Below are positions 1-52,138 of a DNA stretch of 52,138 nt, one piece after another. The notes under the pieces were generated by a model, which worked only from the letters and a program-made list of their open reading frames with translations, did no database searches and was not told the DNA's origin. This stretch comes from Sarea resinae. Its lineage: Eukaryota. Made by a program: the position numbers and the translations under genes. The stretch is taken from assembly GCA_026026165.1 (NCBI GenBank), contig JAPEUD010000110.1:1-52138 (forward strand), in the 5' to 3' direction. Position 1 is the first letter of the stretch. Every line of letters begins with the position of its first letter.

Positions 1-125
<125 letters not shown>

Positions 126-226
126 GTCCTACTATCAAATAGGACCAAAGAAGAGGAAGAGGAGGAAAAAAGAGAAGGGAAGCTAGACAAGGCTTTGACT
201 TGTATCTCTCGATCGACCAATCGATT

Positions 227-268
<42 letters not shown>

Positions 269-832
269 CCAAGATACCTATCTATATTACCGTTACGATT
301 GCCGTTCGTTCAGGAGAGATGACCTCTACCTACCTATTACCTACCTACCTACCTACCTACCTGTCTACTTATCCAACTAATTACCTCGAGTGATCAATAT
401 CTCTACATCATTGTGAGGGGCGTTGCTATAGAGTAGGTAGGCAAGTAGGTAGGCATAGCCTAGCCCCGACGAAGCCGGGTTATAGTAGGTAAGTAGTCGT
501 CTTTTCGGATAGGCTCACGTAGGAACGAACCGGTTGGCCGATTTACGGGACCTTACAATCATGTACACATCCACGCACATCCACGCACGCACGCACAGAC
601 AGGGGGTATGGAGTTGAGCATTGCTATTCCTTTTTGCTTATTGCTGTTGCATATCTGCCCACGGTGATGGCTATCACTACCGACCCAATCCCCCCCCCTC
701 CCCCCGGCCCCGGCCGCCTCACCAAAAGGGAAAACCCAAAAAACCTCAAGCAAAACTCTAGGGTATCAAACATAACCACCACCATCCATCCCTGACATGT
801 TCAAACATTCATTCAATCGACCAATCAATCAA

Positions 833-2028
833 TCAAGGAAAACCCCGACCCCGCCCACTACCGCGACTCCAACCCCAACCTTGACCTTGACTTTGGCCTC
901 GGCCGCGATATTGACCATGACTAATGCCACGGCCATTGGCGTGTCCTGCCCCTTCTGCAGCCTGCTCCTTGGCTGCATGGATTCTCGCTTCCAGCTCGTT
1001 TTGCGTCTGGGCGAGCCCGACGAGCCCGGACCTGCGGGGCTGGTGTGCGGGATATAGTATAGGGGCAGGAGCAGGGGCAGGGGCAGGGAGGCCAGGAGGG
1101 GGCCGAGTTGCTACGCACATAGATCCAGGCGTAAAAGCGGGTACGTCCGGACGCAGAGAAGATGGCATGATGGCTCTCTGCAGGCTGGCGGCCACGGGCG
1201 GCATGTAGCTCTGCTGGGTGGCGGATATCGGCACGGGGCAGGGCACTGGGGGTGGGTGCTGGTGCTGGTGCTGGTGCTGGAGGCATGGCACGTTCTGTTG
1301 GGACATCTTCTCCGCCATAAGGCGCTCCTCTCTTCGCTGCTGGGCCAAAGCGACGTCGGTGAGCACTGGATGCTGGATCGTGCTGGCCTGTATCGACGGC
1401 GTTTCACTGGTGCAGCTGTGGTTGTCGTCATCCGGATGGTCCAGGTGGTAGGAGATTGCCGGCTCTACATCTCCATAGGGCTCGTCGTCAGCCCAATGCG
1501 TGGGAAGGTGGTACACCGATCCAGTGCTATCTTCGTCGAGAACTTGGTCAAGAAAGACAGCATCGCTGTGCTGAATTGGCGTGAAAGCCGGTGTTGATGG
1601 GGAGGGGGCCGGCGTGCCGGCCGACGGAGACGGTGTCTTGCTCTCCGTGATGGACCTCGTGATGGGCTTCGCGGAGCCATGTGCTGGCGGTGAGCCCTTT
1701 AGGAACGAAGCGACCAGGGAGGGCTTGAAAAGGTCTGTCTGAGATATCTGAATATAGTCTGTATACGTCGGTGGGATAAGTTTGCTGGTGTCCCCGACAG
1801 GCCCTAAGGAGAGGAATCTATCAGGTGCTGAAGTCTATGGCATCTTCTCCACCGTTCCATCTGTAGGCAGAATGACTTACCCAAATCTGGACGGGGTTGG
1901 ACTGGCCGAGGCAAGTGTGAATCAAGGAGCCACCTTGCGCCAACAATATGCGGTATCTCTATTCCCGCTGGTGCTGGTGATAGATGCTTCAAGAAAAGCA
2001 GATCCCATTCTGGATGGTGGGACAACAT
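833..2028 (-). CDS. Hypothetical low-complexity (P/Q/G/R-rich) protein, spliced; 5' end uncertain, may extend to ~3330
   Basis: The 833..1516 frame stays open up to 1803. A GTAAGT...CTGAT...TAG intron (1880-1804) joins it in frame to the 1881-2028 exon (MLSHHPEWDLL...). The C-terminus has LRPDVPAFTP (PAM2-like) and an RG-rich tail. No family recognised. Confidence 0.45.
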
Positions 2029-4204
2029 CGTAGAAAATAGTCTTCGAGTCAGAGAGTGGGAGTAATAGAAATATAATATTAAAGAAAACTTCTCTGGGAG
2101 AAGCTCGCCGCACTGCTATTGCTTGGCTGGGATGAAAATTTGCACAGGCTTTCTATATCTTTACGATAGACCGATGCGTGAAGACTCCGAGATAGGCACG
2201 AATCAAGTCCCAGGAAAAAGAGTAAATAAGGGCGTATAGAGGAGGAGTTTTATAGCAAATAAGGATGGGCAACGACGAGGCCGAGCATACAGACCCCATT
2301 CTGGTGTAGTACGCTTCGAGGCGGCCCATTCTAAATGTGCACCAGCAATACCGAGAAGATATAGGCAGAAAGCACTCGCAAATAAAACTCCCATTTTAGC
2401 ATGGGACACTGGAAAGATAGGTGTTCGGGCTGAAAGGAATATAAAATGACCACCCGTTTAGGTGTAGTGGTATTGATCGATAAGGTAGCTTGCGTGCGCT
2501 CGAATATACATTCATACATGACCAGCCAATATCGACCCTGTTTTGGTGTAGTGCACTCGAAGCGCAGGCGTACTGAAAGAGGGTATGAGGAAACGCTCAG
2601 GAAGTTCATCATAGACATGTCTATGAGATTCGACGTGACCGAAATGAATATGGCTTGGCAGACTGTCGCAAAGCTGGCCTTTCATGGGCGCATTTCGCCA
2701 GAGCTGTGAAGTCGTTGGGGTCGGGCAGGGCCATCTGGGCTTCAGTGTACCTCTGGGTCTGCTTCCCGGGAGTTAACATCGCGCGATGCCAGTACTATCA
2801 TGGCAAGAAAAGGACAACTGCGCTGCGAGCCGCAAGCTTGGAGGATAATCATCATATTCTGCATCTTGAATGGGCAAGATGATCTTGCAGGTTTTCATCG
2901 TCGAACAGAGCGAGATAAGAAGAAGAAAAGCTGCTCAATCGGGCCTGGAGTCCAGTCGTCCATATCACATCCACGGACGCTTGCAGGAGGCCACAGGAAG
3001 ATACCGTACGATGCATTTCCGATCGTTCTGGTCCAGCTATAAGCGACGGCTGAGGACGAATAGAGTCAATAGACTCCATCGACGTTCGAAATATCATGAT
3101 GTTGAGTGTTCGATGAAGGTACACGAGTACTCGGAGTAGACGGTCGGGATCTGGAGGGGTAGTCAAAAGAAGGTCGTGATCGACGGCAGGGATTCCCTGT
3201 CCCGCATTCGGCAGATGCACCATCTTGCCCCTCTTCCAGCGAGTCCTCCTATCGGTCGCAGGGCGCAGAGACTGAATTGAGACGCCGAAATCATCTCTGG
3301 AGATCTCGGAGATACTCAGGTCTGTCATTGCTTCGCTTTCTTTAGTTTGTGCGTACAAAGACCTTAGCTTGTAATACTAACTTGATCTGCTAGAATCGTT
3401 GCTTAAGAGATAAGCAATAGAGGTAAGGATCAAAACAGGCCACTTTACTGTAGGAACACGATCTAGAGCAACATATAATTATAGTTATATAAAAGAATCT
3501 AAAAGGTTATTCTTTTAGTATTTACCTTGAATATGTTTACCTACCTACCTACTTAGGTACTTACCTTATATAGCAACAATTGTCAACCAGCGTAGGGAAC
3601 TGCACTCTCGGCACATTACGCAGCACTTATTACCAGTACGTGGCTACGTACTCTGGTGACCCCTTCTGGTACATTGTGCAAGTACCTCTGTACCTGCGCT
3701 CCTGACAATCATAGTAGATACCTTAGAATAGGATAGGATAAAATAAGATAGAATAATCAATCTTTCTAAGAGATGAAGAAGGTAGACAGATACATCTATA
3801 TATTGCGATATAATAGGGAGAGTAATAGATGACTTTAAATAAGATATTTGATATCTCTACTACCTACCTACTCTACAGTGTCGGCAGTACACATGCAGGT
3901 AGAGTTATGTCATCAACAACGTCAGGTCGGCAAGGTACAGAGTACTCCGAGTACATTTTATCTACGCAGTCTACTGAAGGGACCAAGTTTTGGCACGCCT
4001 AAAGCAGTAATTTGTATGATTTCAAATCTGATAGAAGAAGACAGTTGCAGTGCATCCTGAGCTCCCTGACTTCCCTCTCGCTCAGAGGCTCTGTTGCTGT
4101 TAGGCTCTACAGGCTCTAGGTTCTCTTCACCCGAATCAGCACCACGGCCAATTCATCCTACGCCATCGCCATCAGCATCTAAACGCGGCCGAGCGCAGAA
4201 TGAG

Positions 4205-5909
4205 ATGGCGAGAGCAATGCTGAGGACCGCTCAGCCGTGGTCATGTCGGGCCTCTGCCAATGGCCTTTCTCTGTTCAGCCCGATATCGTGCGTTGAGTCA
4301 AGGCTGCTGCATGGATGCCTTCTCTCAACCCTCAATGGGGCAATCAGTACCAACTGTTTGAAGGAGGGTCGAGGCCTGAGGTATTCCCATGGCTCGAGAA
4401 GTCCTCGGACGCTTTTCTTTTCATGGTGTGATCTCTCCGCTTTCTTCTTGGGGCTGGCTTGGCCTGGCCCGTGTGAAAATCAACCGTGCTGACTTGCAGA
4501 TAATGCTGCAGGAGGCAGACCCGGTCTTCGCGGTTAGGCTTGCTTCGTTGCGCTTCGTCTGTTCCGGGAGGAAACCCTGGCCCGGAGAAAGAGTGAGTGA
4601 TGATCTTTGCGGCTCGCACGATTCAAGAGCAATCCATTCCCTTGTTGAAAGTCCAATCGAGATTTGTGGCAGCAAGTTCGGCATCACGTGCCTCGTTCAA
4701 TTGGTGTTTTCTACTCCATGATCTTCCTCCTTGCTGTGCTTGTTCATTTTGCGCCAATGCGGTAGATGACGATGAGAGAGTTGTGGAATACACTGTAGTT
4801 GATTGACCAACCACTTCTAGACGCACCCCCAAAAAGCCTATCAAAGCAATCGCCTCTGTGCTTTCCTCACTCACCCCTCACGAGAACATCTATACGATCC
4901 CCAACATCCTCACTTTCTCACGATTACTCGCCGCTCCTGTGGTCGGCTACCTTGTGTTGCACGATCAGCATGCCTGGGCTGTCGGCCTCTTTGCCTACGC
5001 GGGGATCACTGATCTTGTTGACGGCTACATCGCCCGCAGATGGAAACTCCAGACTGTCGTTGGTACCGTTATCGATCCTATGGCGGACAAGATCTTGATG
5101 ACTATACTCACCGTCTGCTTGGCTGTCAAGGGAGCATTGCCCGGTATGTACCGCTTCTTTTTCCACGGTCCTCACATTATGTTATCGTCCTCTGTTTCCT
5201 CCATTCCTTCTTCGCGATCACAGCTTTTACCCGCTTCTCAACTTCAGGCCACGTGAAGTCTATGCTACACGTCTTTGAATCTGACACCACAATAGTCTGG
5301 CTCGCCCTTATAATACTCGGCCGCGATGCAGGCCTGGCCATATCAGCTGTCTACTACCGCTATATTTCACTACCCCCTCCAAAGACGTTTTCACGCTACT
5401 GGGACTTTTCCCTGCCCAGTGCCGAGGTTCATCCAACGACCATTTCAAAACTGAATACGGCTCTTCAGCTTGCCCTCATTGGTGTCACTACTGCCCAACC
5501 GCTGCTGATCGATTCCGCTGCTCTCGCCGCAGGCGATGGGGGGGCATTTGGGACGGGACTGATCGCTCTGCAGTAAGAATCCATCTTCCTTTCGCTCCTC
5601 GATCGTTTTTTACAATTGCCTTTGACTCTCGTTTCAATTTGCTGCTTCGCGCCAGCTGTCAACTTCAGCTCTTTTCGTTTGCGACAATCGTCCTACATAG
5701 CCAAAGATCGCCTTCTGTATAATCTTTTATCGAGCACCTTGCATAATTACAAGACAATAGCAGCTAAAAGCAATAGATACATCGTCGCAAGCACCACAGT
5801 CGCCAGCGGTGCCAGCTATGTCTTTTCCAAGGACGCCGTCAAAATCCTTACTACCGCCGAAGCCAACGAGGGCGCTGCAAAGAACAAATCGCCGAAAAGC
5901 TCGCGATGA
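4205..5909 (+). CDS. CRD1: Cardiolipin synthase (CDP-alcohol phosphatidyltransferase)
   Basis: ENIYTIPNILTFSRL, the CDP-alcohol motif DLVDGYIARR...GTVIDPMADK, and RYWDFSLPSAEVHPTTISKLNTALQ. Inferred exons 4205-4425, 4512-4592, 4821-5143, 5296-5572, 5777-5909, all GT-AG and in frame. The N-terminus resembles a mitochondrial presequence. Confidence 0.9.
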
Positions 5910-6462
5910 TGTTTTTTTACACAACGACAAGCAGACAGCATGGAGGATGTGGCATTTGGCATTTGGCATTTGGCATTTCTAGCACAGATGGGTATTCGCC
6001 CTGGAGTTTGTGACATGTGATACTCGATCTTCATCCCAAACCGAAGAGGGAAGAAGGGCTACTGAGATGAGTACTGCTGTATGGGGCCATCTTCCGTACA
6101 GCCAATGGTTGGTACACCTATAGTTATCTTATCTCAGCTGGTCAGCTCCCTGCTCTACTATCACGCATCTTACCTATTAGTCTCAGATCTTTCTGTGATG
6201 TTTAGCGGCCGTCTTAAAACAATGGAGACTCTTGATCATGCGACTTGCTTATGAGACTTTTTTCCAGCCAATGGCCGTTTTGCTGCTGGTTTCTCGACGC
6301 TTTCTAGGCTCACCTTGTCAATCAGGAGTGAGGAGCATGAATTGATTATGATATTGTTTGATCAAACTATAATGCCGACATCGTTATAGCTTAGAGATCT
6401 CGGAATTACACCCGAGAAGAACATGTACATTCAATATTGACGTTGAAGAGCACAAGCCTCCT

Positions 6463-7930
6463 TTACTGCTCTTCCCCAAACGGATAATTAAATTTTAACA
6501 GCCCGTTGAGGCCTCCAACCCAGCCATCATCGCCATTGGCTTCATGTCCCCCAGTGCCTCGCATGATACTCGGGACTCCGCCTTTCCATTGTCCGTCTGG
6601 GCGCTTGACCTCTTCGCCCCACACCCGGACTTCCATGCCGACGCCCACGCCCCTAGTCCGTCTGACGCCATCAATACTGACTTCGACCTCTCGACCACGG
6701 TTCTTTTCACTCAGCCGAAGCGTGACCTGGGTGTTTCCCGGGAGGACCAAAGGCCGGAAGCTCAGACTGCGCGGACAGATGGGCGTCAACAGCAAGGAAG
6801 ACACCAGCGGATGGACGATACTGCCCCCACTGCTTAGGCTGTACGCCGTACTTCCTGTCGGCGTGGAGATGATCATGCCATCTGCGACGGCTTCGGTCAG
6901 GAACCGGCCGCCGACAAAGACTTCGACGATCGCAAGGTGCGGCTCCTTTCCGCGATGGATGGAGATTTCGTTCATCGCGTAGATGTCGTTCTCGGAGGAG
7001 ACGGTGTTGTCGTCGCCGCTGATTCGTTCGCCGCGGGCGGAGAAGACGCCGACTTTCAGACGGTTCCGGAGTAAGACCCGAGCTCCTCGGCCGGGACCCA
7101 TTGATTTTCCCCGGAGAGATGACCAGTGGGTCGACGGGGGGGTCGCATTCCCCTGGTCAAGAGACGGCCGCTCTGGCTCCAGTAAGGAGCTGCCGTATCC
7201 CGCAGCGGCTCCGGACATATAAACTTCGCGGAAAGCGCGCTTGTATTCCTGAAATTTCCACTCTCCTAGGAATCCAAGAGTGCCCATACTAAAAGCCAAA
7301 ATGGGCGGTACGCTCGATGTAGAGGCGAAGAGGGAGGAGGCGTGAAGGATTGTCCCATCTCCTCCAAGCGTTGTAGTCAGATCGACCTTTTGCTGTACCT
7401 GCGCCATAGCGGTGTCCAGTGCAGCACCTGTGTTGTTCGCGCCAACCGCGTAGACGGGAAAAGGGAGTTCTTCATGAAGGTCGGAAGCCACATGGGATTC
7501 AAGAATGATGGACAACGATGGGTATGTAGTAGATATATGCCTGCTTTGCATATCAGCATTGCACCCCGAACTAGTAGGGTATTGCATACTTTGCGAATTC
7601 AATGACAGCATCTCTGACCGTGGGGACCCCCTCCTTCTTGACAATGAATATATTCCTCGGAGGGGCTGGCCATTGTAGAGAGAGTAGGTCGTTACTTTCA
7701 GTCTCTATGTCCCCGTTCCATCGGCATCAGTATCAATGATAGCGCAAGAGCTTCTTATGCAGATGCTTACCGTGGTATTTGGGCAATAGCCGATCCGGAA
7801 GCTCTGCGATGTCTCTGATCTCTCGCCTCGAGGCACTGCCGGAAAATGCTCGACTCCATCGCAGAGGAGCAACCCCAATAGTGGGCCAAGTAGAGAAGCA
7901 GGCTCTCTGCAGCCGACCTCCCACTATCAT
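6463..7930 (-). CDS. POS5: Mitochondrial NADH/NAD+ kinase
   Basis: TLGGDGTILH, FSMGTLGFL, MNE, DGMIISTPTGSTAYSLSSGG and PICPRSLSFRP motifs. Exons 7930-7771, 7704-7590, 7540-6463. Arg-rich presequence-like start. Confidence 0.92.
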
Positions 7931-8431
7931 CGCTGCATCAAGAGCTCGAAGTGAGAGCGAAAGCGGCGATCAGGGAGGGTGTTGCTCAACAGCATCAACC
8001 AGACGAGCTAGGAATCGAGCACTTTGTCGCAGCGCATTCTAGTTGTCGAGAATAGGATTCTGATAATGCAATGGCAGATACGAGAGTTTCATATGTTGCC
8101 GCGAGCTCCTCAAAGCACAGAGCGCATTTACGGGCAATAGAAGGAGAGAGCTCTGACATGGAACTGCTTTGAGTATTGACACTCACTCTACTGAGGTAGG
8201 GCATAATTACGAGTAACGTCACAAATCCAATCTAGTGAGCTCGGCTCTGATCACGATGATGATGGCGCGCGAACGTGAAAGAAACATCATTTCCGATCCC
8301 CGGCAGTACTACATATATCTGAGTAATCGATCTGCAGACACGTGCAACCTCATCCAGCATCGGTCTCAAATTGATCTTGACAGGCACTCTTTCTACAATA
8401 CAGTGCCCTCCTACTTCCAAGCAGGAATGCC

Positions 8432-10043
8432 ATGAGCGAGCTTCATCCAGCCCGCCATGGCAACCCTGCATTTGCTGCGGCCCCCGGCGGCGATGAAGAC
8501 GTCGATTCTGACGCTCGACAAAAAGAAGGCGTCCTCATTCGGCTGAAGACCAAAGAGGAGACTCGAGCGACTAATGAGACGGGTGAGAATGCGCCCTCGC
8601 GATTTGTGTCTCGTCACTGTAGAAAAGAAACATGCAATTGACAATTTTGTCTGTTCGCCAGTCGATTGCTACATACTCGATCTGCCCGCGAAGTTCGCAC
8701 ATGGCGTTTACAGGTACGGCTTTTGATTTCTTACAACGCGCATGAATTGATGATGACGACGACGCCGCAGCGCTCTTCGAACTGCCTTTCCAGATGATCG
8801 ATTCGACCTGCAGCATCTGAGACGATTCGCCAAACCAAGCTTCCTACCGCTTCATCTGAGACCTCTGTCATCTGTGCCGGCGAAACGATCGCATTCTCCC
8901 CATGAGACGTCCACGCCCAATGGAGCAGCCGAATCTGAAGCCGGACAGCCACTGCCAACAAGCCAGCAACCGCCCCTCCTGCATCTTCTTGTGGGGCCCG
9001 TAAAGAGCATTCCCCGGACGGGGCTGACCAACAAACTCATGAGCCTGGCCCCCTTCTCAGATGGATCCATGGCGATCAATCTCCGCACCGTGTCCGTGCC
9101 AGCCCTGGCGCCCACGGCCGAGGAGCAGGCCCAGCGCTGGAGTGAACAATACTGGCCCACTGTGTACAAAAAGACGAACCCATTCGGCCCGCAGCCGTCG
9201 GTCTGGGACCGCGCCGAGCGGGACATACTCCCAGGCGCTGGACGTTGGATGGCGCTAGCCGAGGCTGCGGGGCAGGCGGCCAAGCACGCGCGTACTGGTG
9301 AGCCCTTTGGCGCAGTCATCGTGGATAATACCCCGGACGGCCAAAACGCCGTTGCAGTGGCCGGCGACGCGCGATGGTGTGGCCCTGGGGCGGAACTGGC
9401 CAGCGGCAATGTCGCGGGCCATGCCGTGATGCGGGCGATTGGGATGGTGGCTCTGAAAGCCAAGCGCGCGAAGCAACAGGGTTCACGAAACGACCATGCC
9501 CAAACACCGCAATGCGGGAGCGATAGTCGCGAAGAAGGAGAAAAAGAACAAGAAGTCTCAAGGACTATCACCACCTCCTCAACGATCTTCCTCGACACCC
9601 CCCTGACCAGCCTCGAAGAGCGCTATTTCATGCTTCGCAACGTGTCCGATTCGGCGTATCTCTGCTGCGGGCAGGACATCTATCTCTCGCACGAGCCGTG
9701 TCTTATGTGCGCCATGGCAATCCTGCACTCGCGCTTTGAGCGCGTGGTTTTCGGGACCAGGATGCCGGGCACGGGCGGTCTGTGTGCTGATATGGTGGTA
9801 GGGGATGGTGGTGCTGATGGGGCCGATATGAAGACGGTGGATGGAGATAGAGATAGGGATGGGGATGCGAGAAAGGCGCACAGTCCAATACGAGGTCAAA
9901 GCCACCAAGGCCTAGGGCTAGGCTACGGACTCTTCTGGCTTCACGATCTTAATTGGAAGATGCTGGCCTGGCAGTGGCAGTGGCAGGATAGCGCGCGGCA
10001 TCCCGATTCCGTGACCGCAGGCAGTAAATTCCATAACGCCTGA
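8432..10043 (+). CDS. TAD3: tRNA-specific adenosine-34 deaminase, non-catalytic subunit
   Basis: DLQHLRRFAK, WSEQYWPTVY, GHAVMRAI (Val in place of the catalytic Glu), YLC..., HEPCLMCAMAILHSRF and LNW motifs. Exons 8432-8582, 8662-8713, 8771-10043. Confidence 0.9.
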
Positions 10044-11430
10044 GGATCTTGACGTTGTAAGGGTACGGGTCCTAAACAGGCTCTCGGACGGCTAAAGTAA
10101 TGGAGCGAAAAGATCTTCGTCATCCCGCATTTGGTCCAGTCACGTTGGCCGTCCGCCGTTGCTATATCAAGAACTTTGCTGATCACCTCTTATGAACAAT
10201 ATCTCCAGCACACGCATCTGTCTTCTGCTCTGTCGATCATTGTCTGTGAAATGGCTTATTCACGTAAATGTAGCAGAATAAGGTACAGAAAGAAGAACAG
10301 TCTTTGTGCTGGCGATGGCACTATGTCGCCTCAGAAGAAAGGGAAAGATATAAGAAAGGCATTGTTGATGCAACAGCAGGGTCAGTGGCAGCGCCATTAG
10401 CATTGCTGTAGAGAAACGCCTAAGACACCTCAGGCTTTGGATTTTAGAGGAAAGAGAGATAATAGATTATATAATATCCTTTACAAGCTTAAGAGGCTGT
10501 TTTACATGTAGCATTATACACTACCTAGAAGATTATATATCTAAGCACCTTTATATATATTAGTACTTATAGGTCTAGATTACTATCTTATTGCTTTCTA
10601 CCTCTTAACATCACCTTTCCTTCATCATATCACCCTCGCGCGAGCAGAGTGTAACTTCGTACGTCTCCCTCGACCCGCCATGCCTCTGTTTTAGACAGTG
10701 CTTTACATAGTTCTGTACCTCTGCCATTTGACAGATGGTCCTAGCCACGGCGTCAGAACTTAGCCCTGCTGATAGAGCCCTGATCCACGGTCTACTATGA
10801 GTAAGTGAACTGATCACTCTAATCCCCACGCGGGCTAGGCACCCTAAACTTTGGAGTGCCTGACCGTAGCATGAACAGAAATTTGGACTTAAGGGAGACC
10901 TTAGATACCATCCTTGAAAGTCACTCCACTTACATTCTACTATGGCACGCTACATAGGATTAGGCCTTGCACGCCAGCCGCGCAAGTCTTCTGATTCCCC
11001 TCCCTCCCGGTCGGCAGTGGCTTCATCTTGTTTTGCAGAGCACATACTGCAGAGATAATCTCCTTGTCGTTCTCAAATGGGACACGCTGCAGGAAAGAGA
11101 TAAGAGAACTCGGGCTGAGTCCCTGATCCCCTTCCGTCCTCGGCCAGCAAGCTCACTCTACCCGAATAAAGAGGCGGAGGAAAAACCCCGAACAAGAGCG
11201 ATATTCGATTGCAGAGTCTGACATCATCGCCCATCTAACAACTCGAGGCGTTGTCAAAAGACTCAAAAGACTCAAAGAGACTCCGGAGGAAAGTCTATCA
11301 ATTTCAATTGCATATTATCACAGCGTTCTTGCTTTTGACTGCGACCTCATTTCTTCAGCACTGAAGAGCTCTCTGCTTCGTCGTATATATTTGAGCGATC
11401 CGGCCCAGTGCCGGCATATATTTTTTCTAG

Positions 11431-12582
11431 ATGTCGGTCTCGACTTCAGATTCTAGACCTCCGTTGGAAAGGCGATCGACCACCGAGGGAGCTGAAGATC
11501 GTTATTTCGTTGTCAATCCGCAGCCGAAGGCTCTATCAGCGCATCGGTCGCAGGCCGAGGCGTTCATCAATCATCACCAATCAGGGGGACGCCGCGTAGT
11601 CTTGGTTACGTCAGGCGGCACGACCGTGCCTCTCGAAAATCAAACTGTACGATTCATTGATAACTTCTCTGCCGGCACTCGAGGTGCAACGAGCGCCGAG
11701 TACTTTTTGGAAGCTGGCTATGCTGTTATATTCCTGCATCGGCAATTCTCGCTGCTGCCCTACTCTCGGCATTACAGCCATTCTACCAACTGTTTCCTTG
11801 ACTTTATGCGCGAGAGCGACGATGGAGCCGTCATCGCCAATGAAAAATACCAATCAGAGATGCGCGCCGTGCTGAGAAAATATACGAAGGCCAAGCGTGA
11901 AAATACGTTGCTGCTACTTCCTTTCACGACGATTACCGACTATCTATGGGAATTAAAAACCATCGCAATGCTGATGCAGCCTTTGGGCGCCAAAGGAATC
12001 TTCTATCTTGCAGCTGCAGTCTCGGACTTCTTCGTGCCAAAGGACAAGATGGTCGAGCACAAGATCCAGTCATCCGAAGAGGGGAATCAGATGCAAAAGG
12101 ACAGCGCCAATTCCGGACTATCCAACGGGAGCCGGGCGGCTGCTGTTCACGTCGAGGGGAAAAAGTTGACGGTCGACCTCGATCCGGTACCGAAGTTCCT
12201 GAAGCGTCTCGTTACTAGCTGGGCCCCTGAAGGAATGATCGTGAGCTTCAAGCTCGAGACCGACCCTTCGATGCTTATAGGCAAGGCACAGCAAGCCCTA
12301 GATCGATATTCTCACCATCTCGTCATTGGCAATCTGCTCTCGACAAGAAAGTGGGAGGTAGTGTTCGTGGCGCCTGATACGCCAGCCAGGTGGATCCGAG
12401 TCCCCAGCCAGAGGCGGACCAAGAGTATGTCTGGCCAAGAGCAGCAGGCTGGGAATGTGGGGCAATCGAATGGAGATGTAGGGGGGGCAGAAGGGCTGGA
12501 AACTGATATCGAGATTGAATCCTTGATCGTTCCAGAAGTGGAAAAGATGCACACGAAACACATGTCGAAGTCGGAAAGCTGA
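11431..12582 (+). CDS. CAB2: Phosphopantothenate--cysteine ligase (CoA biosynthesis)
   Basis: Single 383-aa ORF with VTSGGTTVPLE, RFIDNFSAGTRGATSAEYF, YLAAAVSDFF, HKIQS and VSFKLETD. Confidence 0.95.
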   Translation: MSVSTSDSRPPLERRSTTEGAEDRYFVVNPQPKALSAHRSQAEAFINHHQSGGRRVVLVTSGGTTVPLENQTVRFIDNFSAGTRGATSAEYFLEAGYAVIFLHRQFSLLPYSRHYSHSTNCFLDFMRESDDGAVIANEKYQSEMRAVLRKYTKAKRENTLLLLPFTTITDYLWELKTIAMLMQPLGAKGIFYLAAAVSDFFVPKDKMVEHKIQSSEEGNQMQKDSANSGLSNGSRAAAVHVEGKKLTVDLDPVPKFLKRLVTSWAPEGMIVSFKLETDPSMLIGKAQQALDRYSHHLVIGNLLSTRKWEVVFVAPDTPARWIRVPSQRRTKSMSGQEQQAGNVGQSNGDVGGAEGLETDIEIESLIVPEVEKMHTKHMSKSES

Positions 12583-12915
12583 GAAGAAGCATCATTGGAA
12601 AACATGTACGAGTCTGTATCGAGTCTGTATCAAGTCAATACGTTGTTCAAACGCTAGGGTCGCCTTTCGCGATGCATGGTGGCTATAATCTGTGAAACAT
12701 CACGTATCACTATCTATTGGATTTTTATTTTGCCAGCCTCTAGTCAGGTTGATATTGTCAGTCCTCGCAGGTTCTACATCGATGTCACACTCATTGATGC
12801 ATGAAAAGCGCTGCACCTGGCGCATAGCTATCAATTGGGGTCGCTGCGATAGACACATGACTGGCAACAACGGTTACCCCCTAGCTTGAACTGGTTCAGA
12901 GTGACACTATGACAC

Positions 12916-14270
12916 CTAGAACGCCATGTCGGCCTTATTCGGTCTGGTGTCCGCAGACTCGCCATAACCCTGCTGAGCTTCTGTGTCACCCTCGACCGGT
13001 GGCAGACTGAAGGGTTTAATCGTAAATTTCCGCCGGCTCATACTGAAAGCCAAATCATCGCCCAAACCACTCAAGCCCCCGCCACCGCCGCCCTTTTCGT
13101 GGAAGATCGGAAGACGATGGATCTTTAGCATCCCTTGAGGTGGCTCTTCTTGCGACGTTGCCGCTCCGGACGTCGCGTTTGAGAGGCCGTGGTGAGGAAA
13201 CGGCTCCAGCTCCAGCACGCCGTCGCTCAGGATTTCAGCCCAGCGTACTAGGCCCGAGGAACGAGGATAGAGCTCTGTGGGTAGAGTCGTCATAGCGGTC
13301 AGCCGTGCGGGATATTGGCGGAGCAGGGAGCGTAGGGAATGGAGGAATGGTAGAAGATGCTCGGGGTTGCTGGCATGGGGAGGATAGAGCGCAGGAGACA
13401 GAAGACTGGGAACGACGAGGCGGTGGATAGAGTCTGGGGCAGAGGAATCAATGTGCGCGGCAAGATTCTGCAGGATGGAGTCAAAGGGCGAGACCTGTGG
13501 GCTCGACTGGGAGAGTGGTATGAAGTTTATCTGGACGCCCGGGGGAAAAGAAAGGCGTTTGGTCAGGTCGAATGTATGACAAAAGGAGGTTCGCTGGACC
13601 GAAGCTGTTGTGCTCCTGTCAGGTTGCGATGGCGGAGCTATGGATAAGGTCGATGGTATCAGCCGCAGTCATTATACAGAATAGCAAGATCATTCGGATT
13701 CTATTTTGAATTCCTTCTGGCCTATATACACGAGACACTGGTTTGTAAAGGGACCCTACCTCTGCTTCCAACCACGGAGGCGCCAAACTCGCCCAGGCGC
13801 TCGTACCTCCACGCAATCTTCATTTTATCTTTACTTCCTCTGCGGCTCGTATCCGTCTTCTCTCCCTCATCGGCCGCTCCAACGAGCCCAGGCAACTCTC
13901 GACCCCATTGAGGCCCGGCGCCAAGGACATGGACTGAATGCCCTTGGACCACACCCTCTGCGGCATAGTATCTGAGCAGCGCGCCGGCAAAGTCCGTCGT
14001 GCCACTCTCCTCCAGCAGCAAAGAGGTCCCTAGCGCTAATCCCGCATGGCCGGCCAGAAAGCCGTCGAGAGTCACGGTGCCTGTAGATGTCGTCGGCCGG
14101 CCGTCGACGGGCGATGGGCGGATCCCTGGCAAGGTGGAAGCAGGCCGTGCTGGAGCTGTCGCACTCTGTTCTGGGACTTCTTCCGCGATCCCCTTTGCCG
14201 CCTCTCGCGGCGCTGGCGAGCCCGGCGAGGCAGACGCGGTCAGCGCAACGTTGCGTTTCCGGAACGACAT
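12916..14270 (-). CDS. ELP4: Elongator complex subunit 4
   Basis: MSFRKRN, TSTGTVTLD, EESGTTDFAGALLRYYAAEG, MKIAWRYE, FCHTFDLTKRL and DLAFSMSRRKFTIKPFSLPP. Exons 14270-13760 and 13637-12916. Confidence 0.92.
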
Positions 14271-15510
14271 GCGCTGCGAGAGTGGTGGCGCGTATTGGTA
14301 TCAGGGACAATCTGTGGATTTCGCATCAACGATAGAGGAAAATGATGCGCAGCCCTCGCGAGGCCTTTCGGTATCGATGGGTGTACAGAGTCCAAAGGTA
14401 CCGGGAGGCGTAATGACTTAGGTAAGATACGGGCTTGGATGTCCCGTACCGGTACTGCGGGGGTATCGCAGTAATGAACATGGAAGTATGCGACGATCTA
14501 GCGGGTTATCTTATCTTGATCTTCCTCGAATCTGCAATATCCCTCGGCCCCATATCAGATGATGTCTTCTCTCCTTGAGACTTCCGCTGGTTTTGCGTGC
14601 TCAGATGTGATTTTGTTTCTCTACCTAGCCCGACAGCTCTTCAACAGATAATCAATCTGGATGACTCATTGGGCCGTGGGGATATCTTTTTGCACCTAGA
14701 TGGGAGTCCACCCAGGTGTGCGGCCCTTTTGAGAACCTTGGAAGTCCCGGCATCGTCTACGGTCACTGCACCTTGCGCGTTCCGAGGACCTAAGCTCTTT
14801 CCATCTTGCCGGGTGCTTGGAATCTGTCAATGGACTCTCCAGGAACCTATGCCGGCATCATGTTTCATTCCTCCTGGCCCTGGTTGCTTTCGGGGCGCAG
14901 TGTGAATTGTAATACTCGATGTTGTCCAAGAAAGTGCGATTTCGGTCGAGATGAGAAAAGAGAGTATCTCTGGGGAGGGGAAATGACAGAAGGTAGACAG
15001 GCTGGGGAGGTGCTTTTCCTAAATGGCATTGACCGCAGTCTTGGGACCCGATGGTCATTTGGGCCCTCGATATTGGATGGAACGCCGCTATCGAGACGAT
15101 AGTCAGATACCGATTGCAATCTTGCCCTGCTTGTTATCCTGACATCTGTCATCTTGCCTGTCATCTGTCCATTCCTGCCTCTATTAGTCTTTTTGGAAGC
15201 TGTCAAACTTGCCAGTTCTGGCTCTTCTCACAGCTGTGTACATAAGGCTGACCGGCCCCCCTCAAAGATTTGAAGTCCTCTTCCCGATCCGAACAGACCA
15301 AATCAATTGGAAGTTTCTCGATTTCATCCTTCCTTGCTATCAACATGACTTTAACGCTTTTATAACCCACCTGCCTGCTGACTGCTCTGCTATACGAGCG
15401 ACGAATACCCTCCGCGCACGCCGGCTGGCCTATCTAGTCTTGTCTACGCGCGTACTTACCATCCATACAACAGAGACAATCACCGGAACAGCATCATAAT
15501 CATCGCCATC

Positions 15511-18500
15511 ATGTACTCCTTTTTTGAATCTCTCACCCTTTTCCTGTTCGCAGAGATAACAGTTGCGGCAAACCTCCCCCCAGATCTCATCGGACGTCAG
15601 ATTGAGAACTGGGAAAACTCTCGACATTGGCTCGCCCAGGTCCGCCCGCTCAATTCCACGGGCAACAAGACAACCAGTACGGGCAATGGGTCGCTTTATA
15701 CTGCTGCTAGTACGGTTGTGTTGCCCAGCAGCAGCTTCTCCGTCCCGACTAGCAGCAATGCAACCGCCTCCGCCAGCAGCGCAAGACACTCCACAGCAGC
15801 GATCATTGTTACCGCACCGATCACACGGACCTCACCAACAAACAGCACTTTTGTCTGGGCCAGCACCGGCTTGGTTCTTTTACCCACTTCCTCCTCAGTT
15901 GCCAACAAAAGCCAGCCAGCCAGCAGTAGCTCGAAAGTGCCGGATCCTCGCCCGAATATCGTGAATGTTACCGTCGACGTCGACATCAATATTAACATAA
16001 CGAGAAACCCATTCCCCTTGCTCAACGGGACGACGTTGCTAATCAACGGAACCAACATGTCTTGCACTTCGCCATTTTTTGAGATCAATAACGAAAATGT
16101 TGAGGAATCCAGATACCAGGAATTCTACACGAACTGGTCGATGAGCGCTTGGAGAAGAGACGAGTACAGAGAGATGGGCGAGACAGATCTATTTGCCTAC
16201 GAGATGATCGGTCATCCAGGATGGGACTGCGGCACTCTGTATACCGGCTGTGCGAATCCCGTGTCGTGTGAGGATATTGTGAGCTACCCTGGCCTGGCAA
16301 ATGACCCCGTCAAAGCCAGGCAGGTCTACTTTTCCATGACTGCAATTGTTATGCTCAATCGCTATTCGCACTTGGTCTGGGTAGGTTTATCATCTGTCAT
16401 GATCGGTCTGGCTGTGTCTGACGCAGCATCACTCAGTCCGTACTGACTTCTCTCTAGATGACTACGGATATCGTACAGGACGACCTGAACGGTCTGATGG
16501 CATCTGCCTCAGAGACCTGGTTCTGGCAGCTCGACGTCGCAAAGCTGAAGTCCTGCGAACACAAGAAATTCTTGATTCAGGCCGTCATCATGATTGTCAT
16601 CAGCAGCGTTTTCTCCATGATGGGTCCTATCGTGCGCGCTGCTCTCGGGCCGGCCGCAGGAGCTGCAGAAGGTGGCGCGATGGCCCTGGCAGCAGCTGCG
16701 GGGGAAGCTGCAGAAAACGCGCCTGCTGCTGCTGCGTTGGAGGAGGGTGTACTTCCAGCCCTCGAGGGAGGGGCGGCTGGTGGTAGACCGGGTTTTAGAC
16801 CAAATGTCGGGACTGTACCGGAAGCGGCTGGAGCCGCCGCCCCTGCCGCTGCCGCTGAGAATATTCCTGCTGCGCCGGCAGAGAACGTCCCAGCTGCGTC
16901 GGCAGGGAATGCTCCAGCGGCGCCGGCAGAGAACGCACCAGCAGCACCGGCGGAAAATGCTCCAGCGGCACCGGCAGAGAACGCCCCAGCTGCGCCGGCA
17001 GAGAATGCTCCTCCCCGACCGGCTACCGGACAAGTTGGATCGTCGGAGAGCGGTCCTCAGCAGCCTTCTGGACAGCAGGGCGCTTCGGCCAATGCCCAAA
17101 CAGCAGGATCCCTATCAGTGAAAAAGACTTGGGTCGAAGAAAAGGTCGAGGGTGCCTTTGGCCAAAAGGGCACACAGGTTTTCAAATATGTGAGGAGCAT
17201 CCGGGGTACGCTGCGGAACTCGAAAATGGTCCTGGATAACTTGATGTTCCAGACCGGTTATGTAAGTGCTGAGTTCTCCCTTGTCTGTAAGATCTACTGA
17301 TCAGTGATGTTGTGGTAGTTCATCGGTTTGGGGATTGACGACAACAATTGCAAGAATGTTGCCCCTGGAGACTATCGATTCGATCACATGGCTGGGCTCT
17401 TAAACATCATCCACGATACGTTAAAGGTCTGGCGAGAGGAGATCAGCACGGATATGGCCAATGCGAACAAGGGGCAAGGGTTTGGTCCTAATGGAGGGTT
17501 CGACGGTCTCGATCTGGACGGTCAGTAGCCCCTATTCCCAAGAGATCCCTCAAGGCGATGCTGATCTTTTGGATTCAGGCATGCGGGCTTCCGAGGGTCC
17601 CACACTGATGGCAGACCTGATTGCAGGCGCCAACATTCTGCCTGTCAACGAGAAGATGTTCGAACAATACCTTGATAGGCCACATCTACTGGAAAAGTGA
17701 GTAATTGCTTTGCCCGTTCTGGTCATACATTCCTAATCGAGTTCGCCAGTGTCCTTGAAAGCCGCCTCCTGCGAAGACTAGCATCCTTGACGTATAGGCA
17801 GAATAATTGCTACATCAAATGCCAACAAGCCGAGCCGGGCGACTGCGACGGAAACGACGAACACTACGCGCAGTCGCAAAGCTGTCCGACACCCGACGAG
17901 CTCTGCCAGATCCAATGCTGGCAGAGCAGCCGCAAGGGCGGCAAGGAAGTCGAACTGTGGGGGCTCGACAAGCTCGAGAAGCCGCCATGGAACTTCAAGC
18001 TCGCGGAGATCATCGACCACTCGTGGAACAACTACGCGCGGAACCGGAACCTGGGCGAGACCGACCTGGCCGGCGAGCTCAGCTCGGGCTCCTTCCAGAC
18101 GGACCTGGACTACAGCGTGCCCGTGTGCGCCAGCGCGCACAAGAACATCCGCGCCTTCCGCCAGAACGGCCACCGGCACTACTTCCCCTGCACGTGCGGC
18201 GGCCCCCTCAGCGACGAGACCGAGGCCTTCTACAACCGCACCTACGCGAACATGATCCACGACCGCCACGAGGTCCGCACCGACTGCCTGCACCAGCTGC
18301 GCGACGAGTACGACCTCAGCCCGCTCGAGCTGTTCCTGGGCCTCTGCGGCGCCGACATACCCCGCCGCCACCACCACGACGATCACGACCAGCCCGACGA
18401 GCGCTGCGCCCACGTGCGGCCCGCGGCCCAGGACTTGCTGAACAAGGGCAAGTCGATGCCGGAGCTCAACATCTGGTTCTGCGCCCAGAGCGCCGACGGC

Positions 18501-18704
18501 CGCTCCCTGCAGCACGGCCACGGCGTCCACTGGCACATGTCCGACTTCGACGCGGCGGGCCTGTTCCGCGAGCGGTGCGAGGACTTCTTGACGGGCCTCG
18601 GCCTCACGCGTGACGGGCTGCCGGTCGATGACGCGGGAGGCAGGACGGGGCCGGATAGGCTGGCGGGCAAGTACGAGCCTTCGCTCGATAGGCATGATGA
18701 TTGA
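15511..18704 (+). CDS. Uncharacterised ~980-aa secreted/surface protein with S/T-rich, Cys-rich and Ala/Pro-repeat regions
   Basis: Five exons join in frame via GT-AG introns: 15511-16380, 16458-17261, 17319-17520, 17579-17696, 17750-18704. Hydrophobic N-terminus, many N-x-S/T sites, one internal hydrophobic helix, Cys/His-rich C-terminus. The last exon has strong GC3 bias. Confidence 0.75.
16854..17012 (+). repeat. 24-bp coding tandem repeat, ~6.5 units of (AENAPAAP)
   Basis: Units read AENIPAAP, AENVPAAS, AGNAPAAP, AENAPAAP x3, AENAP, with variable third codon positions. Confidence 0.9.
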
Positions 18705-19701
18705 TGGTTGATGATTGATGGCGGGGATAGGGGCGGGGGATGAGAAACGGGAGATATTCTTGTCTTGTCTTGTCTTGTTTTTTTTATTATTATTATGCGA
18801 AGCTTATATACACACACACACTTACACACATGCATACATACATACCTACACACTTACACGCATACATATGAGAGTTAGACCCCCCAATGATAAGCATGCC
18901 TCTTGATCATAAACCCTAGAAAAGAAGCCCATACATCAGACATCAGACGTGAGTCTTTTAAAAAATGCAACTCGCTGCGAGCCTAATTTGCAAGTCTCGT
19001 GAGATGTATACATTCCCGTAAAGCAGTAGACGAGGCCCCCTTCCTCACTCACTCACTCACTTACTCACTTACTCGCTGCGGTGGTAGTGTGGTAGTGCAG
19101 TAGTGTGGTAGTGTGGTATTAGGTGGTAGGTGGAGGTTGTGGCTGTTGGTAGACGTGGAGGTTGGAGGTTGGATATACTACCTTACGGCGTCCGAATGGA
19201 GCTTGGAAGTTACATTAAAGCCCGCTCCCACCCTCCCCGGTATACTTAGTAGGCCTCCTTAATCATGACGATCCGATCGTCGGACGGAGAGGTCCATATG
19301 TGTGGGTTCCATGCATGCATACATGCACGCACGCACGCACGCACGCACGAAGAAGGAGAGAGAACAATCCCTCAGTTTGAGTGACGGAAGATAAGACGAG
19401 ATGAGAGATTAGATTGGAAACTAACTAAGCCCGTTTTTTGTTTTTGGAGAAATGTCAGAGTGGTTCCTCGCGGAGACTCTTTAATATTTTTTGATTTAAG
19501 AAAAAAACCATTTTGGGACTTTCTCGAGCACGACTATCTAAAGGAAGATGATGGACCAGACAGAAAGAGAAAGCCAGCCAGCCAATGATCGCTCTCTAGG
19601 GAAAATTTCGGAGCCTCCCCCCCCGGTAACGCAGCCAACGCCTTGCCCCTGCGCGGATCGATCATGCCCTCGGTCCTCCTGAGGCCAAGGGGGAGGGGTA
19701 T

Positions 19702-21688
19702 TTAGTGGTGGAACAACCGAGTGCTCTGTTCGACGAACGTGAGACCCAGCTTTTCGGCCGTCTCGAAAACGGGCCCGTCGTTCTGGCTGCCCGTCGGGGA
19801 TGCGATGTACTGGACCCCGGATCGTGCCGCACGGAAGACGTTGTCCGTAAAAGGGAACTAGAACATAGTCAGCTCTGCATACGGATATCTGACTGAGATC
19901 AATCTTACAAAGGCATCGCTGCTAATTGCCACTTCGCCCAGCTTCTTCAGCCACGCTTCTCGCTCCTCTTCGGTAAAGATTGGGGGCACTTCCTCGAATT
20001 TTGCCTCGAAGTCGTCTTTTTCGACGCCGTACTTGGGCACTTGGCCACTGCAAAGCATGTCGATGGCATTGCTCTTGTCGGGTCTCTTCGTCCCCTTTTT
20101 CCACTGGATGTTCAACGCTCGCTCGTGGAAACGCATCCACCAGTTGTCGGCTTTGTCACCGGCCAGACGTGTGCAGTGAATGCGAGATTGCTGGCCAGCT
20201 CCCAGACCAATCACCTGGCCGTTGAGGGCGTAGCAGACCGAGTTCGACTGGGTGTACTTCAGCGCGATCGTTGCAACTGTCAGGTCGCGAAGAGCAGACT
20301 CGGGCAGAGGAGAAGAGTCCTTGGGGACGATGACGGTGTTGAAGGAGGTTTTGGGACTGATGACCGCATCATTCCGGTGCTGCGAAAGCTGGATACCAAA
20401 GACGGTGCGCGTTTCCTGGGCCGGAGGTTCGTAGTTCTCGTCAATCTCGAGCACCAAGTACTTGCCTCCCTTCTTCTTACTCAGTATGGCAAGTGCCTCC
20501 TCGTCATAGGCGGGAGCGATGACACCGTCCGAGACTTCACGGGAGATGATCTTGGCAGTGGTGACATCGACCTTGTCTGAGAGTGCAATGATGTCGCCAA
20601 AGCTGGACATGCGGTCTGCTCCTCTGGCCCTCGCGTAAGCTTGGGCCAAGCCGGAGTTCTCTAGGCCCTCAATGTCGTCGACCATGTATACCTTCCGTTC
20701 CTTTTCGTTGAGGGGCACCCCGATTGCCGCTCCAGCCGGCGAGACATGTTTGAAGCTTGCGGCAGCGGGCATTTGAAGGGCTTGCTTCAGTTCTTTGACT
20801 AGAGGGTACGCGTTGAGGGCATCAAGCAGGTTGATGTACCCAGGTGCGCCACAGAGCACCTTGAATGGCAATTTGCCGCCTTTGACATATGTCGCAGCAG
20901 GCTTTTGATGGGGATTTGCTCCATATCGGAGAGACAGTTGCTGGGAGCCGTCGCCCGCATATCTCTTCCGGAAGAAATCCGAGATGGTCGCGTCATAATC
21001 GGCTGTATGCTCGAAAGCCTTGAGCGCATACAATTGGCGGCTCCTCTCACTGACCTCCCCCTTCTCTAATTCCAGCAGGAATTCGGGATAATCGTGAGGG
21101 TCACTGAGGATAGTCACGCGCGCATGATTCTTAGCCGCGGCACGAATGAGAGTGACCCCGCCAACGTCGATCTCTTCCACAGCCTCGGGAATGGTGACAT
21201 TGATCTTTGTGATCGTGTCCTTGAAAGGATAGAGGTTGCACACGACGTAGTCGACTTTGTTGATATTTTGCTCCGCGAGGTCTTTCTCGTCCGAGGCAAG
21301 ATCGCGCGCCAGGATGCCGGCGTGGACGGCTGGATGGAGTGTCTTCACACGTCCAGAGAGCATTTCCGGCGCATGCGTGATGGCGGAAACATCGCTGTGA
21401 TGGAAGCGCTCAGTAAAGTGGCCAAAGGTGAAATGTTTGCAATCGCGAATAATCAGCTGTAGCATTGAAACTTACTCGACCTCAAAGCCGGCTTCCCTAA
21501 TCAATTTGGCGGTGCCGCCAGAGGCAAGAAGGCGGATGTTGTGCTTGATCAGACCTTTGGCAAGATCCAAAAGGCCCGTCTTGTTGTAGACAGATAAGAT
21601 GGCTCCAACACGCCGTGTCAGCATTCTGCAGAGCGGATACAAAGTGACAGGGCGACCTACCAGTCTTCTGGATCCCGTCGGAAGCCAT
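19702..21688 (-). CDS. ADE17: Bifunctional AICAR transformylase / IMP cyclohydrolase (PurH; ADE16/ADE17 type)
   Basis: [63 protein letters not shown] and the C-terminal RLFHH*. Exons 21688-21661, 21602-21476, 21394-19909, 19857-19702. Confidence 0.96.
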
Positions 21689-22354
21689 GGCGGATGGATG
21701 TGAGCTGGCCAGATCTGAATTGATCGAAACTCACGTCGGGATGGAGGTCAGGTTGAGGTGAGTCTGAGGTGAGTCTGAGGTGCGCTATCGTGGTAGAATA
21801 TTTACATGCCCCGCTTCCCTCAAAAAGATTAACGTGGGGCAGTCAATTCACTGGTCCGTGCCACCGTCTGCGTCGCTGTGTCACTCAGTCGCTCACTCAG
21901 TCGCTCACTCATTCACTCTCCCATTCACGTGATGCCCATGCGATCCGCTGAGGGTACTCCGAGTACGCAACGCAGTAATGTGCAGTAATGCGCAGACACT
22001 CGGGGGCCACAAAGCCACAGAGCCACAGTCATCAGGTTTCAAGTATTCAAATCACTCCTGGAGTGTCCAAACTTGGTGCCGACCACAGACTGCGTAGATG
22101 GAGAGTAGAGCTTACTTTTCATCGAGATTCTACAACCCATTTGAGTGCAGCATTGGTGGCCGGCCGCAGACTTCTGGCCAGGCACGATAGCTATTACTAT
22201 TTGATACGCAGTAGGTGTGCAGGCACGCCGGTTCAAGCTACGACCCCTCCTGGTGGGGGAGGTAGGCAATCCCTCGTAGTCAGGGCGAGCAGATCCTCCA
22301 GAAGAACGCTTTCATCGCGACCCGTGGCACTCATCTCGACCACCTGCCGCGTCC

Positions 22355-23215
22355 ATGGCGGAGCGACTTTCGAGCTCTGTTCCTTCCAATGTGCTCTCGT
22401 TCCCGACCTCCACTCGTTCCTTTCTCCAGCCATATCTCCCGGACACTTCCACGCCGCAGTCATCGCTTTCGAGTCCGAGGCCACCAAGGCCACATGTCAC
22501 GCTAACGTATGCCGCCTCCCTGGATTCTGCCCTCTCCCTGGCACCAGGCACGCAGACCGTGCTTTCAGGTCCCGAGTCAAAAGCAATGACGCACTTCCTC
22601 CGCTCCGAACATGACGCCATCTTGGTCGGCGTGGGGACCGCCATTGCAGATGATCCAGGCCTGAATTGCAGGCTTGAAGGGGTCGGAGGCTACGGGGCTG
22701 CAGGCGTTGAGAAACAACCTCGGCCGATCGTCATCGACCCTCGTGCGCGCTGGGACTTTGTCCACGGAGACCGCAGGCTGTTCAAGACGGTGAAGGCGGG
22801 CAAAGGCAAGGCGCCTTGGATGATATATTCCTCTTCTGTTGAGTCGACGACCGAGGACCACAAGTCGTTCCTCGAGTCCCATGGCGGGCTCGCAATCTAC
22901 CTACCAAGTCGGCCTGAGGGCAATCAGATCGATTGGGGTTCTATTCTGACAGCGCTTGCTGAGCGTGGGATCAAGAGCATCATGATTGAAGGCGGTGCTA
23001 CAGTAGTGACAGACCTGCTAGATGCAGAGAACGCGAAATCGGTGGACTCGGTCATTGTAACGATCGCGCCCACTTACCTCGGGCAAGGGAGCTCTATAGT
23101 GAGCCCTCGTCGCAGGACTGACAAGGGAGGCGCCGCTGTCCCTGCGACGAGATTCCAGAACGTTGCCTGGCAGCCGTTGGGCGAGGACGTAGTAATGTGT
23201 GGAAATATCAGTTGA
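22355..23215 (+). CDS. RIB7: 2,5-diamino-6-ribosylamino-4(3H)-pyrimidinone 5'-phosphate reductase (riboflavin biosynthesis)
   Basis: RPHVTLTYAASLD, SKAMTHFLR, DAILVGVGTAIADDPGLNCR, SIMIEGGATV and VIVTIAP (RibD_C family). Divergent from ADE17. Confidence 0.93.
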   Translation: MAERLSSSVPSNVLSFPTSTRSFLQPYLPDTSTPQSSLSSPRPPRPHVTLTYAASLDSALSLAPGTQTVLSGPESKAMTHFLRSEHDAILVGVGTAIADDPGLNCRLEGVGGYGAAGVEKQPRPIVIDPRARWDFVHGDRRLFKTVKAGKGKAPWMIYSSSVESTTEDHKSFLESHGGLAIYLPSRPEGNQIDWGSILTALAERGIKSIMIEGGATVVTDLLDAENAKSVDSVIVTIAPTYLGQGSSIVSPRRRTDKGGAAVPATRFQNVAWQPLGEDVVMCGNIS

Positions 23216-23931
23216 GCCTCATTTACTCAGAAGAGAGACCTCGCAAATGACGACATATCAACATCTCTTCCGGGACTCTCCTTGCTGTAGGCGTTAGCTA
23301 CTCTGGTACTTTTCCTTTGTTATTTTGGTCTTTCACAACTACCAGAGGGCCAGACAGTGGAAGGGGCTCGAACAGATAGATGAATACGAGCAACCAGCAT
23401 TGAATAGGAGTACCTCCATTTTATCGACATTCTAGTTCTGCTCTTCTGGCCTACCTGCTCATATAAACCGAGGCAATTCAAGATCAAATTAAAGCTTAGA
23501 ATTCTGACCATATTGAAACGGCAATGGGCTCAAAGGTTCTCAAATAGCAGACACCTCATCCGGCAAGCTCCTCTGACACTCATACGAAGAGAGTAATTCT
23601 AGAGCCACACATTGATCCATCGCAGCAGCGGAACCATATCATAGTTGTACTACCCTGTCTGTATCAGTCCGATCTAGCTCCCTCATCGAGTGACGATCAG
23701 CTTCAAGCTCAAGGTAGGTCCGCACTGCACGCGCGGCGTAGCTGCCGGCTGCTCTGCCGACGAATTGCGCGTCGGTAGGATGGAGGAATGAGAGCCTCTA
23801 TCCCTCATCAGCAGTGCGCTATCGGGATCGAGAGTGGGTGGCGCTTTAAAAGCCGAGCTCGAGGACGAAGCCAGGCCGATGGGGCGGAGGCTACTGTAAG
23901 CGTGACTACTATCTCATTCTTTTTTTCTCGT

Positions 23932-24613
23932 TCATCCCTTGTCCACAGCTAAGACAACAGCCGTTGCGTACTCGCCATCGTGACTTAGACTCAGGCGTGC
24001 CTCTGCGCCCTCCAAGTCGCGGTCTTCTTCATGCTCCATACTCTTCCTGATTGCAGCCGTAGCTGTAGCTGTAACCGTCCCTGTCTTCATAGATGCAAAC
24101 GCCGAGGCTGATGCTGCTGCAATCACCATCTGGGGAGCGACCTTCTCCTTATGCCCTGGTGGAACGCGAATCGTGATATCGTGCCATGTGATATGGCGGG
24201 AGCGAATAGCCTTGATGGCAGCTTCTTTGGCAGCGAATCTAGTATTCAGTATCATCAGTAAAATCTTCCGTCTCGAAATGGCTGGCCTTGGTTGTGTTTG
24301 GACTCGCTCGTAGTAGTATGTATTCCACAAACCCATCCTATTTCAACGAAGCACACATAGAGAGGAGAGCAAAACCATACCGTCCAGCCAACCACTCCGC
24401 CAGCTTCCGCATACCCTGTTCCCTTCCATGCCTCTCAATCACATCTTCAACCCTCCTCTCAAACTCTGGCTGCTCGTACAAGTTGAAAATGCGTCGACCA
24501 AATCTTTGCAGCGATTTTCCCTGCGCGTCGCGTGTGATGAGTCGCTGGATGCGCGCGATATGGCAGATGTCTGTTCCAATGCTGAGCGAGGAAGGAAATG
24601 GCATGACGGGCAT
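23932..24613 (-). CDS. PPT2: AcpS-type 4'-phosphopantetheinyl transferase (mitochondrial holo-ACP synthase, Ppt2-like)
   Basis: SIGTDICHIARI, LAGR|FAAKEAAIKA across intron 24380-24239, and LSLSHDGEYATAVVL. The start could be 24613 or 24604. Confidence 0.85.
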
Positions 24614-26248
24614 GGTGAGCGCAAGACGCGCGCGCCAGACGGCAGTTCAAAGCGTAGGTGAATTCGAGAGTGCGTAGGTATGTCGAAGTGGGACGGATGG
24701 AGGTGTGGATTTTGTAATGCATTGTTTTGGCGAGACCGGAACTGAAGTCGATGCATCGGAAAATGCATCCTTGTAAATGTACGCCATTGCTTGTCGTCTT
24801 CATCAATGAAACTCTCAACCCACTCATTTCTAATGAACGAAGCAGACGGTCTGGTATTGATGACCTTAATCAAGTAGTTTCCGCTTCTGCGTCACTAGTT
24901 CCAGACCTGTGGCCCCAGATCGGAATCAGAAATCGCAGATGCGTAATTGGTGGCTTCAATTCCGCGCCGTGTGGGCCCTGCCTGCATATACAAATGATAT
25001 CCTCCATTGGCTTTCTGGCTTTCTGGCTTTCTAGCTTCCTAGCTTCCTAGCAATCGAAAATAAGCAACGTAGATACCAACCGATATGGAACGCATTGGAG
25101 CAGTTTCGCGCAGGTCGATTGATACAAATAGGCAGGACACCGCTCCTCAGCCCGTCATAATATTCAACTATGCGGGTTGAGTCAAAACTGTTCAGAGACA
25201 GATATTCAATCTACAGAACTGTTTCGTTGATTGTGAAAATATTCACAAAGTCACATACTTTGCTTGCTACAGAGCCGATAACACAGGAATTTTCTTCGAC
25301 TTGCCTTTGTTGCCTTTGGTATGATATCCCCGCGAAAGCCTAGTAGGCTGCACCAATGTCCTTACTACTCACTTACAAGCGCATCAATCACGCTCAAGTC
25401 GAAGACTATACTGCCTACCTTTCTACAGCATCGGCTAGAAACCACGGTCTCTAGAAGATCTAGACAGGTGTAGCTAGCTACTTTGTTCAGCCCGAACTCT
25501 ATATTTTATCCAGTCTATACTCAGCATTCTACTCTATGTCGTATCTCACGAGCTGTTGAAGGGTCTTGGAGAACGACTAAAGCACGAGAGAGAGCGAGAG
25601 GAAGAAGAAGGTAGGCATATAAAGAAAATAATTTCTCTCTCTCCCTTTTTCTCCCTTTAAACTCACTGTACCCAAAAGTCGCTGGCTTAAGACCGTTCGA
25701 TCTTTTTGGGTTAATAATGATGATATTAGACCCCCTTCTGAATCCAGTCTCTGATATCTCGATCTGGAGATGCTGTCACTTATAAACTTTCCTGCTGATT
25801 TCGCGTCCCTTCTTGCTCAGGTCTCAGTCTCTGGGAATCAAATTCCACTGTCATACACTTTTGAGGGTTGTATCGCGACTGGCCCGAGTAGGAGTCGTCA
25901 AACGTGTACTTGGGTGGGGCATCGTAGAGGAAAGGCGGTGCGACGCCCGTGATTGATTGCGATCGATCACTAGTGCTCGAAAGTTGAACGAAGGGATGCT
26001 GCTAAACGCTCGACACGAGGGAAGCAGAATTTAGAAGGCCACGACGATGAAAAAATTGTGGAGCGAATGGTAAAGGCAGTGAAATAGGTGTGGAGGTGCA
26101 ATTGATTGGCAAACAGATAATTGCCCTAGCAACAGATACTAAACGACTTATCTGATCGGATTTGGCGAATTCGTCGTCATCAGATCTTCATGCATCTGAT
26201 ACCTGGCATTCACATTTCTCGGTCTCAGTCTCTCTGCGCGCGCATATC

Positions 26249-28062
26249 ATGAATTTCTCTCGAGCCTCACCCTTCATCTGCAATAGATGCATAGGCATAT
26301 TGCAGCGAGGTGTAGGCAGGCGCCAGCAAGCGCTCCAAGGAGCACAGCCCCGGTGCTTCTCCAGCGGTCCGATACTGCAGCAGGGCGGACATGGACGGTC
26401 ATTCCGCGTGGCCGTCATCGGCTCAGGCCCTGCCGGCTTCTACTCGGCATATAAGTTGATGTCGAAGATGGAAGATGCGGTGGTGGATATGTATGAGCAT
26501 CTGCCCGTACCATACGGTCTGGTGCGCTTTGGTGTTGCTCCAGACCATCCCGAGGTCAAGGTGCGCATATCGTGACTCGATGCAATGCCGAGGCCTCTTT
26601 TGTGACACATGAGCCATCGCAGAACTGCCAGGACAAATTCAACGAAGTAGCTTCTTCCTCCCGCTTCAACTTCATCGGGAACATCTCCGTGGGCACAGAT
26701 CTGCCCCTCGCCTCTCTCCGACCCCACTACGACGCCTTTCTTTTCGCCTACGGCGCATCGCAAGATCGCGAGCTCGGCATCCCCGGTGAAACGAACCAAA
26801 GCGTCTACTCGGCGCGTGCATTCGTAGGTTGGTACAATGGACTTCCCGAATATGCGTCCTTGGACCCTACTTTTGACCTCACATCTCGTGGCGAGGACGC
26901 CGTCCTAATCGGCCAAGGCAATGTGGCACTCGATATTGCGCGCCTGCTGTTGACGGACATCGATGTCCTCCGGAAGACAGATATCACCGAACAGGCGCTG
27001 GACGTGCTATCAAAGAGCCGGATTAAACGAGTCACTATCGTTGGCCGCAGAGGCCCAATGCAGGTCTGTTTCTCTTCTCATATCCTCTCTCGATTCTATA
27101 CTTATACCGTCCGACAGGCCGCCTTCACGATAAAAGAAGTCCGTGAACTCATGAGCCTCCCCTCCGTTGCCTTCGAACCCATTACCCCCTCCCTCCTCCC
27201 ACCGGCCGGCACATCCCTTCCCCGTCCGCAAAAGCGCCTCCTCCAACTTCTCCAAAAGCAACCCTCAATCCCCGACCCCGACGCCTCAAAATCCTGGTCC
27301 CTCCGCTTCCTCTTGTCGCCCCTCGCCTTTCAAACCACCCCCACGTCCTCACCATCCCACGCCGACGAACTCACCTCCATCCTCTTCGCGCAAAACGCTC
27401 TACCCCAAGACGCACCCTTCTCCCCCAACGCCCGCGTCACGCCGACAGACACAACAACCACCCTGCCAGCAAGCATCGCCTTCCGCTCAATCGGCTACAA
27501 ATCCGCCCCCTTACCAGGATTCTCGGACCTCAACATCCCCTTCGACGCCCGCACTGGCATCATCCCTAACGACCTCCACGGCCGCGTCCTCGCCACCACT
27601 GCCACCACGTCCTCCTCCTCTTCTTCTTCTTCGGAGATACCAGGGTCCCTGGCCGCGAGACACGTGCCCGGCATCTACTGCGCCGGCTGGGTCAAACGCG
27701 GCCCCACGGGCGTCATCGCCAGCACCATGGACGACGCCTTCAACACGGCGTCCGTGATAGCCTCCGACTGGGCCTCTCGCGCCCTCTTCCTCAACGGCCC
27801 CGGGCGTGGCGTCTCCAACCCCGCCACCGGTGCCACCACCACCACTACGGACAGCAACAACATCAGCAGCAGCAATAGCGAAGGCAGCACTGGCCTCGGC
27901 TGGGACGGCGTCAAGGCCGAGGCCGACAAGTTGGGATTGAGGCGAGTCAGCTGGGCGGACTGGCAGCGCATCGATGCGGCCGAGAGGCAGCGGGGCAGGG
28001 AGCGCGGCAAGGAGAGGGAGAAGTTTGCCTCTGTGACAGACATGCTTGCTGTTTTGGACTAG
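26249..28062 (+). CDS. ARH1: Mitochondrial NADPH:adrenodoxin (ferredoxin) oxidoreductase
   Basis: VAVIGSGPAGFY, PYGLVRFGVAPDHPEVK, SARAFVGWYNG, IGQGNVALD, VGRRGP, RSIGY and GWVKRGPTGVI. Exons 26249-26560, 26623-27063, 27118-28062. Confidence 0.95.
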
Positions 28063-28610
28063 ACGGTGCTTTGTTGGCTGGCTGGTGAGGCATATGATGG
28101 GGCATGTTTGTGCGCGTATATGTATGTGTGCGTATAGGGGTGTGTATATTTATGTGTATATAGAGGATCATGTGTGCATAGGTAGCTCAACACAGATACC
28201 ATAGACAGAACAGACAGATAAAACGGCAAGAAGCCCGACCCCCGCTCAATCCAACTTCCAGTCAAGTTCCCTATTGTACACAGCCAGCCAGCCCGCCTGC
28301 ACGTCACGTTAAGTAAAGCCCAACGCCCAAAACCCTCCAAACCCTTTCCATCGCATCCCATCCCATCCCATCCAAAGACACAACCCTCCACATCTCCACA
28401 TGTCCGCATCTGCGAGGCCGTGGTACCCAGCAATTCCATTCCATTCCCTTTCCGATCCCCAGGGCAGACGCAGTGATACCAGATATAGACAGACTTTGTA
28501 CTTACTGACCTTACTTGCCTACCTACGTGCTCGTCCAGACCCGAAGAGATCATGAAAAGACAAAAAAGAAAAAAAAGAAAAGAAAAGAAAGCTGATGTGC
28601 TATCGACCGA

Positions 28611-28659
28611 GCTACTGCGGTCCAAGCCGCGTTTGCCTGCTGATCACATGACCCGTGCG
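28611..28659 (+). repeat. Dispersed 49-bp repeat, copy 1 (copy 2 at 39109-39157)
   Basis: GCTACTGCGGTccaaGCCGCGTTTGCCTGCTGATCACATGACCCGTGCG versus GCTACTGCGGTatatGCTGCGTTTGTCTGCTAATCACATGACCCGTGCG; 43/49 identical by eye. Confidence 0.85.
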
Positions 28660-29198
28660 GCTTTTACCAAGGCCTGCAGGTTGCTCCGATCGACTCAGGG
28701 CTATTCATCTACACATGCAAAATAATCAAAGCATGAGGTTGTGACATGAACAAGTCATACAAGAGACTGCCCTTGGACGAAGTATTGTTTTGGCATTTTC
28801 TGCAATGATATCATGCAGTCCTGTCAGTCATAAGTCAGCATTTGAGATGAGGAATGCACGTGCGAGTATGAGTTGACATCGGAAAGCCCGAGAGAGGCAT
28901 ACTAAGTATTGCTTCGTATTGCTTGCCCGTCATTGGAATCCATGTGAATGAATTCCATGAATGGATTCCATGGATAGCGGGCTTGGTACGCTCTGAGACG
29001 AGTCACGATTGAGTGATGGCTTTACACGAGGACTTACTGCGTACTGCGTGCTACTACGTAGTACTTCAGTAGACGTTCAGGCGATTGAATCGCTTTGTCA
29101 GATATATACATAGTACGGAGTAGATGTCGATTGCAAAACGATCAGATAGTAAAGTTCGCTAATGGAAGGCCTGCGATACAGTACCCCGTACATCTTTC

Positions 29199-29207
29199 TG
29201 GGATTCG
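29199..29207 (+). repeat. Left target-site duplication TGGGATTCG (9 bp)
   Basis: The identical 9-mer directly follows the right TIR at 37361-37369. Confidence 0.93.
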
Positions 29208-29228
29208 TTACCTCAGCAGGCTCAGACC
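29208..29228 (+). repeat. Left terminal inverted repeat TTACCTCAGCAGGCTCAGACC
   Basis: The reverse complement of 37340-37360 is TTACCTCAGCATGCTCAGACC (one mismatch). Confidence 0.93.
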
Positions 29229-29724
29229 ATAGATCACGTGGACCTGGATTAACATCCGGCCCGTTCGGATGAATGACTAATCATTCCCAAAAGGGAAATC
29301 CACGAGATTATAGTCTGAGGCAGATTTACTAACTTTGTATAGACTGAGCGCGAGTTATTAACGCGTTGCAGATATTTAACTCAGTATATCTCTGCAATTA
29401 TATCTGCAAGTATCTTTAAAACCTAATCACCTATAAAGAATATATAAGGCTATGTAATAGTCTGTTTTACATCTTATAAGGATTATTAGTTTAGGATATC
29501 TTATGCCTTAAAGTTAAAAACGTGTTAGTAAGAGCGAGCAGCTTTAATTCTAGCAGATATGCTAATTTGTGACTGCTACAGCAATATCTGCTATATACCT
29601 GCAGCGAATGATTTCTGATACACTCTAGGTCAATTATAAGCGCCTGTAAGGGCTGTTTTTATCTGTGCTACACCTGCATAACCACCTTGCTATTAACTAT
29701 ATCTGCTGTTGTTGCTTAGGTTAG

Positions 29725-32470
29725 ATGCCGCTAAAGAAACACACCTGTAGAGAGTTATATAACTGCAAGGTAGATAAAGAGATAGAGCAATAACAGCGCG
29801 ATAGAATAGCCTATAATAGACTGTTAACAGACAAAGAGCGTTAAATATAGAAGCTGTAAGATAATATTAGGAAGTAGGCAACTCCTTGCTAAGCATACTA
29901 AGCAGCGTTTAGGCCTATAAACCTTAGAGGTTTGTTAGTTTAGGAGTTCAGCACAAACAGCCCTCTTTTGTTCGACTATTTAAGAGTTTAGCACGAACAG
30001 CCCTCTTTTGTCTAGCTGTTTAGCCTTTAGAGCACTATATATGTCCTATCTCTATAGAGTAGCTAGTAGAGTAGTTGCTAATGCTATCCTATCACAAATC
30101 ATTGTTTGTACTCTATTTGTGAGTTTGTAGATTTGTACAAACCTTGCGCATATCCTTTGCATACACGAACTAAGTTAGCCTAGCCACTCACAGATAACAT
30201 TTAACAGCTCTATAATGCAGATAAAGAGGAACAACAAGAGGCTATTAACGCTATTATCTGCGCGATATATCTATATAGCAGACAGCTAGGGCAGCTGATA
30301 GCACTCTGCTAGTTGCTATATACTAAGCAAGACTTATTCCTTATCGCTAAGACCTTGTTTAGAAAGAGCATAATAATGCAGTCGCTCTTGTGCCTAGTCT
30401 GCAGGGCTATAGTTCTTGTTATCCTTCTGTTAAATAAGATTAGTAAAGAGCAGACTGCGCAGATAAGAGGACTCACTAGTATAAAGCCTGTTTATATAAC
30501 AGGAGATAATAACAACTATCTGCTGCTTAAGGCTATCTGTATAGGCGAATATACCTATATCCTAATGTTGTTAGAACTAGCTGTCAGCCTAAAATTAGAG
30601 CGGATATAGAAGGATGTTAGACTACAGGCGCAGATATCGCTAGTAGTCTTAGATAAGGTGCATCTAGTGTCAAATTAGTCCTTCTTCTGCTGTTCTTATG
30701 CTAGTCTTAGCATACTGCGCAGATTACTCAGAACTAAGCCCTGGTTCGCCTGCACTGCAACGCTAGATAATAATACGTTCGCAGATGTACGCTGACTTAC
30801 AGGCTTTAGAGAAGATATTAAGGTTGTCTGCACTTCTATTAATTGTCTAGAACTAGCAATCGTCTGAGAATATATACGCAGAGGCAATAAGCGATCGTTT
30901 AATTGCCTCTACTTTATTATTAAAGGCTGCAGCGCTAGTATTAGGGATACTCTATTGTCTGCCGCAGATGTAACGTCTAGGACTAGCAGACTAGACGCTA
31001 TAGCATCAGCTGCGCTTAGTCTAGACTGTTTAGCATTAGGTCAATGTGCTAGTCAGTATTACTAGAATGATTGTCTAACTCTGCAGCGGATAACAAAGAC
31101 AGTTGTCTTTATAAACAGCAAGCGATTGCTAAAGGAAGCTTATGACAAGGTGCGCAGATAGTTGCAAGAGCGCAGATATCTAGCGCGGCTAGCAATGCAG
31201 ACTATTAGAGTATACTATGCTACGCTTGCAACAAACGACAAGGAGCAGATATAGCATGAATTTTCAGAACAACTGTCTAGGATCTAGGTATTGTTCTGCT
31301 CTAATGCAGTTGCATAAGGAGCAGATATCGCAGATATTAAGCGTGTTATCCACTTTAGTCTGTTCTGCAACCGCCTTACAAGCCTAGTCTAGCAACGTTT
31401 TAGTCGTGCAGCACGCGGCAGCAGTTAGAAGAGTGAGGCAATACTGCTTGTTAATGACTAGTGTAAGGGTCTAAAGGTGCAGACAAACCTTAGGGGTATT
31501 AGCAAGACTAACAGTTAGCAGCAGATCAGGGCTACTACAGCGCAGACACTTGTTTCCTTATCCTAGTCAAGTTAGCTAAGTTAAGAATACAATTGCAGAG
31601 ATAGTAAGGATTCTAACAATATAAGTAATGTCTCTATCTCTGCCTTAATCGCACTGCTAGACAAAGCAGACAGTCAACTACAGACTATATAAGAATTGAC
31701 TCTAGGAGGATTGTGTGTAGCCTTACCCGCTGAATTAAGGCCTTGTCCTGCGGATTTAAGGCCTAGAAGCGTGTATAAACAGAGAGCAGACCTTCTATAT
31801 CTGCTATATAACTTTGCGAACAAGGAAAAGGCTTGCCTGCAGCAGATATTCCTACAGACCTTTAACAAAGACTTAGCAGATAATAGCACTAAAGAGCTTG
31901 TTCCTAGCAGACGCTGCTGTTCGAACTGCAATCCAGAACTTTAGCTGTCTAAAAGGCCTAACTTTAGACTATTTAGCAGTGATATGCTGCGGTTAAAGAA
32001 CAACAAGCACTTAATCAGCCAGATTAAGCAATAGATATTAGACTAGGCGCAGACGAAATACAGCGATATGATTTAGATCCTAGTCCTAGGATATGTGATT
32101 TCGTCTGATGTTGTTTAGCAGATATGCAATTAGAAGCATAGTATCTACAACGCAGAAACGCTGCTTTGCTATGCAGAATAGGATAGAGGAGACTTTAATA
32201 AGGCTGATCTAGACTTATTAGCAGCGTTTATCTGCGCAGATAGTTAGGTTCTGCGTTTATATAGGGATGCACTAATTATAGCTAATTCTCCTTTGTTACT
32301 AACGCTACTAGAGTTAAATCAACTGTCTAACTAGCTGCTAACAGCCACTAATTATCGCTGTAAATCAATGACTATTAACAAGTTAGTGTTAGATAGGGCA
32401 CTAAAGAGACAGCAGCTATTAGCTCCTATTAATATAAATAGAAATATCTGCAGCGAACAAAGGAAGTAAA
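29725..32470 (+). pseudogene. RecQ-like superfamily-2 DEAH helicase of the transposon, RIP-degraded (ends approximate)
   Basis: One frame retains AKTLFRKS (~AKTSFGKS, motif I), LLNKISKEQ (Ia), LDKVHLVSN* (~DEVH..W, II), FACTATLD (III), CSNAVA*GADIADIKRVIHF (V), *QRFSRAARG (~WQRFGRAAR, VI) and CLQQIF...CCSNC (RecQ Zn site). Many TAA/TAG stops. Probable intron at 29930-30130. Confidence 0.88.
29941..30020 (+). repeat. 40-bp tandem duplication inside the element (putative helicase intron)
   Basis: Two copies of ...GAGTTYAGCACRAACAGCCCTCTTTTGT..., differing by transitions. Confidence 0.8.
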
Positions 32471-32544
32471 CAAAGGCAGACTAAATAGCAGTGAATATCT
32501 ACAGCGAACAAAGAAGGTAAACAAAGGCAGACTAAATAACAGTG
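32443..32544 (+). repeat. 51-bp tandem duplication inside the element
   Basis: AATATCTRCAGCGAACAAAGRARGTAAACAAAGGCAGACTAAATARCAGTG x2, differing only by G/A. Confidence 0.85.
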
Positions 32545-32774
32545 AATGTAAAGCTATTCGCTTGTATAGCTGCATTAGTTAGCAGCACACCTTTGTATTC
32601 GACCTCTTTGTTTGTCTTATAACCTACCTAACTATAACATCCTTATTAACATCCTTATTAACATTATTAGCATCATTATTATCAACATCATTAGTATTAT
32701 CATTATTAACATCATTACTACCCTTATTAACAGCCTATTAGCAGCGATTATATCAGCGTTAAACAGCTACTAAG

Positions 32775-34115
32775 ATGCTACCTAGTGAAGCAGACAATAA
32801 TAAATTGAACTAGTACGTTAAGGCTGTGATTAAGGAGAGGGCTAGAGCACTAGGACCCTTGTAGGCTATAGCCTAAGGTTATTATCTAAGACAACAACTA
32901 ATGTAATAATAGCAGAGAGATAGTTAAGACAAATAAGACAGTAAGAGTAGCAGCAAATGTTAGCAGACTACTATTATTACTTCTAGTATGTTGATCTGCC
33001 CTATAAATAACTTAGTTAGCTGCAGCTAATAAGACAGCTGTATTTCGGCTGCTAAGAGATAGAGGCAGCAGAAGAGGTGGCTGCCTACAATAAGAACCTG
33101 CGTTTAGATAATCTAGCAAGCGTTAAGAACATAGCTGCTCCTCCTAGTGATACTGTACTGTCTATGCCGCGTAGCCTGCTATCTCTGCTGTCTGATAAAC
33201 TATCTTTGCTGCAGTCACTAATGTCTCTACAGTCTCTACTGCCTTAGACGCTGTCTCTGCTGCTCTAGACACTCTCTCTACTAGCTTAGCTAGCTTAACT
33301 AGCTTAGACACTCTCTCTAGATAGTCTACCACTAAGCTAGTCTACTTTTTAGGATAGTATATAGGACGTCTGCTGTCTGATTTAGCCTAACTAGCTAGCC
33401 CCTAATCTAGCTGTGTAGGATAGCCTTTTAGAGACTCGCTAAAAGGTATATGCTTACGCTAATCTTATTGTGAATGATCTGTACTAGGGCGTTTCACTTA
33501 CTAGGAAATGCGAAAGGTGCGTTAATAAAGGCATTCTATGCATAATCTATTAGAGTAGGCTAAAAAGGCAGATAGTAAAGCTAGAGGACAACTGTGTAGA
33601 GTGCTGTGTAGCAGGCAAACTGTGCCGCTATAATGCAGACGCAGACAATAATGACAAAGACAATAATGCGCAGCCTGTAAGCAGATTAGCAGTGCAGATA
33701 TCAAACATCACTAACCCTGTATTAGGAGCAACCTCCTCTGCAGCAAGTGACACGTTGATTGGCTAAACAAGCAAATAATAATTAAGACAATAGTCTACTG
33801 CAAAAGAAGGTATAACAGATCTATCTGCACTTATTAGGCATAAGCTGACGTAGTATATAGAGCTGTAAGAAGGACAGTTAAAAGCCTGTTAAGGAGAGCG
33901 ATGTCACTAAGCAAGCACCTGTACAGCCTACTGCAACGCCTTTAACAAATATCTGCACTAGCAGCGAATCAATCATGCTATCTGCACTAGGACAAGGTGC
34001 TATAGAACAGCGGGTTACAGACCTAGGCGCAGAAGTGACCTACCTTAGGGCAGAAGTGGCGCAGGTATCTAGAAATATCCTTAAGATATTAGCTATTATC
34101 TGCTGTAGGGCCTAG
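32775..34115 (+). pseudogene. Third transposon gene: Zn(II)2Cys6-like motif plus C-terminal coiled coil, RIP-degraded (ends approximate)
   Basis: 33509-33625 reads CERCVNKGILC-x17-CVECCVAGKLC (C-x2-C-x6-C-x17-C-x2-C-x6-C, one internal stop). ~34000-34100 reads IEQRVTDLGAEVTYLRAEVAQVSRNILKILAII (heptad-like). Candidate introns at ~33446-33487 and ~33745-33793. Confidence 0.55.
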
Positions 34116-34189
34116 TAGTTAGCTTAGTAGTTAGTTTATTAGCGTGTTAGTGCTGTCACGCGTTTTCTAGTATTAAATTGAGTCTTTTA

Positions 34190-37111
34190 CCTGCGAACAT
34201 AATATCACAGAGTGATAATATTAGAACATTACACTATAGAATATCTGCTATACTCTAGCTGCACACGCTACATATCCTACGCCTAATAAGATGTTAATAT
34301 AACTGTATATTAATAGCAGATATACAAGTAAATGCTTATGTCTAAGCCTACTAAGGCTTGCACTATATCCTCCTTAATATCTCTAACAACTTAGTCGCCT
34401 AGTTCTATATATCTGTTGTTAAACAAAGGTAATCCTCTGCGCGCTAATTGATTAACGCCTAACTGCAGTAGACTAGGTGCAACATACATAGATAAGCGAT
34501 CTTAGCGGCAGATAATTGAATCTTAAGCGATTAGATTAGCAAGACTTTTAATATCTTCTGCAGCAGACCTGTCTAGATAAGATACATTGATCTGCTTGCT
34601 AAACGAGAATTCAAACTAAGCCTGTAGCAGAGCAAGATAGCTGCTTATTAACACTGACTATTTGAACAGCGCTGTTACATTAAATGTTGAGTTGCCTTTT
34701 GTCTGCAAAAGAGTCTTTAGCTTAAGGTTTAGGAGTTTGTTTAATTGATCGACCTTAAAGAAGGCGTCTAATCTAGTATAGTTGCTGATAAGACTGTTTG
34801 CAAGGATCGCCTGCTGCAGATATCGATCACAGATAGGAGTAGATATTAGCCGCTAAAGACAAATCATTTCTCACAAGTAGTTATGCGATAAACTCCTACT
34901 GAAATATAGACAGCTACAAGCAATAACGCGGTAGAGCAACCTAATATCTGCGCGTTTAATAGCATGCCTTAACGTTATATATGTCTTAATGTAGTGTAAG
35001 AAGCAGATATAATTAGAATACTCTAAATCATGCAGCAAACGCTGTTTATAAGAGCTTCGCTTTTGATTAGGCGCTGAAGAAGCTATATCTGCTAGGTCCT
35101 TGCTTGTTTTGTACTAGGCTAGTTCCTAATAGGCGGTAGTAGAAAAGACTCTTTAGCAGATATCCTCTACCTGTCAAAGAAAATCTGCAGGACTTAGTTA
35201 GCAGATATATTTAGCTATCTAACCTTTATGCCTGTTCTTAAATCTAGCAGGCAAATCCGATATAAATAGAGCAACGATCTGCGCCTAAAAGCTATACTAG
35301 ACTAGTTCTTGCTAGTAGTAGAATAGCGCTTTATCTGCAGGTATATTCTGACAGCTAAGGAAGTTAATATGCGAATAGAGGGTTAAGTATTGCTAGATAT
35401 TACTCTCTCTACTATAATGTAACCTAACAATTAATGCTAAAAGGTTTATCTGCAAGTAGAAGAGACTAGGCACTAGTAATGCCTAGGCGAGGCGATTGTA
35501 GGCATCTGCTGCCTCTACCTACTCAATTTAGTAAGAGCAGATAAGGCTTGCTGTTTTCTAATCTCTAAATATTAAGACTAACTGTTTCTTAAAGTTAACT
35601 GTATCTTAGCTGAGCTAGCAGACAAATATGTTGTCAAGCACATTATATGTGCCTGAAATAGAACCCTTACTCTTAGTGATTAGTCCTAGTGTAAGATGCT
35701 CTGTCTGCAAGGGCAGAAGAACATTAACGCATAGTATCTGCAGGAATTAAACACTATCCGCTGCAAATATAGCCTCTATCTGTTCTAGAAACGCTGCGCA
35801 GATAGAACTAGCAATAAAGTGAGTCAATATCTTAGTCTGTGTCTTATCTATAAAATTCCTGTCTGCCTTAAGTAGATCTATTACCTCTATACAGATATCT
35901 AGATAGTATATGTCTTAAGTAAGTAGTCTATTTAGCAAGCATTGTCTGTGCAGTAGCTTTCTAGTCGTGTATAAACGAAAATCTCTGGTATTACCTACAG
36001 TCTAGTGTTGCACTCTTTGTTGCCACTTAAAGTTATTGTAGACCACTATGAAATCCTATGTCTGCGCTGTAGAGGAGATATTTGCCTTGTTTTAGTTAGC
36101 TAGGTCTGCTAAATAGAAGGCGTTAATATCACGTTCCTTGCTCTGCTCTAATATCTGCAGCTTCTGCATATTAATTGTGCGATATCTGTCTATAAGTCTA
36201 AGGCTATGCAGCACGCTTAACGCTTAGCAGGTCAGCCCTATATCCTTTAAATATAGTCCTAACAGGCGCGCGAAACAGTTTATAGAAGTCCTTAAACAGC
36301 TAAGGCTTAGTATTAATATAGTCATAACTATTTAGCCTTTATCTGCTAGGGTTCTCTGCTAATACACAGTGCTAGACTGTTTTACCTCTGCTGCACTACA
36401 GATAAGACATGTAAGCATAGGCGCTATCCGCTTAATAGTGTCTGCAGTGCTAGAGATATTAAGCTCCTTAAAACCTAGGTCCTTATTGTATTGCCTAAAC
36501 AACAGACATTCGCCTTGCAGCCTGTCTAGCTTATTGCAGATAAGAGTAATAGCGCTGTTAACAACTGCAGCTTAGCCTTTGTCTGCACTAATCAGAAGTG
36601 TATAAAGACCCTTATAACTAAGGATAAGGTTAAAAAGGTCTTCTCTTCTCTTTATCTGCTGCTACTTGTTACATTCTACAGTGCTCTCTAGCTAGAGTTG
36701 TATAAAGTAGATAGGCGTTATCTGCTATTCCTATAGTTGCCTTAGGATACCTTAGACCTTTTCCTCTAGGCTTAAACGCTTAGTTGTATTAGGAGATAAA
36801 GTAGAAGGAGAAGATAACAGTAGCAGATCAGATATCTTAGGCGATAAACGCGAATATAATAGTAGATATACAGGCAAATCAGATAACTTAGGCGTTAAAA
36901 GCAAATCTAAAGACAATAATAGCGAATCAGGCACCTTAAGCAGTGATAGCAGATGTATTAATAACAGTAGTGATAGTGGCGAATTGAGATTAGGCTATAA
37001 CTGCGGTGCAGATAGTAGAGTTTGCAGTCTCTAAGGTGTATCTGCAGCAGATAAAGCCTTTGTCCTGCAGCGCTTCCTGCTAGTTCTAGAAAAAGGAGCA
37101 GATGCTGACAT
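34190..37111 (-). pseudogene. Academ-type DDE transposase (DUF6589-like), RIP-degraded (3' end approximate)
   Basis: A single frame from ATG 37111 contains VVYNNFKW (~YDNFEW, ~36040), IFRD*KT (~GDQKT, ~35560), RLA*ALLVPSLFYLQIN (~WALPVPGLFHLQMN, ~35470) and ANSLISNYTRLDAFFKVDQLNKLLN (~N..G...F.D..E..N, ~34770). All revert by C>T/G>A back-mutation. Confidence 0.82.
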
Positions 37112-37339
37112 TCTAATCGAATATAGAGCAGATCTAGACCTTTCTTTTCAGCCTCTTTTCATTACAGACAGCGTTGTGGTTGCGGATATCTTATGGTTTG
37201 AAGTTGATAATAATCGCCTCTATACAAATGACCCGCTCAGCCCATACAAAGTCGGTCAAAAGTGCCTCAGACCTCTGGCTGGTCAATTGCCTAGTTAGGC
37301 AATAGTGGTCCGTGCTTAGCGGACCACGTGACCGAGCGA

Positions 37340-37360
37340 GGTCTGAGCATGCTGAGGTAA
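37340..37360 (-). repeat. Right terminal inverted repeat
   Basis: GGTCTGAGCATGCTGAGGTAA, the inverted match to 29208-29228. Confidence 0.93.
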
Positions 37361-37369
37361 TGGGATTCG
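37361..37369 (+). repeat. Right target-site duplication TGGGATTCG
   Basis: Identical to 29199-29207. Confidence 0.93.
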
Positions 37370-37641
37370 GCCATTTTCGTCATAGCTATCCCCGAAATCC
37401 TCGTACTTCATACACTTCCATTGCGTCTTTCGCCATGTCCCCAGGTCAAGACGCATCATAACCACTCACCCACTCAGTTCTGCCCCCGACCCGCGCAGAG
37501 CACACCGACGGTAGAAGCAGCTTCGGCTTTGGATATTATCTGCTCATTCGTCCCAGACCATCGCGACGGCGGCAGGCGAACAGACCGCTGCAAGTTGTCT
37601 TTCAGCATCATCCAAACGCCTCTTGTCAGCGCGGAGTGATC

Positions 37642-38466
37642 ATGTCCGTCTCCTCAACAGCAGGAGAGACAGCGTACCAAGCTCGCTCACTTGTGAGTAT
37701 TACCCGCGGTTGTGGCGTGCGTTGCGGCGCAGTTGCCACGCCGTTTACCTGCCAGCCCATCGGCCTTCTATGTTTCTCGCCATCAAAGCTTGATGCCAAG
37801 TACTGATCCGCCGAGCGCTAGTACCGTTCACTTCTGAGACAGTCACGGCAATTTGCTGCATACAACTTTCGGGAATATGCGAAGCGAAGGACCAGAGATT
37901 CTTTCCGAGAACACCGAGAGGAAAAGGACGAGAGGCGGATACAGGAGCTGATCCAGAAGGGTTTGAAGGAGTTACAGGTGCTCAAGGTTTGTGATGATGT
38001 TCTTTCGTGCCCCTTGAAAGGCTTGGAACTTTCCGGCGTGTATCTGGGTTTACAGAGGATGCCTGCCATATGCCGCCTAAGAACGGGGCAATTGTCTGGG
38101 CTGGCCTCTTGAGGAAAGCCTTTCAGAGAGCAGAACAGAACTAGTAATGGGCAGCGCTGGGAGCATGCTAATTTTGATAACAGAGGCAGACTGTTGTCAG
38201 TCAATTCTTCCAGCTCGATAGATTAGTCGTTGAGGGGCAAAAAACGGTTAGTCTCACATGTTCACCCATTGTAGGGTGTCAACTTCATTACCATCGGAGA
38301 TAAAATCGATCACTGACACGTGCGAATTCAGGGCAAGCAAACAGGAGAAGACGGAGGCATAGTGAGACAGAAAGATACCGGGTAAGCCTGGCAATGGCCA
38401 ACTCTCCGTCTACCCTGACGTTTGAATTCAACGATGGCTCGCTAACTTCTCGCTAGATGGGATTGA
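37642..38466 (+). CDS. ISD11: LYR-motif protein 4 / Isd11 (Nfs1 partner, mitochondrial Fe-S assembly); missed by the ORF track
   Basis: Exons 37642-37692, 37822-37986, 38184-38246, 38332-38381, 38457-38466 give [48 protein letters not shown]...[23 protein letters not shown]...DTGWD*. Confidence 0.93.
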
Positions 38467-38781
38467 CCGCATTATCGGAGGTGTTGGGGACCAAGCATAG
38501 TGACGGTGATTTCAATTGATTAAGCACGACGGCTCCTTTCTCTGAGCGTTACGGTTTTTGTACCATATGAAGGACATCATCTCTGTCGATGGAGCTGGAA
38601 GAGCCTCTCCATTCCACTCCTGAGACGAAATCTGGGCCGGATTTCCAATAGGAGTGTGTATTGTCGACGACGCGAAGCGTTCAAGGTTGCGTTTTCCTCC
38701 GCCCGAAGTCTCTTGATGAGACTCTCTGTACCTAGGAAAGACAATATCTATCGATATGTCCATCTATCTACCTTCTATTTC

Positions 38782-38810
38782 CCTACTACTACTACTACTA
38801 CTACTACTAC
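38782..38810. repeat. (ACT)n microsatellite
   Basis: Direct inspection. Confidence 0.9.
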
Positions 38811-39108
38811 GTCCCTCAGATCCAATCCCCCCAGACATATAACAATCCTGGCAATCAGTCGTGACTTTGTTCATCAAGAAGTGGAATCCAGCCAGCCCTG
38901 GAGCCCAGTGACACATTTTCGATAGAGAGCGAACAGTTGCCTATCATTATTGCCACCTACGTACTTGGTGAGCAGGCACTTATTCACTCTTCACCATTGT
39001 TCACGACAGCGCACGTACGAATTTTCTTCTCCTGTGGCTTCCTAATCAATTTCCTCTGCAACCTCTCTACCTTGCTCAACTTTTTCTGCTCGACCAGTCA
39101 ATTAATCT

Positions 39109-39157
39109 GCTACTGCGGTATATGCTGCGTTTGTCTGCTAATCACATGACCCGTGCG
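39109..39157 (+). repeat. Dispersed 49-bp repeat, copy 2 (copy 1 at 28611-28659)
   Basis: Same orientation as copy 1. Three isolated differences are C>T/G>A in this copy. Confidence 0.85.
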
Positions 39158-39338
39158 CACTGCCACACCTGTGCTCTAGTTCTATAACAGCTTGAAGACC
39201 CTCTCGCTATCTATCATTGTTGCCGCTCCCTTGGTCGAGAGAAAACAAAAGGGGGTGGTGGAAGAACTCTGTTGAGTAAGGTAGTGCGACGTGGGATTAG
39301 GTACCTGTCTATGAGGTGCTGGTGCCCTTTCCAAGGTG

Positions 39339-39402
39339 GGTAGGTAGGTACCTAGGTAGGTAGGTAGGTAGGTAGGTAGGTAGGTAGGTAGGTAGGTAGG
39401 TA
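39339..39402. repeat. (GGTA)n microsatellite
   Basis: Direct inspection. Confidence 0.9.
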
Positions 39403-39936
39403 TGTGCACGCTAGGTATGTGCACGGTATTACTGATGAGGTGGATGGATAGAGGGTTAGAGGTTTCTTCTTCTTTCATCTTCTTGAGCTTTTCCTTCACG
39501 TTCTTGTTCTGTTGTTTGCTTTCTTCTTTCCTGGCTTGTGTTTATTCGGTCGGTCCGTCGGTCGGTGGGCTTGTCGTGTGGTATTGGATATGGATGTCTG
39601 TATGTCTGCATGCCTGTATATGAATCTTATGCCTGCATGTATGCCTGTCTGTCTTCTGTCTGTCTGTATCCATGTCTGTATCCATGGAATGCATATATCT
39701 ATGTATGTCTGTACTGTTATAGCCATGGCCAGCCCTGATTGGACGGCAGTCTACCCCAAAAAATAGATAGGAAAAAAGAAACGGAACTCCATGAATAAGA
39801 TCCCGGTTGTCAGAGGAACAAACAATGAAACATGGGAAGAGGAAAAACCCAGAAGAATTTTGAAAATGAATCAATCGTGGATCGTGCACGCTGCCACCCT
39901 CGCTCGCTCGCTGTCCCGCTCGCTCCCGCGGAGCGC

Positions 39937-41220
39937 TCACGGAGCCGGATGTCGAACCCGGTCCTCATAGGCCCTCCAGCCCTCGACGCGATACCTCTCT
40001 GCCTCGGCGGCCCTGTCATCGGCGCCTAGAATGCCCCGGCCGACGATGATGACATCGCAGCCCTCGTCGAGGATGACCTTGCGGGGCGTCCGGTACTGCT
40101 GGCCGAGGCCATCGCCGCTCTGGGCCTCGCCATGGCTGTCCGCGGGCGGCAACGACACGCCAGGGGTCAGGACGAGGAAGTTGTCGTCCGGCAGCGAGTT
40201 GAGGTCCTGTTGGGCGATGAAGCCCAGCACGAAGTTGCGGTGGTCGCGCGCCATGCGCACGCACGTCGACGTGTAGTCGCCCGTCAGCAGGTTGCCGGCC
40301 GAGGACATCTGGGCGAGCAGGAGCAGGCCGCGCGCGAAGGGCGGATCGCCCAGAGCGGTGAGCGCGGCAGCTGTTTGGGCCGGCGTCGAGGGCTCCGCGT
40401 GCAGCAGGGGCGCCAGCTGGGTCGACGAGGCGGATGCCGACGGCGGCGGCGACGTCGTGTGATCGGTGCGCGATTCGATCGTCGTCGCCCGCACAATGCT
40501 GCCTTTTCGCGACGACGGGGAGCTCGTTGACGCTTGCAGGTTGGGATTCGAATCTTTGACATCGTCGCTGGATTGCGCGAGCGCGCTGCCGTCGTCGGGG
40601 TGGCTAAAGGACAATGACGATGACGAGCTGCTTGGCCGTGGCGATCCCGTGCTTATTTCCGTGCTGACCGATGCATTGATGCTGGATACAGCCGACACGG
40701 CGGCCGAGTGCAATGCTTCGACGATGGCCGGCCCAGGGAAGATGTGCGCATTGGTTATAGCGGCCCAGCGGACAATGGACAGGGGGCCCGAGGTGTATTG
40801 TTTCTGGACGGTGCCTGTTGTTGCGATTGTTTAATCAGTCGTCTTGTTCGGTTGATAGAGAATACAATTCTTGAATTAGAGAAAGGAGAAGAGAGACATA
40901 CTGCCAATGTCCCCGAATTTGCGATCCTCGAATACAAGAAATCTTTTCCTTCGCGCAATGTCACGTAGGCCTCTGACCGTGCGCTCGCCAAAGTCGTCGA
41001 TGATATCGGCGTGCGTCTTGAGCATGCATATCGAGTCGCCCACTTCTTCCGCCAGCTGGAGCAGGCCCGAGGTGGTGGTCACGTCGGCCGAGAGACATAG
41101 ATTCGTCCGCTTGATGGTGATCAGTTGCAGGAGGAAGGAGGCGAGCGGATGGGTGTTGGGGAGGGCGGCCCGGGCGAGGTAGGTTTGTGTTCGGGTTGGT
41201 GACGGAGACGGGGTGGCCAT
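39937..41220 (-). CDS. URA3: Orotidine-5'-phosphate decarboxylase (long-insert fungal type)
   Basis: TNLCLSADV, MLKTHADII, FEDRKFGDIG|STVQKQYT, RGLLLLAQMSSAGNL, TPGV, GDGLGQQYRTP and DVIIVGRGI. Exons 41220-40902 and 40814-39937. Confidence 0.95.
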
Positions 41221-41222
41221 CT

Positions 41223-41262
41223 TGGTGGTGGTGGTGGTGGTGGTGGTGGTCGTCGTCGTCGT
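41223..41262. repeat. (GTG)n/(GTC)n microsatellite directly upstream of the URA3 start
   Basis: Direct inspection. Confidence 0.85.
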
Positions 41263-42641
41263 GTGTTCGTTTGCGCGCACTTGAGCTGGCACTGGAGTGG
41301 CCGAAGGGAATCAATTCAGTATTTGAGTGAAGCTGTGAGCTCGACTGGGTGAGATGCCAAAGATGGAGGACGGGGATCCGACCGGGATTCGGCAATGGGA
41401 ATGAGAATGACAGTGACAATGGCAATGACAGTGAGAATGGGAAGAATCATGGGATTGGGAGTGGGATGGGCTCCTCGGTCGTCAATCTGGCTGGATTTGG
41501 TGTTTCGTGTGGGGTATCTTCTTCTTCGTCGTCTCCCAGTCCCGCTTTTCCGTTTTCTGTTTTCTCGCCTTGGTCGCTGCAGCACGACGACTACATCCTC
41601 GGTACGCAACTGCGTATACTGCGTATACTGCGTATGCTTGCTCCCGTAGGATACTCTAGTCCGTAAGCCTCAAATCTCCATGAACATCCATGGATCCATC
41701 ATGCCCCTATCTTCGGTGACAACTTGGAAGCTCCCTGCTCCCTGCGCCTCACGGTCACGGCCCCCGATCTTGAGGCGGTTCACGACGCCCTACTCCGGAC
41801 ACGCCCCATCGACGATGGGCGCCCCCATCGGCTTCGGCACAGGCAAAAGACGAATCCCATCCAACGCCCACCGTCCCTAGTCGCGGCGATCCTGCGCCTA
41901 CCGCTGTAGCGCCAGCTCGCCTCTGCATTTACCCAGCCGTCCGCCGTCAGCCGTCAGCCGTCAGCCAGCGAGCTTCATAGCACCCATCCATGGATATAGA
42001 GTGGATATCACCCAATGCCGCCATGACTAAGGGCTTTGTACGCAGTACTCTAACACACGTCGGCGGTGACGCGATGTAACGTAGCCATCCCCTTCCATTG
42101 GTATCCCCTACCCGCCCTCTACCGCCGTCGAGTACGCGGTACTCCGGAGTATCCTCCGTACTGCATAGCCCACGCAACTTCCTGGCGGGCTCGCGACGTC
42201 GCCTCGAAACGAAACACCATGTACCACGATCACGACCATCGCATCCGTCACGACGGTCACGACTCTCACGACTATGACGACCATCTCGCCCATGGTATCA
42301 GAGGCAGAGGGGGAAGTCAGGCCGGTATCTCATCAGCATCAGCCTTCTCAGAAGGTCTGCATGCAGAGTGCAGAATGCAGAATGCAGAATGCAGATTGCA
42401 GAATGCTCGACTCCCTACGGTGAGTAGACCGCCTTCGCCAAACCTCCCCGAATAGTCCAAGCGGCTCAGGTCCCACCTCGGTGCCTGCTGCCCCACCAAA
42501 AAATTCACTTTCGCTGGAGTAAGATGATATCGATGCCAAACCCGCTGCTGTGATTCGCACTCATGCTCAGTGCTTGATCGAGTCTCGACAGAGTCACCAT
42601 CTCCCCTTTGCCGGTCTCTTTCCCCTCCCGCAGCCCGAGCC

Positions 42642-45236
42642 ATGCATGGAGAACGGCTGCGCATCTTGATCGTCGGAAATGGAGGGAGGGAGCATGCTCT
42701 GGCCTGGAAACTCAACCAGTCGCCGCGCGTCGATGTCATCTACGTGGTCCCTGGGAATGGCGGCACCGCCAGCGGCCTCGACAAGGTCGCCAACGTCGAC
42801 GATGTGAGGCCCGACGATTACCCGGGCTTGGTGTCCCTGGCGCGGAAGCACGGTATCAATCTCGTCGTGCCCGGACCAGAAGCGCCGCTGGTGGATGGCA
42901 TCGAAGGGTATTTTCGAGCAGGTATGCCCCTGATCTGGTCTGGCCAGCCTTTTTCTCCTCTGATCCTCGTGCCTCGCAGTCGGCATCCGCTGCTTTGGCC
43001 CGTCAAAGGCTGCTGCGCAAATGGAGGGGTCGAAGACCTTCTCCAAGGATTTTATGAGCAGACATCGTATCCCGACGGCCGAATACACGAATTTCAGCAA
43101 TTACGACGCGGCAAAGGAATATTTGGACGCTGTTCAGCATAATGTGGTCATCAAAGCTAGTGGCCTTGCCGCGGGCAAAGGAGTCATCATTCCCACGACG
43201 AAACGAGAGGCGCATGACGCCCTGAAAGAAATCATGCTGGATCATGAATTCGGCTCGGCTGGGGATGAGGTAGTCATCGAGGAATTCTTGGAGGGCGACG
43301 AATTGAGTATCTTGACCTTCAGTGATGGATACACGATCCGGTCTCTACCTCCGGCACAAGATCACAAGAGGATATTCGACGGCGACCAAGGGCCTAATAC
43401 CGGGGGCATGGGTTGCTATGCGCCTACCACGATTGCTTCAGGGACCTTGATCGAAGAAATCAACCGAACGATTCTGCAGCCGACGGTTGATGGGATGAGA
43501 AAAGAAGGTTGGTGGTTTACATGCAGGGCTACAATCGAACAGCTACTGATGACGTCCTAGCTACTCCTTTTGTCGGTGTTCTCTTCACGGGCCTTATGAT
43601 CACAAAGTCGGGTCCTAAGGTCCTTGAATATAACGTGCGATTCGGTGATCCCGAGACCCAGACCTTACTTCCTCTCTTGAGCAAGGAGACGGATCTGGCG
43701 GAGGTAATGCTAGCCTGCACGGAGCATTGGCTTGACGCGGTTTCTCTCCAAATCGAACCCAAATTCGCCGCCACCGTCGTCGTCGCCGCCGGAGGATACC
43801 CGGGTTCATACGCTAAGGGGACCAGAATAGAGCTGGGCAAGGTCAATAAAAGTGAGGATACCTAGTTTGACATATCCTATGCAGAATATTGACGTCTGCA
43901 GATGCGGCTTTGTTTCATGCCGGCACAACACTTGTGGGTAGCACGCTTAAGACTTCAGGTGGCCGTGTTATTGCTTCGTCAGCAACAGCAGACGATCTCA
44001 AGACTGCCGTCGAAAAGGCGTACAAAGGGGTGGATGCTATCAGCTTCGACAAGATGCAATATCGGAAAGATATTGCTCACAAGTAAGCCTCCTTTTTTCA
44101 TATAGGAGTAAGATGTTTGCTCATGCAGTTCTATCAGAGCGTTTGGGACATCTGCGTCGAGAAAGGAGGAAGGCATGACTTATGCTGCCGCCGGCGTATC
44201 TATCGATGCCGGGAACTACTTGGTGCAACGCATCAAGTCGGCCGTGAAGTCGACGCGACGACCCGGAGCGGACGCCGAGATTGGCGGGTTCGGCGGCACC
44301 TTCGACCTCGAGAGCGCGGGCTACAGCACGCTCCCCGTGCTGATCGGCGCCATCGACGGCGTGGGCACCAAGCTGAAGATCGCGCAAGCCATCGGCAAAC
44401 AAGACACAGTCGGAATCGACCTGGTGGCCATGAACGTCAACGACCTCGTCGTGCAGGGCGCCGAAGCTCTTTTCTTCCTCGACTGCTACTCGTGCAGCCA
44501 TCTGGACGTGGACATGGCGGCCGACTTCGTCAAGGGCGTCGCCGATGGCTGTAGACAGGCCGGCTGCGCGCTTGTCGGCGGTGAAACGGCCGAGATGCCA
44601 GGCCTCTACACGGGCGACGAATACGATGCTGTTGGTGCCGCTGTTGGCGCCGTCCAGCGCGACCGCATCCTCCCCGATACGGCCAGCATGGTGCCCGGTG
44701 ACGTACTCCTCGGCCTCGCCTCTAACGGCGTCCACTCTAACGGCTTCTCGCTCGTGCGCAAGATCGTTGAGCGGCAGGGCCTCGCCTGGCACGACCCCGC
44801 GCCCTGGGATCCCGCCTCCTCCGTCGCCCTGTCCCTGCTGATGCCCACGCGCATCTACGTTCGGCCGCTCCTGCGCGTCGTCCGCAAGGGCCTCGTCAAG
44901 GGCATGTCGCACATCACAGGCGGCGGGCTCATCGAGAACATCCCGCGCATGCTGCCGGCCCATCTGGCGGCGCACGTCGACGTCTCGGCGTGGACGCTGC
45001 CGCCTGTGCTAGCCTGGCTCAAGCAAGCTGGGAATGTGTCAGCCCGCGAGTTCGGGCGCGCTTTCAACACGGGCGTCGGCATGGTCTTGGTCGTTGCGGC
45101 CGACAAGGTCGAGGAGACGGTCAGGGAGCTCGAGGATAGCGGCGAGACGGTGTATAGGATTGGTGGGCTCGTGGAACGGGACCCCAAAGAAGGCGGCGAC
45201 GGCTGCGTCTTAGCGAATCTGGAGGTTTGGGAGTAG
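42642..45236 (+). CDS. ADE5,7: Bifunctional GAR synthetase / AIR synthetase (PurD-PurM)
   Basis: ILIVGNGGREHALAWKL, VVPGPEAPL, MEGSKTFSKDFM, KASGLAAGKGV, GPNTGGMG, EYNVRFGDPETQ, TYAAAGVSID, DGVGTKL, GGETAEMPG and SHITGGG. Introns 42922-42979, 43508-43560, 43852-43901, 44083-44137. Confidence 0.96.
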
Positions 45237-45767
45237 AGAGACAGAGGGAGGGAAAGTCGGCGGCGGGGGATGGGGGGGTGGTCGAAATATTAAAACGGTT
45301 TGCTTTTCTTTGGTCCCTGTGTGTTTTGGATCCAGGGGCTATGGTGCGCTTTTTCTCGAAGATAGTTTATACTTCCACCATACCTGTACTCAAAAATGTC
45401 TAGATTGTATTTATGATCTCTTTTTTGTTCTTCGTCTCTCATGCTGACTGATCGATTGATTCATTGCTTGATTAGACTTTCTTCTCCATCAGTCTTCGAG
45501 ATACTGCTGCTTCTAGGGGATGATAAGTCATGATGGCCACGGACTCACGATGACCCGAATTTTGAACCTCATGCTAGCGATACACATATTTATTCTGCTT
45601 TTCTTTTCTAGAAGTTTGAAATACAGCTTACTTCTAGCTTCTAGGGAATGAAGGCACAGATGATTTGAATAATCGGAAAACTTTTCTGTCTAACTACTAA
45701 GCACACACACGCACGCGCGCGTCTTCTCTATCTATTTAACATATGTCTGTTTTCTATGGCACTGACC

Positions 45768-47040
45768 CTACGAGTGGGCGGCCCGCAGGTTTTCCGGCAG
45801 CGCGGCGACCTTGTCGTCGAAGAGCTTCTCGGCCTGCTGCCAGACTCGTGAGGAGCGTCTGTCCTTGAGCTGCAGCAGACTGGGCAGCAGGGCGGCGCTG
45901 AAGGCCTCGCTGGCCTCGCGCGGCAGCAGGCTCGGCAGGTGGTCGATGGAGATGACGGAGAGCGGCGGGGCGCGATCGACGGCGACGGGCACCGTCGGCT
46001 TGTCGAAGGTGGTGTTGATGTCGTAGATGGGGATCGGGTTGTGCGGGTTGGTGGTGTCGCAGCTGACGTCGCAGACGACGCTGAGGCGGCGCGCGGGCGA
46101 GGCCAGCGACGCCGCGTCGACAAAGGGCGGGATCGGATCGGAGAGGTAGATGCAGTTGACGAAGATGTCCGACTCGATGATCTCGGCGTACGGCCCCGGC
46201 TTCGCGCCCGTCTCGGCCATGTCCCACTGCACGATGTGGTCGGCGGGGATGCCGGCCTTGAGGCACAGGTCGACGGCGCCCTTGCCGCAGCGGCCCAGGG
46301 CGCCGATGACCAGCACGCGCGGCGCCGCGCCGCCGTTGGCCGCTTGGCCGGTCGCGATCGACTTCTTGACGTCGGCGATCAGGAGGTCCTCGTTCGGGTA
46401 GCTGGACACGCCCGGCAGCGGCTCCGACGACGGGTGCGCGAACTGCCACGCCCATGTCTCGACGGCGAGCGCGGCCCCCGCGAACCCGGCGTGGTATCCG
46501 AACGCCGCCACGCGCCGGCCGCTCTCGTCTTGCAGGAACTCGAGGTCGAGCAGGGTGCCGCCGCCGCGGGGGAAGCGGGACAGCACATCGGCCCAGCCGC
46601 CTTGGTTCTTGTAGCAGTGTGCGAATTGGACGTGGGTGTGCTTGAGAGGGACTTTTGGAAGGGCGTTAGCCCTTTGCGTGAGCCGTGAAAGGAGAGAGAG
46701 GGAGAAAGGACGAACAAGTCTCCTCGGGCAGCTCCTTGAGCCCGATGATGATGTGGTCCGCGGGCGCTTCGGGCCACGAGCCCTCGGGCACCAGCGTTGC
46801 GCCGACCTTCTCGAATTCCTCATCGTCGAAGATGCGCTCGGGACTGCGCTCTACGTTGACGACATAGCCGGCATCGATCAAGGCCTTGGCGGTGGTCGGT
46901 GTCACTGCAGCAGAATTGGCCCTGGTGTCAATGGGGGAGATTCATATAGTGGTGATAGCTTCAGTAGGACATAACGTACAGGCTGATCTATGCTCCAATG
47001 GCTTGCATTCCGATCGCAGGTGGATGACGGTGGGTGCCAT
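45768..47040 (-). CDS. LYS1: Saccharopine dehydrogenase (NAD+, L-lysine forming)
   Basis: HLRSECKPLEHRSA|LTPTT, IIGLKELP, FAHCYKNQGGW, LDLEFL, RRVAAFGYHAGFAG, IGALGRCGKGA, DVSCDTTNPHNP and IDHLPSLLPREAS. Introns 46979-46905 and 46715-46652. Confidence 0.95.
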
Positions 47041-47516
47041 GATGACGCGGAGGTTTAACTTTCTTTCTTCCCTTCTGTAAGAGTTAATCGGAAAAGGAGA
47101 GGGCGTGTCAGTAGGACAGCTATTTATCTACTTACCCCCGGGGCCGTCTTCTACTTGGTATGACTCTTTGAAAAACACGGACACGTGACCTTGAAGCGTC
47201 GGCCCATCGTGAGCACTCCATCGTAGATGTTAAATGGAGATAAGATAAGCGATCTTCATCAGCAAGGGGCCACACGGGCCTGTGATGGCACTTACACACG
47301 CAGCGTGTTGATACCTTCCCCCAAGCGCCATTCAGGGCAGATAGCTACTCCACATACAATCGAGAGCTCCAACCTCAACCCTTCCGCCATTCTTCCTCCA
47401 ATCCCTCAGTAAGCTCCGCAAAGTGCTGATGGAAGTGCCGACAAGCTCCTGCGGACAGTCGCCTTTGAATTGACGGCATTACGATCTACATGATTTGATC
47501 CGAAGAGGCAAAGGAC

Positions 47517-50500
47517 ATGTTGTCATCTAGCACGCCTGGCCCAAGCTGGGCGGCGCTGGCCGTTGTTCTGTCCGTCCTCTGCTCGTTCTTTACGCCACTG
47601 GGTAAGTTCCTACTGGAGAGAGTCTCCGAATGGAGTGCAATGCACGCCGAATATGCCGCTGATAATCTTATTCAGTGGCGGTGAAGCATGAAAACTTCAA
47701 GACTTGCGAGCAGTCCGGCTTCTGCAAACGGAACAGAGCATATGCCGACATCGCGTCTTCTCATGGCTCTTCCTGGGAAGCTCCGTACGGACTCGACCCT
47801 AAGTCTATCTCCTTCGACAAGGGTCGATTGACGGGGACGATCCTAAAGAACGTCCGGGACGGGGAGACGGTCCGGCTACCTCTCACCATTTCTTTCCTCG
47901 AATCCGGTACTGCGAGGGTAACTGTCGACGAGGAAAAGCGACAGAAGGGAGAAATCGAGCTGCGACACAATAGCAAGGCGCGAAAGGAGAGATATAATGA
48001 AGCAGCTTCGTGGGCCCTGGTTGGCGGGCTCTCTCTTAGCAAGACTGCTACTTTGAGCAATCAGAAGGAGGCTGGTGTCTCGAGAGTGGCATACGGGCCG
48101 AACAACAAGTACGAAGCTGTGATTCGACATTTGCCTTTTGGCGTCGATTTCAAGAGCAATGACGAAACTCATGTGAAGCTGAATGATCGAGGACTCATGA
48201 ACATTGAGCATTGGAGGCCAAAGGTCGAAAAGGAGAAGAAGGAAGGCGAGGAAACTTCTACAGATGTTGAAGACGAGAGTACTTGGTGGGAGGAGACATT
48301 TGGTGGAAATACGGACTCGAAACCTAGGGGCCCGGAAAGTGTAGCCTTGGACGTGTCCTTCCCTGGATACGATCACGTCTTTGGGATCCCAGAGCATGCG
48401 GGGCCTCTATCCCTAAAGGAAACACGGTATGGCTGCCTGGTAATGAATTTGTCAATCCGGTACTAATTATCATCTGCAGGGGTGGCTCTGGCAACTATGA
48501 TCAACCGTACCGCTTGTACAACAGCGATGTCTTCGAGTATGAAATGGATAGTCCGATGACTTTGTACGGTGCCATACCGTTGATGCAGGCGCATCGAAAA
48601 GACTCGACGGTCGGCGTCCTATGGCTCAATGGCGCAGAAACATGGATAGACATTGTCAAGGCGAAAACATCGAGCCACCCCCTCAGTCTGGGTCTCACCG
48701 GCCGAACAGATACACAAACGCATTGGTTCTCCGAGAGCGGGCTCATGGATGTCTTTGTCTTCCTTGGCCCGTCTCCGACGGATCTCGCGAAAGCCTACGG
48801 AGAATTGACAGGATTCACCCAATTACCCCAACAATTCGCCATTGCCTACCATCAGTGCAGATGGAATTATGTTACTGACGAGGACGTCAAGGATGTTGAT
48901 CGCAAGTTCGACAAGCACGATATCCCGTATGATGTCATATGGCTTGATATTGAGTATACAGACGGCAAAAAGTACTTTACTTGGGATGCTTTGACATTTA
49001 GCGACCCCATTGGCATGCAGAAGCAACTCGACGAAAGGGACAGGAAGCTGGTGGCAATCATCGATCCCCACATAAAAAATGAAGGTGGCTATCACGTTGT
49101 CAGCGAGTTGAAGAGTAAAGAATTGGCGGTAAAGAACAAAGACGATAACATCTATGAGGGTTGGTGCTGGCCTGGCTCCTCCCATTGGGTCGACTGCTTC
49201 AATCCAGCTGCAATCACATGGTGGAAAACCCTCTTTAAGTATGACTCCTGGAAGGGTACGGCGCCGAACACCTTCATCTGGAATGACATGAACGAACCTT
49301 CCGTCTTCAATGGTCCGGAAACCACGATGCCAAAGGACAACATTCATTATGGCAATTGGGAACACCGTGACGTCCACAACATCAATGGCTTGACCTTTGT
49401 CAACGCAACCTACCAGGCCATGCTCGAGCGCAAGAAGGGCGAGCTTCGTCGTCCGTTCGTACTGACGCGCTCCTTCTTCGTTGGAAGCCAACGCATGGGT
49501 GCCATGTGGACGGGCGACAACCAAGCCCACTGGGACCACCTCGCCGCTTCAATCCCCATGATTCTCAATAACGGCATCTCGGGCTTTCCTTTTGCCGGCG
49601 CAGACGTTGGTGGCTTCTTCGGCAACCCTAGCAAAGAACTCTTGACGCGCTGGTACCAGGCCGGCACCTTCTACCCCTTCTTCCGCGGCCATGCCCACAT
49701 CGACACTCGTCGCAGGGAACCCTACCTGGCCGGCGAACCCTACACGGGCATTATCACGCAGGCGCTCCGGCTCCGCTACCAGCTGCTCCCGGCCTGGTAC
49801 ACGGCCTTCCACGAAGCCAGCGTCAACGGCACGCCTATCGTCCGGCCTCTCTTCTTCACGCATCCCCACGACGAGCGCGGCTTCGCCATCGACGACCAAT
49901 TCTACATCGGCAGTACCGGGCTCCTGGCCAAGCCAGTCACCGCCGAGGGTGCCACCACGGTCGACATCTACATCCCTGACGACGGCCAGCCGTATTACGA
50001 TTACTTCGACTATACCGTCTACCCCGCCGGCTCGTCGGGCGTCAAGACCATCGCTGCCCCGCTCGATAAGATACCGCTCCTCATGCAGGGCGGCCACATC
50101 ATCCCGCGTCGCGATCGTCCGCGCCGCAGCTCGGGCCTGATGCGCTGGGATCCGTTCACCTTGGTCGTGGCGCTGGATAAGGAGGGAAATGCCGAGGGCA
50201 CCTTGTATCTCGATGATGGCGAGACGTTTGATTTCCAACAGGGAGCCTTTATCCATCGGAGATTCAGCTTCTCTACCACCTCCTCTTCGTCCTCGGTCCT
50301 CACATCCGACGACCTCGCCGCATCCGCCAAGGGCCCAAAGACGGCCGCATACCTCAAATCCATGTCTGGCGTCCGGGTGGAGAAAATCGTCATCGTCGGC
50401 GCCCCCGCCTCCTGGGCGACCAAGTCGGACGTCTCCATCGAGGAAGAAAATGTCAAGGGCAGCAAGGGCGGCCACCAGTCGAGGAAAGCCAGCCTGGCTT

Positions 50501-50610
50501 ATCGCGGCGGTGGTGGCACCGGCGCTGGCGAAGACAAGGATAAGGCTGGTTGGGCTGTGGTCCGAGATCCTGGCGTCCCTATAGGAGGAGCGTGGAAGAT
50601 TGCGTTTTAA
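47517..50610 (+). CDS. ROT2: ER glucosidase II alpha subunit (GH31)
   Basis: Signal peptide, FKTCEQSGFCKRNR, WWEETFGGNTDSKPRGPE, YHQCRWNY, IWLDIEY, WNDMNEPSVF (nucleophile), WTGDN, GADVGGFFGNP and FFRGHAH. Introns 47602-47675 and 48427-48479. Confidence 0.95.
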
Positions 50611-50681
50611 GCTTTTGTTTCTTCTTCTCATTTGTTGGTATGGGGTGCTGGGGTTATTTATAGTCATATCTATCTATGTCT

Positions 50682-50743
50682 CGCTCTCTCTCTCTCTCTC
50701 TCTCTCTATCTAGCTATATAGATAGATAGGTAGGTAGGTAGGT
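50682..50743. repeat. (CT)n / (GATA)n / (GGTA)n microsatellite cluster
   Basis: Direct inspection of the spacer between two convergent 3' ends. Confidence 0.8.
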
Positions 50744-51262
50744 ATGAGATGGTGCTAGCTGTGCTGTACTGTTCTATGCGGTGAGAAGACTCGCAATGAA
50801 ATCTGATATATAGAGAGAGCTGTTTTCGTACATGTCAGTGGAAGTAAAAGTGAGTAAGTGGGTGAGTGAGTAAGTGGGTGAGTTGTAAGACAGGACAAGA
50901 CAAGATGATAGCATCTCAAGAGGTCTGAATGTGAATCTGAGTCTCGGTCTGAGCCTCGGTCTGAACCTAGATAAGATGATTGGTTAGGATAGGGTAGGAT
51001 AGAAAACTCAGCCCAGCCCCTCCTGTTCTTTCTATTTGAACTATGTAGCTAAGGGAAGGGAAGGGAAGGAAAGGAAAGGGGCAGATCAGCTACTCGCCGT
51101 CCTAGAGTCCCAGAAGCTACGCCAATTCTTGTTAGGTTTATAAACTATATTAATAGCTATCGCCACAGGCACAGGAACAGCCACAGCCGTATCCATTATA
51201 TTGTATTCATACATACGAGCCACTAACATAACATAACCGATCCTGCAATATATATATTCTTT

Positions 51263-52138
51263 TCAACGGCCCACGCCCACCATGCCCTGGACTTGCTCCG
51301 CGCCAACGGTATCCCCAAGCACGCCCGCCTTCTTCAAGACGCCGACCGTCTTCTCGACCACGGCGACGTCGACGCCCTGCGTGCCGCCCTGCGTGCCGGG
51401 CGTCGTCGTCGTCGTCGTCGTCGTCGTCGGCGTCGCGAACCGCACCGTCTTCAGCCACGCGCGCGCGTCCTCGGCCGAGTAGTCCAGCGCCGTGGAGATG
51501 TAGGCCACGGCCTCGTCCGGGTGCGAGAGGAAGTGCGAGATGCCGCTGTCCAGGGCGGTGAAGAGGTGCGTGAGGGCTTGTTGGTCTTTGTCTTTGTTAT
51601 CATTGCTGCTGTTGGGACTGTTCAGGCTGGGAAAGGTGGCGGTTGAGGCGACGATCAGCCAGCTCGGCCACGGCGTGTAGATCTCGCCCAGCCGCTTCAG
51701 CTCGCCGTTGTCGTAGTACCGCTTCGTGGTGAAGTGCTCCCACATGAAGAAGTCGGCTGTGCGGTCTGTCACTGCCTGGCGCAGGGAGGCGAATGTCTGC
51801 AGCGGAGTTGGCGTCGGTGGCGCCCCTGATGTTGCTGCGGCTCCTGTTGTTGACGAGGACGAGGACGAGGACGAGGGACTTGGTAGCCAGCCATGCGTGT
51901 CGGCCAGTACGGACCCCATGATGTGCGAGCCGCTGCCGAGACGACTGACGCCCATCTTTGAGCCCGCGAGCTGCGACACCGATGTGAGTTCGGTTCTGTT
52001 GGCGCCCGTGCTAATGGCCCAGCCTGCGAAGAGAGAGGAAAAAATGTCAGTCAATTCACGCATTTGCTTTCCTTCTTTTTCCAATTCCAGTGAATCGATC
52101 ATTCCTTTCCGTGCCCTCCTAAAAGTACTTCCTTACCC
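51263..52138 (-). CDS. Periplasmic-binding-protein type-2 fold protein (NMT1/THI5-like, Ca3427-like); 5' end outside the window
   Basis: WAISTG, GVSRLGSGSHIM and ADFFMWEHFTTKRYYDNGELKRLGEIYTPWPSW. Last exon 52023-51263, intron 52136-52024. Confidence 0.7.

Follow-up and report, generated by a model that had tools for sequence, protein, structure and literature searches.

A stop-riddled, helicase-bearing DNA transposon, probably AcademH-like, in a contig of Sarea resinae

In a contig of Sarea resinae, an AT-rich block of 8153 bp (29208-37360) sits amid housekeeping genes, with an adrenodoxin-reductase-like gene on one side and a small LYR-type gene on the other. The locus raises the question of what this block is, in what state its genes are, and whether its kind has been described before. 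All positions refer to the window, the whole stretch of 52,138 nucleotides (JAPEUD010000110.1) that was analysed. The source of the window is a metagenome-assembled genome named Sarea resinae.

The initial annotation had described an AT-rich block with 21-bp TIRs and an exact 9-bp TSD. The two 21-bp TIRs are complementary at 20/21 positions, and the termini read 5'-TTACC...GGTAA-3'. The features of the element are as follows.

29199..29207, no strand: left TSD copy, 9 bp, TGGGATTCG, identical to 37361-37369
29208..29228, + strand: left TIR, TTACCTCAGCAGGCTCAGACC, with two CTCAG units (inverted-repeat search, 95%)
29234..29241, + strand: left subterminal motif, TCACGTGG (CACGTG core), read from the sequence and mirrored at the right end
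29830..32625, + strand: RecQ-like SF2 helicase pseudogene, whose outer limits are extrapolations based on an intact relative of 835 aa
32443..32743, no strand: tandem repeats (51 nt x2 and 12 nt x ~10) inside the 1.7-kb spacer separating the two gene ends
34330..37162, - strand: putative Academ-type DDE transposase pseudogene (Pfam DUF6589 core, E=4.3e-33, stops read as X)
37324..37331, - strand: right subterminal motif, TCACGTGG, read from the sequence
37340..37360, - strand: right TIR, pairing with the left TIR at 29208-29228
37361..37369, no strand: right TSD copy, 9 bp, TGGGATTCG, identical to 29199-29207

The chance occurrence of such boundaries was assessed by taking all exactly repeated 9-mers spaced 200-15000 bp apart and asking which pairs have an inverted repeat of at least 17/21 on their inner sides. 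Only one of the 4171 exact pairs in the window passes, and it is the element's own TSD (20/21). Among 40 first-order Markov resamples of the window the best inverted repeat reached 14/21, and none resembled the element's ends. The described boundaries are therefore upheld, being unique in the window and matched in 0/40 resamples. For the subterminal TCACGTGG motif, we infer that it may have a functional role.

The element contains two convergent genes. On the + strand, tblastn with intact relatives detected helicase homology at 30217-31470 and 31912-31974, in the same frame. Pfam recognises Helicase_C (E=2.9e-9 with stops read as X, and 4e-10 in a further scan), with weak matches to DEAD (0.099) and to RecQ_Zn_bind, which at E=0.026 scores 15.7 bits where the cut-off is 25. 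The latter match comes from a CxxC-type motif, CCSNCNP. Remnants of the Walker A motif (AKTLFRKS, 30346-30369) and of the DEAH box (DKVH, 30652-30663) are present. A word-seeded protein search with the RIP-damaged helicase returned one relative. An intact relative matches DEAD at 1.5e-14 and Helicase_C at 4.7e-14, and its best solved relatives are RecQ (2.6e-28), RECQ5, WRN and BLM (down to 1e-18), the match lying mostly in RecA lobe 1 (residues 130-350 of its 835). The core of the intact relative is thus closest to bacterial RecQ and its RECQ5, WRN and BLM counterparts. In contrast to these, the element's helicase is transposon-borne, its RecQ_Zn_bind match falls under the Pfam cut-off, and Pfam gave no HRDC or RQC match in it or in the intact relative. 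The Helicase_C match and one-frame homology bear out the proposed RecQ-like helicase on the + strand.

On the - strand, tblastn with intact relatives gave one transposase match in a single frame, 36502-34436, and 444 relatives were found at E<=1e-3 (best 6e-90). Conserved motifs persist as remnants: YNNF for YDNF (codon 36037-36035), RDX for GDQ (D at 35563-35561), LFY for LFH (35458-35456) and D..NK for D..NE (34750-34736). Pfam still classes DUF6589 as a domain of unknown function. An AF2 model of one relative, P0006 (pLDDT 72, pTM 0.72), was compared with solved structures using VIA-align; the best matches were the P element transposase (Z 10.2, 362 aligned), Hermes (8.6) and Tn5 (8.0), followed by integrases and RAG1. 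In this model YDNF lies on beta1, GDQ after beta4 and D..xE on the last helix. The modelled fold of DUF6589 relatives is therefore predicted to be that of an RNase H-like DDE transposase, in agreement with the DDE transposase anticipated on the - strand and with its DUF6589 match. As in the P element and hAT Hermes transposases (PDB 6p5a, 8edg), the RNase H-like domain of the model appears to be interrupted, ahead of the catalytic E, by a large helical insertion; however, identity is ~10%, there is no common Pfam family, and TSD lengths and partners differ, so that the likeness is one of fold only. Foldseek with the whole 834-aa model gave mainly meaningless helical matches to ABC transporters (TM ~0.07), with high probability for 6p5a only (0.97).

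Scanned with Pfam in all six frames, the element as a whole yielded only the DUF6589 and Helicase_C genes, and no frame of the spacer has a Pfam match. The element thus has two genes and no third, where three proteins had been expected.

The region was found in one public sequencing run (X1, share 0.66), and next to nothing of it in two more runs of the same study. The X1 data are contigs of a separate assembly, and this run may be the window's own source sample. The left-flank contig stops at 29237 and the right-flank contig starts at 37331, each 30 nt into the element, as expected for the boundaries of a repeat. Summed contig depth, based on 1579 placed contig pieces, is 353-368 in the flanks and rises to ~2000-7200 within the element; such summed depth is not a copy number. 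The 77 counted places at which copies in this run differ comprise 17 A>G, 20 C>T, 19 G>A and 21 T>C changes, all of them transitions. Moreover, the contigs include a deletion variant of 333 bp, and one contig links 29305 to right-end sequence at about 37280. The element is therefore multi-copy, and at least one copy is internally deleted. No join across the entire element was seen among the X1 contigs, and blastn (word size 9, E<=1) found no second copy or fragment within the window.

How the genes decayed can be read from their composition and from the kind of changes they carry. The element has a GC content of 0.39 (flanks 0.53-0.56), a TpA/ApT ratio of 1.51 (flanks 0.63) and a composite RIP index of +0.44 (flanks ~-0.6). 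The transposase contains 52 stops in 1054 codons and the helicase 27 in 701 codons (30106-32208), and tblastn with intact relatives revealed no frameshift in either gene. The earlier description of genes full of stops, yet each kept in a single frame, is accordingly correct. At 39 conserved columns that differ, 25 changes fit C>T/G>A and one fits the reverse; the changes of catalytic residues are D to N, E to K and H to Y. Almost all of the stops and altered catalytic residues can be accounted for by C>T/G>A transitions, with no indels. Both genes are dead, and the damage is a RIP-like footprint on repeated sequence. What would be expected of a RIP-affected repeat was seen in the TpA excess, in the 25 to 1 directionality and in a multi-copy sequence with transition-only differences; the RIP substrate index, at 1.06, is borderline only. 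The suggestion that RIP had silenced the element is upheld by the TpA/ApT ratio and the directional changes.

Related loci in metagenome contigs, found via a five-sequence alignment, show what the element shares with its family. In 38 of 80 loci the transposase is followed downstream by a helicase gene in convergent orientation; among those with at least 2.5 kb of downstream sequence, this holds for 27 of 34. Fourteen loci have a common terminus, TTACCTCAG-N3-4-CTCAGAC, and in L003 and L011-L013 a CACGTG or CACATG resembling the element's subterminal motif is found 25-35 nt in from the ends. Both ends and some flank were available for 12 loci: an exact 9-bp TSD is present in L048, L053, L062 and L072, an imperfect one in L069 (8/9) and L068 (7/9), and one of 8 bp instead of 9 in L003; none was found in five (L004, L011, L012, L013, L024), which could be caused by chimeric metagenome assembly of a repeat. 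L003 retains an open helicase frame of 835 aa and a nearly complete transposase. In the extra 6-7 kb of 12-kb relatives (L048) a six-frame Pfam scan found nothing but the helicase, and L048 has no ORF of at least 120 aa.

To which superfamily does this transposase belong? AcademH is the helicase-encoding lineage of Academ, and Kojima 2020 is reportedly its defining paper. Our search of the literature found no tie between DUF6589 or PF20231 and Academ. The part of the published RNase_H_Academ HMM used here (PMC5751038 supplement) has f-D-N-w-D at 2-6, t-g-d-q-p at 189-193, w-l-v-p-f-l-g-f-f-H at 214-223 and D-e-a-l-E at 450-454. We scored these four blocks colinearly, a home-made and partial scoring of 43/465 profile positions rather than a full hmmsearch. 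At least 30 bits were reached by 59 of 69 family members of at least 560 aa (median 41.3), compared with 0/120 unrelated proteins, 11/207 shuffled and 4/69 reversed controls. The DNxD, GDQ and WxxPxxGxFH blocks have the order and spacing of the Academ profile; the fourth block (D..xE) scores weakly, and the chain search often put it elsewhere. The element's own RIP-damaged translation scores 23.3 bits, within the range of the shuffled controls. At the level of motifs, these data support a match between the DUF6589 transposase family and the Academ RNase H profile at four blocks (43/465 positions).

We consider it highly probable that the element is one of several copies of a helicase-bearing, AcademH-like member of the Academ superfamily of cut-and-paste transposons. 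The same gene pair, ends and 9-bp TSDs recur in metagenome loci, the Academ motifs are present and the element is multi-copy, and this reading is therefore supported; so is the initial proposal of a full-length AcademH-like element, given complete TIRs with a 9-bp TSD, a DDE transposase with Academ motifs and an SF2 helicase. The same proteins could instead represent a separate, unnamed DDE superfamily that shares only generic motifs of the DDE neighbourhood with Academ and gained its RecQ-like helicase and 9-bp TSD independently. The small span of the Academ comparison (43/465 positions) with its weak E-block, the Pfam filing of the transposase core under unknown function, and closest solved folds (P element and Hermes) that are diagnostic of no single superfamily would all fit this. 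We regard it as unlikely, since DNxD, GDQ and WxxPxxGxFH match in order and spacing and set the family apart from controls, and since a helicase combined with 9-10 bp TSDs is a hallmark of AcademH in the portion of PMC10045372 that describes it.

MULEs also produce 9-10 bp TSDs, and a MULE/MuDR-type element that took up a RecQ-like helicase from its host would be consistent with the TSD and TIRs. Such an origin is very unlikely: besides DUF6589, neither MULE nor any other transposase Pfam family was detected in P0006, P0010, P0092 and P0124 (E<=0.1) or in the element's six frames, the transposase motifs fit the Academ profile, and a helicase that is the conserved partner in 38/80 related loci is no one-off capture. 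A slighter chance still attaches to a KolobokH element, a member of the Kolobok lineage of fungi that carries a RecQ helicase. The TSD of Kolobok is TTAA, 4 bp, while that of the element is 9 bp. [quoted passage not shown] Least credible of all is a non-mobile origin, in which the block would be an assembly chimera or an AT-rich isochore holding two host genes that have decayed. The AT-richness and the metagenome-assembled source would allow it, but the TIRs and TSD are precise and the composition shift coincides with them, the X1 flank contigs reach 30 nt into each end of a multi-copy interior, and both the ends and the gene pair recur in many other contigs.

As an AcademH-like transposon, an active form of the element would be mobilised by its transposase, which would bind the CTCAG-containing ends, then excise the element and integrate it via a 9-bp staggered cut. 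The helicase would act as an accessory factor, unwinding or remodelling DNA in transposition.

The element can be placed among the described lineages as follows. AcademH is characterised by a helicase and 9-10 bp TSDs in the relevant part of PMC10045372, in agreement with the earlier account of AcademH as an Academ transposase paired with a helicase and a 9-10 bp TSD. Like AcademH, the element has TIRs, a 9-bp TSD and, encoded separately from a DDE transposase that carries Academ-profile motifs, an SF2 helicase; its family may differ in the conserved TTACCTCAG-N3-4-CTCAGAC terminus, the subterminal CACGTG and the convergent genes, a comparison with AcademH as described in citing papers. By profile motifs AcademX appears to belong to the same transposase superfamily, but according to the section of PMC10045372 on it, AcademX has a TSD of 3-4 bp and encodes an XPG nuclease and no helicase; the six-frame Pfam scan found no XPG domain in the element.

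The initial annotation had suggested that an AcademH element in Pezizomycotina might be uncharacterised. This is not supported, because Academ and AcademH in Ascomycota have already been published: PMC10799480 reports AcademH, at low copy, from Basidiomycota, Ascomycota and Mucoromycota, and according to Table 1 of PMC5751038 the copy number of Academ is low in most fungal taxa. The element is a well-preserved example of a transposon type already described in fungi.

A broader reading is tentative and rather doubtful. It holds that DUF6589 may be the Academ catalytic core, and that a widespread, uncatalogued AcademH clade of soil- and lichen-associated fungi may be made up of the TTACCTCAG...CTCAGAC elements with their 9-bp TSDs and convergent transposase and RecQ-like helicase genes. 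Some members look intact and possibly active (L003), and the clade may also include short, internally deleted, MITE-like derivatives.

For the Sarea resinae genome, the element is an ordinary RIP-inactivated intergenic transposon, to be masked as a repeat and not annotated as two genes. If DUF6589 can be read as an Academ transposase core, many fungal 'hypothetical proteins' could be labelled as transposon genes. A preprint has speculated that DUF6589 is a possible virulence factor or epigenetic regulator; a role as transposase core would speak against the virulence reading of its enrichment in rust pathogens. Because the ends, internal CTCAG repeats, subterminal CACGTG and 9-bp TSD are defined on several independent copies, non-autonomous derivatives become findable. 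Looking forward, the seemingly intact relatives from soil metagenomes offer possible material for testing the role of a RecQ-like helicase in cut-and-paste transposition.

The element forms a sharp compositional island, with a GC content of 0.36-0.42 across 29001-37000 against 0.45-0.65 in the rest of the window. The element and its neighbours are as follows:

29208-37360, the element, 8153 bp, bounded by terminal inverted repeats (TIRs) and a target site duplication (TSD)
26156-28062 (+), adrenodoxin-reductase-like gene flanking the element
37822-38112 (+), presumably a small LYR-motif protein gene, read from its ORF translation
39937-41310 (-), which we take from its ORF translation to be an orotidine-5'-phosphate decarboxylase-like gene
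42528 onward (+), presumably a GARS-like gene, likewise read from its ORF translation

The surrounding genes are ordinary housekeeping genes, and the element occupies an intergenic gap in a gene-dense region. Its left edge reads ...TGGGATTCG / TTACCTCAGCAGGCTCAGACC... and its right edge ...GGTCTGAGCATGCTGAGGTAA / TGGGATTCG..., such that a 21-bp inverted repeat matching at 20/21 positions lies at the ends and the exact 9-bp direct repeat TGGGATTCG directly outside. Only one of the 4171 exact 9-mer pairs spaced 200-15000 bp in the window, that of the element, carries an inward-facing inverted repeat of at least 17/21, and the best found in first-order Markov resamples (n=40) was 14/21. The 8153-bp AT-rich block with TIRs and an exact TSD described by the initial annotation is confirmed, and it is unique in the window. 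Two 1-kb bins elsewhere, 3001-4000 and 10001-11000, show raised TpA/ApT ratios (1.21 and 1.09) and reduced GC contents (0.43 and 0.46), respectively; they could be small patches that are AT-rich or were affected by RIP, and a search for similarity to the element found none.

A six-frame Pfam scan with stops read as X identified Helicase_C (E=2.9e-9) in one + frame and DUF6589 (E=4.3e-33) in one - frame, and no further match in any frame of the element. Intact relatives align to the helicase at 30217-31470 and 31912-31974 and to the transposase at 36502-34436, each in one frame, although 27 of 701 helicase codons and 52 of 1054 transposase codons are stops. Because both genes keep a single frame despite their stops, and the TIRs with their exact TSD are in place, the earlier description is correct apart from the number of genes: three proteins had been proposed, and only two genes were found.

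The decay of the element resembles RIP. Its TpA/ApT is 1.51, versus 0.63 in each flank, and its composite RIP index +0.44 versus about -0.6; the substrate index, at 1.06, is no more than borderline. Direction was examined in the 39 protein-alignment columns in which the window copy departs from a residue shared by at least 70% of relatives: C>T/G>A changes alone could account for 25 of the differences and the reverse direction for one, which supports the proposed silencing by RIP. The changes include D>N, E>K, G>R, H>Y, P>L, Q>stop and W>stop, and they have damaged the catalytic motifs of the transposase (YDNF to YNNF, GDQ to RD-stop, LFH to LFY, D..NE to D..NK) and of the helicase (DEAH to DKVH).

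Other copies were found in independently assembled contigs of the only public sequencing run that contains the region (X1), possibly the source sample itself. Contig depth is 353-368 at the flanks versus a summed ~2000-7200 across the element; because summed depth is not copy number, we state only that the element is present in several copies in its source. The region was matched by 1579 contig pieces, 965 at 99% identity or above and 614 at 95-99%, and each of the 77 places classified by type of change is a transition (A>G 17, C>T 20, G>A 19, T>C 21). The single indel listed is a joint from 29858 to 30192, skipping 333 bp in three contigs; some copies therefore lack 29859-30191, a stretch that overlaps a 40-nt tandem duplication at 29939-30018. 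The left-flank contig ends at 29237 and the right-flank contig begins at 37331, each 30 nt inside the element, as a k=31 graph does at a repeat edge, and thus we infer that the repeat boundaries coincide with the TIR tips. One contig departs at 29305 into sequence matching 37287-37306 with two transitions, suggesting that 29208-29305 is joined to ~37280-37360 in a short, internally deleted, MITE-like derivative in the same sample.

An exhaustive HMMER scan with the stop-masked - strand translation matched 444 proteins at E<=1e-3 and 33 at <=1e-30, the best at 6e-90 with 35% identity. Named relatives come from Sclerophora amabilis, Microthyrium microscopicum and Dactylonectria macrodidyma, and basidiomycetes are the most frequent source of DUF6589 atlas clusters. 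The alignment conserves YDNF, GDQKT, WxLPVPGLFHLRMN and E.DR.NE.LN. The AlphaFold model of one relative, P0006 (pLDDT 72, pTM 0.72), has an RNase H-like fold split by a long helical insertion; within it these motifs sit on strand 1, behind strand 4 and on the final helix. An all-against-representatives structural search ranked the P element transposase (Z 10.2, 362 residues aligned) and Hermes (Z 8.6) highest, followed by Tn5 transposase (Z 8.0), retroviral integrase cores (~Z 7) and RAG1 (Z 6.1). The - strand gene is a DDE transposase.

For the superfamily, on which Pfam is uninformative, the reference was the 465-position Academ RNase H HMM published as a supplement to Muszewska et al. 2017 (PMC5751038). 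Of about 19 parts of this HMM five were compared, and motif blocks lie in four of them. These parts give f-D-N-w-D (positions 2-6), t-g-d-q-p (189-193), w-l-v-p-f-l-g-f-f-H-i-e-k (214-226) and D-e-a-l-E (450-454), with no strong signal at 152-177. The DUF6589 family shows all four motifs in an identical order and at similar distances: from the first to the second D, 188 positions in the profile versus 158 in the family, and from the second D to H, 32 versus 35. In a partial, home-made test, 43 HMM positions were converted to log-odds blocks and the best colinear chain scored. Family members of at least 560 aa reached a median of 41.3 bits (59/69 reaching 30 bits), against 0/120 unrelated adrenodoxin-reductase proteins (maximum 19.7), 11/207 shuffled and 4/69 reversed family sequences; the RIP-damaged window copy scored only 23.3. 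Of eight members inspected, most have blocks A-C placed at the aligned motifs, P0010 being an exception, and block D is weak and frequently misplaced. Over the 43 of 465 positions used, the test points one way, towards Academ.

Scanning metagenome contigs with five relatives yielded 239 confirmed hits, and 80 loci were retained from them. In 38/80 a helicase homolog is found downstream, on the strand opposite to the transposase; the figure is 27 of 34 for loci whose downstream DNA spans at least 2.5 kb, and in one locus (L051) the helicase is upstream instead. All 14 loci with both ends recognisable begin TTACCT[C/T]AG...CTCAGAC, as in the window. Their TSDs vary: exact and 9 bp in four (L048, L053, L062, L072), imperfect in L069 (8/9) and L068 (7/9), an exact 8-bp repeat in L003, and none found in five (L004, L011, L012, L013, L024); the flanks of L025 and L043 were too short to check. 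The copies lacking a TSD, short contigs of repeated elements from metagenomes, are possibly chimeric. One relative appears intact:

L003, 409-6599, apparently intact 6.2-kb relative

Its first 35 nt are nearly identical to the left end in the window, including ACCATAGAT(T)CACGTG. Its helicase frame is open (835 aa, DEAD and Helicase_C domains), with RecQ, RECQ5, WRN and BLM as best solved relatives, and its transposase occupies two open stretches, 576-1421 and 1620-3215, between which an intron may lie. L048 (9126-21185), L053, L062, L068, L069 and L072 form a related 11-12 kb family sharing the element's termini and with 9-bp TSDs, in which 6.4-7.4 kb separates transposase from helicase. No ORF of at least 120 aa was found in L048, whose extra DNA has no Pfam match and which looks equally degraded.

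An excerpt of a later paper by the AcademH author (PMC10045372) gives TSDs of 9-10 bp for AcademH and 3-4 bp for AcademX; the 9-bp TSD of the element falls within the former and differs from the latter. [quoted passage not shown] Pfam found no MULE domain in six frames of the element or in four intact relatives. As TSD length and the other features tested agree with AcademH, the element works like AcademH, of which it is a probable member, and its reading as a RIP-inactivated AcademH-type transposon copy is essentially correct.

The host, a Sarea resinae MAG, is an ascomycete, and the element had been proposed as a possibly uncharacterised kind in Pezizomycotina. This is not supported: the kind is already known, AcademH being reported in Ascomycota in part of PMC10799480. 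Academ is described as low copy in most fungal taxa in the portion consulted of PMC5751038. The element's family, its ends and the equation of DUF6589 with Academ may be uncatalogued, and we found no literature linking DUF6589 or PF20231 to Academ. DUF6589 is enriched in stripe-rust haplotypes, and a preprint (bioRxiv 10.1101/2025.10.24.684071) raises the possibility that it acts in virulence or regulates epigenetic state. If DUF6589 is the Academ transposase core, this enrichment would more likely reflect transposon load.

Follow-up and report, generated by a model that had tools for sequence, protein, structure and literature searches.

The window, by which we mean the whole 52138-base stretch of DNA analysed here, contains a RIP-mutated, AcademH-like transposon that carries, besides a helicase gene and a transposase-like gene, a third region (32775-34115) with a conserved six-cysteine domain. 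This domain is homologous to a protein and to several metagenome sequences found outside the element, and the region that holds it lies inside the element and belongs to a repeated family. We consider it very probable that the region is a real third gene, and, going by sequence comparison and a predicted fold, it probably encoded a zinc-cluster DNA-binding protein. The best explanation of the data, to which we assign a probability of roughly 45%, is that an AcademH-type transposon had here a third gene, since inactivated by RIP, the product of which would have bound as a dimer to subterminal palindromes.

Results

The element is 8153 bp long and spans positions 29208-37360, as defined by a 21-nt TIR pair that is flanked on either side by nine identical bases. 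The left TIR (29208-29228, plus strand) and the right TIR (37340-37360, minus strand) form the inverted-repeat pair I1 and are 95% complementary; the nine bases, TGGGATTCG, constitute the left TSD at 29199-29207 and the right TSD at 37361-37369. Further subterminal blocks common to both ends extend to about 150 bp. Across approximately 29-37 kb, the GC content drops to 0.36-0.42, and the RIP index TpA/ApT is 1.35-1.77 inside the element, compared to 0.49-0.79 in bins wholly outside its span. The flanking genes have housekeeping functions (AICAR transformylase, OMP decarboxylase, AIR synthase and GH31), and no second copy of the element is present in the window.

Six-frame Pfam scans, with X in place of stops, yielded two matches, Helicase_C on the plus strand and DUF6589 on the minus strand. 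The former (E 3.3e-9) belongs to a RecQ/WRN-like SF2 helicase core at 30310-31417, within a frame running from about 29900 to 32436, and every one of the 13 PDB sequences that this frame matches at E<=0.001 is a WRN or RecQ sequence, the best at 2.8e-7. The latter (PF20231, E 4.9e-33) marks a transposase-like core at 34631-35827, which covers profile positions 26-392 of 410 in a frame that extends up to about 37111. Stop densities in these two frames are 0.039-0.046 per codon, as against 0.088-0.109 in off frames. At its C-terminal side, the transposase frame loses its codon-usage signal below about 34500, and between 34116 and 34629 its stop density is non-coding-like. A word-indexed protein search with the read-through transposase frame returned nothing new; RIP damage probably defeats the exact-word filter. 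According to the accessible text of PMC10045372, AcademH TSDs measure 9 or 10 bp, and since the 9-bp TSD of our element agrees with this statement, we regard the element as AcademH-like. As in AcademH, a helicase is found besides the transposase, with Helicase_C as the Pfam match and WRN/RecQ as the best solved relatives; that DUF6589 may correspond to the Academ transposase is suggested by its context. The window element has TIRs, a 9-bp TSD, an SF2 helicase, a transposase-like gene and a fungal host in common with AcademH, from which it may differ by a third gene with a zinc-cluster-like domain. As the initial annotation had placed it, this gene lies between the helicase on the plus strand and the transposase-like gene on the minus strand.

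At the core of the third gene is the motif C-x2-C-x6-C-x17-C-x2-C-x6-C at 33509-33625 on the plus strand, with exactly the spacing that had been described. Translation from 33443 or 33506 gives KCERCVNKGILCIIY and SRLKRQIVKLEDNCVECCVAGKLCRYN with a stop between them, and the plus-strand translation from 33443 is composed of KVYAYANLIVNDLY, GVSLTRKCERCVNKGILCIIY and SRLKRQIVKLEDNCVECCVAGKLCRYNADADNNDKDNNAQP, likewise separated by stops; an in-frame TAG at 33551 falls within the middle spacer, and a seventh Cys is located at 33605. When all six frames of the 52138 bases were scanned with the expression C-x2-C-x6-C-x5-20-C-x2-C-x6-8-C, this was the only site in the window, and when sequences were resampled under a first-order Markov model, the motif was absent from all 200 made from the window and from all 500 made from the element.

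A phmmer search with the read-through frame 33047-33676 against 1.84 billion representatives returned a single match (E 5e-7), the 630-residue hypothetical protein GQ43DRAFT_479578 of Delitschia confertaspora (P0001). In this protein the domain is present twice, in addition to C2H2 fingers, and both repeats match the window solely at 33419-33628 (E 2.8e-5 and 0.004; next match E 0.5). Together with the metagenome relatives described below, this homology delimits a conserved domain of about 70 residues at 33419-33628 on the plus strand, Zn2Cys6-like or DUF3716-like, with the Cys motif as its core. Further relatives came from metagenome contigs, which were scanned for a degenerate DNA pattern encoding G-V-x5-C-x-R-C-x3-G-x2-C-x-[IV]-Y, a stretch that represents the first half of the domain only. 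The pattern occurred at 8 loci in these contigs and had no matches in viral_contigs. One locus (L001) looks like a chance match and was rejected; the remaining seven correspond to five distinct fungal-type sequences, L003 being the same as L006 and L007 the same as L008 over their printed parts. Two features outside the search pattern recur in them, namely an upstream His in all seven and the second C-x2-C-x6-C in six, with L002 deviating at the last Cys. The middle spacer, 17 residues in the window, ranges from 13 to 24 in the relatives.

The initial annotation had cautioned that some of the Cys might be RIP products of Arg codons. Because the six Cys of the motif stand at aligned positions with Cys in both repeats of the Delitschia protein and in the metagenome relatives, they are ancestral; the caution may apply, judging from the alignment, to the extra Cys in CVECC, which pairs with Arg in four of six relatives. 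The reverse is seen at the invariant His: the window has a Tyr codon (TAC) at 33455 where the domain relatives have this His, and a C at 33455 in most other copies of the source run restores it.

Other searches with the same material gave no additional relatives. In the word-indexed protein search, the domain of the Delitschia protein found only that protein itself, and the read-through third-gene frame found nothing new, RIP damage again being the probable obstacle to exact-word filtering. Back-translated scans of viral_contigs and metagenome_contigs with a two-row alignment (A1) produced no confirmed relative, and a PDB sequence search with A1 produced no meaningful match.

The relatives fall into different architectures. 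The Delitschia protein and the sequences L002, L003/L006 and L007/L008 share with the window the domain, the six Cys, the upstream His and a Y-G-V motif. Unlike the window gene, they encode larger proteins with a conserved N-terminal domain; the Delitschia protein, L006 and L007 additionally carry C2H2 fingers and a second domain copy, and in the DNA examined (at most 2 kb per side for the metagenome loci) none of these relatives has a coiled-coil tail or neighbouring transposon genes. The metagenome sequence L004, by contrast with these, is an intact ORF of about 240 residues from its first Met, in which the domain comes after a Pro/Gln-rich N-terminus and before poly-Asp, a coiled coil and the stop, and which is similar to the window across the domain and on into the linker (E 6e-5). 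None of the eight metagenome loci, with flanks of at most 2 kb per side, has similarity to the helicase or transposase frames of the window at E<=1; six-frame Pfam scans of three of the eight (L005-L007) revealed neither a helicase nor a transposase family, and L005 adjoins a sugar transporter. An orthologue of the whole third gene in another AcademH-type element was not found among the protein representatives or the metagenome and viral contigs. The idea that homologues always lie between an Academ transposase and a RecQ-like helicase is therefore not borne out within these flanks, indicating that the domain is not confined to AcademH-type elements.

In canonical Zn2Cys6 clusters the middle spacer comprises 5-12 residues (C-x2-C-x6-C-x5-12-C-x2-C-x6-8-C); the outer spacings of the window motif fit this scheme, but its middle spacer of 17 does not. 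Against the Pfam gathering cut-offs of 21 bits for Zn_clus (PF00172) and 22 bits for DUF3716 (PF12511), the window domain scores 8.3 bits on Zn_clus (E 3.5, over half of the profile), which is below the cut-off, and has no match to DUF3716 at E<=10. Within a seven-row alignment of the family (A3), Zn_clus is matched by six members and DUF3716 by three at E<=10. L006 reaches 22.8 bits on Zn_clus, above the cut-off over half of the profile, and 20.6 bits on DUF3716, below it; L007, L004 and the Delitschia stretch reach 18.3, 18.1 and 18.5 bits on Zn_clus, and the Delitschia stretch and L004 reach 14.8 and 13.4 bits on DUF3716, all DUF3716 scores lying under 22. The DUF3716 alignments cover profile positions 6-52 of 59 in L006 and 8-54 in the Delitschia protein, and when the domain is taken as a whole, DUF3716 appears to suit the family better than Zn_clus.

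In the ESM Atlas, the clusters nearest to the domain of the Delitschia protein bear DUF3716 (features 0.80, structure TM 0.65), followed by Zn_clus clusters at TM 0.39-0.56, both serving as leads only. An AlphaFold model of this domain built from A3 has moderate confidence (pLDDT 66.7) and could echo the Cys spacing; the model built from A1 was unusable (pLDDT 48.6). With the A3 model, Foldseek gave no match at E<=0.001, its compact weak rows being AlcR, Pho7, Gal4, Ppr1, Lac9 and Leu3. Among 48161 chains compared by VIA-align, independently of Foldseek, seven were found at Z>=2, and the top six were Lac9, Ppr1, Pho7, Leu3, Gal4 and AlcR, all of them weak matches (Z 2.2-2.6, rmsd 2.1-3.7, 33-42 residues aligned). 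The assignment to the Gal4 type made in the initial annotation thus holds in part: Zn_clus is touched by six of the seven family members and the top six fold matches, though weak, are Zn2Cys6 domains, but the window itself fails the Zn_clus cut-off (8.3 against 21 bits). On the profile scores and the predicted fold, the domain is read as a long-spacer relative of the Zn2Cys6 cluster that is DUF3716-like and formally belongs to neither Pfam family.

On its N-terminal side, the domain is preceded by a putative low-complexity part (32775-33418, plus strand) with a weak or ambiguous coding signal. From the ATG at 32775 there are 11 stops in 90 codons (0.12 per codon), a non-coding-like density, and no homologue of this part was found, so that the ATG is at best a tentative start of the gene. 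The antisense frame of a Leu/Ser-rich repeat upstream of 33419 is as open as the sense frame, and stop densities of antisense frames outside the domain are equally low.

On the C-terminal side, the low-complexity linker noted earlier after the Cys motif is seen at 33629-33676 on the plus strand. It is Asn/Asp-rich, YNADADNNDKDNNAQP, and aligns with the poly-Asp linker of L004; G-to-A changes separate the Asn-rich version of the window from an Asp-rich one, and at 33665 most other copies have a G, giving Asp instead of Asn. The C-terminal heptad segment of the initial annotation is likewise present, at about 34002-34100, but not in the frame of the Cys domain. As the domain is in frame 2 and the heptads are in frame 0, an intron is needed between them. 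We predict a probable intron of 250 nt at 33677-33926 (plus strand), whose donor would be GTAAGC (33677), followed by a branch-like CACTAAG (33905) and an ACAG acceptor with its last base at 33926. It joins the two frames exactly; stops in this stretch are non-coding-like and include two TGA. A 49-nt intron at 33677-33725 is an alternative to it. Two introns at 33677-33725 and 33865-33926 would leave the last exon in the wrong frame, and introns at 33446-33487 or 33446-33504 were discarded since homology to the Delitschia protein is continuous there, starting upstream of the first Cys. The C-terminal exon (33927-34115, plus strand) is open for 62 codons up to the stop TAG at 34113-34115, and its heptad stretch, AIEQRVTDLGAEVTYLRAEVAQVSRNILKILAII, has hydrophobic residues at ten consecutive 4-3 positions. 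A complex prediction for two copies of this exon scored 0.08. Codon usage was scored after training on the element's helicase and transposase frames; the score, weak overall, favours plus frame 2 over 33320-33680 and plus frame 0 over 33860-34040, where all minus frames are negative. We rejected 33888-34115 as a C-terminus of the transposase on the minus strand in view of these negative scores and of the non-coding-like stops between this segment and the transposase core.

The third gene is part of a repeated, RIP-mutated family. This follows from the 487 contigs of one run, the source run, that lie on 32300-34400: they show differences at 92 places, transitions only, contain no indels, and none of them skips the third-gene region, rare forms being such as contigs can miss. 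The 40 differences listed of the 92 leave the Cys codons untouched.

Lastly, the ends of the element contain candidate target sites. The palindrome TCCG-N7-CGGA, a candidate dimer site, is found at 29255-29269, 47 nt in from the left end, and at 37309-37323, 37 nt in from the right end, and these two subterminal sites are its only matches in the 52-kb window. At least two matches anywhere were present in 23 of 100 shuffles of the window, and the pattern was picked after viewing the sequence, making it a lead only. The CGG/CCG triplets that the initial annotation had placed in subterminal repeats are indeed concentrated at both ends of the element: of 32 in all, the first 200 bp contain 4 and the last 153 bp contain 5.

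Discussion

AcademH is, to our knowledge, among the least understood transposon lineages, and we know of no account of how its transposase and helicase find the element ends. The third gene described here suggests one possibility. It would have encoded a small protein consisting of a low-complexity N-terminus, the six-Cys domain of about 70 residues, an acidic linker and a C-terminal coiled coil, a four-part layout that would be that of a dimeric, sequence-specific DNA-binding protein. The intact metagenome ORF L004 supports this layout, as its parts follow in the same order. Dimers of the protein might bind the TCCG-N7-CGGA palindromes that lie 37-47 bp in from either end and, once bound, could flag these ends for the transposase and helicase or else activate the genes of the element. 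That the protein bound zinc and DNA, formed dimers, targeted these sites and had a part in transposition is our inference, and it is with considerable reservation that we propose a function in the element, be it end recognition or self-activation, over that of a host gene captured and carried along. A dimeric zinc-cluster protein encoded by the element itself, combined with palindromes at both ends, would provide a concrete hypothesis for AcademH end-finding that can be tested at the bench.

The most serious alternative is that the element picked up an L004-type host gene, encoding a small zinc-cluster protein with a coiled coil, and was amplified with this passenger, which had no role in transposition. 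It is conceivable, if rather unlikely, and several observations accord with it: every relative that we found lies outside a recognisable AcademH context (within flanks of at most 2 kb per side for the metagenome loci), most relatives are host-like multi-domain genes with C2H2 fingers, the probable intron would fit a captured genomic copy, and gene capture by helicase-bearing transposons is raised as a possibility in the accessible text of PMC10799480. However, the third gene occupies a central place in the element and points the same way as the helicase, its stretch is repeated at similar depth, and palindromic CGG-type sites lie near both ends. Moreover, REP9, an unrelated transposon, likewise carries DUF3716 genes, one of which affects the expression of element genes, as far as the accessible text of PMC8232023 describes it.

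It is quite improbable that there was no working gene when the family spread, so that the domain would be a relic, and the heptads and the N-terminal ORF chance open frames in low-complexity DNA. The stop density in the domain frame, at 0.071 per codon, is intermediate between coding and off frames, homology ends with domain and linker, and the N-terminal stretch looks non-coding, all of which such a relic would explain. Against this, linker and coiled coil follow the domain as they do in intact L004, the last exon stays open for 62 codons where off frames average about one stop in ten codons, codon usage in that exon favours plus frame 0, and the splice signals are canonical.

The region could also represent C-terminal exons of the helicase gene, giving a two-gene element whose helicase has a zinc-cluster tail of its own. 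It is located directly downstream of the helicase on the same strand, and a separate gene would be one without a proven start codon. We nevertheless consider this highly unlikely, as the helicase frame ends at about 32436, some 340 bp short of 32775, with two tandem-repeat arrays in between, and L004 has the same architecture as a stand-alone protein of about 240 residues. In this spacer (32443-32743; repeat families D3 and D1), a 51-nt unit is present in two copies at 32443-32544, and a 12-nt period is found at 32624-32743. Least credible of all is a nested, unrelated insertion with its own termini, a caveat raised in the initial annotation, since we found nothing in its favour: the region is inside the TIR/TSD-bounded element and is itself flanked by neither TIR nor TSD, the nearest inverted repeat (I2, 32049-32073/33028-33052, 80% complementary) does not bracket it, and in the source run, where contigs can miss rare forms, the depth shows no break between the helicase end and the far side of the third-gene region, with every contig retaining the stretch.

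The reading as a dimeric DNA-binding protein of the element itself can be compared with known systems. Gal4, Ppr1, Leu3, Pho7, AlcR and Lac9, all of the Zn2Cys6 type, have their six Cys in C-x2-C-x6-C halves, as does the window gene, and Gal4-type proteins also share with it the order of cluster, linker and coiled coil, and paired CGG triplets as possible targets; all top structural matches of the domain model, weak as they are, have their fold. Conversely, the Gal4-type spacer of 5-12 residues contrasts with 17 in the window and 13-24 in its relatives, the window falls below the Zn_clus cut-off with half of the profile aligning at a time, its family has an extra conserved N-terminal helix with the invariant His, and the gene resides in a transposon rather than being a host regulator gene. 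DUF3716 proteins have a fungal Cys-rich domain of about 60 residues, the profile of which nearly spans the domain in the relatives of the window; the window domain, on the other hand, is without a match, and the best relative remains 1.4 bits below the cut-off.

A close parallel among transposons is REP9 of Zymoseptoria tritici, portrayed in the accessible text of PMC8232023 as a four-gene, IS3EU-like transposon with two DUF3716 genes, in which over-expression of REP9-1 induced other REP9 genes. As in the window, REP9-1 and REP9-2 are accessory genes in a TIR-bounded, multi-gene DNA transposon. REP9, however, has an rve-type integrase and a 6-bp TSD, whereas our element has a helicase, DUF6589 and a 9-bp TSD, and the coiled-coil tail of the window gene has no counterpart mentioned for REP9-1 or REP9-2 in that text. 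DUF3716 genes in a fungal transposon are, on this account, already known (REP9; PMC8232023), and what is new here is their counterpart in an AcademH-type element and the coiled-coil tail.

We found no description in the literature of a zinc-cluster gene in an Academ element, a point on which the text or supplements of Kojima 2020 may bear. One could speculate, doubtful as it is, that long-spacer zinc-cluster proteins of the DUF3716 type are a recurrent, interchangeable DNA-recognition module of unrelated fungal DNA transposon superfamilies, supplying the end recognition or self-activation that their transposases lack. In that case, the many DUF3716-like and C2H2-linked genes of hosts would be transposon genes of this kind that became domesticated, including the reported telomere-binding protein, that is, a Fusarium DUF3716 protein termed an orthologue of the Neurospora telomeric-sequence-binding protein in the accessible text of PMC10776026. 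As to the DUF3716-like domain, our results predict a fold of the Zn2Cys6 type for it and connect it with transposons independently for a second time, and they bear on the origin of part of the large fungal zinc-cluster repertoire.

Genomic setting and ends of the element

The RIP-type composition of the 8153-bp AcademH-type transposon copy (window 29208-37360) ends sharply at the element boundaries, as seen by comparison with the flanks at 26000-29200 and 37400-41000. On one side lies a housekeeping gene, for OMP decarboxylase (39940-40830), and genes for AICAR transformylase, RibD_C, AIR synthase and GH31 follow as more distant housekeeping neighbours. Since the RIP-type composition breaks off at the element's ends and the neighbours are housekeeping genes, the mutated copy resides in a gene-rich region, rather than in a repeat island.

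Both ends of the element carry further motifs. CACGTG occurs at 29235-29240 and 37326-37331, each time within TCACGTGG and in mirror-image placement, 27-30 nt inward from either element end, making it a second palindromic candidate for a protein-binding site of the element, alongside the TCCG-N7-CGGA palindromes (29255-29269 and 37309-37323). The motif CTGAGS is present in four copies in each subterminal region (29211-29349 and 37235-37357), with its orientation mirrored between the ends; a single copy, at 35610, is found in the 8-kb interior. About 110-150 bp in, the two ends have a conserved block in common, GTCTGAGGCA...ACTTTGTAT.G.CTGAGCG.

The interval between the helicase gene and the third, six-Cys zinc-cluster-like gene contains a 51-nt tandem duplication, whose copies are 92% identical (32443-32544), and an array of about ten units with a 12-nt period (32624-32743). 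These tandem repeats could be promoter or spacer DNA.

Relatives of the six-Cys domain

Three host-like metagenome loci encoding relatives of the domain (L002, L006 and L007) and a hypothetical protein of Delitschia confertaspora (P0001) share an N-terminal region, …HFH…G.CE…LPFLW…YF…GKL..FAHF…, for which no Pfam family gives a match. In P0001, L006 and L007, C2H2 fingers are also present, and the six-Cys domain occurs twice. Together, the four appear to form a fungal gene family not yet described. Immediately upstream of the six-Cys domain, L006 (at about 2150) and L003 (at about 1910), a locus identical to it over the stretches compared, have an in-frame stop (…KGK*GHK…), located exactly at the position of the Tyr in the Q-Y-G-H motif of their relatives; this stop may point to a pseudogene, to the edge of an intron or to variation between strains. 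In a further metagenome locus, L004, on a contig of just 1438 bp, a unit of about 40 nt, seen in all frames, is repeated several times at about 900-1438, 3' of a small zinc-cluster/coiled-coil ORF.
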